A stretch of 61,759 nucleotides of DNA from Roseiflexaceae bacterium. GTDB lineage: Bacteria > Chloroflexota > Chloroflexia > Chloroflexales > Roseiflexaceae. Both the position numbers and the translations under genes were made by a program. Every line of letters starts with the position of its first letter. Within the stretch, counting starts at the first letter, position 1. The DNA lies in contig JACMIM010000574.1 of the NCBI GenBank assembly GCA_014381165.1, positions 1 through 61,759 of the forward strand. The letters are read 5' to 3'. Under the pieces are notes generated by a model. The model saw nothing but the letters and a program-made list of their open reading frames with translations. It ran no database searches and was not told the DNA's origin. This document shows, one piece after another, positions 1 to 61,759 of this stretch.

Positions 1-926
1 ATCTCGACTATTTCGGGTTTGCTCGGGTCAAAATTGCCCATATTGCTGAAGGTTTATCTGACCGGCCTCGCGCCGGTGGGCCGATGGGAGAACCATTAGC
101 CTTTGGCCAGCAGCTTATGGTGCTCGTGCCATTGGGGTTGTGGGCAATAACGCAGGCGCGCTCGTGGCTCGGGCGTTTTGGCGGGGCGTTTGCCACCGTC
201 GTGTGCATGGCCGGAGTGGCCTTAAGTTTTTCACGCAGCATCTATATTGCGCTTGCCGTCGTGTTAGTCCTGTTTACCCTGCACGTCCGGCTTAATCCAC
301 GCTTCCTTCTATTTCTGCCACTGCTGCTTGTGCTGCTGCAGGTCGCCCCGCCAGAGTTCCAGGCACGTATCGGAACATTCGATGCTCTTGTCCAGAACGA
401 GGAGAATGGACAAGAGGTCGAACGGGATAACTCGTTCGAGGGGCGTGCGATCGAGATGCTGATGGCCGCGTATGTCTTCCTCGATCATCCGGTAGTTGGC
501 GTTGGCGGCGGCAATTTTGTCGAACACTACCCGACCTATATTCGCGAGTACGGCGGCTCCTTGAAAGACGAAAAGCGGAATCCGCACAACTACTATCTTG
601 AGGTTGCGGCTGAACATGGCGCGATTGGTTTGCTACTCTTCTGCGGCATTATGTATATGACCCTGACCCGGCTTCAGTTTGCGCGAGGATTGTTCAAACG
701 CACAGGCGATCATCGGCTAGCCGAGCTGGCGGTGGCACTTCAAATAGGCTTTGTTGGCTACATGGTTTCGGCAATCTTCTATCACGGCTCGTACCCGCGC
801 TATCTTTGGCTTCAGGTAACTCTGGCAATTATCACCGCCGCTATAGCAAAGCAGTCTCTTGCAGAACAGCCTGCCGCACCTGCTCCGGTGGGGAATGCGC
901 CAGCGTTGGATACGGCAACCGCATGA
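1..926 (+). CDS. O-antigen ligase/polymerase (Wzy-like) family membrane protein; 5' end lies outside the window
   Basis: The frame is open from the window start to the stop at 926. The profile is multi-TM. The segment RNPHNYYLEVAAEHGAIGLLLF is typical of the O-antigen ligase family. The stop overlaps the next start (ATGA at 923-926). Confidence 0.6.
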   Translation, partial: LDYFGFARVKIAHIAEGLSDRPRAGGPMGEPLAFGQQLMVLVPLGLWAITQARSWLGRFGGAFATVVCMAGVALSFSRSIYIALAVVLVLFTLHVRLNPRFLLFLPLLLVLLQVAPPEFQARIGTFDALVQNEENGQEVERDNSFEGRAIEMLMAAYVFLDHPVVGVGGGNFVEHYPTYIREYGGSLKDEKRNPHNYYLEVAAEHGAIGLLLFCGIMYMTLTRLQFARGLFKRTGDHRLAELAVALQIGFVGYMVSAIFYHGSYPRYLWLQVTLAIITAAIAKQSLAEQPAAPAPVGNAPALDTATA

Positions 927-2392
927 GCCTCGGTAAGAAGACTGTTCAAGGTGTTTTCTGGAATTATCTTTCGTTTGGTAGTGGCAAGCTGCTGGCATTT
1001 GTCAGTACCATTATTCTAGCGGCGTTGCTTGTCCCTGAACAATTTGGCCAGGTAGCAGTTGCGCTGGTGGTCATCCAATATCTGGAAGCAATTGGCGATC
1101 TTGGCATCTCAGCGGCGCTAATTTATCAGCGCGACAATATCGAGCGAGCTTCCAGCGTCGCGTTTGCTATAAGCATCGCGATGGGCGTAGTGCTCACAAC
1201 GCTGGCAGCACTCAGCGCACCACTTATTGGCGCGTTTTTCAGTTCGCCAGCATCGGTGCCGATGGTTCAGGTGCTCGCGCTTACACTGCTGATTAACTCA
1301 TTTGGCCAAACACAAATGGCGCTGCTGACCAAAGAGCTCAAGTTTCGACAAAAGATTCTACCTGACCTGAGCCGTAGTCTGGTGAAGGGCTTTGCGTCGA
1401 TCGCACTGGCATTGCTCGGCTTTGGTGCTTGGAGTTTGATTTGGGGCCAGGTACTGGGCTCGATTGCCATTACAGTTGTGCTGTGGCTCGTAAGTTCGTG
1501 GCGACCGCGCCTGATCTGGGATTGGATATTGGCCAGCCAGATGCTAAAGTATGGGCTGCAAATCCTGTGGGTCGAACTGCTTGCCGTTATTTGGACGACC
1601 GCTGATTACATCATTGTTGGTCGTCTGCTGGGCAGCGCCGATCTAGGATTGTACCAGCAAGCATTTCGAATAACAGATCTGCTTATCATCAACGTGTGCT
1701 TTGTGGCGGGCCGTGTGTTGTTTCCGTCGTATGTGAAAATGAATCACAGCATCGAGGCGCTTCAACGAGGGTTCCTGACAACAATGCGCTATGTTGTCCT
1801 CATAACGCTGCCGCTCAGTATTGGGGTGTGTGCTGTTGCACCCTTGTTTGTTGGTGTGTTCTATGTTAATTCAGCATGGCTTGCGATGATTCCAGCGCTT
1901 CAGTTGCTGGCGTTGCGGGCGGGTATCAGCACCATCTCTTTTAATAGTGGCCATATTCTTAAAGCGGTTGGCCGACCCAGCATCATCACCAAGCTTATGG
2001 CTGTCAAGCTAAGTGTGTTAGTTGTCACCGTGCTAATCACGGTGCAGTACGGCTTTGTGGGCGTTGCCTTTGGACAAGTAGGCGTGGCGCTCTTCAGCGT
2101 GGCACTTGATTGTCTGACCATGCGACGCATTATACAAGTTTCACTGGCAAGCATTTGGCAGCAAATCTGGTCGGCATTACTTGCCGCAGCCGGCATGGGC
2201 GTGGCTGTCTGGCTTATTGTTGCAAATACGCCGCCACTGTGGCAGCTTCCTGGGCTGGTGGTCGCCACGTTCGCAGGCATTGTCTGCTACGGAGCAATGC
2301 TCTGGTTGACGAACCGCGAACTATGCATGAGCAGTTTCCACACGCTACGTCAGATGCTGTGGCCCAAACAGTCAGCCATAGTCAAATACTGA
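923..2392 (+). CDS. Wzx-type polysaccharide flippase (MOP superfamily)
   Basis: The protein is hydrophobic throughout with many predicted TM helices. The N-terminus MSLGKKTVQGVFWNYLSFGSGKLLAFV resembles polysaccharide-biosynthesis flippases. I preferred ATG 923 to the track start 806 because 806-922 overlaps the upstream gene. Confidence 0.7.
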   Translation: MSLGKKTVQGVFWNYLSFGSGKLLAFVSTIILAALLVPEQFGQVAVALVVIQYLEAIGDLGISAALIYQRDNIERASSVAFAISIAMGVVLTTLAALSAPLIGAFFSSPASVPMVQVLALTLLINSFGQTQMALLTKELKFRQKILPDLSRSLVKGFASIALALLGFGAWSLIWGQVLGSIAITVVLWLVSSWRPRLIWDWILASQMLKYGLQILWVELLAVIWTTADYIIVGRLLGSADLGLYQQAFRITDLLIINVCFVAGRVLFPSYVKMNHSIEALQRGFLTTMRYVVLITLPLSIGVCAVAPLFVGVFYVNSAWLAMIPALQLLALRAGISTISFNSGHILKAVGRPSIITKLMAVKLSVLVVTVLITVQYGFVGVAFGQVGVALFSVALDCLTMRRIIQVSLASIWQQIWSALLAAAGMGVAVWLIVANTPPLWQLPGLVVATFAGIVCYGAMLWLTNRELCMSSFHTLRQMLWPKQSAIVKY

Positions 2393-2403
2393 AGGATAGC
2401 ACT

Positions 2404-3540
2404 ATGACCACGCACCAGCTTCGTATTCTTGGCCTGACCCTGGAGCGCGTCGCCGATTTTCGCAGCCAGCCCTCGGCGAAAAGCGCTGGGCTTTATGCGG
2501 CGCTCGATCGCCGTTTTCAGGTCGTCGATATTGTTCGCCCTGCACTACCAAAGCCAGAGTACTATCTCAACCGCTTAATGATGGCTCATCCGAAGCGTAG
2601 CTACTGGCGCTTGCGCTCCAGCGTGAGCACTTGGGCGTTCCGCAGGCGCAGCTTTCACGCCGAGCAGTTGTTGAGGCAACATGCGGGCCGTTACGATCTA
2701 ATTGTGCAGCTCCATACGTTATTGTCGCCGGGGCTTGACCCACGAAAGTATCGGTATGTTCTGCATACCGACAATACATACATGCTTTCTGAACGACACT
2801 ATGCGCCCTGGGCTCCTTTGCGTGGCCAGCAACGCGACGAGTGGATCCGGCGCGAGCGAATGGTCTACCAAAACGCGGCCTTCCTTTTTCCGCGCAGTGA
2901 ATTTCTGCGCCGCTCGATGATCGAGGATTATGGTTGCGACCCAGAGCGGGTGATCCGCGTGGGCGGAGGCAGCAATTTTGGCACCGGTTCGCTTGTAGAC
3001 AAGCGCTACGATACGCAGACCGCACTGTTCGTCGGTTTCGATTTCGAACGAAAAGGCGGGATGGAACTACTCCGGGCATGGGAACAGGTGCATCGTCAGT
3101 TGCCCCAGGCCGAACTCTGGATTGTTGGGCCAAGGCGACCGCGGCGTCAGCTTCCCGGCGTACATTGGATTGGCTCAGTTAAAGATCGCCAACAGTTGGC
3201 GCTGCTGTATCAGCGCGCCACGCTCTTTGTCATGCCATCACTCTTCGAGCCCTGGGGACACGTCTTCTTTGAAGCAATGGGCTATGGCCTTGCGTGTATC
3301 GGCAGCACGATCTGCGCAATGCCTGAGATTATCGATGATGGTGTAACCGGGGTGCTGGTACCGCCTGGTGAGCCGGTGCCCCTTGCCAATGCGCTAATTG
3401 AATTGCTTGGAGATGCGCGCCGTGCCGAGGCAATGGGCAAAGCCGCGCAGCAACGTGTGCAACAAGGCAGTACATGGGACGATGTTGTAGCACGAATGGC
3501 ACCATACATTGAGCAGGCAGTGGCTGAGGACGTGAAGTAG
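2404..3540 (+). CDS. GT4-family glycosyltransferase
   Basis: The C-terminal segment PSLFEPWGHVFFEAMGYGLACIGSTICAMPEIIDDGVTGVLVPPGE carries the E-x7-E GT4 signature. ATG 2404 is preceded by GAAGGA. The track extension 2110-2403 overlaps the flippase gene. Confidence 0.75.
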   Translation: MTTHQLRILGLTLERVADFRSQPSAKSAGLYAALDRRFQVVDIVRPALPKPEYYLNRLMMAHPKRSYWRLRSSVSTWAFRRRSFHAEQLLRQHAGRYDLIVQLHTLLSPGLDPRKYRYVLHTDNTYMLSERHYAPWAPLRGQQRDEWIRRERMVYQNAAFLFPRSEFLRRSMIEDYGCDPERVIRVGGGSNFGTGSLVDKRYDTQTALFVGFDFERKGGMELLRAWEQVHRQLPQAELWIVGPRRPRRQLPGVHWIGSVKDRQQLALLYQRATLFVMPSLFEPWGHVFFEAMGYGLACIGSTICAMPEIIDDGVTGVLVPPGEPVPLANALIELLGDARRAEAMGKAAQQRVQQGSTWDDVVARMAPYIEQAVAEDVK

Positions 3541-3645
3541 ATATTAGAGGCATGAGTACAAAACATGCTGCGTGTGCCTGCTCAACCGTATTTTTGAGAT
3601 GTGTAACTGACATACGATCTATATGATGCACTCGGAGGTATAAAC

Positions 3646-4803
3646 ATGTCACAACCAATTCGTATTTTAGGGCTTACTATGGAAGATGTGGTTGACTTTC
3701 GATCACGACCTTCTGCAAAAAACGCGGGTATGTATGGGGCACTTGACCGCAAATTTCAGATGGTAGATGTGGTTCGTCCAGCGTTATCAAAGACAGATAC
3801 TTTTTACAATCGTCTCCGTCACATCTCATTAAATACCGCTTACTGGCGTACACGAACCCACGTTAATACGTGGGCTTTGAAACGACGCTCAGCTGTGGCC
3901 GAGCAATTACTGCAACAGTGGGACGGAAAATATGACCTGATCTTCCAAATACATGCAATTACCGCACCGGGCTTGTATCCGTACCGACGCCCCTATGTGC
4001 TGCATACCGACAATACTTATATTCTCTCCGAACGGCACTACCCTGGCTGGGCTACATTACGCAACATCAAGGAGCGCGACGAATGGGTGCGGATCGAGAG
4101 AGAGATTTATCAGCACGCTACGTTTCTGTTCCCTAGAACGGAGTTTCTGCGAAAATCTTTGATCGACGATTACGGCTGCAATCCCGACCGGGTCATCCGC
4201 GCAGGTGCCGGAGCTAATATTATAGCAATGTCGATCAATGGAAGGCGTTATGACTCGCAAGTTGCACTGTTCGTCGGCAACGACTTCCGACGAAAAGGTG
4301 GCCAGGTCTTGCTCCAGGCTTGGGAGCATGTTCGCCAGCGTCTGCCACAAGCCCGACTCTTGATCGTGGGTACCGCACCGCAACCTGCCACATTGCCCGC
4401 AGGCGTCGAATGGATAGGTCGAGTCACAGATCGTCAGGCGCTCGCAGAGTTATACACACGCGCGGCCGTCTTTGTATTGCCATCGCTTTTTGAACCCTGG
4501 GGCAGCGTCTATCTTGAAGCAATGGGCCACGGAACCCCTTGCATTGGAACCTCACAAAGCGGCATACCCGAGGTTATCGAGCAGGATGTTACTGGCCTTC
4601 TCGTTCCACCTGGCGAGGTAAAGCCTTTGGTCGACGCCTTGATAGATATGCTCAGCAACCCAGAGCGAGCCGAAGCAATGGGCCGCAGGGCTTATGAGAG
4701 TGTACAACACGGGTATACTTGGGACGATGTTGTGGCTCGCATGGCACCTTATATCGAACAAACAGTGTCTGATAGAGTGATGGAATCTCAAGTGGTTGTT
4801 TAA
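3646..4803 (+). CDS. GT4-family glycosyltransferase, paralog of 2404-3540
   Basis: It is collinear with the previous protein along its whole length (IRILGLTMEDVVDFRSRPSAKNAG... versus LRILGLTLERVADFRSQPSAKSAG...). A GGAGG Shine-Dalgarno (SD) sequence precedes the ATG. Confidence 0.8.
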   Translation: MSQPIRILGLTMEDVVDFRSRPSAKNAGMYGALDRKFQMVDVVRPALSKTDTFYNRLRHISLNTAYWRTRTHVNTWALKRRSAVAEQLLQQWDGKYDLIFQIHAITAPGLYPYRRPYVLHTDNTYILSERHYPGWATLRNIKERDEWVRIEREIYQHATFLFPRTEFLRKSLIDDYGCNPDRVIRAGAGANIIAMSINGRRYDSQVALFVGNDFRRKGGQVLLQAWEHVRQRLPQARLLIVGTAPQPATLPAGVEWIGRVTDRQALAELYTRAAVFVLPSLFEPWGSVYLEAMGHGTPCIGTSQSGIPEVIEQDVTGLLVPPGEVKPLVDALIDMLSNPERAEAMGRRAYESVQHGYTWDDVVARMAPYIEQTVSDRVMESQVVV

Positions 4804-4858
4804 TACAGACTTGTTCACCGTGAGTAACCCATCTTTCTACGCTATTTAGGCTATATCA

Positions 4859-6010
4859 ATGAAACAACGTCTTAAGGTTTTGCACTTATGTGACTCGCTA
4901 TCGGTGGGAGGGGCTGAGCGCCTCATCCTTAGCATGGTTGAGCGAATGGATCGAAGTCGGTTCGAATTTCATGTTTGTAGCCTGAAGGTTATACGTAACG
5001 ACTTCTTACGACCAGATTTCGAGCGTATTGGTGTGCCGCTTTATAGTGTTAATGCCAAACGATTCTACGACATCCGTACATTCCAAAATGTTGCACGCTA
5101 TATTCGAGAACACAACATTGACATCGTGCATACACAACTTACAAGCGCAGATATCGTAGGGCGGATAGTGGGCAAGATGACGGGCCGCCCAGTGATATCG
5201 ACACTTCAGAACGAACCTCAGGACTACAACCGGGAACGGTTTGATCGCCGCTGGCTGGAGCAACTGACGATACAGCTTTGCAAGCCGTATCTCGTTGCTG
5301 TATCACATCGCATCCGCGAGATGTTTATACAAGAATGGCAAATACCTGCCGATTCAATTGCCATGATCTATAATGCGGTGCCAATGGAGCAGTACTTACA
5401 AGTCCCCGAGGGTACACCAGAGCGGGAGGGCAGTGTCGGCCCCATTATCACAAATATTGGTCGCCTGAGTCCTCAAAAGGCACAGCATCATTTGCTGGAG
5501 ACGGCGCGTATTGTGCTGGAACAGCGTCCTGAGGTTCGTTTCATGATCGTTGGTCAAGGTCGATTGGAAGGGGAACTCAAGGCGCAGGCGCAGGTGCTAG
5601 GTATCAGTAATAAGGTAACATTTACTGGACCACGGAAAGATATTCCTGACATTCTGGCACAAACGGACATTTTCGTGCTTTCATCGCTTTGGGAGGGCTT
5701 ACCATTAACTGCGATTGAGGCCATGGCAAGTGCTCGTGCAGTGGTGCTTACTGATGTAGGCGGCAATCGTGAGTTGGTCGAAACGTCTAGCAATGGTCTG
5801 ATTGTGCCGCCCGGCGATGTTTCCGCCCTTGCCAACGCCCTGCTCACACTTGTAAACGATGCACAGTGTAGGGTTGCCTTTGGTAAAGCGGCGCGCGCGC
5901 GTGTGCGTGTCGATTTTAGCATTGAAACGATTACTCGGCAGTACGAAGTGCTCTACGAGACTATAGCGCAGAGGCAACGCCGTCCTATCGCGGAGCTATT
6001 TAGGAGTTAG
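4859..6010 (+). CDS. GT4-family glycosyltransferase
   Basis: The N-terminus KVLHLCDSLSVGGAERL and the C-terminal SSLWEGLPLTAIEAMASARAVVLTDVGGNRELV match the Glycos_transf_1 pattern. Confidence 0.8.
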   Translation: MKQRLKVLHLCDSLSVGGAERLILSMVERMDRSRFEFHVCSLKVIRNDFLRPDFERIGVPLYSVNAKRFYDIRTFQNVARYIREHNIDIVHTQLTSADIVGRIVGKMTGRPVISTLQNEPQDYNRERFDRRWLEQLTIQLCKPYLVAVSHRIREMFIQEWQIPADSIAMIYNAVPMEQYLQVPEGTPEREGSVGPIITNIGRLSPQKAQHHLLETARIVLEQRPEVRFMIVGQGRLEGELKAQAQVLGISNKVTFTGPRKDIPDILAQTDIFVLSSLWEGLPLTAIEAMASARAVVLTDVGGNRELVETSSNGLIVPPGDVSALANALLTLVNDAQCRVAFGKAARARVRVDFSIETITRQYEVLYETIAQRQRRPIAELFRS

Positions 6011-6353
6011 GGCGTAAACCCCTCCACAATACGAGAACGGCAGGCGGCTCGACGGCGACCGGCTCATCTCTCGAAAGTCGGTGCGGTTAAGTGGGGTGAT
6101 GTGCTCGTTAGGATGAGTTGACGGTAGAAAGACTGCTTGCACACCCTTACTGGGTCGTGGCAGAACAATAATCGAGTCGAGCCAATGCGTGCTGAAACGT
6201 TGAGCACTCGATGACGCTAACCGATGACACATGAAAAGAGTACGACAATGGGGCGGCACCACGAGCTTGGAGATTCAGGTGCCAGTGCCATACCGAGGTT
6301 CCCTGACGCCGCATCGCCGCCGACGAATGGCGATGGGCGTGACAAGTGGCCCA

Positions 6354-7538
6354 CTAGGCCGAAGGACGGGCGGCCGCACTGGCAATAGCGATGCGGTAAG
6401 CCCGGACTGTCTGCTCAGCGACAGCGGAGGGTTCATAACGTTGAAACGCCAGCGCGCGACCGCGCTGCCCCATCTCACGCGCATGATTTCGGTTGCACAG
6501 CACATTGGCTAAACGCGCAGCGAGTGCGTGTTCATCACCTGGTGCCACCATATAACCAGTTTCGCCTTCGATAACCATCTCAGGAATACCACCAATACGC
6601 GAGGCGACAACGGGGCGACCGACGGCGAGGGCTTGCGCGATAATAGTCGGCGAGGTCTCCTCATACGAAAAGAGCGCCAATGCACTTGTCTCCCGTACTG
6701 CCGTGAGTAGTTGCTCGTTTGACACATGGCCGAGAAACTCGACCGCGTCGCCAAGCGCCAACTCTTGCACCCGGTCCCGTACCTGCTGCGTATAAGTCGG
6801 CTCAGGCGTCGGGCCTGCAATAACCAATCGTGCGTCAGGCATCCCACGACGCAGCTCTGCAAAGGCATTAACAAGCCCTAAAACGTTCTTGCGTGGTCGC
6901 ATTACACCAGCAAACAACACCCTGGAGACAGCGGGCAGGTCAGGTGCTGGCATGAAGAACTCGGGAGCAATGGGGTTCGGAATACTAATCCGCTCGCCGC
7001 CGACAAGCCCTTCTAGCGAGCGGGCATCGTAATCAGAAATTGAGATTGTGACATTAGCCTTGTGTAATGAACGCCGAACCATAGCATCAAAAAGCAGTAC
7101 CTTGACCTTGTCAAACAGACTTTTGGCAGCTAGTCGCGCCTCGATGTGGACGAGGCCGTGAACGGTCACTACCGACGGCAGACCCAGTTGTGTCGCCACC
7201 TCGCCCTGTCGATCGATACCTTGGCCGTGCACAACATCAGGCTGTACCTCGGTGAGGATTCGGCGCACTGCCGCCACACACTGCCACGAGCGGATAATAA
7301 CATCGCCGCTGAGGAAGGGGACCGCCAAGTGCCGCACCTCAAGCTTGTCACCGAGCCGTACTAACGCTTGGTCGTGCCGACCACGGTTGAAAACAACAAT
7401 CGTCACCTTGTTGATCTCGTGGTGGCGAACAAGGGTGTTAGCGAGAGCCCAATTCACCGACATGACACCGCCAACAATTTTATCGGGGTCATCTGGATAG
7501 GGACCGAGTATCAGAACGTTGAGGCCGTTAGTTGTCAT
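6354..7538 (-). CDS. GT4-family glycosyltransferase
   Basis: LNVLILGPYPDDPDKIVGGV at the N-terminus and FSYEETSPTIIAQALAVGRPVVASRIGGIPEMV at the C-terminus fit GT4. An AGGAG SD sequence lies upstream of ATG 7538. Confidence 0.8.
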   Translation of the reverse strand: MTTNGLNVLILGPYPDDPDKIVGGVMSVNWALANTLVRHHEINKVTIVVFNRGRHDQALVRLGDKLEVRHLAVPFLSGDVIIRSWQCVAAVRRILTEVQPDVVHGQGIDRQGEVATQLGLPSVVTVHGLVHIEARLAAKSLFDKVKVLLFDAMVRRSLHKANVTISISDYDARSLEGLVGGERISIPNPIAPEFFMPAPDLPAVSRVLFAGVMRPRKNVLGLVNAFAELRRGMPDARLVIAGPTPEPTYTQQVRDRVQELALGDAVEFLGHVSNEQLLTAVRETSALALFSYEETSPTIIAQALAVGRPVVASRIGGIPEMVIEGETGYMVAPGDEHALAARLANVLCNRNHAREMGQRGRALAFQRYEPSAVAEQTVRAYRIAIASAAARPSA

Positions 7539-7634
7539 GCCGAAAATACTCCTGCAAGCTGGCGTCCAGGGTTTTTGTGGTGTACCGCTAGACCAAAATA
7601 GACTGCACCCTGAGCTAGATGTTCAAGCTATCCT

Positions 7635-8600
7635 TCACGCGACGACGAGTTCAGCCTTGCGGTTCACCGTCCACTCGAGCAGATCGGTGAGACCTTGGTG
7701 GAAGTCTGTCGAAGGTGTCCAGCCAATAAGGCTTCGTAGGGTCGAAACATCAGCGCAAAGATTAGGGCGGTCGCTGGGCCGTACACGAGCAGGGTCTTGC
7801 ACAATGTTGATCCGACGATCGGTGATCTGCTGTAATGCCTCAAGCACCTCGCGCACAGAATACTCAGTACCGGTACCGATATTGACACGAAAGAGCCGGT
7901 CGCTGTGCTCATGCGCCATTTCGGCTAGGTCGTAGAGCGCGCGCGCTATGTCGTCGACATAAACATAGTCGCGCTTGGGCTCAATGTTGCCAACCAGAAT
8001 CTCCTCGGTACCCTGCACCAACTGCTCAAGCAGTTGAGGAATAAGGTGCTGGCTGGTCTCACGAGGGCCATAGACGTTGAAAAGGCGAGCGATTACCGCA
8101 CTGCATTTGGTCTGTTGCTGGTGCCATTCAACCAATTGCTCGCCAAAGAGCTTGGTGTAGCCATAGATATCGAGTGGGGAGGCAGTGAGCGATTCATGCA
8201 GCGGGCCGGTGTGAGCAGGGTAGACTGCAGCTGTGGAAGCAAAGACCACACGTGGAACGCTGGCAGCGCGGCAGGCGCGCAGCACGGATTCGGTACCCTC
8301 GACATTTACCCGCATCGTCTCTAGTGGATGGGCGTTGCAGTAGGGGATGTAGTGGATAGCAGCCAAGTGAAACACCACCTCGGGCGTGAACTCACTTATC
8401 GCCTGTTCTACATGTGTTTCATCAAGGATGTTGCCAACACAGAGATCGATATTTGCGGCGTTCTTAGGCAGAAAATCCTGCTTGCCGGGATTGAGTGCGT
8501 CGTAGACACGCACTTGCCAGCCGTTATTGGATAACTGGCGGACAAGTGCTGATCCAACAAATCCTGCACCGCCGGTTACAAATGCCTTGCGTGTGGTCAT
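7635..8600 (-). CDS. NAD-dependent sugar epimerase/dehydratase (SDR family)
   Basis: It has the Rossmann motif VTGGAGFVGSAL and the catalytic YGYTK (YxxxK). Confidence 0.8.
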   Translation of the reverse strand: MTTRKAFVTGGAGFVGSALVRQLSNNGWQVRVYDALNPGKQDFLPKNAANIDLCVGNILDETHVEQAISEFTPEVVFHLAAIHYIPYCNAHPLETMRVNVEGTESVLRACRAASVPRVVFASTAAVYPAHTGPLHESLTASPLDIYGYTKLFGEQLVEWHQQQTKCSAVIARLFNVYGPRETSQHLIPQLLEQLVQGTEEILVGNIEPKRDYVYVDDIARALYDLAEMAHEHSDRLFRVNIGTGTEYSVREVLEALQQITDRRINIVQDPARVRPSDRPNLCADVSTLRSLIGWTPSTDFHQGLTDLLEWTVNRKAELVVA

Positions 8601-8691
8601 CGTTCAATCCTTATATTCAGAAACGAAAGCTGTTTCGTGCTTTGGGAGCATTCTAACACCGCTCTATGACAGAGAATTGAAATAGACATCA

Positions 8692-9560
8692 GTCAAAATG
8701 ACAATTTGTTAAGAGGTTGTCTAAAAATTTACGTTGATTTAGTACGGTTAAGACGAGAAAGCATCAATTGGATAGAAGCAATATAGATATCCGTCTCATT
8801 TGATGCAGTTCGCCGCTCATATTCACGGTTGAGCAGGCGAAGCCGCCCGAACCAACCAAAAGTGCGCTCGACAATCCATCGTTTGGGAAGAACGTACCAG
8901 CCCTTTCGTTTTCGGTCGCAACTCACGATTTCAGGCACAAAATGAAACAGGCGTCGCACGGCCTCAGTGAACTCATTCCATCCGTAGACACTATCACCAA
9001 TCACCTTCTTCAAATGTGCATATTTCGCTCTGCGGTACCGAGAACGTCTTCAGCCGCTTCATAATCTGCTAGATTTGCAGCGTGGACAAATACCACAAGC
9101 AGCAAACCGAGTGTATCGACCAGAATTGAGCGTTTGCGACCGGAAACTTATTTTTCACCATCATATCCACGTTCACCACTGGCTTCAATTGCTTTGACAG
9201 ATAGGCTAGCAATCACTCCTAACGACGGTTCGGGGTCACGATCAGCGGCCTCGTGAACACGCTTGCACAAAGCGTCGTTCAGCCGTTCCCACGTACCATC
9301 TTGTGTCCATAAATCGTAGTAGTACCAGACGTGGCGAAAATCAGGAAAGTCTTTTGGCAGCATCCGCCGTAAACAAACATAGTCAGGACTTTCGCTTAAA
9401 GAGTCTTTTTCGCCTGCGGCGGGCAAGGAATTGTTTTTTTCTTAGCAGTTTTTGCGCTGCGGCGCAAAAAACTGCTAAGAAAAGAGTAAATTTTGGTAGC
9501 AAGCGAAAGTCCTGATAGTATTAAAATCAGTAGCTAAACAAATTGTAATTAGATTTTGAC
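8692..9560 (-). mobile_element. Decayed IS5-family insertion sequence (IS1031/IS427-like size, 869 bp)
   Basis: Imperfect terminal inverted repeats are present: GTCAAAATGACAATTTGTTAAG at 8692, and the reverse complement of 9531-9560 reads GTCAAAATCTAATTACAATTTGTTTAG. They enclose IS5-type transposase remnants. Confidence 0.65.
8729..9426 (-). pseudogene. IS5-family DDE transposase, inactivated
   Basis: Motifs MLPKDFPDFRHVWYYYDLWTQDGTWERL, GRKRSILVDTLGLLLVVFVHAANL and VERTFGWFGRLRLLNREYER are typical of IS5-family transposases. The gene is broken by an in-frame TAA at 9148-9150 and a 1-nt frameshift near 9013-9020. Confidence 0.7.
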
Positions 9561-9688
9561 GAGGTTACAGGGTACTATTGCTTGGGTATCTGTAGGTCGT
9601 AATGTGAGAGCAGTAGTTCCCAATAAAGCCTTTCGGTAGTAGATCAAGGGCTGTAGCCTTAGCACATTGATGCACAGACTATGTCCCG

Positions 9689-10102
9689 TTGGGTATCCAG
9701 TTGTTGGCTTCTCCCTGGAATGAGCGGCGGGTGGTGCTGGCGGTGCTGGGCAACACAGACGAAGGGATTAGTTGGGCGAGCACGGCACTACTTTCGCCGA
9801 CTATGCTACAAAGCCTTTCTGGTAACTTTGCGATTGTCATCACCGATCAAGTCTTTCTTGGTGGCACACGGCTCAGCAGCCCTGCTGCCCAGACAACGGC
9901 ACTAGGTAGTGCCGCTGCCAATTCGCCATCGGCAGAAACCGACGCTCCAGCGCCAGTCAACCATACCGTGGAAGCGGTGGCTCTCCAGCAAACATCGCCT
10001 TTGCTGCCGATCATCCTGTCTTTCTTCGTAATGGTCGTTGTTCTAGGTGCGGTGCTCGGCTTATCGTGGTGGCGCAGCCGCCAGGTTCAGGATAAGCAAT
10101 GA
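9689..10102 (+). CDS. Hypothetical protein fragment with a C-terminal TM anchor (possibly a BcsB-like C-terminus)
   Basis: The ORF opens only 20 nt after an upstream stop and sits right beside the IS. The C-terminal hydrophobic helix is LLPIILSFFVMVVVLGAVLGL. The resemblance to cellulose-synthase subunit B tails is weak and from memory only. Confidence 0.3.
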   Translation: MGIQLLASPWNERRVVLAVLGNTDEGISWASTALLSPTMLQSLSGNFAIVITDQVFLGGTRLSSPAAQTTALGSAAANSPSAETDAPAPVNHTVEAVALQQTSPLLPIILSFFVMVVVLGAVLGLSWWRSRQVQDKQ

Positions 10103-11075
10103 ACGATGTAGTATCACACCACGATCGCTCTTTTGTTCTCGCGGTACAAATGGTCGATGCCAGCGCTGAGAATGTGTTCATAACCTACAACCAACGCATC
10201 GCGCCGAATACCCGGCGACGCCAGGCTGCCGATCTCAAGGTATTTGCTGTCTATCTTAACAATATTGGCATTCCAACCAGTGCGCTGCAGTTAGCAGCAG
10301 ATCCACACCACTGGACAGCGGTAAATAGCAGAATAGTCGAAGAGTTTGTGCACTGGCAACTTCAACAAGGCTATGCCATCGGCTCGATCGGTGTACGCCT
10401 CACAACTGTGAAGCGCTACTGCGCACTTGCGACAAGCATGGGCGCAGTGAATCCAGCGGCGGAGCGCTTGATTGCCACCGTCCGTGCATACAATGAACGG
10501 GAGGGGCGATTTCTGGATGCAGAGCGTATAGTGACGCGCCGCGGAGAAAAGAAAGCAACCGCGCTCACCCTGACCCACGCGCAAGCGGGCCGCTTGAAAA
10601 GCAGGTCGGGAGAATCGCCTCAAGGTTGGCGCGATGCACTGCTGATGTGTCTGCTGCTCGATCACGGCCTGCGCGTCAGCGAGGTGGCTGCACTCCAGCG
10701 CAACGCTATCGACCTGGAGCATGAACGGCTCATTTTCTTTCGGCAAAGAATCGCCGCACCGCGCATGCACCAATTGACCGCAGATACGTTGCTCACTGCG
10801 ATGATGTATCTCGCGCAGAATGGCATTAACACGGGGCCGCTTCTCCGCGCGAGCCGCCGTGGAGGGCAGCTCGTCGCGGGCGGCATGTCGACCCGCGCGA
10901 TCAATGCCCGAGTTGGGCTGCTCGGGGCAACGGTCGATGCTCCTAATTTATCACCACACGATTGCTGTCACTATTGGACCATTATGGGTTCTGCGGCGAG
11001 CACGGATTGAAGCGTTCCTGCTAAATTTTGGGTGAGTGTCCACCAACGCACCTGACAAATTTGTAATTCGAACCA
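10099..11075 (+). pseudogene. Decayed tyrosine recombinase
   Basis: The Arg-box LLLDHGLRVSEVAAL is present. The HxxR box reads HDCCH (Arg replaced by Cys). The ORF stops at 11010, before any catalytic Tyr. Residual similarity continues out of frame (EAFLLNFG-TGA-VSTNAPDKF). Confidence 0.5.
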
Positions 11076-11409
11076 CTATTCCATATTCACTATACAGTCA
11101 TCATATCTTACTACAATTAGGTGTATGTATTGGCGGCAGGGCACTTCCGCTATGTAGCTGTAAAGATCGCCGTAAGTGGCGAATTTTGCTCAGAAACAAC
11201 GTGGTCGTATGCCTTCTCGTGTAGATGATATCGCCGTTTGGAGCGAATTTATCTATGTTACGCGGCGTTGAAATAGCTTGCGCGCGCTACAATGTTCAAG
11301 ATTAAAGATCACAAACACCCGCCTGAGAGCTTCAGCGTGGCGTATCCTTTTCGCTAGATTCCTCTTTACGATCGTACACAGCACTGGCATATGCATCTGG
11401 AGGATAACT

Positions 11410-12306
11410 GTGGTTACTTTGCACTGGCGTATCATAGCACTTCTTACGTGGTTGGCATTTTTCTTCAATATTGAACGTGTTGATATCACCGACATCGGTA
11501 CCATTAATCTGGCGTCTGGCACATATGTTGTGGGCCTGCTGGCAGCATTATTACCACTTATACCACTTCCGTTGAAGCGGCCGCTGCCACTCCTTGTCCT
11601 GGTTCTATCCATATTGTATGCTGGTGCCTTGCTACTGAGTCCAGGTCCCATACTTGGCGGTGTTTACACCTATCTCACGCTGACCGGAGCGTTCATGCTA
11701 GCGACGGTATTCCTGTTAAGCTACCGGGTACGACAGGCGTTGGAAGAGTTTCGTGATGCAATTGAGATGATTACGTTCTCAGATAAAGGGCGGCATCTCC
11801 AAAAGATCAACGACGCGCAAGAACTTGTAGACATCGAAATAAATCGCAGCAGGCGAACCGAGCGGCCATTGAGCGTTATCGTTTTCCAAACTGATACTTC
11901 GTCATTAAACATGACAATGCATCGGCTCGTTCAAGAAGTGCAGCGCTCGATGATGCAGCGGTATGTGCTCTCGATGACAGCCAAGACGTTTTCACGGTAC
12001 ATGCGACGCACCGATATTATTTTCGAGGATCACAAGCCTGGGCGGCTTATTCTACTCGCACCAGAAGTTGGCGAAGGCGAGGCGACAAAGGTCGGCGAGC
12101 GCATCGTGAAGCTTGTCGAGGAGCGGCTAGGCGTAACTGTCAACTATAGCTATGCAGCGTTTCCACAACAGGCGCTTACGTTTGAGGAGTTGTTGAACGT
12201 GGCCGATCAACGGCTTCAAAGCCAGAACGCCATTAAGCACGAAGACGTACATCTCGACGACAAGATTCTCGATCTTCAGGAGGCTAGTGCCCCCCCTTCT
12301 GTTTGA
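11410..12306 (+). CDS. Membrane protein with a degenerate GGDEF-like C-terminal domain
   Basis: GTG 11410 is preceded by TGGAGGA. There are about 5 TM helices. A domain collinear with diguanylate cyclases follows (LSVIVFQTD..., ...LILLAPEVGEGEATKVGERIV..., ELLNVADQRLQ), but it lacks the GG(D/E)EF motif. Confidence 0.5.
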   Translation: MVTLHWRIIALLTWLAFFFNIERVDITDIGTINLASGTYVVGLLAALLPLIPLPLKRPLPLLVLVLSILYAGALLLSPGPILGGVYTYLTLTGAFMLATVFLLSYRVRQALEEFRDAIEMITFSDKGRHLQKINDAQELVDIEINRSRRTERPLSVIVFQTDTSSLNMTMHRLVQEVQRSMMQRYVLSMTAKTFSRYMRRTDIIFEDHKPGRLILLAPEVGEGEATKVGERIVKLVEERLGVTVNYSYAAFPQQALTFEELLNVADQRLQSQNAIKHEDVHLDDKILDLQEASAPPSV

Positions 12307-12545
12307 AGCGACAATGCCGCCGTCGAACTCGTTCAGCCCGCCCAGCCGGACGAATTCGACCGGCTGCTCGGGTTTTCGTGTGCGCAGGATGGATGCCGCA
12401 TAAAGAGGCTGGTCATACTCTCTGCGGCACGCCGGTTCGCCCTGAACTAACTAGCAAGAGCAGAGAACCCAGGTACGCCACCCAGGACACAGCACGAAGC
12501 TGAATCATAGGTTTGCTCTCATACGAAAGACAAGGAAGCAGTACG

Positions 12546-13505
12546 ATGCGCTATATAGTAACAGGCGGGGCAGGCTTTATTGGTAGCCATTTGGTCGATG
12601 CGCTATTGGCCCGCGGAGACGAAGTGGTCTGTGTCGACAATTTCAATGACTACTATGCGCCAGCGCGTAAACGACGTAACGTTGCCTTGGCCCTCGAACA
12701 GCCGGGATATACAGTCGCGCAGGTTGATTTTCGCGATGGCGAAGCCTTGGAGCGCGTGTTCGCCACGCATCGCCCGCAACGGGTAGCGCACTTGGGCGGT
12801 ATGGCGAACGCACGCTTCTCGGTCGACCACGCGCCGCTCTACGTTCAAAGCAATGTGGCAGGTACCGTCAACCTGCTAGAGCTAGCGCGGCGCTACGATG
12901 TGGAATGCTTTCTACTCGCATCAACTTCGTCGGTATACGGAAGCTCGCCGACTCCCTGGAGTGAAACATTGCCCGCCGATCGCCCGCTCTCGCCGTATGC
13001 GGCAAGCAAGCGAGCAGCCGAAGTTCATGCGTTCACCTATCACCATCTGTATGGCATGCCCACGACCATCGTGCGCTTCTTCACAGTGTACGGGCCACGC
13101 GGGCGTCCTGACATGACTCCATACTTGTTTGTCGATAAGATGGTACGGAACGAGCCGTTCACGCTGTTCAACGCAGGCGAGAATCTCTACCGCGACTATA
13201 CGTATGTCGACGACATCATCGCTGGCGTAACCGCAGCGCTCGATGCTGCCTTTCCATTCGAGATCATCAATCTTGGCAACGAGCGGCCAGTCCTGATGCA
13301 ACGCTTTGTGGAACTGCTTGAACAGATCACAAACACGCGCGCGCGCATCAAAAGTGTGCCAACGCCCTCTACCGAGCCGCCGATCACCTTTGCAGATACC
13401 AGCAAAGCACAACGACTATTAGGCTATCACCCGCAAACGAACATCGAGCAGGGACTTGAGTTTTTTTGGCGGTGGTATCAAGATGAAGTCCTGAACCGCA
13501 CGTGA
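12546..13505 (+). CDS. NAD-dependent epimerase (UDP-glucuronate 4-epimerase-like)
   Basis: VTGGAGFIGSHLVDALLARGDEVVCVDNFNDYY and YAASKRA (YxxxK) are present. ATG 12546 is preceded by AAGGAAG. Confidence 0.8.
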   Translation: MRYIVTGGAGFIGSHLVDALLARGDEVVCVDNFNDYYAPARKRRNVALALEQPGYTVAQVDFRDGEALERVFATHRPQRVAHLGGMANARFSVDHAPLYVQSNVAGTVNLLELARRYDVECFLLASTSSVYGSSPTPWSETLPADRPLSPYAASKRAAEVHAFTYHHLYGMPTTIVRFFTVYGPRGRPDMTPYLFVDKMVRNEPFTLFNAGENLYRDYTYVDDIIAGVTAALDAAFPFEIINLGNERPVLMQRFVELLEQITNTRARIKSVPTPSTEPPITFADTSKAQRLLGYHPQTNIEQGLEFFWRWYQDEVLNRT

Positions 13506-13648
13506 TCATGAGGTGACGAAATATTCATATGCGGCTTGTGAGTCAGGACAGGCGATTGTCATAGCGACATAGCCCCAAAACGCCGTCTGTGAGTACGAGC
13601 TGTCATTGTTCAAGGTAGATACCTAACCGCTCGGCATCTCAGCGCGGG

Positions 13649-13694
13649 GACGTGTAATAGGCTGGGCGCAGATGCGCCCGGCCTATTACACGTC
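13649..13694. repeat. 22-bp-stem GC-rich hairpin
   Basis: The sequence is GACGTGTAATAGGCTGGGCGCA-GA-TGCGCCCGGCCTATTACACGTC with one T/G wobble. No U-tract follows on either strand. Confidence 0.7.
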
Positions 13695-13727
13695 ACCAGC
13701 AAACAATCGCATAAAGTCACAGCGCTA

Positions 13728-14600
13728 TAGCTGAATTGCCATTATTCCACACATATATGAGACAAACTGCCACAATTTATTGAGATGTTGTCAACATTCT
13801 ATACGCTGTCATAAGCTGTAATTCGTGACTAGAAACATATTGAGCTATAGGGCGAAGAAGTGCGACCATGGTATGACCATATGTTCCTAGACGGGAGTTG
13901 TAAATACGTGGTAAAAATGTTGTGCAACGAGAACTCATATTCGTTGAACGCAACGGCGGACAGACAGGTTTGCATAGAGGGAGTAATCAAGGACATGCAA
14001 CACGTTTTTGTTGCGAACGGGGATGGTTTTACTGCACCCGCAAAGTTATGGTACTTAACGGCCTGCTCATCATACTACTGTCTTTGCTCCTACACTCACT
14101 AGCTCATGCTTCTTCTCGATCATAATTTTCGCGGCCGCGCTGCACAGCAGCGCGCCACCGTCCACGCGGGAGATCGAGCAGAGCTTCGTCACGTTCCTCT
14201 AGGGTGTTTACGGGTGATATGAAGCGATACGCCACCAATCGAGGAGCGGCGTAAGTTCGGAGAAACCGGGCTGTACTACACCAACTTCCCCATGCAGCCG
14301 CGAACCATTGCCGCCGAAATTGCCTACAACAATGGGAAGATATGTATCAGGGCCAGCGCTACCAGCGCGTAGTTCACCGCATCGCCGGAGTTCAAGCAGT
14401 ATCCGAGCCGCTTCCCTTTCTACCAGCACATCGACAGAGATTATGTCGGCATGTGCTACAAGGTTGGACGGCTTGAGGTCGCACGCAATCATATAGACGA
14501 CTCCAACGCGGATTGGCTGCTTCAGCAGTTTCGGCCAGTCACAACCACGGAAGTAGTTCGTTACGTTACCGTCACCCACGGCAACTTCACCCCATAAAGG
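13728..14600 (+). pseudogene. Internally deleted copy of the alginate-lyase-family gene at 56231-57967, including its upstream region
   Basis: Nucleotide similarity to the reverse complement of about 56231-58195 comes in patches. These cover the upstream region plus the signal peptide (VMVLNGLLIILLSLLLHSLAHASS), an APPSTREIEQSFVTFL patch, and the C-terminal ~120 codons (GLYYTNFPMQP...VTVTHGNF). Stops and frame breaks are present. Confidence 0.6.
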
Positions 14601-14737
14601 TGAGATGGCTTAGGCCTTGGCAAAAAAGCTCGCCGATGAGTCTGGCTAAGGATGCATGATTCTCAAGAGTCACGAGTGTGGGATGCCCCCATGCTATTCA
14701 CGCAGACTCTGAATGCTCTACTAGAAAGGCTCACTCA

Positions 14738-15775
14738 ATGCCCCCCAAAAGGAAATTCACGCGCTTTCCCGTTCGATTTCAACGGGCCTCGTTCTGGCGT
14801 GTCCCCAGCCTCGCCCTAGTGCTCGTGGTTATGGCTGTGCTGCTTGTCTATGTCCGGGGTACAGCAGCAGCAACCCTTACGCCGGATGCTAATGCTGCCC
14901 ACGCCAATCACCATCCAGATGCAGCAAAGCAGAACAACGAATCTCCACTGCTGACAGGACCAACTCACAAGACCAACGACGGGCCGTTCTTTCAGGTGCA
15001 TTGCTCGCTGGGACAACGCCTTCGTGATGACCCAATCGTTTTCCCAAACCAGCCGGGCGCGAGCCACGAGCACCAATTCTCTGGGGCGAAAGTCATCAAC
15101 GCGTTCTCGTCTTATGAGACACTCACCAGAGGCGGTACGAGCTGCAACAACCTAAATGACACCGCTGGGTACTGGGCGCCAGCACTCTATGACTCGCGGG
15201 GTGTATTACGTTCACCATTTCGGATCAAGGCATATTACTACGCCAATAACAGCGGTACCAAGACGACGCTCCGGGCGTTCCCACGAAACTTGCGCATCAT
15301 TGCCGGTGACCCACGCGCCACAGGCCCTCAGCCAGTAGGAGTGATCGACTGGTTCTGTCGCAACCGAACAAACCAGGACAAGGGCCTGCCGCTTGCCAGA
15401 ACTAGCCCGCCACAGTGCGATTCAGATGAGTTTCTCTCACTCAGTATTCGATTTCCCGATTGCTGGGACGGTGTCAACCTCGACTCATCGGATCATCGTC
15501 GCCACATGGCCTATTCCAGCGAGAGGATGCTCTGCCCGTCGACACATCCAGTCAAGTTGCCCAAGCTACGCCTAAGCGTCGTCTACGAAGATAAAGCGTT
15601 CACTGGTGGAAACTTCACACTTGGTGGTACCAGTCAACAGCGCGGACTGCCGTGGTACGCAATGCACGCCGACTTCTGGAATACGTGGCAACAAAGCCCA
15701 CTGGAAAAGCTCGTCAATGACTGCCTGAAGAGCAGTGCTAATGGAACCACGCGTCCATCGGGCTGTCAGTCATAG
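14738..15775 (+). CDS. Secreted/anchored DUF1996-family protein
   Basis: An N-terminal TM/signal segment is present (LALVLVVMAVLLVYV). The segments DPIVFPNQPGASHEHQFSG and DCWDG fit DUF1996 as I remember it. Confidence 0.55.
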   Translation: MPPKRKFTRFPVRFQRASFWRVPSLALVLVVMAVLLVYVRGTAAATLTPDANAAHANHHPDAAKQNNESPLLTGPTHKTNDGPFFQVHCSLGQRLRDDPIVFPNQPGASHEHQFSGAKVINAFSSYETLTRGGTSCNNLNDTAGYWAPALYDSRGVLRSPFRIKAYYYANNSGTKTTLRAFPRNLRIIAGDPRATGPQPVGVIDWFCRNRTNQDKGLPLARTSPPQCDSDEFLSLSIRFPDCWDGVNLDSSDHRRHMAYSSERMLCPSTHPVKLPKLRLSVVYEDKAFTGGNFTLGGTSQQRGLPWYAMHADFWNTWQQSPLEKLVNDCLKSSANGTTRPSGCQS

Positions 15776-15979
15776 CGATACGGCAGCATTGAGATCGGCT
15801 AAGGCAGTAAAGAAGGCCCCAATCACAAACGGTTGCTTCGCCGTTCATGATCGGGGCCAAGGGATAGAAGACATCTGAGTTAGGCCGGTTCTTAGGAGTA
15901 GCCGTGGTAGCCGCTAGATACGGTAGTTGCACTCACCCATGGCTCAACGCCGTATCATGCGTTGATGTCAAGCTGTTGT

Positions 15980-16675
15980 CTAGTGCGCTCCACGTCCAGC
16001 CAGTACTGAGCTAACCGTGCGGAACAAAATCTCGATGTCGAGCGCGAAGCAGCGATGCTTGATATACGCGATATCAAGACGAAGCCGTGCATCGAACTCG
16101 CTTTCGCCACGCCCGTAAATCTGCCAAAGCCCAGTTAGTCCTGGGATCACATCGAGGCGCTGGGTCTGCCAGAGTATGTAGGTGCTAGCAGCGAACGACG
16201 TAGGCCGCGGACCAACTAGGCTCATCTCGCCACGCAGCACATTGATAAGCTGGGGCAGCTCGTCAAGGCTTGTCTTGCGCAAAATCTTGCCAACGCGCGT
16301 GATACGTGGATCGTTAGTGATTTTGAAGTCAGGCCACTTCAGCTCGTTGAGATGGGCGAGCTGCTTCTTTATTTCCTCGGCGTTCGGCACCATTGTACGA
16401 AACTTATAGATAGCAAAGCGCTTGCCACCTTTACCAGTACGCTGCTGCGTAAACATGATTGGGCCGCCCGGCGACTCAAGCTTGATCAGCAGCGCGATCA
16501 GCGCAAACACGGGCACCAATAGCGGCAAGGCCAAGACACAAGCGGTGATGTCAAATACCCGCTTGAAAACGAGATAGCTTTGTTTGCGAAGCAAGGAGCG
16601 CTGGGGACGATACTGCTCGACCCAGGTCAGATCGTCCCTTGCCTGAACCCTTCGCTCGAACACGGAAGCTGTCAT
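15980..16675 (-). CDS. Initiating sugar-phosphate transferase (bacterial sugar transferase family)
   Basis: FKRVFDITACVLALPLLVPVFALIALLIKLESPGGPIMFTQQRTGKGGKRFAIYKFRTM and SLVGPRP are signature segments. ATG 16675 is preceded by GGGAG. Confidence 0.8.
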   Translation of the reverse strand: MTASVFERRVQARDDLTWVEQYRPQRSLLRKQSYLVFKRVFDITACVLALPLLVPVFALIALLIKLESPGGPIMFTQQRTGKGGKRFAIYKFRTMVPNAEEIKKQLAHLNELKWPDFKITNDPRITRVGKILRKTSLDELPQLINVLRGEMSLVGPRPTSFAASTYILWQTQRLDVIPGLTGLWQIYGRGESEFDARLRLDIAYIKHRCFALDIEILFRTVSSVLAGRGAH

Positions 16676-17260
16676 GTACTGTCTCCCTCTTGCCGTTATC
16701 GCTGCCAATGCGCTTTTACAATGAGTATCATGCGTGCGTTATAGAAATGTTGATGATTTGTTGGGGATGAGGTGCAACTGTAGCGGGACTCACCTTCAAA
16801 TCTCTCTCATATTATCGTTTATTGTGGCTGAAATACAATTACAGTTTGTTCAGCAGATGGCTTTGTAATGCCCTTTTTGACGCTTCTAACGCTGAGAAAT
16901 ATAAACATTTTGTTATTAGTGTGCGCTGAAAAACTCGCCGCGCTACTAACAATAGGGCGTACCTGTCGTTTTATTTCAGCAGAGCCACTCCTGTGGTGTT
17001 TAGAAACTATCAACTTGTGAGGACGGGTATATGGCTAACTGGAGGTACTGTAGCTTTTCGTGAGGTTATAGGGCTTCCGGTAGAAGCGGAACAGAAAATA
17101 CCAATAAGCGAGACCGTGTACGTTGTGTAGCCCTCGAAGTTCCTTCACCGGCAGAGCACGTGGCTGATTCTCACATGCTGCTCCGCATATGGCACCGGCG
17201 CTTGTGCAGCACCAGGGGAGGCGCCCTCATGGTCGTGGTTGACGCCCTTTGTCACGGCCC

Positions 17261-18040
17261 TCAGCGCTGGTGTCGCCGACGTGCCCGCAACTCTGCGTCG
17301 GCTGCCGTATCGCTCTGCTCCGCATAGCGCAGCGTCGTCTGGATGTGCTTGTGACCGAGGCGCTTACGAATCGTTGCTAAGCTCACCCCCGCTTGTACCA
17401 GTGCCGTCGCGTGGCTGTGCCGCAGCTGGTGTAGCGTACACACGACCCCTGCAGTCGCGCAGTATCTCGCCCAACGTTCCTGCAGCGTCTGATACTGCAG
17501 CAGCAGCCCATCGCCATTCTTGAGCGGCCGAAAGAGCGGGCCGTGGCGCGCCTGCATCGCCTTGAGGTAGCGTCGCAGCAGTCGCACGAGTTGCGGGGCG
17601 TCCAGCAGCACGGTGCGGCGCTGGCCTCGCTTGCCAAGCACGTGTAGGTGCTCATCGTCCGGCGTCAGATCGAGATCGTCAACCTCGAGCTGTAGGGCCT
17701 CGCTGATGCGCAGCCCGGTCTCTGCGAGCATCCGAAACAGCAGTTGGTCGCGGAGTTGGTCGCGGGGGATCGTCGCCAAGATCGCGTCAATCGCAGCCCG
17801 TGTCACCCCCCGCGGTGCTGGCTCGGGCACCTGCACCCGGTCCAGCTTCACGAGCGGATTCGCCACCAGCAGGTCGTGGCGGACCGCCCACGTTAGAAAG
17901 CTGTTCAGGGCCGCAGCCGTACGCGCTCGACTTGCCGCGCTCCGGCCATCGCGACGCGCAAGCGCCGCACGCAGTGTGTCGACGGAGATCGTGGCGACCG
18001 TACCCTCGTGGCAAGCGCTGAGGTGGCGCATCGATCGCAC
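17261..18040 (-). CDS. Tyrosine recombinase (XerC/D-like integrase)
   Basis: The R box (GLRISEAL), HQLRHSHAT, and GHKHIQTTLRY with the catalytic Tyr are all present. Confidence 0.8.
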   Translation of the reverse strand: MRSMRHLSACHEGTVATISVDTLRAALARRDGRSAASRARTAAALNSFLTWAVRHDLLVANPLVKLDRVQVPEPAPRGVTRAAIDAILATIPRDQLRDQLLFRMLAETGLRISEALQLEVDDLDLTPDDEHLHVLGKRGQRRTVLLDAPQLVRLLRRYLKAMQARHGPLFRPLKNGDGLLLQYQTLQERWARYCATAGVVCTLHQLRHSHATALVQAGVSLATIRKRLGHKHIQTTLRYAEQSDTAADAELRARRRHQR

Positions 18041-18656
18041 AGCCGACTACGGTCCGCTCAACGCCCTGGCAGTCAATCGCATCCAACCACAGCTGATAGT
18101 TGAGCATTGGGACGACCTGCTCCGGATCGCGGGTTCGCTGACAATGGGAGCATGCCAGGTGGAGGGGCTGATGCGGACGCTTCAGCGCGGCGATCGCCCG
18201 ACGAAGCTGGCGCGGGCGCTGCAAGAGTTGGGGCGGATCATCAAAACGCTGTACCTGCTGAACTACCTCAACGACGAGGCGTACCGCCGGCGGATCTTGA
18301 CCCAGCTCAACCGCGGCGAGGGGCGGCACCGCTTAGCACGGGCGGTGTTCTATGGGCAGCGGGGGGAGCTGCGACAGCGCTATCGCGAGGGGCAAGAGGA
18401 CCAGTTGCACGCACTGGGGCTGGTGGTGAACGCGATCATCGTGTGGAACACGATGTATATGGCGCGAGCACTGGAGCACATCGGCCAAACCGGGCAGCCA
18501 GTGAACGATGCCGACGTGGCACGACTGGCGCCACTCAGGTCAGCACACCTTAACGTGCTAGGGCGCTACACCTTCGCGCTCCATGAGCCGATCGCCCGGG
18601 GCGAGTGGCGACCGTTACGCACAGCTGAACGGATCAGTCTGCCTAGCGAAGAGTAG
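18031..18656 (+). pseudogene. C-terminal fragment of a Tn3-family transposase
   Basis: WDDLLRIAGSL, ELGRIIKTLYLLNYLNDEAYRRRILTQLNRGEGRHRLARAVF and VVNAIIVWNTMYM are Tn3 TnpA C-terminal motifs. Homology starts exactly where the divergent recombinase gene begins. Confidence 0.7.
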
Positions 18657-18744
18657 GCGCTACACGCTCTCGCGTATTTGTATTTTCTGTTCCATTTCTA
18701 CCGGGAGCCCTTATACAAACCACCGTGTTGACGCCGCGTTTGAT

Positions 18745-19791
18745 ATGCACGATAATAGAGTTTATCGTGCATGTAAGAAAAACCGACGCTGCGAGGTGAT
18801 CTTGAATAGTCAACAAACGCAGCCTGCTGGCCAGCTCGTTCCCGCTGACCCGGCAGATCGCGCGGAGCTTCAACGTACTACAGCGGCAGCCCAGGCCTAT
18901 ATCGCTGAATCGTTAGCGCCAAACACGATCAAAGCCTATCAGTCCGATTGGGCCGACTTCACCGCGTGGTGCGCCAAGCATCAGCGCGAACCACTCCCGG
19001 CAATCCCCCACACGGTGATCCTCTACCTCTCGCACTTGGCCCAGCTCGGGCGGAAGCCCAGTACGATCGAGCGACGGTGTGCGAGCATCAAGCAAGCGCA
19101 CCGTTTCGCGCATCACCCTTCGCCCACCGACACAGTCGAGGTCGAGCAGGCCCTGCGCGGTATTCGCCGATCGCTGAAGGTGGCCCCAACCCAGAAGGCC
19201 GCCGCTGTGACCGAGATCGTGCGGGCCATGATCGAGGCGCTGCCGGATAAGCCGAGTTCGCTGCGCGATAAGGCGCTGCTGCTGATTGGGTTCGTGGGCG
19301 CGTTTCGACGGAGTGAGTTGGTCAGCCTTGACGTGCGTGACATAACCTTTACAAATGATGGTCTCGCCATCAACCTGCGGCAGTCGAAGACCGACCAGGA
19401 GGGCGCGGGCTATCTCAAAGGATTACCATACGGGTCGAACCCTGATACCTGCCCGGTACGCACCCTGCACGCCTGGCTTGATGCTGGACATATCACCGAG
19501 GGGCCGATCTTCCGCTCGTTCTCACGCCGGGGTGTGCTGCAAGCGAAGCGGCTGGAGGATGGCGAGGTCGCACGCATTATCAAGCGTGCGGCGCGGGCAG
19601 CTGGCCTTGATGCGCAGCAGTTCAGTGGTCACAGTCTACGCGCCGGCTTCGTGACCGCTGCCGCTGCGGCAGGTGAGCCGGAGTACCGTATCATGGAGCA
19701 GACTGGCCACACGTCCTCGGCGACCGTGCGGCGATACATGCGCCGGGGCAATCTCTTTCGCAACAACTCGGCCAGCAAGATTGGACTGTAA
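18745..19791 (+). CDS. Tyrosine recombinase
   Basis: TIKAYQSDWADFTAWC forms the core-binding domain. FRRSELVSL, HSLRAGFVT and GHTSSATVRRY form the catalytic set. The start is uncertain (ATG 18745). Confidence 0.75.
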   Translation: MHDNRVYRACKKNRRCEVILNSQQTQPAGQLVPADPADRAELQRTTAAAQAYIAESLAPNTIKAYQSDWADFTAWCAKHQREPLPAIPHTVILYLSHLAQLGRKPSTIERRCASIKQAHRFAHHPSPTDTVEVEQALRGIRRSLKVAPTQKAAAVTEIVRAMIEALPDKPSSLRDKALLLIGFVGAFRRSELVSLDVRDITFTNDGLAINLRQSKTDQEGAGYLKGLPYGSNPDTCPVRTLHAWLDAGHITEGPIFRSFSRRGVLQAKRLEDGEVARIIKRAARAAGLDAQQFSGHSLRAGFVTAAAAAGEPEYRIMEQTGHTSSATVRRYMRRGNLFRNNSASKIGL

Positions 19792-19846
19792 ACAACCGCA
19801 CGCCTAAAGGCGGCGGCTTTGCTCTGGCGCGGCGGTGGCCGATCAT

Positions 19847-20470
19847 TCATGCGACGAGCATTCGGTGTTTGCGGTTCACAGACTGATCCGCTGCTGCTAA
19901 CCATTGCTCCAAAGCGTCGAAGGTGTCATTCGCCATACCGATGATCGCGTCATCGCTGGCGCATGTCGCAGCATATGCATTGACCTGCATGCAAAAAGCT
20001 TTCCACATAGAGCCGACCGCCGGGCCGTAGCTTCCGTAAAATGCTGTGCCACTTTCTGCTGTTAGGCCAAAGTGTGCTGCCATCTGTCGGGTGATGAGTT
20101 GCCCGCCTAACGTGGCACCTTCCAGCACATACATACAGCCAAGGGCCTGTGGAAAGTCGTCAAGTGTCGGCAGGTCGGCGCATGTCGGCGGCTCCGTCAT
20201 GCCATCATTCGCATATCCAAGCGCCACGAGATCGTGCCGCAGCAGCGAGGTTTTGCAGCGTTGCTCAAAGTCTAACCCAATCTGCGCCCATTCATGCGTA
20301 AAGCGCGCGAGTTGTTGTTCCATCGGCTGGTAGAAGCCAGCCATTGTTGCAAGAAAGGCAGTATATTCCGCAAGGGAAAGCTGCGGGGTGCTCAACTGGA
20401 TGACACGCGGATGCGCTTGGAGCCGCATGTGGGCCGCACGGGTGGCTTGCTTGAGTTGCTCAAGAATCAT
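19847..20470 (-). CDS. Biliverdin-producing heme oxygenase (BphO-like)
   Basis: LKQATRAAHMRL at the N-terminus, LLRHDLVALG and ALGCMYVLEGATLGG are heme-oxygenase family motifs. An AAAGGA SD sequence is present. The gene starts 28 nt after the gvpK stop with no hairpin between. Confidence 0.7.
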   Translation of the reverse strand: MILEQLKQATRAAHMRLQAHPRVIQLSTPQLSLAEYTAFLATMAGFYQPMEQQLARFTHEWAQIGLDFEQRCKTSLLRHDLVALGYANDGMTEPPTCADLPTLDDFPQALGCMYVLEGATLGGQLITRQMAAHFGLTAESGTAFYGSYGPAVGSMWKAFCMQVNAYAATCASDDAIIGMANDTFDALEQWLAAADQSVNRKHRMLVA

Positions 20471-20498
20471 CGTCGTCCTTTGTCGCAGAGGTGAGGAG

Positions 20499-20873
20499 TT
20501 ATTCGAGCAGCCGACCTAGCGGACCGAGGTCGAGATTGAGATCGGCATCGCTTAATCCAAATGTCTGCTTGAGCTCGTCCATACGTGTTGCGAGCTTCAT
20601 AAACGTTTGCCCCAACCGCTCGATCTCTTCGTCGTTGAGCGAGCCGCCCTCCATGCGCCGTAGCGCCTGCCGTTCGAGCAGCTGGCGCAGCAGCTCAATC
20701 AGCGCTAGCACCAGCCGCGACAGCCCGCGCTCGACCTGCTCGGGGTCGATGGCGATACGCTGAGGTAGCCCGGCGCTCGCACGCTCGATCTCGGCGGCAA
20801 AGGCATCTAAGTTGTCGGGCGTGTGGAGCAGCCGGGAAGGCCCGTTGGGCGTTTCGGTGTTAGATACGTTCAT
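20499..20873 (-). CDS. gvpK: Gas vesicle protein GvpK
   Basis: PEQVERGLSRLVLALIELLRQLLERQALRRMEGGSLNDEEIERLG matches the GvpK core. Confidence 0.8.
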   Translation of the reverse strand: MNVSNTETPNGPSRLLHTPDNLDAFAAEIERASAGLPQRIAIDPEQVERGLSRLVLALIELLRQLLERQALRRMEGGSLNDEEIERLGQTFMKLATRMDELKQTFGLSDADLNLDLGPLGRLLE

Positions 20874-21624
20874 TCGCGACCTCGGCGATCAATGATTGGG
20901 CGCGCTCGCTAGCAGCGCCAGTGGAAACAAAATGGTATGGCGGCCAGGGGCCAGTGCCAAGGAGTTGCAGCGCCGGGTAGGCCGTGCCGAGCGCAGCACA
21001 GCGCCGCTGAAAGCCGGCAACTGCCGCTCGCTCGACCAAGTAGGCCCCAGCGAGGATCATCTGCTCGGTGACTAACACGCGACACACGCTTTCGTCCGCG
21101 CCCACGGCCAGCGCCGCGTGCAACTCCTCGGCCAGCGCGCGCGCGTGCTGGCGCTGCGTTTGCGTGCGCTGCTCCTCGGCCAGCCGCACCAACATATAAT
21201 TACGTCCCGCGCTCGCTGCGTTATCACCCTGGTGCGGCTGCTCGCTGCCCGCGCCGCGCGCTGCGTCAGCTCGCTCCGGATTACTCATTAACACCCGCAC
21301 GCCCAGTTCGACACGCCCGCCAACGCGCACAAGATCGGCCTCGAGTTCCGCCGCATGGCTATACAACGCACCGCAGACCGCCGCATGATCTGGCAGAAGT
21401 GTGCCGAAGCGCGCCGGCAGCGTCGCACGGTCGTCCATCAGTGCCTCGATCACTGCCTCGTGCTGCCACAGGTATTCCGCTGTCGGCTGCGGTGCCGCAC
21501 CAGGATGAACACTTACCACTGCAGCCAGCGCACCACAGGGTAGCGCAAATGGTACCACGCCGTCGAGCCCACGTAGCATGGGCAGCGGCGCATCAGCGTG
21601 GATGATAGCGTAGAGATACAGCAC
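20860..21624 (-). CDS. Gas vesicle protein GvpL/GvpF family
   Basis: The N-terminus LYLYAII..., the segment LPARFGTL and the C-terminal TGPWPPYHF are GvpL/F hallmarks. Confidence 0.75.
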   Translation of the reverse strand: MLYLYAIIHADAPLPMLRGLDGVVPFALPCGALAAVVSVHPGAAPQPTAEYLWQHEAVIEALMDDRATLPARFGTLLPDHAAVCGALYSHAAELEADLVRVGGRVELGVRVLMSNPERADAARGAGSEQPHQGDNAASAGRNYMLVRLAEEQRTQTQRQHARALAEELHAALAVGADESVCRVLVTEQMILAGAYLVERAAVAGFQRRCAALGTAYPALQLLGTGPWPPYHFVSTGAASERAQSLIAEVANERI

Positions 21625-21830
21625 TATGATACGCTTGGCTCGCGTGGGGCGAGCATATTAGTGCGTTCGGCCGTTTCCACCGAGGTTAACAGCACACGCA
21701 ACCCAAGGTAGAGCAGATCGACATCGGCAACCGAGATGGTTAGATCGCCCCAAAGCACGACACCCTTGTTGAGCGCCCGGTCGAGGAGTTCCAGCAGGCT
21801 CATATCCTGCTTGTTCCATTGCTCATTCAT
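21624..21830 (-). CDS. Small GvpA-family protein (GvpS/GvpM/GvpJ-like)
   Basis: LLELLDRALNKGVVLWGDLTISVADVDLLYLGLRVLLTSVETAE matches the GvpA-family core. Confidence 0.75.
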   Translation of the reverse strand: MNEQWNKQDMSLLELLDRALNKGVVLWGDLTISVADVDLLYLGLRVLLTSVETAERTNMLAPREPSVS

Positions 21831-22663
21831 ACGGGGTCCTTTGTGTCGAGGGTTGCAAAGCTATATGGCGGCCAGGGCCCGGCCAGCGCAATTTGTACAC
21901 CGCGTGACGCACTTGCCGCCTGAAGCGAGGCGAGTGTGTTCATAAACTGCGCATGGCGCTGGTCATCCACGAGATACGCCGCGTGCAGGATGATCTCCGC
22001 CGGGTGGTCGGAGCGCGGCATAGGCGGGCTGCTGGTCGCGGCACGCGCCATTGCTGCAAGCTCGGCATGGCAGGTCAGCGCATATTCTGTGCCAAAGGCG
22101 GCGGCGCGCTGGTCGGCGCTTTGAGCCAGCCGCTTCTGCAACAGGTAGGCGGCCCCACTGCTGGCCCGCGCGATCGCCGCGCGTTGTGGCGCGAAGAATT
22201 CCGCATCATCTGCCAGCCACTTCGCCAGCGCGTGCTGATCGTAGAACAGCTTGACGCCCCACTCAGTCGCGCCTGCCACACGCCGCAATGCCGCGTCTAG
22301 CGCATCGTACTGCGCTGCCAGCATGTGCTGTACGCGCTCGGCGTGGTGGTACACCGTGCAGAAGGCGCACGGTAGCGTGGCATAATCGTGCGCCAATCTG
22401 GCGAGCGTGGTCTGGTGTTCCAGCGCCAACGCCTGCACCCAAGCTGGATCGTGCAGGTACTCGGGCAGCGCTGCCGTGCTGAACTGCGCCAGCGGCACTC
22501 GGCGCGTCACCGCCAGCAAATCGCGATAGCCAATCGCCACAGTGCTTGCCGGCAGGGCGGGCGGCGTATCCGCGCTCCGACGGACGACTGCATAGACATA
22601 GATCGCCTGCCCGTCTACCCCTGCATCGCCTACGCCGGTAGGCCGAGCAAGCAGGGTGTTCAC
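21827..22663 (-). CDS. Gas vesicle protein GvpL/GvpF family
   Basis: IYVYAVV..., LPCAFCTV and AGPWPPYSF are present. GTG 22663 overlaps the upstream TGA (GTGA), so I preferred it to the track start 22720. Confidence 0.7.
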   Translation of the reverse strand: MNTLLARPTGVGDAGVDGQAIYVYAVVRRSADTPPALPASTVAIGYRDLLAVTRRVPLAQFSTAALPEYLHDPAWVQALALEHQTTLARLAHDYATLPCAFCTVYHHAERVQHMLAAQYDALDAALRRVAGATEWGVKLFYDQHALAKWLADDAEFFAPQRAAIARASSGAAYLLQKRLAQSADQRAAAFGTEYALTCHAELAAMARAATSSPPMPRSDHPAEIILHAAYLVDDQRHAQFMNTLASLQAASASRGVQIALAGPWPPYSFATLDTKDPV

Positions 22664-23748
22664 AGGCACTCCGCCACGACGAGATCGACTAGCAGTGTGT
22701 TGGCTACGGCATCCCAACACAGGTCTATCGCCTCGCTGCTGCTGTGCTGTGTGTACATACCAAGGAGTTGCGCGGCCTCGGCCAGAGCGGCCATGCGTAT
22801 GGCGGCGTCGGGATCGTGCGGGTTGTGGTCGGGGTGCAGCCGTCCCGCGAGTGCCCGATAACGCTGGCGAATCGCGGCGGCGGTTGTCGCCAGCGGCAGG
22901 TCGAGCAGCTGCCGAGCCGCGTCGATTTGGCTGGCATCGGGCAATTGTATTTCAACGCTGGCGAAGCTGTAGGGTGGCAGCGGTCCAACACAGCGAAAAT
23001 GCAGCGGCACGCCGCCGTCCTCGCCGCTGAAACGTTCGTCGAGCGCGTCAAGGCAGTGGTCGAGCGCGTCTCGTTCAGCGGCATCGAGCAGCAGCGCCAC
23101 ATTCAGTACCATCCGGTCGTCCATCAGCGAATTGCTGATCACCCGTGGCGTCAGCGCACGCAGCGGCGCGAGCAACTGTTCGCTCAACGCCAAGCGCCGC
23201 CGGTCGAACGCTGCCTTGACAACCTGCCCTAGCCCAGCTCGCGCGGCGATCGTGTCTTCGTGCGGTTGCGCGGCGTGCGCTTTCAGCATGGCGATCTCCG
23301 GCGTGGCGGCGAGCTGTTGAAACACCAACATTGGATCCCACAGAACCACAACCTCGACCTGCTGGCGCGCCCCCAGCCGCTCGAGCGCAGTGCCGAAGCG
23401 CCCTGCATGCTGCTCCAACAGACGCTCGACCTGCGACTCACCGGCCAGAACTGTGCCAAATTTGACAGGCAGCACAGCGAAATCGCGTTGTACGTTTTCG
23501 ATCACTTGCTGGTGCGCGTGCAGGTGTTCAAGCGCAGTTATGCGATCGAGCTGAAGAAAGGTGGAACGCTCGGCTGGGCTGACGAATGCCGCCAGCGCGC
23601 CGTGGTTGACTGTGTACACATCTTCGCCGGCAACTCCTGGCAGCTCAAGAACCAGGTGGTCGCTGGTGGAGATGATGGCGTAAACGTACAGCCCATTCGT
23701 CGAGTGCTCGGTCGAAATGGTGCTTTCCAATCTGGAAATTGTTATCAT
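22660..23748 (-). CDS. GvpL/GvpF-family protein fused to a C-terminal J domain
   Basis: The N-terminal part has LYVYAII..., LPVKFGTV and VGPLPPYSF. The C-terminus AIRQRYRALAGRLHPDHNPHDPDAAIRMAALAEAAQLL carries HPD (codons 22828-22836). ATG 23748 is preceded by GAGGAA. Confidence 0.7.
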   Translation of the reverse strand: MITISRLESTISTEHSTNGLYVYAIISTSDHLVLELPGVAGEDVYTVNHGALAAFVSPAERSTFLQLDRITALEHLHAHQQVIENVQRDFAVLPVKFGTVLAGESQVERLLEQHAGRFGTALERLGARQQVEVVVLWDPMLVFQQLAATPEIAMLKAHAAQPHEDTIAARAGLGQVVKAAFDRRRLALSEQLLAPLRALTPRVISNSLMDDRMVLNVALLLDAAERDALDHCLDALDERFSGEDGGVPLHFRCVGPLPPYSFASVEIQLPDASQIDAARQLLDLPLATTAAAIRQRYRALAGRLHPDHNPHDPDAAIRMAALAEAAQLLGMYTQHSSSEAIDLCWDAVANTLLVDLVVAECL

Positions 23749-25825
23749 TTGGTTCCTCGGAATACAGAGCGGTATGGGGCGCACGCATGCGAAGCTGTTC
23801 GCGGATGGCCGCCAGTGCCGCACTGCGACAAATTCCAGCGATATCGGCCCCCGCGCAGCCGTCGGTCGCCTCGGCCAGTACCGCGAGATCGACATCCGCG
23901 CTCAACGGCATCCGCCGCGTATGAACGCGCAGGATTTCAAGGCGGCCTGCGGCATCGGGCGGTGGTAGCTCGACCAGAAAATCAAAGCGCCCCGGGCGTA
24001 GCAGCGCTGGGTCGATCCGGTCGAGGCGGTTGGTCGCCGCTAGCACGATCACGCCCTTCAGCCCTTCGATGCCATCGAGTTCGGTCAAAAGTTGTCCGAC
24101 AATCCGTTCGGCAACCTGGTCGGTGCCGCCGCGTGGCGGTGCCAGTGCGTCAATCTCGTCGAAGAACAGAATACACGGCGCAACCTGCCGCGCCTTGCGA
24201 AAGATTTCGCGCACGCCGCGCTCGGATTCACCCACCCACTGGCTGAGCAATTGCGGCCCCTTCACCGAAATGAAGTTGGCTTCACTTTGGTGGGCCAGCG
24301 CCTTCGCCAATAGCGTTTTGCCGGTGCCGGGTGGGCCGTGCAGCAGGATGCCAGCAGGCGGGCGTATCCCAGCGTGGCTAAACATGTGTGGGTGGCGTAG
24401 CGGCCATTCAACGGTTTCAGTCAACAGTTGCTGCACCTTGGCCAGCCCACCCACATCGTCCCAGCCAACATCCGGCACGTCGGTTACGATCTCGCGTAGG
24501 GCCGATGGCTCGATGCTCGCGCGCGCCTCGGCGAAATCATCCGCCGAAACCTTCAGCGCCAGCAGCCGCTCGTCGGGAATGTGTGCCTGGGCAAAGTCGA
24601 TCTCTGGGATCAACCGCCGCAGCGCGCCCATTGCTGCCTCACGGCACAGCGCCGCCAGATCTGCGCCGACAAAGCCGTGCGCCCGCGCCGCCAGCTGCCC
24701 CAGGTCGACATCATGAGCCAAGGGCATTCCGCGCGTGTGGATTTCCAGAATTTCGCGCCGCCCAGCGTGATCGGGCACACCAATGCTGATTTCACGATCA
24801 AAGCGCCCTGGCCGGCGCAACGCCGGGTCGAGCGCATCGGGAATATTGGTCGCGGCGATCACGATCACATCGCCACGCTGCTCCAACCCATCCATCAGCG
24901 CCAGGAGCTGCGCCACAACACGCCGCTCGACCTGCTTCTCGCCGCTCAAGGCCTCGCGGCGCGGTGCGATCGCGTCGATCTCGTCGATAAAGATAATTGC
25001 TGGAGCTTTGCGGCGCGCTTCCTCGAAGATACTGCGAAGCTGCGCCTCGGATGCGCCATAGAACTTGTCGATAATCTCTGGCCCATTGATCGCCAGGAAA
25101 TGCGCGCTGGTTTCGCGGGCGACTGCGCGAGCGATCTGAGTTTTGCCGCAGCCAGGTGGGCCGTACAGCAACACGCCACGCGGCGGCGTGATGCCCAGCC
25201 GCTCGAACACCTGTGGGTAGCGCAATGGCAGTTCGATCATCTCGCGGATGCGGCGTAGCTCGCGCCGCAGCCCGCCAATGTCCTCATACGTCACGCCCGC
25301 GCGCCCTTGCGCTGCCTCGGTGGGCGCAAATTGGATCGTGGTTGCCTGCTCGATCAGCACCGCACCAACTGGTACCGTTTCCACAACGCGAAAGGTATAT
25401 GCACGGCTGCCGAACATGTTCACCCGCACCAGGTCGCCCGTCAGCACCGGGATACCGTCCAGCAGGCGTGCCAACGCCGGCGCGTGGGCGCTGGTGAAGC
25501 GCAGTTCCTCAGTTGCAGCCAACCGCAAAGTGTGGGCCGCCCGCACTACAGCCGGCTGCACGAGAACGCGCTCATCGAGCGCAACGCCGCTGTTTGTGCG
25601 CTGCATCCCATCCATCTGGATGATCTGCTGGTTGCGCTGCTCGGCGTGAGTTGGCATCACGCGCGCAATCGTCGCTCGCTTGCCGGCGATCTCGACAACA
25701 TCGCCGACACCGATACCCAGCCGCCGCGCGTCGTGCGGGTCAAGCCGCACGATCCCGCGCCCGACATCGCGTGGCAGTGCTTCGGTTACACGCAGCGTTA
25801 GCGTGGAGGGCTCAAGCGGCTTCAT
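23645..25825 (-). CDS. CDC48/p97-type double-AAA ATPase
   Basis: The N-domain begins LTLRVTEALPRDVGRGIVRLDP. There are two Walker A motifs (GPPGCGKT, GPPGTGKT) and two DEID Walker B motifs. The 3' end overlaps the next gene by about 100 nt. Confidence 0.85.
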   Translation of the reverse strand: MKPLEPSTLTLRVTEALPRDVGRGIVRLDPHDARRLGIGVGDVVEIAGKRATIARVMPTHAEQRNQQIIQMDGMQRTNSGVALDERVLVQPAVVRAAHTLRLAATEELRFTSAHAPALARLLDGIPVLTGDLVRVNMFGSRAYTFRVVETVPVGAVLIEQATTIQFAPTEAAQGRAGVTYEDIGGLRRELRRIREMIELPLRYPQVFERLGITPPRGVLLYGPPGCGKTQIARAVARETSAHFLAINGPEIIDKFYGASEAQLRSIFEEARRKAPAIIFIDEIDAIAPRREALSGEKQVERRVVAQLLALMDGLEQRGDVIVIAATNIPDALDPALRRPGRFDREISIGVPDHAGRREILEIHTRGMPLAHDVDLGQLAARAHGFVGADLAALCREAAMGALRRLIPEIDFAQAHIPDERLLALKVSADDFAEARASIEPSALREIVTDVPDVGWDDVGGLAKVQQLLTETVEWPLRHPHMFSHAGIRPPAGILLHGPPGTGKTLLAKALAHQSEANFISVKGPQLLSQWVGESERGVREIFRKARQVAPCILFFDEIDALAPPRGGTDQVAERIVGQLLTELDGIEGLKGVIVLAATNRLDRIDPALLRPGRFDFLVELPPPDAAGRLEILRVHTRRMPLSADVDLAVLAEATDGCAGADIAGICRSAALAAIREQLRMRAPHTALYSEEPNDNNFQIGKHHFDRALDEWAVRLRHHLHQRPPGS

Positions 25826-26147
25826 GCTGTTCGCTCGTCGTGATCAGGGCGGGTGCAAGCTCCAGGCGGCGCTCCAGCAAGTCAAGCCGTTCGCGCAGCA
25901 GCCGGTTTTCTTCTTCGATCTGGTGCGTACGGGTCGAAAGAAATGGGTCGCTTTCCCACCAGTTGATGCCCATCTCGCGCGCCTTATCTACCGAGGCGAT
26001 CAGCAACCGCACTTTGATGCTCAGCAATTCCACCTGCACAAGCGAAATCGTGATGTCGCCCGCGATGACAATGCCTTTGTCCAGCACCCGCTCGAGGATG
26101 TCGGCGAGATTCGCCCCTTGAACCGAGTGCTGCATGTTATTAGACAT
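25812..26147 (-). CDS. gvpJ: Gas vesicle protein GvpJ (GvpA family)
   Basis: LADILERVLDKGIVIAGDITISLVQVELLSIKVRLLIASVDKAREMGINWWESDP matches GvpJ. Confidence 0.8.
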   Translation of the reverse strand: MSNNMQHSVQGANLADILERVLDKGIVIAGDITISLVQVELLSIKVRLLIASVDKAREMGINWWESDPFLSTRTHQIEEENRLLRERLDLLERRLELAPALITTSEQHEAA

Positions 26148-26185
26148 TCGTGTCTCCTGCGCTGCTATTCGCGCTTGTTATTGAG

Positions 26186-26488
26186 CTATACCTGGCCACG
26201 ATGGTAGCGGCCAGTGCGCTCGTAGGTTGCGATATCGCCGGCTCCGTCGAGCGTAACCTCATAGGTGCCAATCACATCGCTGGTGTCGGGGATGCGCTTC
26301 ATCTCGACCATCTCGATTGTGACGGTCCAGCCCTGCTCGTTGCGTCGAATGCCTGAAACCGTATCGGTCTTGAAGCCGGTCAGCTCGCTAATTTGTGACT
26401 TCGTGCGTTGTACAATCTCAATGCTGTTCATGCTGGTACTTTCTATATTGTGTGGCACATGGGTGCTTATATGCGGGCGGCTTGCCAC
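26186..26488 (-). CDS. gvpO: Gas vesicle protein GvpO
   Basis: ISELTGFKTDTVSGIRRNEQGWTVTIEMVEMKRIPDTSDVIGTYEVTLDGAGDIATYERTGRYHRGQ follows the GvpO pattern. The start is ambiguous: GTG 26488 overlaps gvpG, and ATG 26431 is the alternative. Confidence 0.65.
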   Translation of the reverse strand: MASRPHISTHVPHNIESTSMNSIEIVQRTKSQISELTGFKTDTVSGIRRNEQGWTVTIEMVEMKRIPDTSDVIGTYEVTLDGAGDIATYERTGRYHRGQV

Positions 26489-26718
26489 GCGCGGATGGTG
26501 CGCAGCTGCACGAGCAAGGCATCCTCGCCGATCTGATACTCTTCCTCGCTGATCTCGCCCATCTCCAATCGTAATTCTAGCTCGACCATCTGGCCGCGCA
26601 CCGCAGGCTCGTTGTACAGCTCCTGCTCGGCCTGATCATTGATCGTTTCTGCCAACCACAACACGCCATCCAACGGCGCGGTAATCGGCAGCAGCAAAAG
26701 TTTTATTAGGAGGCCCAT
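26467..26718 (-). CDS. gvpG: Gas vesicle protein GvpG
   Basis: MGLLIKLLLLPITAPLDGVLWLAETINDQAEQELYNE...EISEEEY is GvpG-like throughout. Confidence 0.75.
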   Translation of the reverse strand: MGLLIKLLLLPITAPLDGVLWLAETINDQAEQELYNEPAVRGQMVELELRLEMGEISEEEYQIGEDALLVQLRTIRAWQAARI

Positions 26719-26728
26719 TTTTACGTTC

Positions 26729-27472
26729 CTAAATTGTCACATTAACAAAATTATACGGTGGAACATTGCCCACATACTTGAAGATCATGCGCTGCCCCAT
26801 CTCGGCGTCGAGCTGCTGGATAATGGCGTCGAAGGCCGACTCCGCCGCGCGCTCGATCAAGAAGGCCACGTTCAACACCATGCGCTCGGTGATAGCTGCA
26901 TTCTGCCGCGTTTCTTTGGCCAGCGGGCGCAAATGCTCCAAAATATACTCGGCGTCAGCTGCACGGCGGCGCTGCATCTCGGCCTCGACAAGCTGGCCAA
27001 GCTGAATGCGCGCGTAGTAGGTTTCGGCGGCGGGGCGGCTGGACACCTTGGTGTGCAACTCACGAATCGGCGCGCTGGAGGCGACGATCTCCTGCATCAC
27101 CTGATCCTCGCGCCACAGCACCTTCAGCCCTAGCTCGATCCGATCTTCGAACTGGTGGAGTAGGGTGTCCAGCTCTTTGTAGCGCGGCGTAAGCACGTTG
27201 CGCTTGATCTTTTCAGGGCTGGAGGCAATCGTGCCAAAGCGCACCGGCAGGATGGGCGCGGCCCGCATTACTTCATCCAGTACCGCAGCGTGGCAGAGCA
27301 TATGGCGGCGGGTGTGTTCATACTCCTGCTCTGGTGAATCGCTGACCACCGCCGCCAGGTCATCATAATGCACGGTGTACACAGCGTCGCCGCGCCCGCC
27401 AATGCCAGCGGTGGTAAAGATGCGTGGCTCTGCGCTGCGCATAATGCAGTACACATACGTTCCCGCTGTCAT
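26729..27472 (-). CDS. gvpF: Gas vesicle protein GvpF
   Basis: YVYCIM..., LPVRFGTI, LGLKVLW and VGNVPPYNF are present. Confidence 0.8.
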   Translation of the reverse strand: MTAGTYVYCIMRSAEPRIFTTAGIGGRGDAVYTVHYDDLAAVVSDSPEQEYEHTRRHMLCHAAVLDEVMRAAPILPVRFGTIASSPEKIKRNVLTPRYKELDTLLHQFEDRIELGLKVLWREDQVMQEIVASSAPIRELHTKVSSRPAAETYYARIQLGQLVEAEMQRRRAADAEYILEHLRPLAKETRQNAAITERMVLNVAFLIERAAESAFDAIIQQLDAEMGQRMIFKYVGNVPPYNFVNVTI

Positions 27473-27978
27473 GATGCCACCTTGCGCAGCCGAATTTCCA
27501 GGATGCCATTGTGGTATTGTTGCACAAACACCTGCTCGACCTCGCCAGGCAGCGCGAGTTCGCGGCTGAAGCGCCGCGCGCCGATTGTTTCAAGCGCCAG
27601 CACAGCACCACGTAGCGTCACGCGAATGTCGGCTTCGTCCACGCCAGGCAGCTCGACTACAACGACCAACTCGCCATCCTCGTCGAATAGATCCAGGAGC
27701 GGCTCACGCGCCTCGGCGACCTCTGGCCCAGTGGCGGTTGCGCGCAGGTTGCCAAAATGCTCGACCTGCGGGACGCCGCCAATGCCACTGCGGATCGAAA
27801 CTCCATACACACCTTGCGCGCGTTCGCCCAAGCCCTTGATCGTGAATGAGCCGTTCTGATTGATCCCATCCTGCTCGGAAAGCGCGCTGATTCGCTCGAC
27901 CAACTCACCCAGTCCTTTGAGCAACCCACCGAAGCCTTGTTCGGCGGTGCTGGGCGGTATATTTCGGCGCGGTGCCAT
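27469..27978 (-). CDS. Hsp20/alpha-crystallin family protein (GvpH-like position)
   Basis: The alpha-crystallin core is VVVVELPGVDEADIRVTLRGAVLALE...LPGEVEQVFVQQYHNGILEIRL. Confidence 0.75.
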   Translation of the reverse strand: MAPRRNIPPSTAEQGFGGLLKGLGELVERISALSEQDGINQNGSFTIKGLGERAQGVYGVSIRSGIGGVPQVEHFGNLRATATGPEVAEAREPLLDLFDEDGELVVVVELPGVDEADIRVTLRGAVLALETIGARRFSRELALPGEVEQVFVQQYHNGILEIRLRKVAS

Positions 27979-27988
27979 AGCGTACTCC

Positions 27989-28300
27989 TTAATATTCTAG
28001 CGCGAATGTTCCCCAACCAGCTGCGTCCAAGCGCTCTGGCGGGGCTGGTTGCGCGGGTGGGGCGGCGTGTAAACCAAGCACTGGCTGCAACTGTGCCAGC
28101 CGCGCATCGACCAGCGCCAGGCGCTGCTCGGTACGCTGTTGATTCGCCTGCCAAATCTCCAACTCACGCTGAAGCCTGGTCTTTTCTTGTTCCAGCCGCG
28201 CGAGATCGCTGATCGCCTGTTGGCGGCTTTGCGGCAACCCCCGGCGCTGCGCACGCTGCCCAGTCGCGATATCGCGCAATCCACGTCGTTTGATCATCAC
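27989..28300 (-). CDS. Small coiled-coil protein (possibly GvpV-like)
   Basis: ISDLARLEQEKTRLQRELEIWQANQQRTEQRLALVDARLAQLQ is heptad-like. The gene sits between gvpN and hsp20. The family call is from memory only. Confidence 0.45.
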   Translation of the reverse strand: MMIKRRGLRDIATGQRAQRRGLPQSRQQAISDLARLEQEKTRLQRELEIWQANQQRTEQRLALVDARLAQLQPVLGLHAAPPAQPAPPERLDAAGWGTFALEY

Positions 28301-28344
28301 ACGGCCTTTCCTTCAGAGCTACAGAAACAGCGAACAGGTTGCCG

Positions 28345-29283
28345 CTACCGTCCAGAATGGCTGGTGATAATTGAAAGCAGCAGCTCGCGCTGTTGGGCGC
28401 GGCGCTCACGGTTGGCACTGCTGGCGGCGGTCTTCGACTCCAGCACATCCAAGCAAACCTGCACAAAGCGCGTGTCGTGGCGGGCCGGCGTGTAGCCCTG
28501 CTGTGCGGAAACGCGGGCGATCATGATGCTGGCGCGCAGCGTCGGGGTCTGGTCGTAGCACTGCGCGTCGCGGAAATCGCGCACAATGTCGGCGACATTG
28601 GCAGCCTGCTCGACAGCCATTCCGGACTGAGTGGCGACAATCTCGATCTCGGTTGCACGGTCGTAGTAATCGAGGTCGATTGTCACCAGCCGGTCGCTCA
28701 ACGCATCCTGTGCGGCATGAACACCGGCGTACTCTTGTGGGTTACTGGTGAAGATCACGCGAAACTCGGGGTGAACCTTTATGTATGATTCCTGCTGACC
28801 GCCACGGGGCAGCACCAGCACGCCTTCTTCGAGTACCGTCAGCAGCACATTGTTCGCTTCGGGCCGCGAGCGCGTGAATTCGTCATAGACCAGCGTAAAG
28901 CCTTGGCGGCAGGCTACGGTCAGGCGGTTATCTACCCAGCGTTGCACCGCATCTTCTTCGTATTTGAGTACCGAATGGATGAAGCGATCCTCCACGCGGC
29001 GGTAGCGGTAGCCATTCTGACCACCAACTAAATCGGAAGTCGACAGTTCTTCGTCGCCAACCATGAGCATCACTGGGCGCTCTAGTCGCGCGGCGACATG
29101 CATGGCGAGGGTCGTTTTGCCGGTGCCAGCCGGGCCACGAAAATGCATTGGGTAGCCAGCTTGAAGATAGGCCATTGCCCGCTCGGCCAGCGCCTGCACG
29201 GCGGAGGTTTCAACAAACGTAGCACTCGGGCGAATGGCTAACACGGTGCGTGGCTCAGCGCTGCGTGGAAGTGCGGTCGTCAT
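28345..29283 (-). CDS. gvpN: Gas vesicle protein GvpN (AAA+ MoxR/CbbQ-like ATPase)
   Basis: The Walker A is FRGPAGTGKTTLAMHVA and the Walker B region is LVYDEFTRS. The ATG overlaps the upstream stop (ATGA). Confidence 0.85.
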   Translation of the reverse strand: MTTALPRSAEPRTVLAIRPSATFVETSAVQALAERAMAYLQAGYPMHFRGPAGTGKTTLAMHVAARLERPVMLMVGDEELSTSDLVGGQNGYRYRRVEDRFIHSVLKYEEDAVQRWVDNRLTVACRQGFTLVYDEFTRSRPEANNVLLTVLEEGVLVLPRGGQQESYIKVHPEFRVIFTSNPQEYAGVHAAQDALSDRLVTIDLDYYDRATEIEIVATQSGMAVEQAANVADIVRDFRDAQCYDQTPTLRASIMIARVSAQQGYTPARHDTRFVQVCLDVLESKTAASSANRERRAQQRELLLSIITSHSGR

Positions 29284-30416
29284 CGGGCTTCCTTGCTGCC
29301 ATCGCCCCGCGCCTGGCGGCGGCGTGCGGGCGCGGGCGTCTGTGGTGCAGGAACGTGCGGCGCAACAGGCTCAACCAAGCTTCGCCCGACACTGGCTATA
29401 GCGCTCAGTAATTGTGCTACGTCGGCGTAGAGCGCCGCGATATACGTACCATCGGGGTGGTGCGGAGCGGGTCGTGTGTCCACCACTGCTGATAGCTCGG
29501 TCGCCAGTGCGCCGACGTTGTGCTGTAAATCTTCCACACAGCTGAACATAGTTTGGCGTTGCTCGTCATCCAGCGTCGATTGCACAGCGGAAAGCATGTT
29601 GAGAAAGGGTTCGACGTTGCGGCGAATCCCCGCCACGTAAGCACTGAGATGCTCGCGCTGCTCAACGCCGAGCGCTGTGCCCTCGGTATCAAGTGCCTTG
29701 AGAATGGCAACCCGCGCGAGTTTGGCATAGGCGTAGATACCGGCCTGGTTGAAGCTTTGCGTTTCGATGATCTCAGCCGGTTGAGCAGGCGGCGCACTGG
29801 TGTCGGGCAGCACAGGCACAATCAACGGCAGATCGTGCAGCACTGCACCTGCGTCGGCAGGTGTGGCGAATGCTGGACGATACAGTGCTGGCAACCCGGC
29901 GCGCGTTTCGGCCAGCCACGCGCTTGTTTGTTGCGCCAGGCTTGACCGCACCGCATCCAGCTGCTGGCGCTGTGCTATGGCACGGGCATCCAGGGCCACG
30001 CCGAGATCGGCGAGCTGTGCGGCGGTTGCTTGGCGCAGTGCATCCACGGCGCTGCTGCGCTGCTGGTGCTGGTCATTGGCTTGGGCGCTGCGCTGAGTGG
30101 CAAATAGTTGCAGCAGGCGGGCAGTTGCGCACCGCTGTTGTTCGGCGGCAGCGTACCGAGCAGCACGCTGTTCGGTGGCGTCGAGCTGCCGCGCATCACG
30201 TAATACAATCATCTGCTCAGCGACATGCCGCGCAAGGTCGGCGCGTGCTACCGCGCGCACCGCACTGGCCACCTGAGCTTGCATTGTTCGGCGCGTAGCG
30301 ACCTCGGCCAGCATGTGTGCTGTCGCCGCGTAGGACGTATCGAGCGCTACAGTTCGCGCGCTGCGTTGGTTCACGATCTGCGCTTGCAGTGCCCGCCAGT
30401 CATCGGTGTAAGCCAT
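29280..30416 (-). CDS. Ala/Gln/Arg-rich hypothetical protein occupying the gvpC position
   Basis: It lies between gvpA and gvpN and is translationally coupled to gvpN. The N-terminal ~190 aa are helical and low in complexity (AQ/AR-rich). ATG 30416 is preceded by AGGGA. Confidence 0.55.
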   Translation of the reverse strand: MAYTDDWRALQAQIVNQRSARTVALDTSYAATAHMLAEVATRRTMQAQVASAVRAVARADLARHVAEQMIVLRDARQLDATEQRAARYAAAEQQRCATARLLQLFATQRSAQANDQHQQRSSAVDALRQATAAQLADLGVALDARAIAQRQQLDAVRSSLAQQTSAWLAETRAGLPALYRPAFATPADAGAVLHDLPLIVPVLPDTSAPPAQPAEIIETQSFNQAGIYAYAKLARVAILKALDTEGTALGVEQREHLSAYVAGIRRNVEPFLNMLSAVQSTLDDEQRQTMFSCVEDLQHNVGALATELSAVVDTRPAPHHPDGTYIAALYADVAQLLSAIASVGRSLVEPVAPHVPAPQTPAPARRRQARGDGSKEAR

Positions 30417-30510
30417 ATTATTTCCCTGTGTACAAAAGGAGCGAAATTTCTTTTGCTCCATCTATTCACGCATACTTGAACGGTTTGTTCACGTTCACTC
30501 GACAGGTGAT

Positions 30511-30556
30511 GAGAGGGACGGTTCAGCAAGCGAAACACTTGCTGAACGCCCCTCTC
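30511..30556 (-). terminator. Strong hairpin immediately downstream of gvpA (candidate partial terminator/attenuator)
   Basis: The sequence is GAGAGGG-ACG-GTTCAGCAAG-CGAAACA-CTTGCTGAAC-GC-CCCTCTC. It lies 29 nt after the gvpA stop. No clear U-tract follows. Confidence 0.4.
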
Positions 30557-30584
30557 AATCGCGCACGCTTGGATTCAGTCGAAT

Positions 30585-30800
30585 CTAGGCAGGCGAAACG
30601 GAAGCCGTGGTGAGGCCGATCGCCTCAGCGTACTTTAGGTAGGTATCCACGCCTGCGATGACAACCCGTGCCTCAATCGCCAGCAACTCGATTCCAACCA
30701 GCGAAACGCGTACCCAGGCATCAATAACCAATCCTTTGTCGAGGATGCGGTCCACAACCTCGGCGAGGCTGCTCGATGCGTTCACTTTCTCAACGGCCAT
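30585..30800 (-). CDS. gvpA: Major gas vesicle structural protein GvpA
   Basis: [55 protein letters not shown] is near-canonical GvpA. An AAGGAG SD sequence lies 8 nt upstream. Confidence 0.9.
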
Positions 30801-30889
30801 GGTAGTATGCTCCTTGTAGTGGGCCGAAATACTCCGACATCGCCATCATACACGGTACCTGGTGCAGGCGGCGTGTGGCTTACGCGAAT

Positions 30890-30907
30890 GTTGCGTTGGG
30901 GTTGCGT
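30890..30907 (-). promoter_or_regulatory. Direct repeat GTTGCGT-N4-GTTGCGT (11-bp period) in the gvpA upstream region
   Basis: It lies 90-107 nt upstream of the gvpA ATG. The spacing fits a tandem winged-helix (OmpR-type) binding site. The gene immediately upstream encodes an OmpR-type regulator. Confidence 0.3.
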
Positions 30908-31000
30908 GTGTGTGGTACTACAGATTCATGTAACACATTGCGCGGGGTTACTTTCGCCGTTCTTGATGACCTTTGGGAACCCGCCGCAAGCCGCCGGATG

Positions 31001-31723
31001 TTAGTCCGTGCGCAGTGTCACAAGCATATATCCATGCCGCGGAACGGTGCGGATGTACACCGGCGCATCGGGAGCAGGTGCGAGCTTGGCGCGCAAATTG
31101 CGGATGTGCCAGCGCACCAAGCTCGGGTCGGTGACCTCTGGCGCATAGCCCCAAACGTGGGTGAGCAAGTGAGCGCTGGAAAAAACCTTGTCGGGGTTTG
31201 CCATCATGAAGCGCAACAGATCGAACTCAGCTGGTGTTAACGCGATCGACTTCTGGTCGATCTGCACCGTGCGAGTGTCGAGATCGAGCGCCAATGCGCC
31301 AACCACAAGGGCTGCGTGGGGTGGATTCAGCTTGGCGGGCGGCGCGGGCACCACCCGTTCACGGCGCAGCAACGCCCGCACTCGTGCTTTCAATTCGCGC
31401 AGGTCGAACGGCTTGGCGAGATAATCGTCGCCGCCTTCCTCCAACCCAGAGATTCGATCTTCGACCGCACTTTGCATGGAAAGAAACAGTACAGGCACTG
31501 CTGCCAAACCCGGATCGCGCCGGATCTGCCGGCAGAAGGCCATTCCGTCCATCTCCGGCATGGCGACATCAAGAATCACAAGGTCGGGACGATGGGCGCG
31601 CGCCAACCTGAGACCCACTGCACCATTGGCAGCGGTGCTAACCTCATACCCTTCGTCTTGGAGGCTGTAGCGAACAGCCCAGATTAAATCGGGTTCATCG
31701 TCGACGACAAGAATATGTGGCAT
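31001..31723 (-). CDS. OmpR-family response regulator
   Basis: The receiver has ILVVDDEPD and LVILDVAMPEMDG. The winged-helix output has LTPAEFDLLRFMMANPDKVFS...VRWHIRNLRAKL...IRTVPRHGY. Confidence 0.85.
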   Translation of the reverse strand: MPHILVVDDEPDLIWAVRYSLQDEGYEVSTAANGAVGLRLARAHRPDLVILDVAMPEMDGMAFCRQIRRDPGLAAVPVLFLSMQSAVEDRISGLEEGGDDYLAKPFDLRELKARVRALLRRERVVPAPPAKLNPPHAALVVGALALDLDTRTVQIDQKSIALTPAEFDLLRFMMANPDKVFSSAHLLTHVWGYAPEVTDPSLVRWHIRNLRAKLAPAPDAPVYIRTVPRHGYMLVTLRTD

Positions 31724-31735
31724 GTGGGCAATCCC

Positions 31736-32149
31736 CTAGATCAGGTGTACCATGCTATGGTTGGTGTTACGGGCGGCAGTCTGGCCTGCAATCGCTCGCA
31801 TTTCGCGCAGATTAAATGGCTTGGGTAGGAAGATGGTCAGTCGGCCTTCTTGAAGACCAGCAGCGGCCAGTTCGTCCTCACCGTGGCGGCTACCGGAGAT
31901 CAGCACAATCGCTGTTTCAGGGCGGCGCTGGCGTATCTGCGCGGCCACGTCAATGCCGCGCGCATCAGGCAACAGTGAATCGACGAATACCAGCGCGTGG
32001 TGAGTTTCATGCCACAAACGTAATGCTTCCAGGCCCAAACCTGTTGTGGTTACGGCATAGCCCAATGGCCGCAGCACGCTTTCGAAAAGCCAGCAGATAG
32101 CTGGTTCGTCGTCCACTACGAGAATACTCAGGGGTTGTTCAGGCATCAC
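31736..32149 (-). CDS. Single-domain (CheY-like) response regulator
   Basis: ILVVDDEPA, ALVFVDSLLPDARG (phospho-Asp present) and FLPKPF are present. Confidence 0.8.
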   Translation of the reverse strand: MMPEQPLSILVVDDEPAICWLFESVLRPLGYAVTTTGLGLEALRLWHETHHALVFVDSLLPDARGIDVAAQIRQRRPETAIVLISGSRHGEDELAAAGLQEGRLTIFLPKPFNLREMRAIAGQTAARNTNHSMVHLI

Positions 32150-33638
32150 GGTCTCTTAGTGTTGCAGGCAGTAGCAGCGTAAAGCTACTACCCTGCCCAA
32201 CCTGACTTTCAACCGTCAATACGCCATGATGCTGCTGCACAATGCTGTAGCACAGCGAAAGCCCTAGCCCTATCCCCTTGCCAATCGGGCGCGTGGTAAA
32301 GAACGGGTCGAAGACGCGCGCCAGATGCTCGGGCGCGATACCACACCCGCTGTCGATGACGCGCACCCGCACCTGCCCCACCCCACTATGATCCAATGCC
32401 AGTGTCAACGCGCCACCGTCGGGCATCGCCTCGCAGGCATTCAGCACAAGATTAACGAACACCTGCTGCAACAATGCGGTATTGCCCAACACCAGCGGCA
32501 GATCAGGCGCGGCACTGATGGTCAGATTGATCTGCTGCGCGAGAAGACGGTGACGCAGCAATAACAGCGCCGCGTCGAGCACCTGGCCGAGTTCGACTGC
32601 CGCCATCTGCTCGTACTGCGGGCTGGCAAACGTGAGTAAGTTCTCGATGATTTGCGCGGCGCGGCGGGTCGCAGTGTAGATCCGCTCGGCACATTCGCTT
32701 CGTAGCACTGGGTCGTCACTTGCCTCATCGAGCAACTGGACGCACGCCGAAATAATGCCTAGTGGGTTGCGTAGCTCGTGAGCGACCCCGCCCGCCATCA
32801 CGCCCAACGAAGCCATTTTTGCCGATTGGATGAGCTGCGCCTCCATCCGGCGGCGCTCGGTTAGATCGCGCCCCAGTGCAACGATCCCGACCACGCGCCC
32901 AGCTTCGTCGTGCATTGGCGAGCAGCTCCAGGCGATCGGTACACACCGCCCATCGGCAGTTAGGAGACTGGCTTCGGCGTGGCGCACTGCATCCTGGCTG
33001 CGTGGATCGGCAGCACAGCCCGCCAGCAGGTGCGCCAACGCCAAGCGACTAGCGTCGTCGCACATGGCGGTCAATGTGCGGCCATGCGCCTGCACTGCAC
33101 TGATGCCACACACACATTCCGCCGCGTGGTTCCAGGTGACAATCTGCCCACCGGGGTCAAGCGAGATCACCAGATCATTCGCACACTCGACTACTCGCGC
33201 CAGGCGCTGCTCGACCTGGCGTGCTTCGGCCTGAAACTGCTCTTGCGCCGTGATATCATCCATGAAAAGCAGCACGTATGGTGCGCCATCGTCGCCCTGA
33301 AGAGGAATGAGCCGATAGTAATAGATACGCTGAGGCAAGCCGGGAGCGCGGTAGGTCAGCTTGCCACCTTCGTGCGGCTGCCCGTCGTGAAGCAGGGCGC
33401 GCACTTTACCGGCCAGCTGCGTGTAGGTAATCAGCACTTTTGGAAACACCTGATCGAGTGTTCGCCCCAGTGTTGTCTCAGCAGTTCGGCGCGATTTCTG
33501 ATAGAAATTGCGGTTAGCGGCGACAACACGCTCCTGCTGGTTGATAACAAGCAGCGAGCTAGGGATCTGCTCCAAGATGCGTGCGGCAAACATTTCTGTG
33601 TGCGCTCGCTGACTAAGCGCAAAAGATGATCTGCTCAC
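32139..33638 (-). CDS. PAS-domain sensor histidine kinase
   Basis: Two PAS-like segments are present. The H box is GGVAHELRNPLG, the N box is NLVLNACEAM, and the G boxes are DSGCGI and GIGLGLS. GTG 33638 is preceded by GGGAG. The track start 33839 would overlap the upstream gene. Confidence 0.8.
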   Translation of the reverse strand: MSRSSFALSQRAHTEMFAARILEQIPSSLLVINQQERVVAANRNFYQKSRRTAETTLGRTLDQVFPKVLITYTQLAGKVRALLHDGQPHEGGKLTYRAPGLPQRIYYYRLIPLQGDDGAPYVLLFMDDITAQEQFQAEARQVEQRLARVVECANDLVISLDPGGQIVTWNHAAECVCGISAVQAHGRTLTAMCDDASRLALAHLLAGCAADPRSQDAVRHAEASLLTADGRCVPIAWSCSPMHDEAGRVVGIVALGRDLTERRRMEAQLIQSAKMASLGVMAGGVAHELRNPLGIISACVQLLDEASDDPVLRSECAERIYTATRRAAQIIENLLTFASPQYEQMAAVELGQVLDAALLLLRHRLLAQQINLTISAAPDLPLVLGNTALLQQVFVNLVLNACEAMPDGGALTLALDHSGVGQVRVRVIDSGCGIAPEHLARVFDPFFTTRPIGKGIGLGLSLCYSIVQQHHGVLTVESQVGQGSSFTLLLPATLRDRDA

Positions 33639-33670
33639 AGCTAACTCCCGCCATGCCAAAAGGCACCTAT

Positions 33671-34237
33671 CTATGCGTTGTCCTGCGCCGCTTGCTGACG
33701 CGGGCTGGTCCACGGCACATCTGGTAGACCGGCGCGGGCATTGGCGGCGCGTGCCAGCACAAAGCAAAGGTCGGATAACCGGTTGAGATACACCAGCACC
33801 TGCGAATTGACCGTTTCCTCGCGCGCGAGTGCAACACACCAGCGCTCGGCGCGGCGGCAGACGGTGCGGGCGAGGTGTAAATGCGCGGCGCTCAGGCTGC
33901 CGCCCGGCAAAATGAACTGGCGCAGTGGCTCTAGCTCGTGCTCCAGCATATCGATCGCCGTTTCCAGCGTCGATATCTCGGCCTCACCGACACGCGGAAT
34001 GTTGGCCGCCTCGCCAGGTGTCGCGAGATCGGCACCGACCACAAACAGCTGATCCTGAATCTGTGCCACCAGCGCATCAAGCCCAGCCTCCAGGCCACTG
34101 GCACGGGCTACACCAAGCACTGCGTTGGCTTCATCCACCGCACCATATGCTTGCACGCGCAAGGCATCTTTTCCGACGCGCTGCCCACCCCACAAACCAG
34201 TCTCCCCCAGATCGCCAGTTTTTGTGTAGATTTTCAT
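33671..34237 (-). CDS. PduO-type ATP:cob(I)alamin adenosyltransferase
   Basis: MKIYTKTGDLGETGLWGGQRVGKDALRVQAYGAVDEANA and FILPGGS...AHLHLARTVCRRAER are family signatures. Confidence 0.8.
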   Translation of the reverse strand: MKIYTKTGDLGETGLWGGQRVGKDALRVQAYGAVDEANAVLGVARASGLEAGLDALVAQIQDQLFVVGADLATPGEAANIPRVGEAEISTLETAIDMLEHELEPLRQFILPGGSLSAAHLHLARTVCRRAERWCVALAREETVNSQVLVYLNRLSDLCFVLARAANARAGLPDVPWTSPRQQAAQDNA

Positions 34238-34281
34238 CAGGTTTCCTTACACTAGCACGCATACGCAGCGTGGCTTATAGA

Positions 34282-34476
34282 GCATCCCTGCCGGAGTCGT
34301 AAAAAGGGGAGGTGGTTTTTTCGGGGCTGCGCCCCAAACCCCCGCTTTGCGCGCACGCGCATGGTTACACCTCAACTATAGCATCCCTGCCGGAGTCGTA
34401 AAAAGGGGAGGTGGTTTTTTCGGGGCTGCGCCCCAAACCCCGCTTTGCGCGCACGCGCATGGTTACACCTCAACTA
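34282..34476. repeat. Two tandem ~97-bp copies (99-bp period) of a GC-rich structured element
   Basis: Copy 1 is 34282-34378 and copy 2 is 34381-34476. They are identical except for one C in a C-run. Each contains the GGGGC-TGC-GCCCC and GCGCG-CA-CGCGC stems. Confidence 0.85.
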
Positions 34477-35158
34477 GGAATGCTATAGACAGGAGATCAT
34501 CGGCAGGTGCGCCGTCGATAAGTTGCCGCATGGCCAATTCAAGCACCTGCCCTTCCGCTAGGCAGCCGAGCGCCAGCAACTCGTGGCCCCAATCGGCCAA
34601 CAGCAGTGTTTGTGCGCCGTTGACAAGCTGTGTCACAGGGGCAAATTCGCCAAGCGATCGGCGTATGGTGTCCAATCCCACTGCAACCATTGCCGCGCGG
34701 GCCAGCAGCGCATCGGGCAGGCCCGCCGCCGCCAGCAGCCGCCCGTCGCGCCCGACCAGCGCAAGGCCTGATAGCGCGGGGCAGTCTAGCAGCAGCGCGG
34801 CCACATATTGCGCCGTAGGTCGTGCGGGCAGTGCCAAACCAATGTCCTCGCGATCGTCGCGTCGCCGCGCCGCCTCGAGGATCAGCCCTTCCCACTCGGC
34901 AGCCATTGTCAGGTCGTCGGGCAGCCGGTCAAGCTGCTCGAGCTGAAATTGCCCGCTTTCCCAGCCGACCAGTGAGTAGACTGCTTCCTCGCCGTTCTGC
35001 TGATCACAGTGCGCGCCGACAATCAGCCCCTCAAGGATGTCAATATGCGCCGCGCTCGCACCGCGCCACGCGCTGAGGCGGGCGGAACGACGCTCCTGGC
35101 AGATGGCTTGAAGGAGACTGGCCGCGCTGATCAGTGCAAAGTTACCAGTAAAAAGCAT
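34463..35158 (-). CDS. DUF4388-like N-terminal domain plus roadblock/LC7-like C-terminal domain protein
   Basis: GNFALISAASLLQAICQERRSARL...GEEAVYSLVGWESGQFQLEQ is DUF4388-like. The C-terminal LSGLALVGRDGRLLAAAG is roadblock-like. A GGAGGA SD sequence is present. Confidence 0.55.
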   Translation of the reverse strand: MLFTGNFALISAASLLQAICQERRSARLSAWRGASAAHIDILEGLIVGAHCDQQNGEEAVYSLVGWESGQFQLEQLDRLPDDLTMAAEWEGLILEAARRRDDREDIGLALPARPTAQYVAALLLDCPALSGLALVGRDGRLLAAAGLPDALLARAAMVAVGLDTIRRSLGEFAPVTQLVNGAQTLLLADWGHELLALGCLAEGQVLELAMRQLIDGAPADDLLSIAFLVEV

Positions 35159-35176
35159 AGCATCCTCCGCGTGCGG

Positions 35177-35755
35177 CTAGGCGTGCTGGCGAACCCGTGC
35201 AACCACGGTGTTCATGGCCGCTTTAAGCGTATCGAATACTCCCACGCCCCGTGTCGCCGAAGCTTCGAAACATTGACGGTTGGCAAAAGGACGGCGCAGG
35301 AGTTCGGTCGGAACGACATGCGGCAGGTCGCGCTTGTTGAACTGCACAATGATTGGAAATGTTCGCACATCGTGGCCCAACTCGACAAGGTGCTGCTCCA
35401 TGGTAAACCACGATTCCTGGTTTTCCGCCATGCGCCCGGCTTGAGAATCAGCCACAAAAACGATGCCATCCGTCCCTTGTAGAATAAGGCGTCGGCTGGC
35501 TGCGTAATACACTTGGCCAGGCACGGTGTAAAGCTTAAATTTAGGCTTCAAATTATTAATCTTGCCCATTTCAAGTTGCAAAAAATCAAATAAAAGTGTA
35601 CGCTCCTGCTGCGTTTTAAGCGAAATCAGCCGTCCGCGCATATGCGCGGGCGTTTTTGCGTGGATGTATTGCAGGTTGGTTGTCTTGCCGCTGAGTGCCG
35701 GTCCATAGTACACAATCTTCAGGTTCAGCTCACCTAATGCCCAATTGACAAACAT
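35177..35755 (-). CDS. mglA: MglA-like Ras-superfamily small GTPase
   Basis: NLKIVYYGPALSGKTTNLQYIH (P-loop), LYTVPGQVYY, GIVFVADSQ and QFNKRDLP are nearly collinear with MglA. Confidence 0.85.
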   Translation of the reverse strand: MFVNWALGELNLKIVYYGPALSGKTTNLQYIHAKTPAHMRGRLISLKTQQERTLLFDFLQLEMGKINNLKPKFKLYTVPGQVYYAASRRLILQGTDGIVFVADSQAGRMAENQESWFTMEQHLVELGHDVRTFPIIVQFNKRDLPHVVPTELLRRPFANRQCFEASATRGVGVFDTLKAAMNTVVARVRQHA

Positions 35756-35764
35756 AGCATACCT

Positions 35765-36244
35765 CTACCAGATAGTATTGAGCTGTGCAGAGAACTGGGT
35801 TTCAAAATCCTCGCTGACCGCTGGTGGCGGTGGGATCATCACGATATCGATCAGAACCTTGGCAATACGGACTGTGGTTTCTTTGATCGCCATGCGCGAC
35901 CAGCCTATCGGCACCTCGCGCGCGGTGACAATCAACAGCAGGAGGCCCTCGCCCACGCGCGACATCAGGACGGTGTGTTCGTCATGCTCCTGGATGATCA
36001 GGTTACATGTGCGTTTGCCGCCGATCAGGCGCGCGATTTCAAGTGTTGCCAGCAGCTCGCCAGCGGCCAGCGCGGCAATGCTCGAAACATCGAAGTTGCC
36101 CTGTGCGCTCCACGATGCGATCTCCTGTCCGCTCAAATCGGCGAGCAGCCCATACCGCACATCTACTTCACGGCCAATCCATTTCAAGCAGGTTTGCAGC
36201 TCGTTAAGCTGATCGACCGAAAGCGTGAGTTGCGAGTGGCGCAT
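35765..36244 (-). CDS. Roadblock/LC7 (MglB-like) protein
   Basis: It is of Roadblock size with the matching pattern (VRYGLLADLSGQEIASW...IIQEHDEHTVLMSRVGEGLLLLIV). ATG 36244 is preceded by AGAGGA. It lies directly upstream of the GTPase gene. Confidence 0.65.
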   Translation of the reverse strand: MRHSQLTLSVDQLNELQTCLKWIGREVDVRYGLLADLSGQEIASWSAQGNFDVSSIAALAAGELLATLEIARLIGGKRTCNLIIQEHDEHTVLMSRVGEGLLLLIVTAREVPIGWSRMAIKETTVRIAKVLIDIVMIPPPPAVSEDFETQFSAQLNTIW

Positions 36245-36331
36245 AGGGCGATCCTCTTTTTGGTGGACAAAGTGACCAACGACAAACGGCGGCAAGCAAA
36301 GCACGAAAACGTAGCTCGCTCGTGTGTCGTA

Positions 36332-37354
36332 CTACACGACCAGTGCAGTTTGTAACTCGCGCCCAAAAACGCGGTCGAACTCGGTACTCAGCGACAAACT
36401 GAACAGCGAGTCGAGCGACCGATTATCCTCGGTAGCGGTTGTCGAGCGTAAGCTATTTAGGCGCTCTGCTCCCCGCTTCATGATCAACATCGCCACACCA
36501 ATTTTGGGCGACATAAGGTGTTTATCGAATACGAGCGTGAGCAGCCAATCGCTGCCGACGTTGATCGAATACACATTGTAGTGCCGGCCCTCGTGGGCGC
36601 TAAAGTGCTGAGTTTCTGAATCCTGGAGCGTGCGCCCAAGCTCTACGGCGTTGATGAAACCACCCGCGACCAGCGACGTAAGCGCGGGAATATCCATGTT
36701 GCGTGTTTCACCCTGCTGGTCAATGATATGCCCAGTGGTATTGGTGTAGAGCGCCAGCTTTGCGTGGGCCTCGTGGCGGATCTCGTCCACCACTGCGGCA
36801 ACCTGGCGCGCATCGCGTTCAGCGCTGGCCGTGCTTCGTGGTTCTGGCGCAGCATTGTGTGCCGCGGGCGTAGAAATTATTTGGGCCATCAACTGCTCCA
36901 GCAGTACACGCAGGTCTGGTGCCGGAGTCGCCGCCGGTACGACCGTGCCCCTCAACTCCTTTGCAGAAATGAGTTCGATCAGGCTGGCATCGGAGTGACG
37001 CAGCAAAAGCAGTTGCGTATCTGGACAAGCAGTGCGCAACTTTCGGAGCACACTGAGTACGCTATTGCGGCGGCGCAGTGTTGCAACGACGAGCTGAAAG
37101 CAGGTAGGAAATCCCTGCACCGCTTCGGCGATAAATGCCTGCGCCGACTGGACGTGATAGGTGATACCCGGCAGCGGGCGTGCCGTCAACTCGTCGAGCA
37201 AGAAACGATAGGCATTGGGCGAATCTTCGATCAATAGGATGCGATATTCCACAGGGGAACTAGCCTTTCCGTGCTTGTGTGGTGTGACGACGATAGGAGA
37301 ATAAAGCCGCTCGACCTGTGTGCCACTCACTTCTGTGGTGTGGCTGGTAAACAT
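36332..37354 (-). CDS. Receiver-like domain lacking the phospho-acceptor Asp, fused to a roadblock/LC7-like domain
   Basis: RILLIEDSPNAY...FQLVVATLRRRNSVLSVLRKLR aligns to a REC fold, with Ala (codon 37082-37084) where the Asp is expected. The C-terminus is LYTNTTGHIIDQQG...YNVYSINVGSDWLLTLVF. Confidence 0.6.
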   Translation of the reverse strand: MFTSHTTEVSGTQVERLYSPIVVTPHKHGKASSPVEYRILLIEDSPNAYRFLLDELTARPLPGITYHVQSAQAFIAEAVQGFPTCFQLVVATLRRRNSVLSVLRKLRTACPDTQLLLLRHSDASLIELISAKELRGTVVPAATPAPDLRVLLEQLMAQIISTPAAHNAAPEPRSTASAERDARQVAAVVDEIRHEAHAKLALYTNTTGHIIDQQGETRNMDIPALTSLVAGGFINAVELGRTLQDSETQHFSAHEGRHYNVYSINVGSDWLLTLVFDKHLMSPKIGVAMLIMKRGAERLNSLRSTTATEDNRSLDSLFSLSLSTEFDRVFGRELQTALVV

Positions 37355-39390
37355 GGGACACTGAACGCAAACGTGCTGCCGCGCCCAGGCGTGCTTTCAG
37401 CCCATATTCGCCCTTTGTGTTGTTCGATGACTGTTTTTGCAATGGTTAGCCCCAGACCGCGCCCCGGAATCGTAGATTGCGCGGTGCTGGGCGCACGATA
37501 AAATGGGTCAAAGACGAGCGCTAGTTCATCCGGCGGCAGTCCCAGGCCATTATCCGTCACCACTACCTGCACCTGATCCAGCGCCATACCAACAGTAACC
37601 GTGATCAGCGCGCCAGTCGGGCTATATTTGATCGCATTGTCGATAATTGCTCCAATAGCCCGCCCGATGCTTTCTTCATCGGCGTAGACGCGCGGCAGGC
37701 TCGCGGCAATGTTGGTTGTCACCTGTTGACCGCGCCGGCCAAACTCGGCGTACTGGGTGCCGACAGCTGCCTCGACCAACAGATCGAGCCGCAGTGGAAT
37801 CCTGTGTTCCGCTGACTGGAGCCGAATCTGTCCTAGCGCCAGGAGATCATTGACCAGCATTGATAGCTCGCTATTGAGCTTGACGACTTCGCCGATCAGT
37901 TGCGCCTGCTGCTCGTTGAGCTGCCCAGCGGCAGGTACTTGCATGATTAGGTTGCGCAGCGACTGGAGCGGCGAGCGTACAATGTTGGAGAAACTCAACA
38001 AGAAATGTTCATTTCGCTCACCAGTATTGGCTGGCTCGGCAGGCGCGGCTGGCACGTTGGACGTGGGCGCTGCGGGCGCGTTTGCTATAGGCTCGATCAC
38101 GAATGCCCAAAGTTCTGGGCCTAGCTCGCTCACAGTGGCGGTGGCAGCGCGCCCATCAGGCAGTTCGATCACATGCGACCCGCCGAGTTCACCCATCAGT
38201 GCCTCGGTCAGAACTGGGGCGAGCACCCACGCGCCGCCCGCAACGAGCGACCGCCCAATGAATTGACCGGAAAGGTGCAACATCTGCACCGCAGCGTCGG
38301 TCGCCGCAGCGATATGGCCGTGGGCATCGCTCAACAACACTGCCTCGTGCAAACGCTGTAACAGCGCCAACTGCGCGGTTGCCCCAGCCTGGCGGGGCGC
38401 GGGTATGGCGGCGCGCCGTGGCTGCGAAGGCGCAACCGGCAGCGGCGTTGGACGCAGCGCAGCAGAGAACGCGCCACTCAGCCCATTCAGGTTGGCGCGC
38501 ACTGCAACTGGCAGCAGGCGGTCGCTGGCCGTCAACAACACGCCCCACACCTCGCCCGCGCGCATGAGCGGCGCGGCATACAGCGCCCGCCCGCCTTGCC
38601 AATCTCCACGCTGCCCGTTCTGCTCGGCTCGTGCTGTCGGCGCGGCACTGACCGGGCCACGCTCACGCGCGACTTGGGCTAGGATCGTTGATTGCACAGG
38701 CAGGCTACCGGGATTTGTGTCACCCTCGTAGGCCAGCACAAGCAGCCGCTGCTGGTCAGCGTCGAACTGCCCAAGTAACACCTGCCCGCCTGGGTGCAAC
38801 AGCTGGCGCACGGCGGGCAGGCGTAGACACATGGCCAGATCTGTGTGGCTAACAAGTGCCTCCGCCAGCTTCAGCCAGCTTTGCTCCTGCGGCATAAGTG
38901 CTGCCAAATCGGCAGCCTGGAGCGCTGGATCGGCGCACAGTGCCACGGCAACACGGCCGATAAACGCACGCTGGTGTTCCTGGTCACACAGTGAGTTCAG
39001 GCTATAGGGCATATCACCCATTTGCGAGAGCGTAAGTGCAATCTGGTCGGCGTACTCGGGATCGGTGAGTAACCGCACCCGGTAGCCATTGGGTTCGGCG
39101 CTTGCCAGCAGTGTGAGCGCCCCATGTGGCCCAGCAATAACCAAAAAGGGATCATCGCCAAATACGCGGGCAACTGAGATCAGCGGCGATACGCCATTGC
39201 CTGTGCCGTGAACGAGCTGGTCGAGCGCGCCGCCAAGCAAGCAGATGCTCTGCGGATCGGTCGGTCGCTCCTGAATCAGCAGTTTGCCAAGCCGGGTGAA
39301 CTGAGCAGTGCTGAGAAAGCAGCCTGTATCAGTGGGCGGCAAGCCGATTAGATGTGCCAAATGCCACGTTGTCGGTTGATATACCTGCAC
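37327..39390 (-). CDS. GAF/PAS-containing histidine-kinase-like protein with Asn at the phospho-His position
   Basis: GTG 39390 is preceded by AAAGGA, 12 nt after the upstream stop. The H-box region reads FLLSFSNIVRSPL (Asn codon 37984-37986). The N box IIDNAIKYS and the G boxes DNGLGL and GRGLGL are intact. Confidence 0.7.
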   Translation of the reverse strand: MQVYQPTTWHLAHLIGLPPTDTGCFLSTAQFTRLGKLLIQERPTDPQSICLLGGALDQLVHGTGNGVSPLISVARVFGDDPFLVIAGPHGALTLLASAEPNGYRVRLLTDPEYADQIALTLSQMGDMPYSLNSLCDQEHQRAFIGRVAVALCADPALQAADLAALMPQEQSWLKLAEALVSHTDLAMCLRLPAVRQLLHPGGQVLLGQFDADQQRLLVLAYEGDTNPGSLPVQSTILAQVARERGPVSAAPTARAEQNGQRGDWQGGRALYAAPLMRAGEVWGVLLTASDRLLPVAVRANLNGLSGAFSAALRPTPLPVAPSQPRRAAIPAPRQAGATAQLALLQRLHEAVLLSDAHGHIAAATDAAVQMLHLSGQFIGRSLVAGGAWVLAPVLTEALMGELGGSHVIELPDGRAATATVSELGPELWAFVIEPIANAPAAPTSNVPAAPAEPANTGERNEHFLLSFSNIVRSPLQSLRNLIMQVPAAGQLNEQQAQLIGEVVKLNSELSMLVNDLLALGQIRLQSAEHRIPLRLDLLVEAAVGTQYAEFGRRGQQVTTNIAASLPRVYADEESIGRAIGAIIDNAIKYSPTGALITVTVGMALDQVQVVVTDNGLGLPPDELALVFDPFYRAPSTAQSTIPGRGLGLTIAKTVIEQHKGRIWAESTPGRGSTFAFSVPCLPATPQK

Positions 39391-39401
39391 GTTCGTCCTT
39401 T

Positions 39402-40478
39402 CTACAGCGCGGCCTGGGCCACGCGCAGCAGTGTGATGGCCTCGTGCGCGATATATTCGGGCAACTCGTGGCTCATAGCTTGGGCAAGTGCGGCATAACT
39501 TTGGCGCAACGGGGTATCGGGCAGCCCCTGCGTTGCGAACCAATGCTGCATCCAATGGGTGTATGATACGAGGCCCGCCGGGCTGTGCTGCGCAAGCCCA
39601 TCGGCCAGGTAGGCCACATACCAGCCTACCTCCAGGGCGGCCTGCTCTGGCTGTGCGGCCAGCCCCTGCGCAACAAGCTGCTGTGCGACCACGAAAACCA
39701 GGGTGTCTTGTGCGGCAAGCAGCGCGCGGCCTGATTCGTTCTCCGGCAGCAGCGCGCTTTGCGCCCCGTTCAACAGCCGCCGGATTTGTGCGGCGGCTGT
39801 TGGTGGCAGTCGCTGTTCGGCGGATTGCGTCAGCAGCCAAAACCATTGTTGCATATGCGTCGTCGTCAGGTGACGCTGCCACAGCCGTTCGCGCATCCAG
39901 TGGGCGTGTTGGGTAAACACGGAATCATGGCGCGTGCCAACTGCGTCAAGCGCGTAATCGAGCAAAAACCACACATCATACAGCGCCCGCTGGCGGCCCT
40001 CCTCGCCATAAGCTGCCTGCCAGTGCCAGTGGGCGTCATAGCTTCCAGCAATGGCATCCTCGGCCAGCAACTCGTGCGCAGCGGCGATCTGCGGGGTGTG
40101 TGGGTCGCTGTAGGCAAGTGCGTTCAGCCCTCCCATCAGGTAATCGTAGATCACCGGCAGCCCGTCTGCTGGCATCTGCGCGCTGATAGCCCCCCAAAGA
40201 TGGGCATAGCTTTGGCGCATGACACCGGTTGTACAGGCGTGTTTGACCAGCATCTCGCGCCGCCAGCGCATATGGTCTTCGTTGATCATCGGCGAGCGGT
40301 AGCGTACCGATTTAACTAACGCCGCCAAATTGAGTTCCATATCCAGCAGGTAACGCTCGCGCCCGCTGTTTGGGAAGCGCTCGATCAGCAGCCAATCCTG
40401 TGTCATCAGGTCGACCGTCTGAGCAAGGATAGCTGGGCGAGCGGTGTCAAGCTGTTTGGCAATTGCAAGATGATCCAT
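39402..40478 (-). CDS. Hypothetical all-helical protein built from three ~105-aa repeats
   Basis: Three collinear repeats share H-x-(R/H)-W, (R/Q)Q(S/W)(Y/F), a (M/L)P and an AL end. One such set is DHMRWRRE...MRQSYAHLW...QMP...LNAL; another is QHAHWMRE...MQQWFWLL...RLP...QSAL; a third is YTHWMQH...LRQSYAAL...ELP...QAAL. Confidence 0.55.
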   Translation of the reverse strand: MDHLAIAKQLDTARPAILAQTVDLMTQDWLLIERFPNSGRERYLLDMELNLAALVKSVRYRSPMINEDHMRWRREMLVKHACTTGVMRQSYAHLWGAISAQMPADGLPVIYDYLMGGLNALAYSDPHTPQIAAAHELLAEDAIAGSYDAHWHWQAAYGEEGRQRALYDVWFLLDYALDAVGTRHDSVFTQHAHWMRERLWQRHLTTTHMQQWFWLLTQSAEQRLPPTAAAQIRRLLNGAQSALLPENESGRALLAAQDTLVFVVAQQLVAQGLAAQPEQAALEVGWYVAYLADGLAQHSPAGLVSYTHWMQHWFATQGLPDTPLRQSYAALAQAMSHELPEYIAHEAITLLRVAQAAL

Positions 40479-40487
40479 ACTGGCCCT

Positions 40488-42596
40488 TTATTTTCGGAAG
40501 GTGTCGGCGAGCTGACGCACAATCTGGCGGATGTCACCTTCGAGAAACTGCCCGGCGATGCGCGACCGCAGGTCAGGACGCTCATAGAATGCCATGCCGC
40601 CAAAGATGAACATCGGGCGGGGCGGCTCGACCCGCGCAATAATCTGCCCAACCTCGGTCAAGCTATGGGCTGCCTCGATAGTTGTCGCGGAAAGACCAAG
40701 CACTTGGGGGCGAATCTGGCGGATAGCTTCTTCGATGGTCGTGTTTGGTACGTTTTGCCCAAGGTAGATCACGCGAAAGCCGCTCCAGCGCATAAACAGC
40801 GAAAGCATGATTGCACCAAGCTCGTGAAGTTCGTTTTGCGCACAGCCGATCACTGCCAGCGGGCCACCGGGGCTATCCACATACGCATTGAGCAGGGTAA
40901 GCAGCTTGCCCTCGACAAAGCGGCTGGTAAAGTGTTCCGCCGCTACAGAAACCTCGCCACGGTGCCAGCCCTCGCCAACCGCAATCTGCACCGGCATCAG
41001 CAACTCGGTGCAAATCTCTTCGGTGGCATATACACCGCACGCTTCTTGCCAAACATACTCGGCGCTGCGCTGGTCGAATGCAATCAATGCGCCCATCATG
41101 CGCTTCTGGAGCATCGGCCAGCTTCGGTCGTTGAATGGATCCGGCGCAGCCAGCACTAGCCCCGGTGGGATCTGCTTTGCCGGGGCCACTGTAGATGATG
41201 GTGGAGCCGCCACTTGCCCGCCGCGCATCCAGGCTGGCAAGCCAAACCCGCCCGGCGCAGCGGCAGTAGGTGCCGTTGCCGCAGGCGCTTCCACTTGCGT
41301 GTTGGCCGCGCTGCCATTGAGTGCTTGGAATGGTGCCGCTGGAAACGAGGGCGGGCTGAAGGTTGGCGCAGTTTTTGCAGGTGAAGCTGCGCCGTTCGCC
41401 GGTACGGTAGGCACGACAGCACGTGATGGCGGCGCGGCCACTGCTGGCGCTGTGGCAGCCGCAAACGAAGGCATCGCCGCCGGCGATGTTTGCTGGATCG
41501 CCCGCCCGCTCATGATCTGCCCCAGCAGCGCCGCCACAGCCACCACGATCTGCGCAGTTGGCGCGTCGTGCGGTTCCGGCTCGTGTAGTCCGGCCAGCAG
41601 CACACCCCACACGCGGCCTTGGACATAGATTGGCACCGCGATGGCCGAAAGCGCGTCGGGTAGTAGCTCCTGATCCAAGCTGCCAGCTAGCAAGGTGCCC
41701 AGCGCTGGCACTCCTTGTTGCGCGGCCTGCCCAGCCAAGCCCTGCGTCGCACTGATCGCCGCCATTGGGCGCGTGCTACTCCACACCGCTGGGTTGAGTA
41801 CGTTTCCATCGGAGCGGTAGCAGAGTTCGCCCAACGTGCCAGCGCTGCGAAGCACCTGAATGGCTTCAGCAAGCGTCTGCTCGTCCGATTGTTCAGCAGT
41901 GGTCAGGATTTCGAGCAGGTAGGGAAGATCGTACAAACTGGGCAGCAGATTAAGCCGTTTGCATTCCGGATGCGTTGCCAAGCCATATGCAATCTGTGCC
42001 CAGCGGGCTTTGTTTGCAAAATGATCACGCTGGACGACAGGAGCCATGGGCTGCTGTTGCATCAGGCTGAGCAGCAACCCGGCCCGCTTGACAATCCGCT
42101 CGTCGGCGGAAAGCGCGCCCTCGAAACGGTAGCGCCGCATTGTGCCACCGGTGCGCTCCGCCACTGCCTGCGTGAGCAGCGCAGCCCAAAAGCCCGGGCT
42201 ATCTACGATCAGAAACCATTCTTGACACAGTGGTGTGTTGGGCTGAAGGGCAACAAAGGTAACTCCCGGCATGGTTGGCGGCTCGATATCGGCCTCACCA
42301 TAAACCGTCACACTGCGGCACACGCGGCTCAACTGCGCGATGCGCCCCTGGTGAAGCCGAAAAAGTGAGAACCGCAGCACGCCGAATGAAAGATCTGCGG
42401 GCAAGTGCTCATCTTGCACCAAAAGCTCAAGCTGACGCCCAATAATAACCAGCGCATCAGCGGGGTGGTGTAGTCGCCGCTCCACTGGCACATCGCCCAC
42501 CAGCCTAGCAAGCGATGGACCGGTGGCACGCGACGGAGTCGAGGAACTTGATGCGATCATAAGATTTACCCCATACACTAACTGAGTATACGACAC
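40488..42596 (-). CDS. DICT-like / GAF / Ala-Pro-rich linker / CarH-type B12-binding (light-sensor) multidomain protein
   Basis: The C-terminus carries GWHRGEVSVAAEHF, the W-x9-EH motif (40932-40967). It also carries NELHELG, the E-x-H-x-x-G lower-ligand His (codon 40824-40826), in a Rossmann-like B12-binding fold. The N-terminal 180 aa are DICT-like (from memory) and the middle is GAF-like (IAVPIYVQGRVWGVLLAG). The start is uncertain (GTG 42596 or ATG 42560). Confidence 0.75.
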   Translation of the reverse strand: MSYTQLVYGVNLMIASSSSTPSRATGPSLARLVGDVPVERRLHHPADALVIIGRQLELLVQDEHLPADLSFGVLRFSLFRLHQGRIAQLSRVCRSVTVYGEADIEPPTMPGVTFVALQPNTPLCQEWFLIVDSPGFWAALLTQAVAERTGGTMRRYRFEGALSADERIVKRAGLLLSLMQQQPMAPVVQRDHFANKARWAQIAYGLATHPECKRLNLLPSLYDLPYLLEILTTAEQSDEQTLAEAIQVLRSAGTLGELCYRSDGNVLNPAVWSSTRPMAAISATQGLAGQAAQQGVPALGTLLAGSLDQELLPDALSAIAVPIYVQGRVWGVLLAGLHEPEPHDAPTAQIVVAVAALLGQIMSGRAIQQTSPAAMPSFAAATAPAVAAPPSRAVVPTVPANGAASPAKTAPTFSPPSFPAAPFQALNGSAANTQVEAPAATAPTAAAPGGFGLPAWMRGGQVAAPPSSTVAPAKQIPPGLVLAAPDPFNDRSWPMLQKRMMGALIAFDQRSAEYVWQEACGVYATEEICTELLMPVQIAVGEGWHRGEVSVAAEHFTSRFVEGKLLTLLNAYVDSPGGPLAVIGCAQNELHELGAIMLSLFMRWSGFRVIYLGQNVPNTTIEEAIRQIRPQVLGLSATTIEAAHSLTEVGQIIARVEPPRPMFIFGGMAFYERPDLRSRIAGQFLEGDIRQIVRQLADTFRK

Positions 42597-43029
42597 AGGT
42601 GCTTTGAATTAGCAGTCTATTGCGCCTGAAGCCCTACATCATCATGTTAATAATTATCAAATGCGCTTGAGCAGAAAGGTTATTTTGGCTTATCGATGAG
42701 GAGTTTGGGCGTCGAGAAGACTCAATCAAGCCCAAATCTCTGCGCATCGTTTTGTGATGCGCTACTCGCCTACGGACTCGGCTGACAAAGATTATTCAGC
42801 TAACATGTAGCGCTGCGCTACAAAGCGGCGAACAAATTCTTTGGTCAGTTGCATAGTTGCACACAACTTTTCTCGACAACCGGTATAAAGTTTAGGTGTT
42901 ACTAGAGAATAGAATACTATACTGCTCTAATGAGTAGGCGAGTGAAAGTGTTACAAACTCTAAGCAGATTCTATACTAAACCCGTGAACTGTCCTTTTGT
43001 TTGTGAACACGAATTGTTTGTGAATACGA

Positions 43030-43290
43030 AGCCGGGAAGTTGGTGACCGAGCACGGCATGGGAGTGACACACGTTGCGTGCGATAGCGAGTATGAGCAGG
43101 AAGGGAACCTGCTGGGACAATGCCGTGATGGAGAGGTTTTTTGCTTCTCGCAAGCCGAGATTGGGGTTGATGTCTTTGACGCGCGCGCGCGGAGCTGTGT
43201 GTTTGACGACATCGAACGGAGGAGTATCTTCGTTGTGTTCAGCATTCCTCCTGAAAGACTCTGATGGGTTGCGCTGTTGATGACCATAGT
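43030..43290 (+). pseudogene. IS3-family transposase (OrfB C-terminal) remnant
   Basis: SMSRKGTCWDNAVMERFF is the IS3 integrase-core motif. Frame-shifted remains follow (LKAEIGVDVFDARA...). The remnant overlaps the 3' end of the WD40 gene. Confidence 0.5.
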
Positions 43291-44264
43291 ATGAGGTCAC
43301 ATCGATGACTGCCGCTGACAAACATCTGGCCGTCTGGGTTCCACGCTGCTACGGCTAGGGCATTATCGTGTGCATGAAACCTCCGATAAGTTCCGCGCTG
43401 CGTATCCCAGAGAAAAACCGCTCCCAGGTCGCCGCTCAGGAGAACTTGAACATCCTTCGGACGCCACGTCAACGATTGTGGTAACGAGCGCGGCAAATCG
43501 ATAGTATCGATGACACTTTGTTTTGGAACATCCCATAGCTTAATCGTGTTATCGTTACTACCGCTGGCCAGCATCATTCCATCAGGACTCCAGGTGACTG
43601 AACGAACATTACTGCTATGCGCATCAAGTCGATCACGAATGCGCTGCTGTGCTAAATCCCAGAGATCAATGTTCGAGCCAGATCCGCCTTCGGCCAGCGT
43701 AGACCCATCAGGACTCCAGGCCAGTGACAAAACTGCCCCACCACCAGCTCTGCTGTCACCAGTCAATCGATGGGTAATAGTCGCTGTAGCGGTATTCCAA
43801 ATGACGATTCCACCACTCATGGCCCCACTAGCGAATTGAGTACTATCAGGACTAAACGCGATTGTGGCCACTCCAAGGAGGTGAACCGCCTGGGCAGCAC
43901 GTAGCTTCCACGTTGCTACTTCCCAGAGCCGTAGCATGCCAGTAGAATGACCAGCCACTAAAGTTGTCCCATCGGGACTCCAGGCCAACGACTGAATTGA
44001 TGCTTCTGAGTTGGGTTTATCAGATAATGTTGTGAGCAAAACGCCATCGCTCACTCGCCAAATCTTAACGACTTCAACACCACCTGCGCTAGCAATCATA
44101 GTGCCGTCTGGACTAAAGACGACAGCCAGAACAGCATCCCGTTTGCTTAAAGGCGCTTGACCTCGTGGTACCGTGCAGCCGCTTAAAAAGCTGAACGTCC
44201 CAAGTACCGCCAAGATAGAGACAATACCAACAGACCGAGCCACTGCTTTATTCATGAAACACAT
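43239..44264 (-). CDS. WD40-repeat lipoprotein
   Basis: A signal peptide with the lipobox FLSGC is present. About 7 repeats follow the pattern SPDG..LASG..D..I.LWD. The last blade and C-terminus appear to be replaced by IS3-remnant sequence. Confidence 0.75.
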   Translation of the reverse strand: MCFMNKAVARSVGIVSILAVLGTFSFLSGCTVPRGQAPLSKRDAVLAVVFSPDGTMIASAGGVEVVKIWRVSDGVLLTTLSDKPNSEASIQSLAWSPDGTTLVAGHSTGMLRLWEVATWKLRAAQAVHLLGVATIAFSPDSTQFASGAMSGGIVIWNTATATITHRLTGDSRAGGGAVLSLAWSPDGSTLAEGGSGSNIDLWDLAQQRIRDRLDAHSSNVRSVTWSPDGMMLASGSNDNTIKLWDVPKQSVIDTIDLPRSLPQSLTWRPKDVQVLLSGDLGAVFLWDTQRGTYRRFHAHDNALAVAAWNPDGQMFVSGSHRCDLILWSSTAQPIRVFQEEC

Positions 44265-44824
44265 CTATCCATGCGGATATGGGGCGAGGTCTTGAGGCAC
44301 ATACGAATTATACCCTTTACACTGGATGAGCCTACGCAATTGCGGACAGGCCATGGGATCCGCACCTACTGCGGCCAGTAGATGCGTTGATTTTGCGATC
44401 GTTTACGATGGTCGAGCGTGTGGAAATAACCTAGCGGCTAGAGGCGTTGGTAAGAGGACTCCTCTCAAGGTAGCGATGTATGGCAAGAATGATGAGATGA
44501 GTTGTAAAAGCTCACGTACCATAACAGCAGACTTGACGACTGTCAATAAACAATACCCTACAGTGTAGCGATGCTGTTCCTTGCGCGGCGATCGCTGCTT
44601 TGGCAATATTACACCCACGCGATGGACTCAACTGCTTGCTGAAGGTCATTTGCTGTGCCGCGCACATACTGCACAGATTCATTTGTTCACCTGCAAGTCC
44701 TGCCACATCTATACCAGGGCTTTATTGTGCTGTGCGCTGGTAACCGCATTGGTATACCCGCGGTATGGCGGCCATGATAGTATCGACTTCCCCGCAATGA
44801 TGCGTGACAAAGTGTTTGCAATAG

Positions 44825-46936
44825 TTGTGCGTAAAAGTCGGTAGACTTTTGTGTCGAAAGGATGCGTTCGTGGCTAATCCGACAGCTGCTCATTGTTCCC
44901 CTCATCGCAGGCGATCACGCTTGTACACTGCCCTGCTTACGTGTGCGCTCGCAGTGCTGGCGCTTGGTGTTGCGCCCGTGCTGGCCGCAACGATTGCGTG
45001 GAAGAGCGACGCAGACGGTAGTTGGACAACGGCGAACAACTGGTTGGGCGGCACGGTGCCGAATAGCAGTGCGGATACCGCAGTCCTTGGTGATGTGATT
45101 CAAGCTCCGCGCACGATTACGATTGCTGGCGTGGCCATCACGGTCGGTGACATGCGCTTCACGAGTGCGCAGCCGTACACGATCGCCGCAACGAACGGCG
45201 GGAGCTTGGCCTTAGACGGGCCTGGAACCACAAGTATCAGCGCGATGGGTGGGGCTCACACGGTCACTGCGCCGGTCACACTGCGCGATTCGCTGGTGGT
45301 TAGTGGCGACGCACCAATTATCTTCACCAGTCTGACGAGTACCGCTGGTGGTAATCGGCTCATCCGTGTTGATGGTACGGCAGCCGCGAGCTTTGCGAAG
45401 CTCGTTGATCCAACGGGTGGCCGGAGCCTGCGCAAGCAGGGTGCTGGTACGCTCAATCTCCAGGTGAGCGGCACGAACAACACAGGTGCTGCCAGCGGGT
45501 TCATCCGAAACGACGAGGGCAGCGGGCAACTCAACCTGTACGGCGCGGGCAACGTCGGGGCGATTACCTATAACGCCGCCACGGGCGGCGGTACGCTCGG
45601 CATTGGCGACAGCTTAGACTTCGCACGGGCAGGCAGCACGCCGCCCGCACTCCTACGCGGCACTGGTATCTTGGCGGTTTCAGGAAGCGTCTTTTTTGAT
45701 GCAAACCCGCCTGAGGCGTCGAACACCACGCTTCAGATCGATCTTAATGGCCCGCAGGTGGGCAGTGGCTACGACCAATTGCGCGTCGTTGGCAACGTCA
45801 ACAATAATGGCAGTATCCGGCTGAACAACACGACACTGGCTATCGCGCTTGGTACGACCCTAGCGTCCCGCGAGCGCTTTGTGATCGTCGCCCGTAGCCA
45901 GGGCAGTGCAGCGGCAGCAACCGGGCGCATAAGCGGGACATTTCTGGACTTGCCCAATGGTGCCGTTCTCGCGCCGCAGGACGTACCCCTCCTGATCAGC
46001 TACACGGACAACACGGTGGAACTCACGCGTCTGCTGACACCAACACTCGCTGCAACGAGCGGTGCGGGTACACTCATCGTCGGTGAGACCACCTCCGTTG
46101 TGGCAACCGTTGTTGATGCCGACGCCATCCCGATTCCTGGTGTCCGTGTGACCTTTGCTGCGCCCGACGCTGGGCCGAGCGTCAGCTTCCCAGATGGCAA
46201 CACGGTTCTCACTGACAGCGAGGGCCACGCGAGCATCCTCGTGCGTGCCAATACGAATGTTGGGAGCTACACGGTCACGGCTGTGTTTGGCCCCGCCGTG
46301 ACCGTGCCAGCCAGTTTTGCCCTGACGAATATGGCTGGCCCTGCCGCTGCAATCGAGCCATTAGGCGGAACGCCGCCGGAAGCGGAGGTCGGCACCACAT
46401 TCACGGCACCCCTACGCGCCCACGTGACGGACGCCGCTGGCAACCCCGTAAGCGGCGTGACCGTCGTGTTCGCTGCGCCAACCACCGGGCCGAGTGGCCG
46501 TTTCGCAGGCGATCCCGCAGTGACGACTGACGCAGCGGGCGTGGCCACCGCACCAGCCTTCGTCGCCAATCAAGACGCGGGAAGTTACAACGTTAGCGCA
46601 CACGTCAATGGTGTTGCGGCGTCCGCGAACTTTGACGTAACGAACCGGCCTGCACTGCCGACCCCAACACCCCCAACGCCTACCGCTACCGCCTCGCCTA
46701 CCGCTACCGCCACCGCTACCGCCTCGCCTACCGCCACCGCTACCGCCACCGCCTCGCCTACCGCCACCGCATCGCCTACCGCCACGCCTACCGCTACCGC
46801 TACCGCCACCGCCTCGCCTAGTCCCACTGCTATACACAATCCTACTACCGCGCCTGCCCCGATTGCCACACCGATGCCAACTACAACCACCTGGCAGCGC
46901 TATCTTCCGCTTATTTTCGGGTACGGCAACGAGTAG
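44825..46936 (+). CDS. Large secreted protein with beta-strand repeats, two bacterial Ig-like (Big_1-type) domains and a Thr/Ala/Pro repeat linker
   Basis: The signal-like segment is LYTALLTCALAVLALGVAPVLA. The Ig-like segments are VATVVDADAIPIPGVRVTFAAP and AHVTDAAGNPVSGVTVVFAAP. The start is uncertain. Confidence 0.65.
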   Translation: MCVKVGRLLCRKDAFVANPTAAHCSPHRRRSRLYTALLTCALAVLALGVAPVLAATIAWKSDADGSWTTANNWLGGTVPNSSADTAVLGDVIQAPRTITIAGVAITVGDMRFTSAQPYTIAATNGGSLALDGPGTTSISAMGGAHTVTAPVTLRDSLVVSGDAPIIFTSLTSTAGGNRLIRVDGTAAASFAKLVDPTGGRSLRKQGAGTLNLQVSGTNNTGAASGFIRNDEGSGQLNLYGAGNVGAITYNAATGGGTLGIGDSLDFARAGSTPPALLRGTGILAVSGSVFFDANPPEASNTTLQIDLNGPQVGSGYDQLRVVGNVNNNGSIRLNNTTLAIALGTTLASRERFVIVARSQGSAAAATGRISGTFLDLPNGAVLAPQDVPLLISYTDNTVELTRLLTPTLAATSGAGTLIVGETTSVVATVVDADAIPIPGVRVTFAAPDAGPSVSFPDGNTVLTDSEGHASILVRANTNVGSYTVTAVFGPAVTVPASFALTNMAGPAAAIEPLGGTPPEAEVGTTFTAPLRAHVTDAAGNPVSGVTVVFAAPTTGPSGRFAGDPAVTTDAAGVATAPAFVANQDAGSYNVSAHVNGVAASANFDVTNRPALPTPTPPTPTATASPTATATATASPTATATATASPTATASPTATPTATATATASPSPTAIHNPTTAPAPIATPMPTTTTWQRYLPLIFGYGNE
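46679..46820 (+). repeat. Imperfect tandem repeat inside a CDS, encoding (PTATATAS)n
   Basis: CCTACCGC(T/C)ACCGCC...TCG units are reiterated about 6 times. It is a coding low-complexity linker. Confidence 0.8.
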
Positions 46937-47064
46937 TAATTCGAACTTGGCATTCCTGGCCGCTCACCAAATAAATTTGCGCGTCGCATCTGGTTTCTCT
47001 AAAGGTGGTCTGTGTACCAAGTTGCTGACCACAACATATATTCCTAACTTACTTTACGCTGGTA

Positions 47065-47119
47065 GCGGAAAGCGGGAGGTTTGGAGGGCTTGTAGCTCGC
47101 CAAACCTCCCGCTTTCCGC
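47065..47119. repeat. Perfect 20-bp-stem hairpin (REP-like)
   Basis: The sequence is GCGGAAAGCGGGAGGTTTGG-N15-CCAAACCTCCCGCTTTCCGC, followed by a second GC-rich imperfect palindrome. It shares the CCAAACCnCCCGCTTTnCGCGC motif with the 34.3 kb repeat. Confidence 0.7.
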
Positions 47120-47515
47120 GCCGCGTGGGCTACGCCCGCGCCGCGTAGAAAAAAGGATATCTCGGAGAGGCTTTGCCTCCCCGAATCCCACCTTGCGTAA
47201 AGTGATTTCATACGTGTTACTGCAACAGGCTATGAAATTTGAGCATCTTACCAGTAGGAGTATACGATACAATGTAGTAAAAGCAGCGCTGCATCACAAC
47301 ATTGACGCCAATATATTAATACAGGGGTTCATGCTGATCACCTCGCCATACACCTCGGCGGGCGCAATGCAGCACACCATGCGCGGCTACAGGGGACACA
47401 GGGTTTAGACCGCTATCAATCTACGCTAGAGGAGGTTGTCATGGACTGTTACTAACACCTACCGCCCTTGGACGGGAGCGCTGCTATTAGTGAACTACCT
47501 TAGGGAGGACATCCC

Positions 47516-48100
47516 ATGGACAAGCTCAATTCCACAGCGGAGCCATCCACCGATGAGCAAGTTGGTGTGCTGCTTCAGCAACAAGATGCTCGATCAATCA
47601 TTGGACTCTCCCAGCGGGCAGGCAGGCTCAACACGATCTTAACGCGGCAGTTCGGCACATACATCTCCGCTGAGGACATGAAGGATATCGTCGGCGACAC
47701 CCTTATCCAGGCTGTCCGCAAAGGCCGCCGCTACGATCCACACCTGTCGAGCCTGATGCGGTGGCTCACGGTTCTTGGGCACTACCGTGCGCTGCACTTT
47801 CTCCGGGAAGCGGCACTCTTCTCAAGCGCTACGCTTGATGAAGTAGCTGACCATATGTCAGCACGGATCGAGGAGCGCCCCCAAGAGGTAACCGAGGTTC
47901 CCAGCGGGACTATGGAACGATTGCTACGACGCTTGACCAAGCAGCAGGCAAAGGTCATTCGCTGGCACTTTTACGATGGCCTTACGATTGATGAGATCGC
48001 TGGATTGCTCAACGTCGATATCGTAACTATTCGCTCACACAAGTCGCGTGGGTTGGACAGCCTGCGCGATATGATGAGCAGCGGCCCTGAGAGTGAGTAA
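47516..48100 (+). CDS. Sigma-70 family (ECF-type) RNA polymerase sigma factor
   Basis: The region-2-like segment is RRYDPHLSSLMRWLTVLGHYRALHFLRE. The region-4 HTH is YDGLTIDEIAGLLNVDIVTIRSHKSRGLDSLR. A GGGAGGA SD sequence is present. Confidence 0.75.
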   Translation: MDKLNSTAEPSTDEQVGVLLQQQDARSIIGLSQRAGRLNTILTRQFGTYISAEDMKDIVGDTLIQAVRKGRRYDPHLSSLMRWLTVLGHYRALHFLREAALFSSATLDEVADHMSARIEERPQEVTEVPSGTMERLLRRLTKQQAKVIRWHFYDGLTIDEIAGLLNVDIVTIRSHKSRGLDSLRDMMSSGPESE

Positions 48101-48915
48101 CGTTCTGGCCAATGTCGTACACCGCATCCACGTCTATTCGCCAGAATTCTACGTGAACACAATACTCCAAGTCGGCAATAATCCATGCAACTTTGTGTCG
48201 CTGTGTCCAAAGCGAGACAGTCGTTCTGCTATCACCAACCATACACGCCTTGTATGCGTGTACACCCTCGGGTGCGCTGGCAGGCGTGTTCGTATATTGC
48301 GAGGAGGGATTGACTGTGAAGCTTAATGCATCCACCACCAACAGCACGAACGTGAGCACGAACCCAGAGGACACCCTGTTTGAGTATCAGCTTGTAGATC
48401 CAGAAACACTTCTGCTCGTAATGTTCGACATTGAGGAACTAGCAGTACTCACTCCTGGTGAGCTACGTCTCCTGGGGGCAGTAGCGGCGGCGGCCGTAGA
48501 AGATGCTAGCGAATCCTCCGACCACACCAGTGCGCACGAGTATGCCGCGCTCGCACGTACACTGCTTACCCAGCCACGTTCGCAGGAGGTTCCCGAGCCG
48601 ACGCCTACACCACTTCGACGACGAGAGCATAAAGAGTCGGTTGAACACCGATAATCGCGCTTCGTGGCCCATGAAGAACGAGAAAGACGAGGAAGCGTCT
48701 ATAGTCTTCGCGAATAAGATGCTCGTCGCCGGAATCGGTGTAGTCAATGCCTTAGGCGTTATTCTCATCTCTGAAACAAGAATATTTTCACCTGTCCCAC
48801 ACTGCTCGTGTCATCACACCGCCGCAATATAGCAACCGCAACAAGGGCGACAATATCTTAAGTAGAGGAGATTAGTCTTCTCACTGTCCATCCGAACACG
48901 AATGGGAGGTGAGCT

Positions 48916-49119
48916 GTGACAGAGCTGATCATTATGGGACTACTCGTGCTTGGGTTTGTCGCCTTGCTCGGAAGTGGAAATGGACGCCCGACCGTCGAGT
49001 CGCCTGTTATCTATGTCATACAAACGCCGGAACCTCGCTCGGTTGGGTGTCTGCCTGTGTTAGCAGTGATTGTCGGCATCATCTTCCTGCTTATGATAGC
49101 GCTTTCGGCAGCTTCGTAA
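48916..49119 (+). CDS. Small two-TM membrane protein (hypothetical)
   Basis: GTG 48916 is preceded by GGGAGGTGA. Two hydrophobic helices are present. A 23-bp-stem hairpin follows immediately. Confidence 0.4.
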   Translation: MTELIIMGLLVLGFVALLGSGNGRPTVESPVIYVIQTPEPRSVGCLPVLAVIVGIIFLLMIALSAAS

Positions 49120-49133
49120 TCAAGCATCACTCC

Positions 49134-49182
49134 AGCACACGGATGCCGTGCGGTTGCCACAACCGCACGGCATCCGTGTGCT
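49134..49182. terminator. Perfect 23-bp-stem, 3-nt-loop hairpin
   Basis: The sequence is AGCACACGGATGCCGTGCGGTTG-CCA-CAACCGCACGGCATCCGTGTGCT. It lies 15 nt after the small ORF stop. No U-tract follows. Confidence 0.4.
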
Positions 49183-49533
49183 ATGCGCCTTCGTTCTACG
49201 GGTATGGCAATGAGTACGTTGCGGTCGCTTTGCTATCGGCATAGCTTCACCTTGCAATCGTTGTATAGGCATAATGCAGATACAACGATTGCATAAAATG
49301 ATAGCACTACAGTGAATTCCGTTGCGCTTTCGCACATGCCGTTGCCTGCCCAGGAGTGTCTTGACAATACGCAGATCGGTTGCCAGTTCGGCGTGTTGTT
49401 CGACACAGCAATACGTCCTCACGGCGGCTGGCTGGCCCGCTGCGGGGCGCACGCGCTCGACCCTCCCACGGCAGCGCACAGGCCGCGTGGTACAATCAGG
49501 GCCGAATATCGCTCACCACCACCGAGATAGCGC

Positions 49534-50583
49534 ATGACGAACCGCCATTCCTTCAATCCCGCTGCCCTGCGCAGCCCTGATAGTGCATCTGTGCTTGGCA
49601 CGACACTCGCGTCGCTTGACCTCGATCAAGTTGCCCAGCACGCGACCCGTGCGGCGGCAAGTGGCCGCTACCACGGACCCACCGACCCGCTCGAGTATCT
49701 GCACGCAAACTTGTGTGTGGCTGAGGCCGCAGGGGTGCTGTGCGCGACCATCGCCGGGCTGGTGTGTTTTGGGCGCAGCCCGCAAGCGGTGCTGCCGCGC
49801 GCCGTAGTCGACCTTGGCCACTACCACGGCCTCGACGCCGTGTCATTTGAAGTTGTACATCTAGAAAAAAGTATCGGTGGCACGATCTTCAGCCAAATTG
49901 CGCGGGTGGAAAACTACCTGTGGGCAAACACCCACCATGGCATGACGGTGCTCGACCGTTTTGAGCGCACGGAGCTGCACGAGTACCCGCGCGTGGTGCT
50001 GCGCGAACTCAGCGTGAATATGCTTGCGCACCGCGATTACAGCAACTTTCAGTCAGCAGCACGGGTGCAATTATTTCGTAACCGCATCGAATGGCTGAGT
50101 CCCGGTGGTCTACCGCCGGGCATCACGGTCGACAATTTGCTCGCCGAGCAGGCCTCACGGAATCCGGTCATCCTGTCGATCTTGTATGAAGCCGGGCTGG
50201 TCGAAGCGTTTGGGCAGGGGCTGGATACCGTGGTTACGGTGCTCAAGCGCGAAGCCCTGACACCGCCGGTCTTTCGCGATACCGGAGCCTCGTTTATGGT
50301 CACGGTCGCGGGACGCCCATGGGAATTGTTCACGACCGAGAACAATACACACCTGAATGAATGGCAGCGCCGCATTATCGCCTTTATTCGCTCCGAAGGT
50401 GCGATTTCCCTCAGCGATCTCCAGCAGCGCTTTGGTGAGGATCGTTCGCGCCGGTCGATTCAGCGTGACTTGCAGATGTTGGTCGATGCGGGCTTGATCA
50501 CGGCTCGTGGCGAAGGACGCGCCCTGCGCTACCTGCTCATGCCCGCGAATAGTGCGCCCACCAGTGGAGATGCCCGCAGGTGA
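49534..50583 (+). CDS. AlbA_2 / HATPase_c_4-type putative DNA-binding regulator (RecG-like C-terminal family)
   Basis: RELSVNMLAHRDYSNFQSAARVQLFRNRIEWLSPGGLPPGITVDNL...RNPVILSILYEAGLVEAFGQG is typical of this family. The C-terminus is winged-helix-like. Confidence 0.65.
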   Translation: MTNRHSFNPAALRSPDSASVLGTTLASLDLDQVAQHATRAAASGRYHGPTDPLEYLHANLCVAEAAGVLCATIAGLVCFGRSPQAVLPRAVVDLGHYHGLDAVSFEVVHLEKSIGGTIFSQIARVENYLWANTHHGMTVLDRFERTELHEYPRVVLRELSVNMLAHRDYSNFQSAARVQLFRNRIEWLSPGGLPPGITVDNLLAEQASRNPVILSILYEAGLVEAFGQGLDTVVTVLKREALTPPVFRDTGASFMVTVAGRPWELFTTENNTHLNEWQRRIIAFIRSEGAISLSDLQQRFGEDRSRRSIQRDLQMLVDAGLITARGEGRALRYLLMPANSAPTSGDARR

Positions 50584-50596
50584 CAATGCGCCAGAA

Positions 50597-50893
50597 AACC
50601 GCGCCAACTGCGCCACTTTTTGGCGCGGTTCACAGAAATTGCCATTTCTGCGGCAAAACTACGGGCATGCACTGCAAGAATCAGGCCATATGTGCCAGAA
50701 AAATGTGCGCCTGGTGAGTGCCCACAGGCCACAGGAGCTGGACTGAACTGCGGTAGAAGCAGTGCTGTCACAGAGGCGAGGGCCTCATTATGAGAACCGC
50801 GCCACATGGAGCGAAAAATGGCGCGGTTGTGGATAAAAATGGCGCGGTTCTCGCCCAAAAGTGGCGCGGATGCCTCTTGTCAATGGCGCGGTT
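50597..50893. repeat. Iteron array: seven copies of TGGCGCGGTT (four direct at 21-22 bp spacing, three others, of which two are inverted) plus a consensus DnaA box
   Basis: Direct copies lie at 50819, 50840, 50862 (one mismatch) and 50884, each preceded by an A-run. Inverted copies lie at 50597 and 50795, and a further direct copy lies at 50621. TGTGGATAA (the reverse complement of TTATCCACA) lies at 50828-50836. Confidence 0.7.
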
Positions 50894-51257
50894 CATCGCT
50901 ATGATCATGAGTAAGCGAAAGCACGCGAGGAGTGTGCGTCCAGAGGGGACGTGAGGAACCCAACAGGCTTGACCAAGGCGTTGCAGTGCAACGCACCAGG
51001 ACATAATCTACGGAGTGGCCGGACGTAACCGGTACCACGCGCACACGCGCGGGACACAAGAAGCGACCCCCGACACCGCCTGCCAAGCAAACGTCGAGGG
51101 TCTCAAAAGTCGCCCCACACACGCGTAAGCGTTGTGGTGTCGCGTTTCCGCGGCCATCTCCACTATACCATCCGCCGATCACGGTGTCAAGACCAATGCG
51201 GGGTGCCGTAGGGCTTTGTGTTCCCATGTTTTTGGTGGATGGCGAGGAGTGCTCGGC

Positions 51258-52979
51258 ATGCATCGTACCGCCCCGCTATTCCACGACCGGGCAGCCGTAC
51301 AACCGCCCGCTAGTCGTCCCGCGCACTATGTTCGGATTCCCATCCGGCTGATCGAGGCGTGCGCCTATCACCCGCTGCCAATCGGCGTGTACGGCCTTGT
51401 TGCGCGGCTTTATCTGATCTACCATACGCCGATTGCGCTGTCAGCAGCCGACCTCACGCGCTATGATCCATCGCTGTCGCGCGGTGCTGCCGAACGAGCG
51501 CTCACCCACCTCGTCGCCGGTGGGTGGCTTGTTGCCGCCCATACCGCCGGCATGAAAACACGGTATACGCCGACATGGGGGCGAGTGCATGCCGCGCCGC
51601 TCCCCTGGCAACTGGACGCCCCGTGTTTTGGGCGTCCCCGCCATGTGCGTGCCGTGGTGTGTGATGTACGCCTGCTTGATGTCATGCTGGGGAAATGCAC
51701 GCCGCACGCAACGCGCAGCGCAATTATCACGCGCTACCTGGTGCAACCAGCACTCACGCTGGCCGATGTGGGCGGCTACGCGCTTGCACTCGCAGGCCTG
51801 CCCGGATCTACGCCCGCGCTCGCCGCCTGGCAGCTGGTGGTTGGTGGCCACCCACACCCGCTTCCCGCGACAGAGGTGCTGCTGGCGGGCGCGTCGCAGC
51901 AGGCTCTGACCACGCCTGAAGCCGGCCTCAGTGCGCAGGGGCTGCGCCGACTGGGCCACAACGCCGCCGCTGCAGGCAGTTCCACCGCGCAGCCGCTGTT
52001 TTTTTTACCCCCAGACATGATCGGCACCGTCCCCGCCATGCTCCCCGCGACCATGATCGCACATACGATCCCGCAAAACAGGCCAAATTCGGCAGTAGAA
52101 CGCGGTAAATCGGTGGTGCCGGTATCTCTGGATGCGATCTCATGGGAGTCAAGGGAAAACAAGGAATCTCAGGGCACTCCACCACCCGGTGGTGAAATGG
52201 TTATGTGTGATGCGCGCGTAGATGAGCCGCCCACCGCTTCAGACGCGCGCCGGTCTCACGCTGCTGCAGCGCACACGGCGCTGCACGCTTCAGCACTCCT
52301 CGATAACTCTGCACCCCCAACTGTCCAAGCACTGCGAGCATTGCGCGTGCGTCCGCGCGTGGTCACGGAACTTATGGACGCGCCGTTCGCGGCGGTCGAA
52401 GCGGCCATTCGTCATGGCGAGGCGCGGCCCGCTGTTAGCGATCTGGCAGGCTGGGTGGTGAGTCTGCTCCGCACGGCGCGCCATGCTGATTGGCACATAC
52501 CGGTCACTGCACCAGCTACCGAGGGCGTCGACTGGGCCGCCGAACAACGCAAAGCACTGGCTGATGGCCGTATCACCAGCGAATCGTGTGGTGCCACGAC
52601 GCACGATTCGCCGCGCGCTTTGCCAGTGGGCCCTGACTGCAACACACTCTGGGATGCTGCGGCGGAAGATCAGGATAGCGGCCACAATGCCGCTATAAAC
52701 CTGCCTGCTGCATCAATGTATCCAAGTACGCGCATGGTGTCTGATACTGACATCCTGCGGGCCTTGCACACCGACATGCAATGGATGTTTCCGCGACCGG
52801 TGTGGGGAAGCCTCGAGCGGCTTGCGTGTGGGAACCACGGCGCGATTCGCACACTCGTGTGTGCGAATCGCATCGATTGGGCTGCGCTGCAACGGCACCT
52901 TCCAACACTTACGGCTGCGCTTCGCACGCTCGGCTGGAACGAGCCGTTCCAATTGGTCATTGGCGTACCTGGACGGTGA
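51258..52979 (+). CDS. Hypothetical protein (candidate replication initiator by position only)
   Basis: It is a long ORF with a GAGGAG SD sequence before ATG 51258. It lies between the iteron array and the par operon. I recognise no motif. Confidence 0.45.
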   Translation: MHRTAPLFHDRAAVQPPASRPAHYVRIPIRLIEACAYHPLPIGVYGLVARLYLIYHTPIALSAADLTRYDPSLSRGAAERALTHLVAGGWLVAAHTAGMKTRYTPTWGRVHAAPLPWQLDAPCFGRPRHVRAVVCDVRLLDVMLGKCTPHATRSAIITRYLVQPALTLADVGGYALALAGLPGSTPALAAWQLVVGGHPHPLPATEVLLAGASQQALTTPEAGLSAQGLRRLGHNAAAAGSSTAQPLFFLPPDMIGTVPAMLPATMIAHTIPQNRPNSAVERGKSVVPVSLDAISWESRENKESQGTPPPGGEMVMCDARVDEPPTASDARRSHAAAAHTALHASALLDNSAPPTVQALRALRVRPRVVTELMDAPFAAVEAAIRHGEARPAVSDLAGWVVSLLRTARHADWHIPVTAPATEGVDWAAEQRKALADGRITSESCGATTHDSPRALPVGPDCNTLWDAAAEDQDSGHNAAINLPAASMYPSTRMVSDTDILRALHTDMQWMFPRPVWGSLERLACGNHGAIRTLVCANRIDWAALQRHLPTLTAALRTLGWNEPFQLVIGVPGR

Positions 52980-52995
52980 GCGCGTTGCAGGCCGC

Positions 52996-53038
52996 TTGCA
53001 TTTCCTGCATGCCTGTTCTACAATGTCGTAGCTACGAC
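52996..53038 (+). promoter_or_regulatory. Sigma-70-like promoter (TTGCAT-N17-TACAAT) followed by the perfect palindrome GTCGTAGCTACGAC
   Basis: The -35 is at 52996-53001, the -10 at 53019-53024 and the palindrome at 53025-53038. All lie about 25-65 nt upstream of the HTH-parA-parB operon start. Confidence 0.45.
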
Positions 53039-53061
53039 GCAGACAGGAAAGGACGAGGATT

Positions 53062-53274
53062 GTGATCACCACGCGCCAGGCCGCGCAGCGCCTCGGCGTC
53101 ACCGAGCGCCAGGTGCAGCGCTATGTGCATGCGGGGCAGCTTCAGGCCCAGCAGCTTGGCAATTACTCCACCGCACCATGGGCGATTGATGAGGCCAGTT
53201 TGGAACACTACATTGCTACGCGCGCGCAGCAGCGCAAACAGCAGCGGCCAGTCGCGCCCACTACAGGAGCATAG
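53062..53274 (+). CDS. Small helix-turn-helix (excisionase/MerR-like) DNA-binding protein
   Basis: ITTRQAAQRLGVTERQVQRYVHAGQLQAQQLG is a typical HTH_17-type N-terminus. Confidence 0.6.
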   Translation: MITTRQAAQRLGVTERQVQRYVHAGQLQAQQLGNYSTAPWAIDEASLEHYIATRAQQRKQQRPVAPTTGA

Positions 53275-53276
53275 CC

Positions 53277-54023
53277 ATGGCCCGTATTATCGCGCTCGCC
53301 AACCAAAAGGGTGGCGTTGGCAAGACCACCAGCGCCATCAACCTCGGTGCAGCACTGGCCGAACAGGGTCGCCGCGTCCTGCTGGTCGACATCGACCCCC
53401 AGGCGAGTCTCACGGACGCCCTGCATATCGATGCCAGCACGCTCGAACGCTCGATCTATGATGTGCTTACCCGCCAGGTGCCACTATCTGATATTCTCCA
53501 GCAGGCGGGCAGTCTGACTGTCGCCCCGGCTACTATCGACCTAGCCGCCGCCGAGATGCAGCTCATCAGTGAGATGGGCCGCGAGCAATTGCTGGCCGAC
53601 GCCCTAGCCACCGTCGCCATGCAGTTCGACGACATCCTGATTGACTGCCCGCCGTCGCTCGGCATTCTGACGATTAACGCGCTCACAGCAGCCGACAGCG
53701 TCCTGATTCCGGTTGAATGCCACTACATGGCGCTGCGCGGACTTGCCCAACTTGTGCAGTCGATTGAAAAGATTCAGCGGCGCACCAACCCGCGCCTACA
53801 AATTGTGGGTGTGATTCCAACCATGTTCAACGACCGCACCGTCCACGAGGGCGAGGTGCTTGGCATGCTCCGTGAGCAATTTCCTGGCAAGGTGGCCATG
53901 CCGATTCGCCGCAGCATCAAGTTCGCGGAAACCGCGCTGGCGGGTAAACCAATGATTGAATATGACCCAGCGCACCCCGGTGGCCAGGCCTACCGTGATC
54001 TGGCGCGGGAGCTACTCCAATGA
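53277..54023 (+). CDS. parA: ParA/Soj partition ATPase
   Basis: It carries the deviant Walker A NQKGGVGKTTSAINLG, followed by VLLVDIDPQ. Confidence 0.9.
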   Translation: MARIIALANQKGGVGKTTSAINLGAALAEQGRRVLLVDIDPQASLTDALHIDASTLERSIYDVLTRQVPLSDILQQAGSLTVAPATIDLAAAEMQLISEMGREQLLADALATVAMQFDDILIDCPPSLGILTINALTAADSVLIPVECHYMALRGLAQLVQSIEKIQRRTNPRLQIVGVIPTMFNDRTVHEGEVLGMLREQFPGKVAMPIRRSIKFAETALAGKPMIEYDPAHPGGQAYRDLARELLQ

Positions 54024-55069
54024 CCAAGCGCGCATCGCTCCGCGACAGATCGCCGATGCCAGCCACCGCGCCCCGCGCCACCGACACCACGCTCATGGGC
54101 GAGGAACGGACGCGCCAGGAAGTGGTCGAGCTGCGAATCAGCGAAATCATGCCGAACCGCAAACAGCCGCGCACGAATTTTGATGCAGACAGCCTGGCAG
54201 AGTTGGCGGCGTCCATCCGCGAACACGGCGTCATCCAGCCGATCATCGTGCGCGCTGTCCCGCTCACTGCATACGAAGGCAAGGGGCGGCGCTATGAACT
54301 TGTCGCCGGCGAGCGCAGGTGGCGCGCCAGCGACAAGGCCGGCATGACCACGATCCCAGCGCTTGTACGGGCCGATGACACCGACGATGTGGCGATGGTC
54401 GAGCTGGCGATCATTGAAAACCTACAGCGTGAAGATTTGCACCCGCTCGATGAAGCCATGGCGTTGGGGCGATTGCGAACTGACCTTGGCTACAGCTACA
54501 CGGAGATCGCCGACCGCATCGGCAAGAGCAAAGGCTATGTGCAGAACCGCCTGCGCCTGCTACAGCTCCCGGAGGATTTGCAGCAGCTGATCGCCGAGCG
54601 GCCTGATACCATCCGCCACGTTGCCGATATCGCACGCATCGAGGACGCCAACCGCCGAGCTTCACTGATTGCTGCTGTACGTGATCAAGGCCTTTCACGA
54701 ACACAAACCCGCGAGCGCGTCGAAAGCCTGCTCAAGCCCACCGCGCCCCTGCCAGAGGCTGAAGGATACAAGCAATCGTATTCCCAGGAATACGATGGTG
54801 ATAATAATCACAAAGAACAACCGGGGGCGCAACTGCAAAAATCGTATGTCCAGACATACGATAGTGATAATAATCACAAACAACCGCGCGACGCAACTGA
54901 GCGTGGACAGCTCAATGGGCGCGAGCGAGCGACACTCAGCGGCATCGCTGTTCGCATCTCGGGCTGGGTCGAAGACCCCTCGCAGCTCTCAACCGAGGAC
55001 TGGGCGGCACTGGAGCCACTGGCCCGGCGGCTCGGCGATTTGATGAAAGCGCTGTATCAGAAAAAGTAA
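54020..55069 (+). CDS. parB: ParB/Spo0J partition protein
   Basis: ISEIMPNRKQPRTNFDADSLAELAASIREHGVIQPIIVR, GERRWRAS and the HTH region YSYTEIADRIGKSKGYVQNRLRLL are present. The start overlaps the parA stop (ATGA). Confidence 0.85.
   Translation: MTKRASLRDRSPMPATAPRATDTTLMGEERTRQEVVELRISEIMPNRKQPRTNFDADSLAELAASIREHGVIQPIIVRAVPLTAYEGKGRRYELVAGERRWRASDKAGMTTIPALVRADDTDDVAMVELAIIENLQREDLHPLDEAMALGRLRTDLGYSYTEIADRIGKSKGYVQNRLRLLQLPEDLQQLIAERPDTIRHVADIARIEDANRRASLIAAVRDQGLSRTQTRERVESLLKPTAPLPEAEGYKQSYSQEYDGDNNHKEQPGAQLQKSYVQTYDSDNNHKQPRDATERGQLNGRERATLSGIAVRISGWVEDPSQLSTEDWAALEPLARRLGDLMKALYQKK
54775..54904 (+). repeat. Tandem ~66-bp duplication inside parB, each unit carrying two palindromes
   Basis: CGTATTCC-CA-GGAATACG (54777-54794) pairs with CGTATGTC-CA-GACATACG (54843-54860). 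GTGATAATAATCAC occurs at 54798-54811 and 54864-54877. Confidence 0.8.
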
Positions 55070-55272
55070 CATACGCACAAAATCGTCGCCACAGTCTCGA
55101 CGGTGCGCTGGTAGCTCCACAGGTTGCCTGCTAACTGCACGGCGTACATCTGCCCGATCTGTGCTGCTTTAACCAGGCTCCGATTGGATACCCCCACACA
55201 CACGTCATGCGGGCGGTTGCGCCCCGCACGATCTACAAGAACTTCCCTCCTTGTCATTTAGCTTATGCGTAT

Positions 55273-55294
55273 GGGGGTATCATATGATACCCCC
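55273..55294. promoter_or_regulatory. Perfect 22-bp palindrome GGGGGTATCATATGATACCCCC (candidate operator)
   Basis: It lies about 20 nt upstream of the antirepressor start, in a divergent intergenic region. Confidence 0.4.
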
Positions 55295-55313
55295 TTTGTG
55301 AAAGGTGAAGTCT

Positions 55314-56123
55314 ATGAGTGTGATACTTCCTCAACGTGTAGTGCCGTTCTATGGCGATGACATCAATGCTGTTCAGCAGGTCGACGGGGCGATCTATGTG
55401 TTGTTTGCGCGCCTCTGTGAGAATCTAGGCGTTGCTCGTAATATGCAAGTTCGCCGGATGCAAACACACGACGTTTTGCGCGAAGGGCTTGTTGCTATCA
55501 CCGTGCAAACAGAAGGTGGCCCCCAGGACGCGCAGTGCCTGCGGCTTGATTTGCTCCCGCTCTGGCTCACCAGCATTCAAGCAGGGCGCGTCAAGCCAGA
55601 AGTACGTGAGAAACTGCTTCGTTACCAGCGGGAAGCTGCTGCCGTGCTATGGCAAGCCTTCAAACCACAAATTCTTGTAATGGATGCCGGTGATGAGTTA
55701 GCACCATCAACTGATGCCGAGCTTGTTCAGCTACAGCAGATCGTTGATATGGGCCGCGCGATCACGCAGATGGCCCAGGAACAGATCGAACAGCGCCGCC
55801 GCATGGACAGTGCCGCCCGCTTGGTGAGAGGGCTGCAAACTGATGTCGTCGACATCCAAGTGCGCCTGGGCGTCCTTGAAGACAAGGTCAACCCAGCGAC
55901 CTACATCACTGATGTCCAAGCCGCCGAAGTATCTGGCAAGGTCAAAGCACTGGCCGAGTGGCTGACCAAACGTGACCCGTCGAAGAACCACTATCAGGGT
56001 ATTTACACCGAACTCTACCGCCGCTTTAATGTGTCTGGTTACAAGTTTCTTCGACATGAGCAGTACGAAGACGTGGTCACGTTCTTGGATGCGTGGCGTG
56101 CGGCGGGTGAAAGTGGCGCGTAG
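55314..56123 (+). CDS. Phage-type antirepressor-like protein (P22_AR N-terminal-like plus ORF6C-like)
   Basis: VVPFYGDDINAVQQVDGAIYVLFARLCENLGVARNMQVRRMQ...LPLWLTSI...LLRYQREAAAVLWQAF follows the antirepressor N-domain pattern. ATG 55314 is preceded by AAAGGTGA. Confidence 0.6.
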   Translation: MSVILPQRVVPFYGDDINAVQQVDGAIYVLFARLCENLGVARNMQVRRMQTHDVLREGLVAITVQTEGGPQDAQCLRLDLLPLWLTSIQAGRVKPEVREKLLRYQREAAAVLWQAFKPQILVMDAGDELAPSTDAELVQLQQIVDMGRAITQMAQEQIEQRRRMDSAARLVRGLQTDVVDIQVRLGVLEDKVNPATYITDVQAAEVSGKVKALAEWLTKRDPSKNHYQGIYTELYRRFNVSGYKFLRHEQYEDVVTFLDAWRAAGESGA

Positions 56124-56140
56124 CTGCTACTTTCACGAGG

Positions 56141-56185
56141 CCCTCACCCCAGCCCGCTCCCACCGGGAGCGGGCTGGGGGGAGGG
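56141..56185. terminator. GC-rich hairpin between convergent genes (candidate bidirectional terminator)
   Basis: CCCCAGCCCGCTCCC-ACC-GGGAGCGGGCTGGGG has flanking CCCT/AGGG extensions. It lies 18 nt after the 56123 stop and 46 nt after the 56231 stop. Confidence 0.5.
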
Positions 56186-56230
56186 TGCAGGAGTGGATCA
56201 ATGTCTTTGATCTTCGCTGGAGCCGCTGGT

Positions 56231-57967
56231 TTAGCGTACTTGAAGATTGCCGTGTGTGACGGTCGCGTAGCGGATGACTTCTGTGGTTACGACGGGCCGA
56301 AACTGCTCGAGCAGCCAGTCCGCGTTGGCGTCGGCCGTGTGATTGCGCGCGACCTCGAGCCATGCAACCTTGTAGCGTGTGTCGACATACTCGCTATCAT
56401 TGTGCCGGGCGAACGGAAAGCGGCTCGGATACCGGTCGACCTCGGCAGTACGGTGAATTGCGCGCTGGTAGCGCTGATCCTGATACAGATCGGTTCCGTT
56501 ATTGTAGGCGATCTCGGCGGCGATGGTCAGCGGCTGCATGGCGTAATTGGTGTAGTGCAACCCGGTGTCCCCCGAACAATTGTTGCGCCGCCCCTCGATC
56601 GGCAGGTTCCCCTGGTCGTCGATCTGAATGCTGACGTTGCTGCGCCATTTCTGGACGCTTTCGGCATACAGCTGCGTGTCCGCCGTAAACACGCCAATCG
56701 ACATCGCAAGGACCGTTCCCCAGTCCGACCAGTTGTTGGTCAGCTGCACCCCGGACTTGTAGCCGCAGCCCACGCGCGACACCGTGTTCATGCTGCTGCC
56801 CTGGAGCGCGGTGGTCTTGAGGAATGTGACGAAGCGCTGATCGATCGCCGTGGTGTACGGTGGCGCGCCGCGCAGCAGATCGGCGGCGAAGATCATGCTC
56901 GGGAAGTGGTAGCTGAAGACCAGGGTCGTATCATCCCGCGTGTCCATTTTCGTTAACGTGGTACTCCAGGCGCTGATAACGCGCGCACCCGCCTGGGCAA
57001 AGCTTTCATTCCCCGTGATGCGATAGCACAGCGCCAGGGCGTAGGCGTTATTCGAGTCGTTTTTCACCGCCTCCTTGGCGCGGCCGTGCCCATCGGGGTT
57101 CTCATAGAAGGGTGGGACGTAAAGTGTACGTGGTGGGTTGGGAGCCGTGCGCATGGCATTGTTGCACTCGTACAGCAGCCGTTCATAGGCCGCGTAGTTT
57201 GGCGCACGCCGATCGCTGACCGCCTGGCGGATGGCCTGAACCCGCGCCGTAGAAATGAACACGCCGGTAGAATTGAACACGCTGGTAGCGTTGCCCGCTG
57301 ACGCGCTGAGCGGGAGATACGTCTTGTGTGCGGTTAGCCCCGGCGCTGCCGCATTTCCCACTGCAACCTCGACGCTGCCGAGCGGATAGCTGCCATCGGG
57401 CTGGACACTGACAATCACCAGCGCTAGTGGGCTGCGTTCACCGGCTGGATCGCGCACCAGCACGCTGAGGGTATACGAACCCGCGCCAACCTCTGGGCTT
57501 AACCAAAATTCGTCGGATACGGAGGACGCATCAGCGAGCAACACGTCAGGCAGATTCGCCGCCGAGACGAATTCAACGGCCACACTGGTGTCGCTGTTGC
57601 GAAGTTGATACACAACCTCCCAGCGGCTGTCGAGTGGTGCTCCATCATCCGACCACGTCGACGCAATAGTGAGTGGCATGCCAATAGCCAACACAGCCGG
57701 AATCTCCAACGTTTGAAGGGCAACGCGTGGTTCAGACGTGGTGCGAGTGGTCTCTCCTGCTGTATCCAATACGAGTGGCGTCGGGGTAAACCTCAGAATA
57801 GACTCAGAAGAAGCATGAGCTTGTGGCTGTAGGAGCAAGGACAGTAGTGTGATGAGTAGGCTGCTAAGTACCATGACTTTGCGGGGCAGCGTAAAACCAT
57901 CCCCGTCCGCAACCAAAATGTGTGGCATGTTGTTGATTACTCCCTGTGCGTAAACCTGTCTGTCCAC
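56231..57967 (-). CDS. Secreted alginate-lyase-family (polysaccharide lyase) protein
   Basis: The signal peptide is VMVLSSLLITLLSLLLQPQAHA. NAYALALCYRITGNESFAQAGARVISAW and LTNNWSDWG fit the alginate_lyase family pattern. The start is uncertain. Confidence 0.6.
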   Translation of the reverse strand: MDRQVYAQGVINNMPHILVADGDGFTLPRKVMVLSSLLITLLSLLLQPQAHASSESILRFTPTPLVLDTAGETTRTTSEPRVALQTLEIPAVLAIGMPLTIASTWSDDGAPLDSRWEVVYQLRNSDTSVAVEFVSAANLPDVLLADASSVSDEFWLSPEVGAGSYTLSVLVRDPAGERSPLALVIVSVQPDGSYPLGSVEVAVGNAAAPGLTAHKTYLPLSASAGNATSVFNSTGVFISTARVQAIRQAVSDRRAPNYAAYERLLYECNNAMRTAPNPPRTLYVPPFYENPDGHGRAKEAVKNDSNNAYALALCYRITGNESFAQAGARVISAWSTTLTKMDTRDDTTLVFSYHFPSMIFAADLLRGAPPYTTAIDQRFVTFLKTTALQGSSMNTVSRVGCGYKSGVQLTNNWSDWGTVLAMSIGVFTADTQLYAESVQKWRSNVSIQIDDQGNLPIEGRRNNCSGDTGLHYTNYAMQPLTIAAEIAYNNGTDLYQDQRYQRAIHRTAEVDRYPSRFPFARHNDSEYVDTRYKVAWLEVARNHTADANADWLLEQFRPVVTTEVIRYATVTHGNLQVR

Positions 57968-58261
57968 TCCTGCGTTCAGCAGTTATGAGCGTTCGTCACA
58001 TGATTTTTACCATATATTCACTATTTTCGTCTAGGAACATATGCTCATTCTATGGTCGCGCTGCTTCGTCCTGTAGCTAGATGTCTTCCTAACCACGAGT
58101 TACGGCCTACAACAACATGTAGAATGCTGACACTATCTCAACAATGCATGACAGTTTGTCCCATATATGTGTGGAGCGATGGCAATTCAGCTGTACCCAA
58201 AAAAGTGACGCACGCAGAACCGGGAGGTCATGATGACCTCCCCATACGTATAAATCTAAAG

Positions 58262-58328
58262 GCGAAGAAAGCTTAGGGTGTATCGTGAGGAGAGCTAGAC
58301 TCCACGATACACCCTAAGCTTTCTTCGC
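58262..58328. terminator. Perfect 26-bp-stem hairpin downstream of the PKD/malectin gene
   Basis: The sequence is GCGAAGAAAGCTTAGGGTGTATCGTG-N15-CACGATACACCCTAAGCTTTCTTCGC. It lies 38 nt after the stop at 58366. Confidence 0.5.
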
Positions 58329-58365
58329 GGATGATGCCACGCGTTCGTGGGCGTCTCACAACCAG

Positions 58366-61300
58366 CTAGATATTCTCGCCAGTCACAAGTGGCAATGACA
58401 ACCGGAATGTGCCAGGCGCTACCACCGGCGTGTCGATAACCCGTACCTGCACCTCATCGACTGCGCTCGTTACGCCAAAGTTATCGGTGACTACAAGCTG
58501 GAAGGCAAGTGTAGCTGGCTGGCTAGGTGTCACGAAGGTTGGTTGAGCAGTGCTGCTGCTGCTCAACGTCACGGCTGGCCCTGCGGTCTGCTGCCAGCTA
58601 TAAGTGAGCGCGCCGCCCTCGGCATCGCTGCTGCCCGCGCCATTGAGGACAGCAGTGCCACCAGCTGCTACGGTCTGGTCGAGCCCAGCGTTTGCTGTCG
58701 GTGCCTGGTTCTCTGCTGGTGGCGCATCGACGATCGTGATCACGATGCTATCAGCGCCACTCAGGCCGCGCGCATCGGTGGTTGTGAATGTGAAGATGTA
58801 CGAACCCGTGCTGGTCGCGGTGAATGTGCGCAGGGCATCGCCCTCGTTGCCCCCTAGCGACACGCTCGGCCCGGCTGTCTGCTGCCAACGATACGTCAAT
58901 GCGTCGCCGTCGGGGTCGCTGCCGCTGCCGGTCAATGTGATGAGAATGCCTGCAAGAGCCGTCTGATTTTGCCCAGCCTCTGCGGTCGGCGGGTTGTTGG
59001 GCGGCAATGTCGTATCGTTGACAGTAATGACAATAGTGTCGCTCCCGCTCAACGCGCCCGTATCGGTCGTGGTCAGGTTGAAGATGTAGGAGCCGGGATT
59101 ATTCGGCGTGAAGGTACGTACCGCAGCGGCGTCGCTGCCTCCAAGTGTCGCCGCTGGCCCACCTGTTTGCTCCCAACGGTACGTCAGTGTGTCGCCGTCG
59201 GGGTCGCTCCCGCTGCCAGTCAGCGTCACTTGCGTGCCTACGGTTGCCACCTGATCGGGCCCAGCGTTTGCTGTCGGCGCGTTGTTCTCTGGCGTTGCCT
59301 TGGGCGCGCGCAGAACCTCGATCGCAGCAAGCGAGACGTAGTCCTTCACGGCTTGCAGGCTAATCGTCAGCTTGCCATCGGTGACAGCCACGCCATCGAT
59401 TGGTACGACGACCGCCCTGTTTGCGCCACCTGCGGCCAGAAAGATGTCGAACTGATCGAAGACCCGTGTGCCCTCGACATCAATATTGAATGTGCGGCTG
59501 CCGCCCCCGCCATTGCCACCACCGGGCGCGCCCCAGAACAGTTCCGCGAAGTGCAGCCGAACGTTTGTCACAACCCGCGCGGTGCCGGGCAGGCCGAGTT
59601 GGCTGTTGATCGGAATCTCGAATGTGATCGCCTTCGGTTCAGCCGTCACTCGACCACGGTAATCCTGGTAGATCGCATCGTCGTTGGTGTTTTCAATTGC
59701 TGCTGCGGTTGGGCGCTTTTCGCGCGGCGCGTTTGGCGTAAACAGTTTTGGTGGGCCATCGTCGGTTTTCCACTCGCCGCTTGCCGTCGTTACCGTCGGG
59801 CCGCCGACGTTGTAGCGGAACGCAAAGTCCGGCACGGCAGGTTGCACGGTAACGACGGTCTGCGCGGTGGCTGAACCAGCGGCATTTCTGGCCGTCAGCG
59901 TGACCGTGTAGGTTCCGAGCGCTGTGTAGATGTGCTTGATCACCGGCCCGCCGTTCACCGGTGCCGTGCCATCGCCAAAGTTCCATTCATACGAAATTGG
60001 CGCAGCGCCGCCCTGCATGCTCGCGCTGATCCTGGTGGCATCGCCAAGCTCCACTGGCGAGGCGGCATTGACCGTCAGTCTGGTGATCGGCTCATCGCCG
60101 ACAACGATCTCCACCGTGTCGGAAGCAGATCGGCCTTGGCCATCACTTGCTGCAAAGGCGAAGGTCAGCACCTTGTAGGTGTTTGGCGCGGTGAATGTGC
60201 GGCTGTTACCGCTGCCGCCGAGGACAACTTGCGGCGTGCCGGAAACCTGCTCCCAGCTCCCTGTGAGCGCTGTGCCACTCACGTCGGTGGCCGTGCCATT
60301 CAGCGTCACCTGGGCGTTGACTGGCACCTTCTGGTCGGGGCCGGCATTCACAAGCGGCAGGTCGACCTCTGGCTGTGCTGGAGTGATGGCGAAGCGATCG
60401 AAGACCACGCTGATCTCGCTAGCACTCTTGTGCAGCGCGAGAACACAACCCTTGGTTTGGAGGTCGAAGAAGCGTGCGCGGGTTGTGCCGTCCAGCGTCA
60501 CGGGCGTGGGCAGCTTCACCAGAATGCCGCCGTTGATCCGGTATGCCGCTTCTACCTTGCCGGTGGCTGCATCGGCGGTCATTTGCAGGTCAAGTGTCGT
60601 GACCGTCTGCGGGCTGGTGATCGAAACCAGTTCGCCGATCTGGGTAGACGTGTTCGATACTTCCTGTGTCCATTGAATCCATGGCTTGCCGGGGTCGTTG
60701 CCGTCGATTTGCACACCCGCCGTCAGCTTGAGGAAATTGCCCTGGTTTGGGCCAAACATGACGCCGCCCTGCTGAAAGGCTTTGGTGAAGCTAGTAAGTG
60801 GCCCAATCAGCCGCGTGCTCACGACGAATTTGCCGCTACGACCATCAAATGGGCTACACAGTCCGTTAACCAAGCTGTTATCAGTGCCAGTATTGCTGCC
60901 AGTGCTCGTCCTGATCGTCAGTGTGCCCTGTCCAGCGGTATCGAGGTTCAACAGGTTGGCGTTGTAGGAGCTGGTTGGCGCATTCTGGGGCGTAGTGGTA
61001 TCGCTTTTGTTGCGCTGTGTTTCGGGAAAACCAATCGTCTCGCCATCCTTGTCGGTCAACGTGCCAGGATAACTGCTTTTATCGAACTCCAGCACCAGAT
61101 TCGGCGAGCCAGGCTGAGCGGCAGGCTTGTTTACATCGGCTCCCGGACGGGTTGGCCGAATGTTGGTGATCACATACACATTGTCCTGATAGTCGAAGTT
61201 TGTTTGGCCTGTATCGACATAATCCTGACCAACAAGATATGTGTTTGGAATCAGTGCGCCGCTGCGGTCGCGGGCTGCCCAGAAGCGCACCCCTGGCACC

Positions 61301-61759
61301 TCGTTTGGACGATCGCTGCTATAACCACCTACACCCACCGAGAAGGCTGAAGTAGGATTGACGGTCATCTCAGTTGGCGCGCTAGGTGGTTCTGTTGAGT
61401 TGCTGAGCGGCAAGAACGACTGAAACTGCTGTATACCATGCCCGATGCTACCACCACCAGGGCCACCAATGCGAACGGATGTGACACTACCGCCGCCTGA
61501 AAGCGCGGCGAGTTGGCGCACATATACCGGCTGACTCGCGTCGGCACGCGTCCATTTTGCCGAGATCACTTCATCGCCAACGGCAAAGTTACCAGGAATA
61601 AAAATTCCCATCGAATCTTTGGCTGGCGTCAAGCTTTGCTTTTCACCTGGGTTGAGAACGTTCGTGCGGTAGCCGAATGTGTCAAATATCTCTTGCAACG
61701 AAGGCTCATTGTTGCCACCGTTATCGAGCATGTTGAAGCCAGCAAGCTGAACCGGCAGC
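58366..61759 (-). CDS. Very large secreted protein with PKD-type repeats and a malectin-like domain; 5' end lies outside the window
   Basis: The frame is open to the window end. Four repeats follow APTANAGxDQ...VTL.GSGS.DP(D/E)G..LTY.W.QT.GP. The malectin-like segment is FRYNVGGPTVTTASGEWKTDD. Confidence 0.75.
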   Translation of the reverse strand, partial: LPVQLAGFNMLDNGGNNEPSLQEIFDTFGYRTNVLNPGEKQSLTPAKDSMGIFIPGNFAVGDEVISAKWTRADASQPVYVRQLAALSGGGSVTSVRIGGPGGGSIGHGIQQFQSFLPLSNSTEPPSAPTEMTVNPTSAFSVGVGGYSSDRPNEVPGVRFWAARDRSGALIPNTYLVGQDYVDTGQTNFDYQDNVYVITNIRPTRPGADVNKPAAQPGSPNLVLEFDKSSYPGTLTDKDGETIGFPETQRNKSDTTTPQNAPTSSYNANLLNLDTAGQGTLTIRTSTGSNTGTDNSLVNGLCSPFDGRSGKFVVSTRLIGPLTSFTKAFQQGGVMFGPNQGNFLKLTAGVQIDGNDPGKPWIQWTQEVSNTSTQIGELVSITSPQTVTTLDLQMTADAATGKVEAAYRINGGILVKLPTPVTLDGTTRARFFDLQTKGCVLALHKSASEISVVFDRFAITPAQPEVDLPLVNAGPDQKVPVNAQVTLNGTATDVSGTALTGSWEQVSGTPQVVLGGSGNSRTFTAPNTYKVLTFAFAASDGQGRSASDTVEIVVGDEPITRLTVNAASPVELGDATRISASMQGGAAPISYEWNFGDGTAPVNGGPVIKHIYTALGTYTVTLTARNAAGSATAQTVVTVQPAVPDFAFRYNVGGPTVTTASGEWKTDDGPPKLFTPNAPREKRPTAAAIENTNDDAIYQDYRGRVTAEPKAITFEIPINSQLGLPGTARVVTNVRLHFAELFWGAPGGGNGGGGSRTFNIDVEGTRVFDQFDIFLAAGGANRAVVVPIDGVAVTDGKLTISLQAVKDYVSLAAIEVLRAPKATPENNAPTANAGPDQVATVGTQVTLTGSGSDPDGDTLTYRWEQTGGPAATLGGSDAAAVRTFTPNNPGSYIFNLTTTDTGALSGSDTIVITVNDTTLPPNNPPTAEAGQNQTALAGILITLTGSGSDPDGDALTYRWQQTAGPSVSLGGNEGDALRTFTATSTGSYIFTFTTTDARGLSGADSIVITIVDAPPAENQAPTANAGLDQTVAAGGTAVLNGAGSSDAEGGALTYSWQQTAGPAVTLSSSSTAQPTFVTPSQPATLAFQLVVTDNFGVTSAVDEVQVRVIDTPVVAPGTFRLSLPLVTGENI

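Follow-up and report, generated by a model that had tools for sequence, protein, structure and literature searches.

A conserved fusion of a GvpL/GvpF-type gas-vesicle protein to a J domain, and its possible link to the Hsp70 cycle

Introduction

GvpA is extremely hydrophobic, and the proteins of the GvpF/L group are essential. Haloarchaeal and Bacillus GvpF/L proteins bind GvpA-family or accessory Gvp proteins and are required for vesicle formation; GvpF has been proposed as a chaperone of GvpA2, and GvpL as a scaffold for GvpS, GvpK, and GvpJ (PMC11445434). Only a minority of gvp clusters assemble successfully in E. coli or mammalian cells, and the engineering of acoustic reporter genes is suspected to be limited by chaperone capacity (PMC10344784, PMC12848028). 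The characterized GvpF and GvpL proteins (PF06386; e.g., 4QSG of Microcystis and 6L5D of Anabaena) are encoded in gvp operons beside gvpG, gvpJ, gvpK, and gvpS, and terminate 5-16 residues past their PPYSF motif.

Class C (type III) J-domain proteins bring Hsp70 to a single site or client, as exemplified by HscB (whose client is IscU), DjlA, auxilin, Pam18, and Sec63. Such proteins combine an HPD-bearing J domain with a specific targeting domain, and have none of the G/F region, zinc-finger domain, and C-terminal domains of E. coli DnaJ, a class A Hsp40. HscB is encoded alongside its Hsp70, HscA. Here we describe a protein, referred to as GvpL::J, that has features of both groups. It is encoded in a 61,759-nucleotide stretch of DNA from a Roseiflexaceae bacterium (contig JACMIM010000574.1), hereafter the window, in which a first-pass annotation had noted a GvpF/L protein fused to a J domain.

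Results

The gvpL::J Gene and Its Operon

The gvpL::J coding sequence (22660-23748, minus strand; identified by translation and Pfam) comprises 362 codons plus a stop, running from an ATG at 23748 to a TGA at 22662-22660, and its translation is identical to that given in the first-pass annotation. A GAGGA sequence lies 7 nt upstream of the ATG. A longer ORF of 411 residues beginning at ATG 23895 is unlikely to represent the true start, as it is disfavored by the N-termini of homologs and by the ribosome-binding site preceding ATG 23748.

The gene resides in an operon spanning 20499-30800, all on the minus strand, whose members were assigned by Pfam and whose order recurs in loci L081 and L082 and many others. 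In order of transcription the operon starts with gvpA (30585-30800), orf393 (29280-30461), gvpN (28345-29283), and orf103 (27989-28300), followed by a gene for a small heat-shock (Hsp20/GvpH-like) protein (hsp20, 27469-27978; Pfam HSP20 at 21.7 bits against a cut-off of 20.8, with a weak GvpH match), gvpF (26729-27472), gvpG (26467-26718), gvpO (26186-26488), and gvpJ (25812-26147). Directly upstream of gvpL::J is a gene for a Cdc48-like double AAA+ ATPase (23645-25825; Pfam CDC48_N, CDC48_2, and two AAA domains with lids), the 3′ end of which overlaps the 5′ end of gvpL::J by 104 nt. Downstream are gvpL2 (21827-22663), joined to gvpL::J by a GTGA start/stop overlap, a gvpS/A-like gene (21624-21830), gvpF3 (20860-21624), and gvpK (20499-20873). 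With gvpA, N, F, G, O, J, S, and K around it (Pfam), gvpL::J is a member of a gas-vesicle cluster, a setting that it shares with the characterized GvpF and GvpL genes.

The GvpL/GvpF Body

The N-terminal part of GvpL::J, which had been read as a normal GvpL/GvpF fold of about 270 residues, matched PF06386 over residues 19-263 (22960-23694, minus strand) at an E-value of 6.5e-52 (177.4 bits, cut-off 23.6), covering profile positions 1-244 of 245. The AF2 model of the full-length protein (pLDDT 91.9, pTM 0.83) agreed with this reading. Foldseek aligned it with the GvpF crystal structures 6l5d_B (E 3.2e-13, target TM 0.80) and 4qsg (E 4.2e-13), and the two-domain alpha+beta fold of GvpF is present (TM 0.75-0.80). 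Fold and signature motifs are thus common to GvpL::J and the described GvpF and GvpL proteins. The scores against the NCBIfam equivalog models were, however, far below threshold for both GvpL (NF045778, 64.3 bits vs. 200) and cyanobacterial GvpF (NF052351, 58.1 bits vs. 350), so that on profile evidence GvpL::J is a distinct paralog, an equivalog of neither. In contrast to the characterized proteins, it has approximately 95 additional C-terminal residues, consisting of the J domain and a tail, and it belongs to its own clade among GvpF/L paralogs.

The J Domain

GvpL::J carries a genuine J domain fused to its GvpL/GvpF-type body. Pfam DnaJ (PF00226) matched residues 281-330 (E 7.3e-08) at 32.8 bits, above the gathering cut-off of 27.8 bits, and the score rose to 36.4 bits when the C-terminal 86 residues were searched alone. 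The same 86 residues matched solved J domains by sequence, including 2ej7 (1.4e-5), Tid1, CSP, and E. coli DnaJ (1bqz, 6e-3). In structure, helices I-III and the HPD loop of E. coli DnaJ bound to DnaK (5nro_B) superposed on the model with an rmsd of 1.1 A over 53 columns, and many other J domains were matched at probability 1.00 (Foldseek). The domain was originally placed in the last ~65 residues of the protein; its nature has stood, whereas its limits have moved to residues ~270-335 (22744-22941, minus strand), and a further 25 residues follow it.

In the AF2 model, helix I (residues 272-281) is followed by helix II (290-304; IRQRYRALAGRL) and helix III (315-334), with helices II and III forming an antiparallel hairpin in which helix II is basic. 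The HPD tripeptide is between these two helices, at residues 305-307, and translation placed it at 22828-22836 (minus strand), exactly where it had been annotated. Helix II of the family reads EIKRAYRRLA, compared with EIRKAYKRLA in DnaJ. The helix IV of canonical J domains was not evident, as the model has a long helix III leading into the tail and the Pfam match spans profile positions 5-54 of 63. Helix IV is outside the Hsp70 contact surface, and its absence is therefore no argument against function. GvpL::J does not represent DnaJ proper: only its J segment matched TIGR02349 (21.7 bits vs. a cut-off of 377), and, compared with E. coli DnaJ, the G/F region, zinc-finger domain, and C-terminal domains are missing. 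The window copy is the lowest-scoring J domain of its family, and has Ala in place of the family Tyr in the helix III motif AYxLL.

The C-Terminal Tail

The conserved C-terminal tail of ~25 residues (338-362; 22663-22737, minus strand; IDLCWDAVANTLLVDLVVAECL) was defined by alignment and had been overlooked in the first-pass annotation. Its family consensus is CSFxRExVExTLLIxIRRQE; the window tail is degenerate and has lost the RRQE end. Residues 353-358 form a confident strand in the full-length model, and when the GvpF/L body was removed in modeling the confidence of the tail dropped and its shape changed. In the model the strand returns to the body, which would fix the orientation of the J domain. 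It is also feasible that, in an arrangement as rigid as the one modeled, the tail or the body could occlude the HPD.

By eye, the segment EAVERTL of the tail is similar to EVVDRIL of GvpA. The idea that the tail mimics the N-terminal helix of GvpA as a pseudo-substrate was rejected, however, as an HMM built from 280 tails matched no GvpA-family protein among the 19,228 ORFs of all loci.

A Widespread Family of Fusions

The characterized gvp clusters have no such fusion, as the first-pass annotation had suggested, but the window is not alone in carrying it. A survey of GvpL/F homologs found the same architecture in hundreds of database proteins (~300 independent sequences from NCBI, JGI, ENA, and Logan, each a single ORF of 340-420 residues), from Chloroflexota, Desulfobacterota, Planctomycetota, Verrucomicrobiota, Alphaproteobacteria, and Thermoleophilia. 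When 57 fusion proteins representing at least eight phylum-level groups were searched with Pfam DnaJ, all of them matched, with a best E-value of 1.2e-16. The HPD is invariant in two alignments (A1, 30 sequences; A2, 57 sequences) and was present in 120/120 homologs among the matches listed; rare variants of it are QPD (P0265) and HPA (P0324). Over 295 family sequences, the helix II position equivalent to Tyr25 is Y in 96%, that equivalent to Arg22 is K or R in 94%, and that equivalent to Ile21 is I in 92%. The HPD and the basic and aromatic residues of helix II have been kept in ~300 homologs across several phyla despite overall identities of 30-45%.

In a GvpF/L tree of 285 leaves, 94 of the 95 J-bearing proteins were in one clade, consistent with a single origin of the fusion. 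A copy 99% identical to the window protein, with an intact J domain, was found on a 4.3-kb Logan contig (P0001), and among the species representatives of the genome collection no protein exceeded 47% identity. The gvp cluster of Desulfobacterium vacuolatum was reportedly used by Hurt et al.; no named protein of that species was among the homologs returned by our second search. Annotation pipelines label family members either "DnaJ domain-containing protein" or "GvpL/GvpF family". In the open-access literature, to which our search was confined, we found no description of the fusion, of a cluster-encoded Hsp70, or of any link between gas vesicles and J domains. On the basis of these comparisons, GvpL::J is one conserved, widespread, and apparently undescribed family.

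Chaperone Genes in Related Clusters

Full-length Hsp70 genes (Pfam E-values 1e-174 to 1e-227) were identified inside 8 of 82 gvp loci, from Planctomycetota, Desulfobacterota, and Chloroflexota; these eight clusters carry the fusion. The Hsp70 genes share the strand of the gvp genes and sit at the 3′ terminus of the cluster, flanked by gvpA-like and hsp20 genes. The encoded proteins keep the ATPase residues and the J-contact residues R167 (8/8), N170 (7/8), T173, and D393. Their neighbors by Pfam are Hsp20, GreA, response regulators, or nothing, with no GrpE-type exchange factor or second J protein beside them. No Hsp70 gene was detected in the window by Hsp70 signature and BLAST scans, nor was one found nearby in any of 29 clusters that share its gene order. 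As a consequence, housekeeping DnaK must be assumed to be the partner in these organisms.

The hsp20 and Cdc48-like genes are conserved across related gvp clusters. The tight pairing of gvpL::J with the Cdc48-like gene was not remarked upon in the first-pass annotation. Of 64 related loci, 56 have the fusion gene immediately after a Cdc48-like gene, and this pairing, with overlapping or abutting frames, is kept across phyla where the order of the rest of the cluster has been shuffled. Six clusters have gvpN instead directly upstream of the fusion, four of which encode an Hsp70; a fusion and an Hsp70 gene, with no Cdc48 gene directly upstream of the fusion, are combined in L045, L048, L055, and L077.

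Discussion

By its predicted architecture, GvpL::J is a class C J-domain protein. It shares with the described members an HPD-bearing J domain, a specific targeting domain, and the lack of G/F, zinc-finger, and C-terminal client-binding domains, and some of its relatives have a dedicated Hsp70 gene beside the fusion, as HscB has HscA. Unlike the class C proteins named above, its targeting domain is a GvpF/L fold, its J domain is C-terminal and without helix IV, and in the model this domain is pinned to the body at both ends via the tail strand. We consider it probable, from comparative sequence evidence, that GvpL::J directs Hsp70 to GvpA-family clients or to an assembly scaffold. That the J domain would recruit Hsp70/DnaK where GvpF/L acts is supported by the conservation of the HPD and helix II and by the Hsp70s encoded in related clusters, and the distribution of the family suggests that many bacteria use an Hsp70 chaperone to build gas vesicles.

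In the mechanism that we propose, the GvpF/L body would bind GvpA-family proteins (GvpA, GvpJ, or GvpS) or a GvpL-centered nucleation scaffold, by analogy with published GvpF and GvpL. The J domain would dock on ATP-bound Hsp70, here housekeeping DnaK and in some relatives the Hsp70 of the cluster. Docking would trigger ATP hydrolysis, whereupon Hsp70 would clamp the hydrophobic, aggregation-prone client where vesicles nucleate or extend and so keep it competent for assembly. Together with the small heat-shock protein as holdase and the Cdc48-like unfoldase, GvpL::J and Hsp70 may constitute a proteostasis module dedicated to gas vesicles.

Such a module resembles the sHsp-DnaK/DnaJ-ClpB system, as the gvp cluster likewise has a small heat-shock protein, a J protein (and in some relatives an Hsp70), and a double-ring AAA+ unfoldase. 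The unfoldase differs from ClpB in being Cdc48/VAT-like, with a double-psi barrel N domain and no M domain. A further difference is that the genes for the gvp components belong to an operon that builds an organelle, and gene context is what points to cooperation among the components. The resemblance to a disaggregation triad raises the possibility of an auxilin-like role in release or recycling, with a client other than new GvpA: Hsp70 might dismantle the GvpL-centered nucleation complex, remove GvpF/L from the vesicle as it grows, or join the small heat-shock protein and the Cdc48-like unfoldase in dissolving aggregated GvpA and collapsed vesicles for reuse. We regard this as an unlikely but serious alternative. 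It would suit the usual position of the fusion gene after the Cdc48-like gene, and the rigid, doubly tethered J domain of the AF2 model, which fits a fixed-geometry machine working on an assembly; GvpL has also been described as a scaffold, not a primary GvpA binder (PMC11445434). However, in about half of the gvp clusters with a Cdc48 gene, the GvpF/L protein encoded after it lacks a J domain, and in some J-bearing clusters the gene directly upstream of the fusion is not Cdc48, from which it follows that the J domain and Cdc48 are separable.

The same observations bear on whether the J domain could partner the neighboring Cdc48-like AAA+ protein instead of Hsp70, for instance as an adaptor on its N domain. 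The very tight pairing of the genes across phyla speaks for this. In a reciprocal survey of 80 metagenome loci, however, Cdc48-GvpF/L adjacency was as common without a J domain (~23 loci) as with one (~24), the four loci listed above combine the fusion with Hsp70 and not with an adjacent Cdc48, and the invariant HPD and helix II signature, known to us only for Hsp70 activation, point to Hsp70. We rejected Cdc48 as the sole partner and give a partnership of this kind very little credence. Nor is it at all likely that in this organism the J domain lacks co-chaperone activity and is a structural relic or a purely architectural appendage. The low score of the window copy, its losses of the helix III Tyr and the end of the tail, the lack of an Hsp70 gene in the window, and the rare QPD and HPA variants would all agree with decay, but the copy is still above the Pfam curated cut-off, its near-identical counterpart in another data set is intact, and the HPD and helix II residues have been kept in hundreds of divergent sequences. 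That the fusion is an artefact, in which a frameshift or an assembly error has joined two genes, is refuted by the recurrence of the single ORF in ~300 independent sequences and has a negligible probability, the more so as AF2 gives one compact body.

As a GvpF/L paralog with a conserved J domain, GvpL::J offers a concrete connection, open to experiment, between the assembly of gas vesicles and the Hsp70 cycle, and this connection is strengthened by the Hsp70, small heat-shock protein, and Cdc48-like genes that accompany it in clusters of many phyla. It bears on how GvpA stays soluble and enters the growing vesicle, and on the role of GvpF/L proteins. For engineering, such clusters may depend on an Hsp70 system of their own or may supply one. 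Among chaperones, GvpL::J would be a new class C J-domain protein with a predicted organelle-assembly client, and possibly part of a bacterial Hsp70-Cdc48 partnership. It is tempting, if doubtful, to go further and suppose that these clusters encode a complete, dedicated, energy-driven assembly/recycling machine, in which the small heat-shock protein holds GvpA-family proteins, GvpL::J positions Hsp70 on these clients at the nascent vesicle, the Cdc48-like protein replaces ClpB as the unfoldase partner of Hsp70, and the tail strand gates the J domain until loading of the GvpF/L body. Such a machine would be a bi-chaperone system of Hsp70 and Cdc48 in bacteria, and would provide the long-sought ATP-dependent step by which GvpA is fed into the vesicle wall or withdrawn from it.

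Identity and architecture of the fusion

The gene gvpL::J (22660-23748, minus strand) runs from an ATG at 23748 to a TGA at 22662-22660, and its 362-residue product is identical to the translation quoted in the first-pass annotation, which had proposed a GvpF/L protein fused to a DnaJ-type J domain. Pfam matched GvpL_GvpF to residues 19-263 (E 6.5e-52) and DnaJ to residues 281-330, the latter at 32.8 bits against a curated cut-off of 27.8 bits, so that the DnaJ profile search called for in that annotation was passed; the C-terminal 86 residues by themselves scored 36.4 bits. The HPD tripeptide (residues 305-307) lies exactly where it had been placed, at nucleotides 22828-22836 of the minus strand. 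Compared by sequence with solved J domains, the C-terminal piece matched 2ej7 (1.4e-5), Tid1, CSP and E. coli DnaJ 1bqz (6e-3). An AlphaFold2 model built with 30 homologues (pLDDT 91.9, pTM 0.83) retrieved the GvpF crystal structures 6l5d and 4qsg in Foldseek (E about 1e-13, TM at most 0.80), agreeing with Pfam on the GvpL/GvpF identity claimed for the N-terminal part, as well as dozens of J-domain matches with a probability of 1.00; the J domain of DnaK-bound DnaJ (5nro_B) aligned to the model with an rmsd of 1.1 Å over 53 columns. As profile, sequence and fold matches were obtained for both domains, the fusion is confirmed as real.

By sequence and predicted fold, the N-terminal part is assigned to the GvpL/GvpF family and the C-terminal part to the J-domain family, for which the HPD, a helix II/III hairpin and a score over the Pfam cut-off are all present; the model lacks the helix IV seen in canonical J domains. 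NCBIfam GvpL and GvpF equivalog models matched residues 18-263 well under their cut-offs and the NCBIfam DnaJ models matched the short J segment alone. The protein is thus neither an equivalog of characterized GvpL or cyanobacterial GvpF nor a DnaJ orthologue.

The J domain had been read as the last stretch of the protein. It is indeed present, with predicted helices I, II and III at residues 272-281, 290-304 and 315-334 and the HPD between the latter two, but it is followed by a variable linker and a conserved tail (22663-22737, minus strand; family consensus CSFxRExVExTLLIxIRRQE, window copy IDLCWDAVANTLLVDLVVAECL). In the full-length model the tail contains a confident beta strand (residues 353-358, pLDDT 84-93). 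When the C-terminal 99 residues were modeled alone, the J helices held at pLDDT 93-97, and the tail dropped to 70-55 and became helical. These models suggest that the tail strand docks back onto the GvpF/L body, in which case the J domain would be pinned at both ends, consistent with the high pTM of the full-length model. A tether, a gate or a pseudo-substrate are candidate roles for the tail, which has been inherited along with the J domain.

Gene context in the window

Pfam matches place gvpL::J in a gvp operon (20499-30800, minus strand) that reads gvpA, orf393, gvpN, orf103, an hsp20/gvpH-like gene, gvpF, gvpG, gvpO, gvpJ, a Cdc48-like gene, gvpL::J, a second gvpL/F, a gvpS/A-like gene, a third gvpF/L and gvpK. 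The ATG at 23748 is preceded 7 nt upstream by GAGGA and overlaps the 3′ part of the preceding reading frame by 104 nt. For the second gvpL/F the most likely start is a GTG that shares bases with the gvpL::J stop (GTGA). With overlaps on both sides, gvpL::J thus belongs to a tightly coupled operon.

Two genes of the operon are without Pfam match: orf103 (27989-28300, minus strand), which follows gvpN in most related clusters across phyla, and the Ala/Gln-rich orf393 (29280-30461, minus strand) between gvpA and gvpN, which reappears in some Chloroflexales loci and may encode a GvpC-like outer protein. Candidate regulators of the cluster are encoded immediately upstream of gvpA in the same orientation (31004-33839, minus strand): an OmpR-type response regulator, a stand-alone receiver and a PAS histidine kinase. 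The DNA directly past gvpK (17264-19788 and 19850-20470) encodes a heme oxygenase, two tyrosine recombinases (integrases) and a fragment of a Tn3-family transposase; the cluster may lie next to a mobile region, and the window has no tRNA genes.

Distribution and origin of the fusion

A search of 5.8 billion proteins with the window protein produced 294 matches, and among the 120 listed all had both Pfam domains and the HPD (42-49% identity); one Logan copy was 99% identical. A few matches from Chloroflexota MAGs are named "DnaJ domain-containing protein" or "GvpL/GvpF family gas vesicle protein," and at the sequence level the fusion is already public, as automated annotation displays both domains. 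A second search, seeded from Desulfobacteraceae, gave 506 matches, nearly all two-domain. Scanning one genome per species identified 371 relatives, the closest representative being at most 47% identical to the window protein. Of the best 80 loci among them, 78 encode a protein of 335-532 residues (mostly 340-420) with the HPD about 290-390 residues in; in the other two the gene is disrupted or truncated at the end of its contig. These loci come from Anaerolineae, Dehalococcoidia, Thermoflexales, Ardenticatenaceae and Chloroflexales (Ca. Chloroploca asiatica and mongolica, Oscillochloris sp.), and also from Planctomycetota, Desulfobacterota/Syntrophales, Verrucomicrobiota, Alphaproteobacteria (including a Hyphomicrobium MAG), Thermoleophilia, and Rokubacteriota and Omnitrophota MAGs. 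Beyond a few enrichment cultures the relatives are MAG or metagenome contigs, and their taxonomic labels may consequently contain binning errors.

In the proposed survey of homologues for C-terminal J domains, 57 of the proteins from these loci were scanned one by one; all 57 matched both GvpL_GvpF and DnaJ (best DnaJ E 1.2e-16), and the HPD column of their alignment is invariant. When 1.84 billion representatives were searched with a profile of the J domain plus tail, every end-to-end match was the C-terminus of a family protein of about 330-400 residues. The strict motif gave at least 62 clusters at 50% identity and motif variants about 12 more, besides fragments; the remaining matches were generic J domains aligned over the J part alone. 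A simple distance (neighbor-joining) tree of the 285 GvpF/L domains of all loci places 94 of the 95 proteins with a J domain in one clade of 97, and two of that clade's three leaves without a J domain are truncated at contig ends. The fusion therefore arose once and traveled with the gvp cluster.

Pairing with a Cdc48-like ATPase

The gene upstream of gvpL::J (23645-25825, minus strand) encodes a Cdc48-like double AAA+ ATPase with CDC48_N, CDC48_2 and two AAA modules; it lacks an M domain and has no obvious HbYX end. Synteny was assessed from stop-to-stop ORFs and BLAST against window proteins, with approximate gene boundaries. On this basis a Cdc48-like gene directly precedes gvpL::J in 56 of 64 loci with enough upstream sequence, an adjacency kept across phyla although other cluster genes are reshuffled. 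In six loci gvpN, not Cdc48, is directly upstream, and four of these have an Hsp70 gene. Reciprocally, 80 metagenome loci with close AAA+ relatives (50-71% identity to the window protein) were nearly all gvp clusters. As a rule hsp20 lay immediately upstream and a GvpF/L gene downstream; the GvpF/L protein had a J domain in about 24 loci and none in about 23. As the adjacency is as common without the J domain, the pairing is the older feature, with J domain and tail added in one paralogue. Cdc48/VAT-like AAA+ proteins are a regular component of many gvp clusters across phyla. In a single Chloroflexota metagenome cluster, gvpL::J is followed immediately by an inserted gene for a two-domain ArsA-type ATPase (L081:11118-13115); the presence of ArsA homologues in gvp clusters had been noted in 2010 (PMC2963123).

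Hsp70 genes within related clusters

A signature scan and BLAST over all 82 loci identified a full-length Hsp70 gene at the 3′ end of the gvp cluster in eight (L045:15542-17404, L048:7262-9025, L053:17219-19009, L055:13858-15684, L057:11525-13234, L074:17186-19147, L075:16075-17961, L077:14005-15594), with hosts in Planctomycetota, Desulfobacterota and Chloroflexota, and none in the window. All eight are on the gvp strand. In seven loci the gene comes immediately after the last one of gvpA/J/F type, in L057 two regulatory genes lie between, and in four loci an hsp20 gene follows. This is far beyond our rough chance estimate of <1% for an Hsp70 gene within 10 kb of a given locus (1-3 per genome). 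Clusters of the alternative gene order carried Hsp70 in 8 of 13 with a visible 3′ end, those of the window's order in 0 of 29. The encoded proteins (Pfam HSP70 E-values 1e-174 to 1e-227) are 41-51% identical to E. coli DnaK and retain catalytic residues and J-contact residues (R167 in 8/8, N170 in 7/8, T173 and D393 kept). Most score under the TIGR02350 DnaK equivalog cut-off, as expected of divergent paralogues. Loci L095 and L099 likewise have embedded Hsp70/DnaK-family genes. Just upstream of the cluster Hsp70 in two loci are genes for GvpA-like (Gas_vesicle-domain) proteins of 336-379 residues with long C-terminal extensions (L053:16141-17280, L057:8920-9930).

Proposed role and alternatives

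GvpF has been proposed as a transient chaperone of GvpA2 and GvpL as a scaffold of GvpS, GvpK and GvpJ at nucleation (PMC11445434), and GvpA proteotoxic stress limits heterologous expression (PMC12848028). We consider it fairly probable that the gvpL::J product is a class C J-domain protein directing Hsp70 to GvpA-family proteins. The GvpF/L body would provide client or site specificity and the J domain would activate Hsp70 at that site. The activated Hsp70 would capture hydrophobic GvpA-family proteins and hold them assembly-competent, with the sHsp as companion holdase and the Cdc48-like protein as companion unfoldase. Beside the observed domain identities, conservation, single origin and gene context, we infer the client, an Hsp70 partner in the window organism and cooperation with the Cdc48-like protein.

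The main alternative, which we regard as doubtful, keeps Hsp70 and has it act in release or recycling on a scaffold or aggregates. A role of the J domain with Cdc48 only is unlikely; the conserved gene pairing stands on its side, and on the other are the Hsp70 genes in four loci with gvpN in the Cdc48 position. It is also unlikely that the J domain is a relic: among 295 sequences aligned on the HPD, the equivalents of Tyr25, Arg22 and Ile21 are Y in 96%, K/R in 94% and I in 92%, that of Lys26 is R, H or W, and the family helix II reads EIKRAYRRLA (EIRKAYKRLA in E. coli DnaJ), so the family retains residues typical of Hsp70-activating J domains. In two representatives HPD is replaced, in P0265 by QPD, the classic inactivating change, and in P0324 by HPA; these could be degenerate copies or sequencing errors. 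That the fusion itself is an artefact is unlikely, given its recurrence as a single ORF in about 300 independent sequences.

As a client-specific class C J protein, the gvpL::J product would resemble HscB, which travels with its own Hsp70, as do the fusions of the eight loci. In searches of open-access full text, we found no paper on the fusion, a cluster-encoded Hsp70 or a gvp Cdc48-like component, and the biological reading appears new to the literature. Since GvpF was already a suspected chaperone the fusion is not astonishing, but it turns an old question of gas-vesicle assembly into a directly testable one and suggests that gas-vesicle clusters encode a broader chaperone module. The cluster of Desulfobacterium vacuolatum DSM 3385 (FWXY01000008:1268-24724) yields gas vesicles when expressed in E. 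coli at 30°C (PMC10344784, supplementary table). At 23 kb it is near the size of the Desulfobacteraceae cluster L053 (cdc48-like, gvpL::J, hsp70), and if it carries these three genes it would be a ready experimental system.

Follow-up and report, generated by a model that had tools for sequence, protein, structure and literature searches.

Gene content and conservation of the cluster

The window, a stretch of 61,759 nt (contig JACMIM010000574.1 of a Roseiflexaceae bacterium), contains a group of genes in which a B12-binding sensor, a 358-aa helical protein, a histidine-kinase-like protein and a receiver-like protein fused to MglB are encoded together with MglB, MglA and a PATAN protein (Table 1), with intergenic gaps of 9-87 nt. 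The whole arrangement was found again in 29 distinct Chloroflexales loci, and a recurrence of this kind is far beyond chance. The order B12 / 358-aa / kinase-like / (REC-MglB) / MglB / MglA / PATAN was retained in 26 of these loci, the three exceptions being truncated contigs. The REC-MglB gene was missing at four loci and the MglB gene at one, indicating that the pair of kinase-like and receiver-MglB proteins is not obligatory and that, at these loci, the kinase-like protein must act with some other partner. No published description of the Chloroflexales B12 / kinase-like / MglA cluster was found in the literature.

Table 1. Positions of the genes and key codons in the window
Feature	Position	Strand	Basis or remark
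Canonical trio: PAS-HisKA-HATPase kinase, single-domain receiver, OmpR-type regulator	31001..33839	(-)	Pfam HisKA 2.4e-12
OmpR regulator of the trio	31001..31723	(-)	
Receiver of the trio	31736..32149	(-)	
PAS kinase of the trio	32139..33839	(-)	
PduO-type ATP:cob(I)alamin adenosyltransferase (makes adenosylcobalamin)	33671..34237	(-)	Pfam Cob_adeno_trans 1.9e-60
PATAN (DUF4388) + divergent roadblock domain	34463..35158	(-)	Pfam DUF4388 2e-15
MglA, Group-1 Ras-like GTPase	35177..35755	(-)	MglA matches, conserved catalytic residues
MglB, stand-alone roadblock	35765..36244	(-)	159 aa; longest ORF starts 36304; orthologues 159 aa
Asp-less receiver domain + MglB-type roadblock with C-terminal helix	36332..37252	(-)	306 aa, GTG start
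Thr codon in the phospho-Asp (D57) column of the receiver-like domain	37079..37081	(-)	Three independent alignments
His-less histidine-kinase-like protein	37327..39390	(-)	687 aa; conserved N-terminal region, GAF, PAS-like, degenerate DHp, intact HATPase_c
Asn469 codon at the phospho-His position, DHp H-box	37984..37986	(-)	Pfam register and phmmer alignments
All-helical protein, probably two phycocyanin-like (photoglobin / biliverdin-binding type) domains	39402..40478	(-)	358 aa; weak Phycobilisome matches
DICT-GAF-B12-binding_2-B12-binding sensor, CarH-type cobalamin domain	40488..42596	(-)	Pfam, NCBIfam, motifs

The kinase-like protein lacks the acceptor histidine

The sequence-only reading had claimed that the kinase-like protein has Asn in place of the phosphorylated His, and the profile register and the alignments agreed with it. 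The HATPase_c domain was matched with E 2e-26 (93 bits, Pfam); the HisKA match was weak (E 0.1, Pfam) and began at profile position 14, which is R472, so that N469 falls on the acceptor position. In phmmer alignments 'SFSNIVRSPL' was paired with 'VSHELRTPL', and VicK (4i5s), WalK (5c93 and 4u7n) and HK853 (4jas) all agreed. The acceptor column of the 29 Chloroflexales orthologues held Asn in 22, Arg in five and Asp in one, the canonical His being kept in a single locus (L032) and gone from the other 28; five other orthologues, forming the FSRIIHVPL sub-clade, carry a His three residues downstream of this column. The His of NEHF, which had been offered as an alternative acceptor (numbered H625, but H462 of the 687-aa protein), was rejected, as orthologues have S, R, A, T, N or Q instead of this His. 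No other conserved His was seen in the DHp domain among the orthologues aligned.

The N and G boxes had been described as kept, and the N, G1, F and G2 boxes (DNAIKYSP, DNGLGL, FDPFYRA and GRGLGLTI) were indeed invariant in the six family members compared, which are roughly 45-50% identical. Selection thus still acts on nucleotide binding or on some unconventional kinase activity. The protein may serve as a scaffold, but such invariance would be unexpected for a pure one and suggests an ATP-dependent activity. In this respect, the protein could still be an enzyme, either using a non-canonical acceptor (Ser, Thr or Tyr on receiver-MglB, MglB or PATAN, or the +3 His of the FSRIIHVPL sub-clade) or binding and hydrolysing ATP to time its conformational changes, a role put forward for the conservon kinase. 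GHKL-family Ser kinases, e.g. SpoIIAB and RsbW, do exist. Although the invariant ATP-binding motifs, the strong HATPase_c match, the varying acceptor residue (N, R, D, H) and the nearby His of five orthologues all speak for an enzyme, we consider it unlikely, because neither the DHp nor the receiver-like domain offers an obvious conserved Ser, Thr, Tyr, His or Asp as a candidate, and because the DHp-CA layout matches standard HisKA kinases and not anti-sigma Ser kinases.

The receiver-like domain lacks the phosphorylated aspartate

A profile made only from the Chloroflexales N-terminal domains of the receiver-MglB protein matched solved receivers over their full length (FleR 7w9h, E 1.2e-8; 4q7e, E 6.5e-5), and its match to the pseudo-receiver FrzS (2gkg) was weak (E 0.27). 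In the AlphaFold2 model (pLDDT 80) a (beta-alpha)5 fold precedes a roadblock fold, and the C-terminal half resembled M. xanthus MglB (E 3e-11) and also MglB in a Foldseek comparison (E 6.5e-12, TM 0.82); the proposed fusion of a receiver-like domain to a roadblock was therefore borne out. An upstream ATG (37354) was discarded as the start, since homologues and the gene caller favour the GTG (MEYRILLIED). Ala (37082-37084) had been assigned to the phospho-Asp position; the absence of Asp held, but the register was off by one and the column is occupied by Thr. None of the 22 receiver-MglB orthologues has Asp in this column, the T87 and K109 equivalents are likewise gone, and the near-invariant columns of the domain are only a few, hydrophobic ones. 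The Asp-less proteins (n=15) formed one monophyletic clade. Judged by these alignments, the loss of both phosphotransfer residues is a conserved trait of the lineage and not decay in a single genome.

MglB, MglA and the PATAN protein

In line with the sequence-only reading, the stand-alone roadblock was recognised as such (Pfam Robl_LC7, 1.9e-5); it also matched MglB (NCBIfam, 1.3e-12; M. xanthus MglB from the PDB, E 2.8e-9). Calling the neighbouring GTPase 'MglA-like' named the right family but understated the case, as it is a true Group-1 MglA, matching M. xanthus MglA with E 4e-62 (53% identical) and T. thermophilus MglA with 1e-58, and follows immediately after mglB, the arrangement of mglBA operons. 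The intrinsic Arg finger, the catalytic Gln and the Thr replacing the G3 Asp are kept, and equivalents of R53, T78, Q82 and NKRD are present in all orthologues; unlike the Myxococcus and Thermus proteins, it has Ala at the G21 position of the P-loop. The DUF4388-roadblock assignment also stood, the roadblock half at profile level only (Robl_LC7 structure 7f8m, E 3e-4), and the protein aligns with Anaerolineae REC-PATAN-Robl_LC7 homologues.

A putative light sensor at the head of the cluster

The cobalamin sensor was matched by B12-binding (3.7e-13), B12-binding_2 (5.4e-11) and DICT (1.6e-6) in Pfam, and its closest named NCBIfam family was CarH (9.6e-29, residues 496-685). Its Wx9EH motif (GWHRGEVSVAAEHF), GxxW and GxxxP were invariant and ExHxxG was kept in 31 orthologues; together they agree with the published light-responsive cobalamin signature (PMC11796333), which supports the photoreceptor predicted upstream. 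The true start of this ORF may lie 12-25 codons further in.

The 358-aa gene adjoins the B12 gene in 20 loci. Its product matched Pfam Phycobilisome in nine of 15 orthologues (best E 4.9e-6); in seven orthologues scanned singly the matches were below the Pfam gathering score and covered residues ~256-356 and, in one, 3-116. The family profile matched phycocyanin weakly (E 0.14). Stand-alone photoglobins are reported to adjoin B12-binding genes (PMC8717448), and B12-bilin photoreceptors have been demonstrated experimentally (PMC10979010). In six further loci a PduO gene is found at the corresponding place.

The cobalamin domain could instead sense B12 availability or redox, with the cluster controlling, for instance, division, development or the polarity of the filament instead of motility. 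Elsewhere among bacteria, MglA homologues do act outside motility. Furthermore, not all cobalamin-binding domains are photoreceptors (PMC11796333) and phototaxis is unreported in Chloroflexota (PMC11804611), which also counts against a model of light-fed gliding. We nevertheless regard this explanation as improbable, given the invariant Wx9EH, GxxW and GxxxP, the CarH affinity, the co-located phycocyanin-like partner and adenosylcobalamin-forming enzyme, and the restriction of the B12 module to the phototrophic Chloroflexales version as opposed to the Anaerolineae-type one.

Canonical two-component genes beside the cluster and in Anaerolineae

The adjacent PAS kinase has an intact H-box (GVAHELRNPL) and the receivers of its trio keep Asp, Ser/Thr and Lys, so this HK-RR-RR system could be a source of real phosphorylation. 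The kinase-like protein would then be a modulator, e.g. by binding the 137-aa single-domain receiver, as DivL does DivK~P (PMC9430884), or by heterodimerising with the kinase. The trio lies beside the cluster in the window, and about a dozen further loci show the linkage as well, although the orientation differs, transcription being divergent in those loci. However, it is absent near the cluster in many loci with enough flank (e.g. L001, L005, L008 and L031), either the PduO gene lies between it and the MglA genes or its transcription is divergent, and no sequence feature links the two kinases; we thus see little probability in this explanation.

In Anaerolineae-type contigs (L037-L039) a sensor kinase heads a comparable cluster, with a REC-MglB-like fusion, a PATAN-roadblock protein, MglB and MglA (58-60% identical). 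This kinase, unlike the kinase-like protein, is a REC-GAF-HisKA-HATPase protein with a true H-box (SLAHEINNPL), the REC of the MglB fusion has Asp, Thr and Lys, the PATAN protein bears an N-terminal REC and an OmpR regulator is present, whereas the B12, photoglobin-like and PduO genes of the Chloroflexales version are missing. No description of such an operon was found in the literature searched. The kinase is 26-27% identical to the kinase-like protein, no closer than unrelated kinases, so that the two may not be orthologues. This canonical counterpart and the single clade of Asp-less proteins fit a two-component-controlled MglA module that was later converted. The earlier proposal of a two-component pair turned into a phosphorylation-independent scaffold is hence upheld as regards the lineage-wide loss of both residues, the counterpart and the clade, and weakened by the invariant ATP motifs, the adjacent HK-RR-RR system and the non-obligatory pair.

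Proposed mechanism

In the filamentous green phototrophs (Chloroflexales), which share the cluster, MglA, a Ras-like GTPase of cell polarity, would be tied to a B12 light-sensor protein. On balance, we favour a Chloroflexales-specific MglA/MglB polarity switch in which the former two-component pair is a phosphotransfer-incompetent link to the light sensor, and the sequences suggest that light reaches MglA by protein binding and not by phosphotransfer. Light would photolyse adenosylcobalamin in the B12 sensor, with bilin in the 358-aa protein possibly tuning the response, and the change would be relayed to the GAF/PAS kinase-like protein, whose DHp helices would grip or free the receiver-like domain, as in kinase-regulator docking, without phosphotransfer. 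Because roadblock domains act as dimers, the roadblock of the receiver-like protein is proposed to pair with MglB or the PATAN-roadblock protein, which may change either the GAP activity towards MglA or where the complex is located. The level or position of MglA-GTP would decide in which direction, or how actively, the gliding apparatus works, gliding as the output being our conjecture; PATAN, a motor-binding output domain (bioRxiv 10.1101/2021.06.11.447907), is the likely contact to a pilus-type motor.

Comparison with known systems

The cluster is a variant of the MglA/MglB module and not a conservon. With the M. xanthus / T. thermophilus module (RomR, MglC, RomX/RomY) it shares an orthologous GTPase and the upstream MglB gene, and, as in RomR-MglC-MglB of M. 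xanthus, where these proteins form a complex, a receiver-type protein and a second roadblock paralogue (PMC10329633). In Chloroflexales, however, the latter two are one polypeptide with an Asp-less receiver, RomR, RomX, RomY and Frz genes are absent, and the input is apparently a B12 sensor with a His-less kinase instead of a chemosensory system.

The suggested analogy to the actinomycete conservon (CvnA kinase-like, CvnB roadblock, CvnC DUF742, CvnD GTPase) holds in that genes for an MglA-family GTPase, a roadblock protein and a kinase-like protein stand together and the presumed output is a GTPase, not a transcription factor (PMC4316618), but it is loose. DUF742/CvnC is absent, the kinase-like protein is a soluble GAF/PAS protein whereas the conservon kinase is membrane-bound, with HAMP and an LPxR tail, the GTPase belongs to Group 1 (intrinsic Arg finger) and not Group 2, and receiver-like, PATAN and B12 components are added.

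Caulobacter DivL likewise has a DHp-CA without acceptor His and signals by binding a receiver, DivK, and M. xanthus FrzS is a receiver without phospho-Asp in the MglA polarity network. In both cases the degeneracy is confined to one partner, as DivK is phosphorylated and no pseudo-kinase is dedicated to FrzS, whereas both co-encoded partners are degenerate in Chloroflexales.

The B12-binding_2 and B12-binding module, the four motifs and the phycocyanin-like neighbour recall CarH-type photoreceptors, photoglobins and photocobilins (PMC8717448, PMC10979010, PMC11796333). The Chloroflexales sensor differs in lacking an output domain of the DNA-binding or enzymatic kind, in carrying GAF and DICT domains, and in being followed by a small-GTPase module; no cobalamin sensor tied to a small GTPase was found in PMC8717448 or PMC11796333.

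PATAN genes near mglA/mglB have been observed earlier (PMC4316618), and in Synechocystis the PATAN output domain binds PilB1/PilC and determines how the cells orient in phototaxis (bioRxiv 10.1101/2021.06.11.447907). Unlike the PatA-type regulators of cyanobacterial phototaxis, with which it shares the PATAN domain, the Chloroflexales protein has no receiver and is either fused to a roadblock or, in about half of the loci, stands alone.

Organization and distribution of the cluster

The genes of the cluster were all found on the minus strand, separated by gaps of 9-87 nt. An Rfam scan of the whole window detected neither a cobalamin riboswitch nor any other RNA family, and the promoter/terminator scan was uninformative, its counts not being above the shuffled expectation.

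Genes of the cluster and its surroundings in the window
Feature	Coordinates	Strand	Basis or position
DICT-GAF-B12-binding_2-B12-binding protein (B12 sensor)	42596-40488	-	domain searches
358-aa helical protein	40478-39402	-	domain searches
Kinase-like protein	39390-37327	-	domain searches
Receiver-like domain fused to MglB-like domain (receiver-MglB)	37252-36332	-	
MglB	36244-35765	-	domain searches
MglA	35755-35177	-	domain searches
PATAN-roadblock protein	35158-34463	-	domain searches
PduO-type cobalamin adenosyltransferase	34237-33671	-	beyond a 225-nt gap
Trio: PAS-HisKA kinase, 137-aa single-domain receiver, OmpR-type regulator	33839-31001	-	3′ of the PduO gene
WD40-repeat protein	43239-44264	-	
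703-aa predicted secreted protein	44825-46936	+	

When species-representative genomes were scanned, the kinase-like protein was found in Chloroflexales only (Oscillochloris, Viridilinea and Chloroflexaceae MAGs). One match carried the label Candidatus Gracilibacteria (L027, JAAUTF010000138.1); it has the full Chloroflexales-type cluster, and the label is probably a binning error. The kinase-like gene lay beside mglA in 26 of the 29 distinct loci, the other three being contig ends, and the B12 protein was almost always adjacent. The MglB gene was absent in one locus and the receiver-MglB gene in four, the latter being dispensable in some lineages. The PduO gene was present in seven loci (the window and six others), and the trio accompanied the cluster in roughly a dozen. 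Decay of the cluster into pseudogenes was ruled out, as the genes are intact, share 30-85% identity in the 29 loci and keep their functional motifs invariant.

Two variations in layout were also seen. In about a dozen other loci the trio stands upstream of the B12 gene and is divergently oriented. In L001, a 95-kb JGI contig, neither receiver-MglB nor MglB is present between the kinase-like gene and mglA; a 54-codon ORF (L001:12223-12401) stands there alone, with no stand-alone MglB nearby.

The kinase-like protein lacks the phospho-accepting His

A HATPase_c domain was strongly matched in the kinase-like protein (Pfam, E = 1.7e-26), together with a weakly matched GAF domain and a segment resembling PAS, and HisKA was recovered only as a Pfam fragment (E = 0.1) starting just past the expected His. 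By phmmer, its FSNIVRSPL was paired with VSHELRTPL of four solved kinases, including VicK, WalK and HK853, and these alignments together with the HisKA profile register placed Asn469 (codon 37984-37986) at the acceptor position of the DHp H-box. Across the 29 distinct loci the acceptor residue was N in 22, R in 5, D in 1 and H in 1, that is, a residue other than His in 28/29, and FSN was read in 6/6 database relatives of 46-51% identity. The ATP-binding motifs (N, G1, F and G2 boxes) were invariant across these six relatives, as were D584, N585, D613, G615, G617 and G643-G647 in the family. A sequence-only reading of this DNA had proposed Asn in place of the phospho-His together with retained N and G boxes, and both points were borne out; the His of NEHF, which it had named as the acceptor that would overturn this proposal, is not conserved in the orthologues and was rejected as an alternative. 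The phosphatase motif that stands beside the His in HisKA kinases is E/D-x-x-T/N, and it was found neither in the window protein (N-I-V-R-S) nor in the orthologues (N-I-I-R-V/M). Since the ATP pocket is invariant, nucleotide binding would appear to matter, and the kinase-like protein may thus be more than a scaffold. If it were instead active on another residue, this would be new chemistry for a HisKA-type kinase.

The minority acceptor residues showed their own patterns. A sub-clade of five orthologues (L017:9489-11543, L018, L019, L020 and L028) reads FSRIIHVPL in place of FSNIIRVPL, with Arg at the acceptor and His at +3, as though the two H-box residues H and R had changed places, and the orthologue of L027 has Asp (FSDIIRVPL). 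A canonical H-box (ISHTLRDPL) was found in one orthologue, L032:1211-3436, on an uncultured Chloroflexaceae contig that starts inside the B12 gene and carries a BchL-like gene farther along. A second kinase-like protein of 527 aa (DICT plus HATPase_c, no HisKA match) is encoded at L003:9517-11100, L025, L029, L031 and L032:3629-5212, flanking the gene of the His-less kinase family; these are the loci of rearranged gene order.

The receiver-MglB protein lacks the phospho-accepting Asp

A word-indexed search for homologues of the receiver-MglB protein returned two proteins only; an exhaustive HMMER search yielded 424 relatives, many of them aligning from end to end. By alignment, the relatives fell into two groups: a textbook group retaining DD, D57, T87 and K109 (Pfam PF00072) with the same MglB-like domain fused, and a degenerate group, to which the window protein belongs, in which D57, T87 and K109 are all lost. 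The full-length alignment of the window protein held to the PF00072-bearing REC-MglB proteins, a profile built from degenerate Chloroflexales domains only matched solved receivers (FleR, 1.2e-8 over 1-125), and the AlphaFold2 model displayed five beta-alpha units with a roadblock fold after them. This predicted (beta-alpha)5 fold and the homology to receivers mark the window domain as receiver-like. In the Foldseek search with the whole two-domain model, matches to the roadblock half prevailed and receiver structures were not ranked on their own, so that the receiver assignment draws on the alignment, the AlphaFold2 model and the degenerate-domain profile. The roadblock half found its best structural matches in MglB of M. 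xanthus and T. thermophilus (Foldseek TM 0.82) and a PDB sequence match to MglB (3.3e-11), in line with the earlier description of a receiver-like domain fused to a roadblock.

At the phospho-Asp column (end of beta3), all alignments agreed on Thr 37079-37081 in the window protein; the orthologues have T, S, A, V, P, G, N or R there, and Asp in 0/22. The sequence-only reading was therefore right that the phospho-Asp is missing, but the Ala to which it assigned the position precedes the true column. The switch Thr/Ser (beta4) and the Lys (beta5) are likewise lost, being Arg and Pro in the window and variable in the orthologues, and the acidic pair after beta1 is kept in part (E-D). An alternative acceptor Asp was ruled out, as no Asp is conserved in the receiver-like domain. 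In a neighbour-joining tree (midpoint-rooted, no bootstrap), the 15 Asp-less proteins formed one clade apart from the 25 Asp-bearing ones, a separation to be taken as indicative only.

The two-domain model was also aligned over its whole length with eukaryotic Rag/Gtr GTPases, which consist of a G domain and a roadblock domain; with a TM of about 0.3 and a high rmsd, this would be an architectural resemblance only.

MglA, MglB and PATAN proteins

The window GTPase matched M. xanthus MglA at E 4e-62, and ERTLLFDF (Arg finger, R53), TVPGQ (TxxGQ, with Thr for the G3 Asp and the catalytic Gln) and NKRD were kept in all orthologues. Its sequence is that of a Group 1 MglA orthologue as defined by Wuichet and Søgaard-Andersen (PMC4316618). 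In the P-loop (residues 18-26, GPALSGKT), Ala occupies the position of MglA Gly21 and Ras Gly12; the same Ala is shared by every Chloroflexales orthologue (GPALSGKT or GAALSGKT) and by the three of Anaerolineae type. As G21V in Thermus MglA lowers kcat about 7-fold (PMC3000849), these GTPases may, by analogy, hydrolyse slowly or answer MglB differently. The stand-alone roadblock protein was MglB-like (Pfam 1.9e-5, NCBIfam MglB 1.3e-12, PDB 2.8e-9), and its location directly upstream of mglA gives the classical mglBA arrangement. Both genes had been named as a stand-alone roadblock and an MglA-like GTPase from the sequence, and these names hold.

The last protein had been taken for a DUF4388-roadblock fusion. 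Its PATAN domain was recovered, but the roadblock part was seen at profile level only, the C-terminal domain resembling a roadblock structure at E 3e-4. The protein aligned with REC-PATAN-Robl_LC7 proteins of other Chloroflexota; BLASTP of the C-terminus against the two window roadblocks gave no match, and hhalign put the probability of a match to the MglB alignment at just 4%. It is thus the PDB profile search and the homology to Robl_LC7-bearing relatives that suggest a C-terminal roadblock. In about half of the loci (L009-L013, L015, L017, L020, L022, L024, L025 and L027), the protein has 104-116 aa and consists of PATAN alone; in the remaining loci, including the window, it has 213-231 aa with the roadblock-like C-terminal domain.

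The predicted photoreceptor and the 358-aa protein

The cobalamin module of the B12 sensor matched CarH (NCBIfam, 9.6e-29). Light-responsive cobalamin domains carry the signature GxxW / Wx9EH, GxxH with the lower axial His, and GxxxP (PMC11796333). The first of these (GEGW...EH) was invariant in 31 orthologues, the lower axial His lies in NELHELG of the window protein and in GELHE[IL]G of most orthologues, and GxxxP occurs as GQNVP. The domain thus matches the published CarH-type signature, and the sensor is a predicted photoreceptor.

The gene of the 358-aa protein adjoins the B12 gene in 20 loci. Matches to phycocyanin (Phycobilisome, PF00502) were obtained in 9/15 orthologues (best 4.9e-6), mostly below the gathering score when the orthologues were scanned one by one, and the family matched PDB phycocyanin at E 0.14. 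The single-sequence structure model was unusable (pLDDT 46); the phycocyanin-like assignment is for this reason tentative. Such a protein would fit the report of stand-alone photoglobins beside B12-binding genes (PMC8717448), and B12-bilin photoreceptors have been demonstrated (PMC10979010).

Comparison with a canonical counterpart and with known systems

Asp-bearing REC-MglB proteins were found inside a parallel operon of Anaerolineae-type contigs (L037-L039), which encodes, in order, a REC-GAF-HisKA-HATPase kinase (H-box SLAHEINNPL), an OmpR regulator, REC-MglB, REC-PATAN(-roadblock), roadblock, MglA, roadblock and REC-GAF. Compared with this canonical operon, the version of the phototrophic Chloroflexales has a kinase without the His, a degenerate REC on the MglB fusion and no REC on the PATAN protein, whereas it has gained the B12 sensor, the phycocyanin-like protein and, in the window and six other loci, an adenosylcobalamin-forming enzyme. 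The kinase-like protein shared 26-27% identity with the Anaerolineae kinase, no better than with unrelated kinases, and the two kinases are thus at most candidate orthologues.

The cluster belongs to the MglA/MglB module family. The sequence-only reading had considered it conceptually close to the actinomycete conservon, a set of four genes (cvnA-D), but built of different parts. Conservons have a Group-2 MglA without an intrinsic Arg finger and a membrane HAMP kinase with an LPxR tail (PMC4316618). In contrast, the window GTPase is of Group 1 with an intrinsic Arg finger, and the kinase-like protein has GAF/PAS, no HAMP match and the C-terminus ...CLPATPQK; domain searches matched DUF742 (CvnC) in none of the cluster proteins. 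Conservon membership was therefore ruled out. Having a receiver-type domain fused to a second roadblock recalls the RomR-MglC-MglB complex of M. xanthus (PMC10329633), a likeness that may point to a way of working but not to homology with RomR. PATAN genes near mglA have been noted earlier (PMC4316618). In the literature searched, we found no description of REC-MglB fusions, of an Asp-less REC-MglB clade paired with a His-less kinase or of a cobalamin photoreceptor tied to MglA, nor did searches on MglA together with Chloroflexus, Oscillochloris, cobalamin or photoglobin bring up this cluster.

A possible light input to MglA

The pseudo-kinase DivL and the pseudo-receiver FrzS are known singly. 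To our knowledge, signal input to MglA-type polarity switches is known in detail for Myxococcus only (the Frz chemosensory system), and the present cluster points to another MglA input in another phylum. The cluster is real and conserved; its mode of action is read from sequence. A possible, though somewhat doubtful, reading is that the cluster is a light-gated small-GTPase switch of natural origin, in which an AdoCbl (plus bilin) photoreceptor controls the Ras-like GTPase MglA through the His-less kinase and the Asp-less receiver, purely by regulated binding. In the mechanism favoured here, light would alter the B12 sensor, which would act on the GAF/PAS kinase-like protein; the DHp of the latter would dock the receiver-like domain without phosphotransfer, the attached roadblock would shift the interplay of MglB and MglA, and the PATAN protein would connect to a motor, PATAN domains being linked to one in Synechocystis (bioRxiv 10.1101/2021.06.11.447907). 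Caveats to such a binding-only model are the trio, a canonical two-component system sitting near the cluster, the invariant ATP pocket, the one orthologue that retains the His, the five with His at +3 and the loci without receiver-MglB.

If regulated binding is indeed how the cluster works, it would imply an unrecognised light-controlled gliding or reversal response in filamentous anoxygenic phototrophs, and it would mean that an entire two-component pathway (kinase, REC-MglB and REC-PATAN) had turned phosphorylation-independent in concert. No phototaxis has been observed in Chloroflexota (PMC11804611), a further caveat; if the model holds, it would open light-controlled movement in Chloroflexales to molecular tests. 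It would also stand as a clear example from nature in which a kinase and its receiver have jointly lost their phosphorylation sites, and related bacteria still carry the canonical, ancestor-like form to compare it with. In addition, it would supply a control module for a small GTPase, based on B12 and green light, of possible interest for optogenetics.

Elsewhere in the window, the 703-aa predicted secreted protein ends in long (S/A)PTAT-type Pro/Thr/Ala repeats, and its gene is adjoined by that of the WD40-repeat protein, which has a lipoprotein-like N-terminus.

Follow-up and report, generated by a model that had tools for sequence, protein, structure and literature searches.

Gene content of the locus

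The window, i.e., the whole stretch of Roseiflexaceae DNA that was analysed (61,759 nucleotides; contig JACMIM010000574.1), contains an open reading frame at 40488-42596(-) that encodes 702 aa, is confirmed to be present and remains open up to GTG 42596. Because the database copy has 690 aa and the orthologues align from M13, the likely start is ATG 42560 (M13); residue numbers below refer to the 702-aa frame. The features of this gene and its neighbourhood are as follows:

40488..42560 (-): DICT-GAF-linker-CBD (cobalamin-binding domain) gene, 690 aa from the likely start
42057..42509 (-): DICT domain, aa 30-180 (Pfam DICT, confident alpha/beta model, invariant columns)
41487..42029 (-): GAF domain, aa 190-370 (weak Pfam GAF_2/GAF, fold model, GAF-scoring relatives)
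41133..41486 (-): Ala/Pro-rich linker, aa 371-488 (predicted disordered, length variable among orthologues)
41223..41246 (-): short linker motif FGLPAWMR, aa 451-458 (conserved alignment columns)
40884..41129 (-): four-helix cap, B12-binding_2, aa 490-571 (Pfam 5e-11, Foldseek to Thermus CarH, TtCarH)
40932..40967 (-): W544-x9-E554-H555, with G541xxW and H545 (sequence, orthologue alignment)
40491..40865 (-): Rossmann-type B12-binding domain, aa 578-702 (Pfam B12-binding, alignment)
39402..40478 (-): 358-aa all-helical di-globin (AF2 pLDDT 93, internal duplication)
37327..39390 (-): His-less histidine-kinase-like protein, 687 aa, start GTG 39390
36332..37354 (-): long MglB paralogue, 340 aa (PDB MglB 3e-11, NCBIfam MglB)
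35765..36304 (-): MglB-like Roadblock/LC7 protein (Pfam Robl_LC7, PDB MglB 3.5e-9), probable start M21 at 36244
35177..35755 (-): MglA-type Ras-like GTPase (PDB MglA E 4e-62)
34463..35158 (-): PATAN (DUF4388/PatA_N) domain protein (Pfam 2e-15)
33671..34237 (-): PduO-type ATP:cob(I)alamin adenosyltransferase, which makes AdoCbl (Pfam 1.9e-60)
31001..33839 (-): PAS histidine kinase with His, receiver and OmpR-type regulator; true kinase start probably near 33665
31736-32149 (-): single-domain receiver of this system
31001-31723 (-): OmpR-type regulator of this system
20860..30800 (-): gas-vesicle cluster (gvpA 30585-30800, gvpN 28345-29283, gvpF/L, gvpG, gvpJ-like, CDC48-like AAA)
19847..20470 (-): heme oxygenase, which makes biliverdin (Pfam 7e-17)

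A scan for promoters and terminators performed no better than on shuffled sequences, and neither riboswitches nor other Rfam families or tRNAs were detected in the window.

A CarH-type cobalamin-binding domain joined to DICT and GAF domains

The first-pass annotation had assigned the C-terminal part of this protein to the CarH family of AdoCbl photoreceptors on the strength of two signatures, and both lie exactly where it had placed them: the W-x9-EH motif at 40932-40967, and NELHELG (40815-40835) with the codon of the lower-axial His591 at 40824-40826. The assignment itself holds well. Pfam matches B12-binding_2 at aa 498-565 (5e-11) and B12-binding at aa 581-676 (4e-13), and the closest sequence match of the CBD is TtCarH (E 2e-19). 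Superposing the predicted structure, as had been proposed, likewise made TtCarH the best fold match (TM 0.83, rmsd 3.0 Å, Foldseek), and with the full-length model only CarH-type proteins were found among the Foldseek matches listed. The NCBIfam CarH model scores 1e-28 (100 bits; its cut-off is 400) and aligns over profile positions 83-264, that is, with the CBD only; the NCBIfam models for methyltransferase corrinoid proteins and MetH reach 5e-12 or weaker.

At the level of single residues, W544, E554 and H555 align to W131, E141 and H142 of TtCarH, H545 beside the Trp is the equivalent of H132, and E589-L-H591-E-L-G594 aligns to H177. W544, H545, E554, H555, H591 and G613..P617 are invariant in all 22 orthologues of our alignment. 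With this invariance at an overall identity of 47-61%, and with E-values this strong, the domain and motif calls are not attributable to chance. Of the four-motif SignatureFinder set, G541xxW544, E554H555 and G613xxxP617 (40746-40760, in the Rossmann part) are present, while the Gly of GxxH is replaced by Asn588; 11 of the 22 orthologues retain this Gly. The SignatureFinder study describes the residues of the light-responsive signature (GxxW, EH, GxxH, GxxxP) as binding AdoCbl in CarH, and the GxxH Gly of CtMerR as touching the corrin via its main-chain carbonyl (PMC11796333). Since that contact is a main-chain one, Asn588 may be tolerated.

What precedes the CBD is not a MerR-type module. Profile searches for B12-binding, B12-binding_2, DICT and GAF all returned matches, GAF under its cut-off, in line with the N-terminal DICT and GAF domains that had been anticipated. 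Pfam DICT matches aa 50-143 (E 1.6e-6; 28.5 bits against a cut-off of 23.8), and this domain is strongly conserved in the orthologue alignment (RFSLFRLHQGRI, EWFLxxDSPxFWG, RRYxFEG). Although Pfam GAF_2/GAF reaches an E-value of 3e-4 at aa 241-362, below the cut-off, we retain the GAF call because the fold model has a GAF-like topology at pLDDT > 90 and relatives of this region match GAF at E 1e-12. The ~130-aa Ala/Pro-rich linker described earlier is borne out by its composition (35 Ala and 25 Pro among the 130 residues of aa 366-495) and by a pLDDT < 50 over aa 371-488, which predicts disorder. Within it, F451, G452, L453, P454, W456 and M457 are almost invariant across orthologues, making FGLPAWMR a candidate docking motif. 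As noted from the sequence before, Pfam and NCBIfam recognise no output domain, and a globin domain is absent from the 702-aa protein according to Pfam and the fold model. From these features we infer a cytoplasmic, CarH-type AdoCbl photoreceptor that would lack both DNA-binding and enzymatic output.

One locus (L036) encodes DICT-GAF and CBD as two polypeptides, and we considered a natural split; the kinase is also split there, and an assembly frameshift is probable.

A conserved signalling neighbourhood in Chloroflexales

A His-less kinase and a GTPase module had been named as neighbours of the B12 protein, and rightly so: the acceptor His is replaced, and the MglB and MglA genes come next after the kinase. 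Here, a DICT-like/GAF N-terminus is followed by a DHp region with Asn469 (37984-37986) at the acceptor-His position; the H-box reads FSNIVRSPL, HisKA scores E 0.1, and the ATP-binding boxes N, G1, F and G2 are intact. Nearly all of ~22 kinase orthologues lack the acceptor His, the sole exception being that of locus L019. A homologue search returned no orthologues outside this gene cluster; its matches there were generic kinases with HisKA (E 1e-31 or weaker). A crude check saw no long hydrophobic stretch. By hhalign (prob 97%, E 3.5e-11), the kinase N-terminus is homologous to the DICT-GAF part of the B12 protein, and further relatives of this module are mostly DICT-GAF-PAS-kinases.

The MglA-type GTPase has intact motifs (P-loop GPALSGKT, TVPGQ with the switch-2 Gln, NKRD). 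The long MglB paralogue consists of a ~180-aa N-terminal extension and a Roadblock/MglB domain at 179-331; a receiver-like reading of the N-terminal 180 aa, made by eye, was not supported by Pfam or a PDB sequence search.

Conserved parts beyond those listed in the first-pass annotation are the di-globin, heme oxygenase, the PduO adenosyltransferase, the PAS-kinase/OmpR system and the gas-vesicle cluster. For the di-globin, which has an internal repeat (prob 97%), the top Foldseek matches are phycobiliproteins, ApcE, smURFP and photocobilins, each individually non-significant (E 0.04-0.3); the first two matches of its profile against the PDB, phycocyanin (E 0.085) and ApcE (E 0.5), are non-significant as well. 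Judged by these models, the 358-aa protein is a candidate biliverdin binder with a phycobiliprotein/photoglobin-like globin fold. It is found in 19 of 30 loci and absent from about a third. The heme oxygenase gene of the window is separate, ~20 kb off and beyond the gas-vesicle cluster, and in 11 related loci plus L036 a 424-aa heme-oxygenase fusion lies in or adjoins the operon. The C-terminal half of this fusion was considered as a possible photoglobin or relative of the di-globin; hhalign gave prob 16%, and neither Pfam nor the PDB yielded a match. The PduO gene comes after PATAN, a position that it also occupies in 5 related loci.

We find the DICT-GAF-CBD family only in Chloroflexales (Oscillochloris, Viridilinea and MAGs), and its hosts are phototrophs. 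Synteny of the gene cluster is kept in ~30 loci with three gene orders, although these represent few independent events since all come from one bacterial order. Of 24 loci whose flanks extend for at least 9 kb, the His-less kinase is present in 22, MglB plus MglA in 20, PATAN in 19 and the PAS-kinase/OmpR pair in 10. The PAS-kinase/receiver/OmpR system adjoins the B12 gene in 11 related loci, and in many loci its operon is divergent from that gene. In 12 related loci, representing all three gene orders, gvpA lies no more than 10 kb away; in the third order it abuts the cluster and the two-component system is not in between. Neither Oscillochloris ZM17-4 nor either Viridilinea copy has gvp genes within 10 kb.

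A putative light input to a kinase and GTPase module

What might this cluster control? The reading that we favour, and consider somewhat more probable than its opposite, is that an AdoCbl photoreceptor relays its signal to the His-less kinase and the MglA switch by protein contact and thereby controls the position of the cell in the light field. Output by protein contact to the kinase/GTPase module had been suggested from the single sequence; such contact is now backed by synteny in ~30 loci and by the paralogous DICT-GAF of the kinase, with light sensing and the signalling route put forward here as proposals. As in CarH, CBDs loaded with AdoCbl would associate with one another in the dark. 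Under green or blue light the Co-C bond would break, H545 would ligate the cobalt, and the assembly would be altered, such that DICT-GAF, perhaps together with the FGLPAWMR motif of the tether, might engage the ATP-binding His-less kinase differently. The kinase could then act via the two MglB paralogues, on the GTPase-activating side, on the GTP state of MglA, for which the PATAN protein may serve as effector adaptor, and fresh AdoCbl for the sensor would come from the PduO enzyme. Di-globin and heme oxygenase may supply biliverdin as a second chromophore, forming a split 'photocobilin'. Position in a light gradient would probably be the output, set by gliding polarity, by gas-vesicle buoyancy (via the PAS-kinase/OmpR pair) or by both. 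A fuller scheme, in which the DICT-GAF-CBD protein and the di-globin form a two-chromophore complex (AdoCbl and biliverdin) that gates MglA via the His-less kinase and both MglBs and lets filamentous anoxygenic phototrophs set gliding polarity and buoyancy according to the colour and dose of light, is tentative, and we doubt that all of it will hold.

Photolysis of AdoCbl resets slowly, which suits gene regulation more than fast motility control. In an unlikely alternative, the light sensor would target the PAS-kinase/receiver/OmpR system and, through it, gas-vesicle transcription, with MglA, MglB and PATAN as a separate, co-inherited module. Slow, dose-integrating B12 photochemistry, as generally known from CarH, suits transcriptional control, and the proximity of the two-component system and gvpA to the B12 gene in 11-12 loci, often with a divergent PAS-kinase operon, points the same way. 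Yet linkage to the B12 gene is tighter for MglA, MglB and the His-less kinase (20-22 of 24 loci) than for PAS-kinase/OmpR (10 of 24), gvpA can abut the cluster without an intervening two-component system, as in the third gene order, and it is the His-less kinase rather than the PAS kinase that contains the paralogous DICT-GAF.

It seems improbable that cobalamin availability or redox state, instead of light, is what the CBD responds to, in the manner of non-photoreceptor corrinoid-binding regulators. B12-binding domains do act elsewhere as plain cofactor or ligand sensors, and the true signal input could come from DICT and GAF; against this, the cap with W-x9-EH, the His equivalent to H132 and the GxxxP loop are features of light-responsive CBDs and invariant here, the hosts are phototrophic, and heme oxygenase, a bilin-globin-like protein and the AdoCbl-forming PduO are linked. 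Finally, the source annotations, with the automatic JGI label 'methanogenic corrinoid protein MtbC1', and weak NCBIfam matches to MtgC, MtbC and MtaC (E 5e-12 to 2e-4) imply that the protein carries a corrinoid for a methyltransferase system. This reading is effectively refuted, as these models score 21-46 bits against cut-offs of 215-450 (the CarH model reaches 100 bits), no methyltransferase genes occur across ~30 neighbourhoods, and the cap bears the photoreceptor motif rather than a methyl-transfer context.

Relation to known systems

With the favoured photoreceptor-kinase-GTPase reading in mind, how does the cluster compare with known ones? The B12 protein shares with CarH/LitR (TtCarH, PDB 5C8A/5C8D) the four-helix cap with W-x9-EH and the Rossmann fold with the E-x-H-x-x-G His, and H545 is the counterpart of H132, which in TtCarH forms the bis-His light state. 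Unlike CarH/LitR, it has no MerR-type HTH by Pfam or NCBIfam, but DICT-GAF on a ~120-aa disordered tether, and its gene lies among those for signalling proteins rather than carotenoid genes.

Among known B12 photoreceptors, CarH/LitR act directly on transcription, AerR does so as an antirepressor, and photocobilins control a fused enzyme. AerR/PpaA of purple bacteria are CBD antirepressors without a DNA-binding domain that act by binding a partner; AerR has a different His arrangement and is not known to share the W-x9-EH logic of CarH, and its partner is the transcription factor CrtJ/PpsR. The Chloroflexales protein, a predicted B12 binder, also lacks a DNA-binding domain; its presumed partner is the kinase/GTPase module.

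The MglA/MglB switch of Myxococcus xanthus and Thermus thermophilus likewise comprises an MglA with intact motifs, a Roadblock-fold MglB and PATAN. The Chloroflexales module differs in having two MglB paralogues, one of them extended by 180 aa, and a His-less kinase plus putative B12 photoreceptor in place of Frz/RomR-type inputs. Streptomyces conservons, composed of the kinase-like CvnA, the Roadblock protein CvnB, the DUF742 protein CvnC and the GTPase CvnD, follow a common logic in that a sensor-kinase-like ATPase, a Roadblock protein and a small GTPase are joined in one operon. We nevertheless reject conservon membership, as none of the cluster proteins gave a DUF742 match and the GTPase is of MglA rather than CvnD type; the attached putative photoreceptor is a further difference.

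Comparable in chromophore logic are the photocobilins SasPcob (8J2W) and AbDPcob (8J2Y), which are photoglobin-CBD proteins (PMC10979010), and the BBAG-2 and B12-binding-protein clusters of Myxococcales (PMC10151467). They have in common with our cluster a CBD, which in ours would be light-responsive with protein-protein output, and a genetic association with a globin-like protein, in ours a candidate bilin binder, and heme oxygenase. However, the photocobilin globin is fused to the CBD, while here the globin-like protein is internally duplicated, is encoded by a separate gene and does not resemble known photoglobins significantly in sequence. CBDs with the light-responsive signature fused to DICT or GAF appear in silico in the SignatureFinder network of Yu et al. 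2024, and the DICT-GAF-CBD family probably is one of these clusters; the available part of that paper gives no experiment, gene context or function for it (PMC11796333). Searching the literature for links between B12 and MglA or gas vesicles, or between CarH and GAF or Chloroflexi, yielded nothing relevant, nor did we find a description of an operon-level system of B12 sensor, His-less kinase and MglA. A route from light to positioning through a B12 module and a GTPase switch would, as far as these searches go, be an undescribed one.

Taken together, a B12 photochemical module appears to be coupled via a pseudo-kinase to a small-GTPase polarity switch, and the pairing of B12, bilin-binding globin and heme oxygenase would be extended to a split, tandem-globin form, the globin being a candidate bilin binder. 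If true, the cluster would provide a green-light-responsive module whose output is presumed to be purely protein-protein via a long flexible tether, which may appeal to optogenetics. The DICT domain, which is poorly understood, would gain a physiological role, as would those His-less kinases that are linked to Roadblock proteins and GTPases. Chloroflexales phototrophs need to hold their position in steep light gradients; for them, the cluster would represent the first light input to an MglA/MglB system and a candidate regulator of gas-vesicle buoyancy.

A CarH-type cobalamin module on a DICT-GAF protein

What kind of protein does the B12 gene encode? The minus-strand ORF at 40488-42596 (702 aa) was confirmed as real; its translation most likely starts at the ATG at 42560, since the protein is 690 aa long in the database and Met13 is where the alignment of its orthologues begins. 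Pfam profiles recovered the four domains that the first-pass annotation had proposed, the GAF match being weak.

Pfam matches in the B12 protein (minus strand)
aa 50-143: DICT (E 1.6e-6, above the gathering score)
aa 241-362: GAF_2/GAF (weak)
aa 498-565: B12-binding_2 (5e-11)
aa 581-676: B12-binding (4e-13)

An AlphaFold2 model based on an alignment of 22 orthologues contains three confident domains, namely DICT (30-180), GAF (190-370) and the cobalamin-binding domain (CBD, 490-702), with residues 371-488 disordered. The linker (residues 366-495) holds 35 Ala and 25 Pro and, midway through its disordered, length-variable sequence, a near-invariant motif, FGLPAWMR (aa 451-458, window 41223-41246), that resembles a partner-docking motif.

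The top PDB sequence matches were the cobalamin-binding domain of Thermus thermophilus CarH (TtCarH; 5C8A, E 2e-19) and CtMerR (8JBS), and the NCBIfam CarH model matched at 1e-28, confined to the CBD. The two photoreceptor signatures initially read from the DNA lie exactly where they had been placed: W544-x9-E554-H555 at 40932-40967 and the codon of the lower-axial His591 at 40824-40826. W544, E554, H555 and H591 align with TtCarH W131, E141, H142 and H177 and, together with H545, G613 and P617, are invariant across the 22 members of the family alignment (47-61% identity to the window protein). Superposition on CarH, suggested at the outset as a check, gave a target TM of 0.83 and an rmsd of 3.0 Å for the CBD on the TtCarH fold (Foldseek). 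H545 is the counterpart of TtCarH H132, a residue that forms the bis-His light state and that CtMerR, SasPcob and AbDPcob do not share (PMC11796333). Of the four-part signature of light-responsive CBDs published there (GxxW, EH, GxxH, GxxxP), the window protein has three parts; in GxxH, Asn588 takes the place of Gly, which half of the orthologues have at this position. The protein carries a CarH-type photochemical module. Lacking a DNA-binding domain, it does not belong to the CarH family.

All of the ~35 full-length homologues belong to Chloroflexales (Oscillochloris, 'Ca. Viridilinea', Chloroflexaceae or Chloroflexales MAGs). When the DICT-GAF part was searched exhaustively with HMMER against 1.8 billion representatives, 250 relatives scored E <= 0.001; those inspected beyond the immediate family are mainly DICT-GAF-(PAS)-HisKA-HATPase kinases or DICT-HATPase proteins. 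Profile-profile comparison identified the N-termini of the B12 protein and of the adjacent kinase as a homologous module (probability 97%, E 3.5e-11). Judged by this shared module, the B12 protein resembles the sensor half of a kinase of this type in which a tether and CBD have taken the place of the transmitter.

Linkage to a His-less kinase and an MglA/MglB module

In the window, the cluster runs head-to-tail with gaps of 9-18 nt or slight overlaps through the PATAN gene, and larger gaps before PduO (225 nt) and gvpA (~200 nt).

Gene order of the window cluster
1, minus, 40488-42596: B12 protein
2, minus, 39402-40478: 358-aa protein, no Pfam family
3, minus, 37327-39390: kinase-like protein
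4, minus: MglB paralogue, 340 aa
5, minus: MglB-like Roadblock protein, 179 aa
6, minus: MglA GTPase
7, minus: PATAN (DUF4388) protein
8, minus: PduO-type adenosyltransferase
9, minus: PAS histidine kinase, single receiver and OmpR-type regulator (PAS-HK/OmpR)
10, minus: gvpA and full gas-vesicle cluster, heme oxygenase gene last

The first-pass annotation had named a His-less kinase and a GTPase module as likely partners, and both designations hold. In the kinase (start set at a GTG preceded by the ribosome-binding site AAAGGA), Asn469 occupies the phospho-acceptor position of the H-box (FSNIVRSPL), the His being missing in nearly all of ~22 orthologues (exception, L019), with all of the ATP-binding boxes N, G1, F and G2 preserved. 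Its close relatives occur only within the same cluster type, followed by a sharp fall to generic HisKA-bearing kinases in the homologue search. The GTPase matches Myxococcus MglA (E 4e-62), retaining P-loop, switch-2 Gln and NKxD, and both Roadblock proteins match MglB (340 aa, 3e-11; 179 aa, 3.5e-9).

We compared 30 non-redundant Chloroflexales loci and took counts from the 24 that have 9 kb or more of flanking sequence. The kinase was present in 22 of these 24, MglB plus MglA in 20, PATAN in 19, the 358-aa protein in 16, and PAS-HK/OmpR and gvpA in 10 each. Gene order was co-directional (as in the window), divergent (e.g. O. trichoides DG6) or permuted, with gvpA immediately upstream and an additional DICT-HATPase gene downstream; the core linkage persisted through all three. 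PduO follows PATAN in the window and in five loci, and a 424-aa heme-oxygenase fusion lies inside or beside the operon in 11 loci and L036.

Several loci show further variation. The fusion, found in L002 (16933-18204), L006, L008, L009, L010, L024-L028, L032 and L036, often sits between mglA and the PATAN gene and joins an N-terminal heme oxygenase domain to a conserved C-terminal domain of ~200 aa, for which Pfam and the PDB returned no match. In the permuted-order loci L001 (14373-15956), L005, L016, L015 and L019, the additional protein is a DICT-PAS-HATPase, the third DICT-set member of the cluster, whose DICT domain shares 37-38% identity with the B12 protein's (33% in L019). 'Ca. Viridilinea mediisalina' carries the whole B12-kinase-MglB-MglA cluster twice, on separate contigs (L012, L022), one copy with and one without the 358-aa globin-like gene. 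In the long metagenomic contig L036, the B12 gene (481 aa plus a 204-aa CBD) and the kinase gene (211 + 483 aa) each appear as two ORFs (10001-12060, 13317-15448), most likely assembly frameshifts and not natural splits.

In the window, the block with the gas-vesicle genes, two-component system and B12/MglA cluster (18000-42600) has a GC content of 0.57-0.64 versus 0.50-0.56 in its flanks, and one edge bears a Tn3-type DDE transposase fragment (17613-18656) and a phage-type integrase (18583-19791); the block may be a genomic island. Its gas-vesicle cluster includes a GvpF/L-DnaJ fusion (22660-23895) and a CDC48-like double-AAA ATPase (726 aa, 23645-25825), overlapping by ~250 nt as called. The first gene upstream of the B12 gene (43239-44264) encodes a WD40 beta-propeller protein of 341 aa whose hydrophobic N-terminal stretch, judged by eye, is a possible signal peptide; farther out is a 703-aa Big_1 protein (44825-46936) with long terminal (T/S)P(T/A)ATA repeats. 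A ParA/ParB partition gene pair (53277-55069), on what is apparently a whole contig of 61,759 bp, therefore places the window close to a chromosomal origin or on a plasmid-like replicon.

A candidate bilin-binding neighbour

The 358-aa protein forms an orphan family in the same clade as the B12 protein. Its predicted structure is all-helical (pLDDT 93), and its best Foldseek matches are phycobiliproteins, at E-values of only 0.04-0.3; the ApcE bilin-binding domain and smURFP superpose at an rmsd of 2.8 Å (TM ~0.65), and a tandem haemoglobin and the photocobilins 8J2W/8J2X are among the matches, in the same E-value range. An independent PDB profile search ranked phycocyanin first and ApcE second (E 0.085 and 0.5), aligning EVGWYLAYLxD with the phycobiliprotein RDIGWYIRL region; the chromophore Cys is absent. 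The protein is also internally duplicated (hhalign probability 97%). In Myxococcales, B12-binding proteins cluster with BBAG-2 globins, which bind biliverdin (PMC10151467), and photocobilins are CBD-globin fusions in which AdoCbl and biliverdin are optically coupled (PMC10979010). Owing to these precedents and the linked heme oxygenases, a split, two-chromophore sensor composed of the B12 protein and the 358-aa candidate bilin globin is plausible but unproven.

A putative route from light to a small GTPase

How might such a sensor signal? Every key cofactor-contacting residue of the CBD is conserved; the B12 gene is constantly linked to the His-less ATP-binding kinase, two MglB paralogues, MglA and PATAN, and recurrently to AdoCbl synthesis, biliverdin synthesis, the bilin-globin-like protein and gas-vesicle genes. 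In the pathway that we infer, in all its functional steps, from sequence, the B12 protein would self-associate with AdoCbl in the dark and, as in CarH, lose this association upon photolysis, which would alter how DICT-GAF or the tether motif engages the kinase. The kinase would modulate the GTPase-activating MglB side and hence the level of MglA-GTP, with PATAN as a presumptive coupler of MglA to an effector; the physiological output would be position in the light field, via gliding polarity and/or buoyancy.

The leading alternative takes the PAS-HK/OmpR pair and gvp transcription as the true target. Tighter linkage of the B12 gene to MglA and the kinase than to the two-component system weakens this view; the two targets are not mutually exclusive. 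The photoreceptor-specific residues, the phototrophic hosts and the bilin link make a pure sensor of B12 status less likely. A methyl-transfer corrinoid protein can in practice be dismissed, the NCBIfam methyltransferase corrinoid-protein and MetH models scoring 5e-12 or weaker, all far under their cut-offs.

The photochemical module is already known. The bare DICT/GAF-CBD architecture is not a discovery either, since the sequence-similarity network of Yu et al. 2024 (PMC11796333) includes CBDs with the signature in fusions to DICT and to GAF domains, probably this family among them. Our literature search found no paper tying a B12 photoreceptor to MglA/MglB, a His-less kinase or gas vesicles. 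The new element, for which all the evidence comes from one bacterial order, would be a CarH-type sensor that acts through a small-GTPase module in place of DNA binding or a fused enzyme. Researchers on B12 photobiology and on bacterial polarity alike would find such wiring at the system level unexpected, and it can be tested directly.
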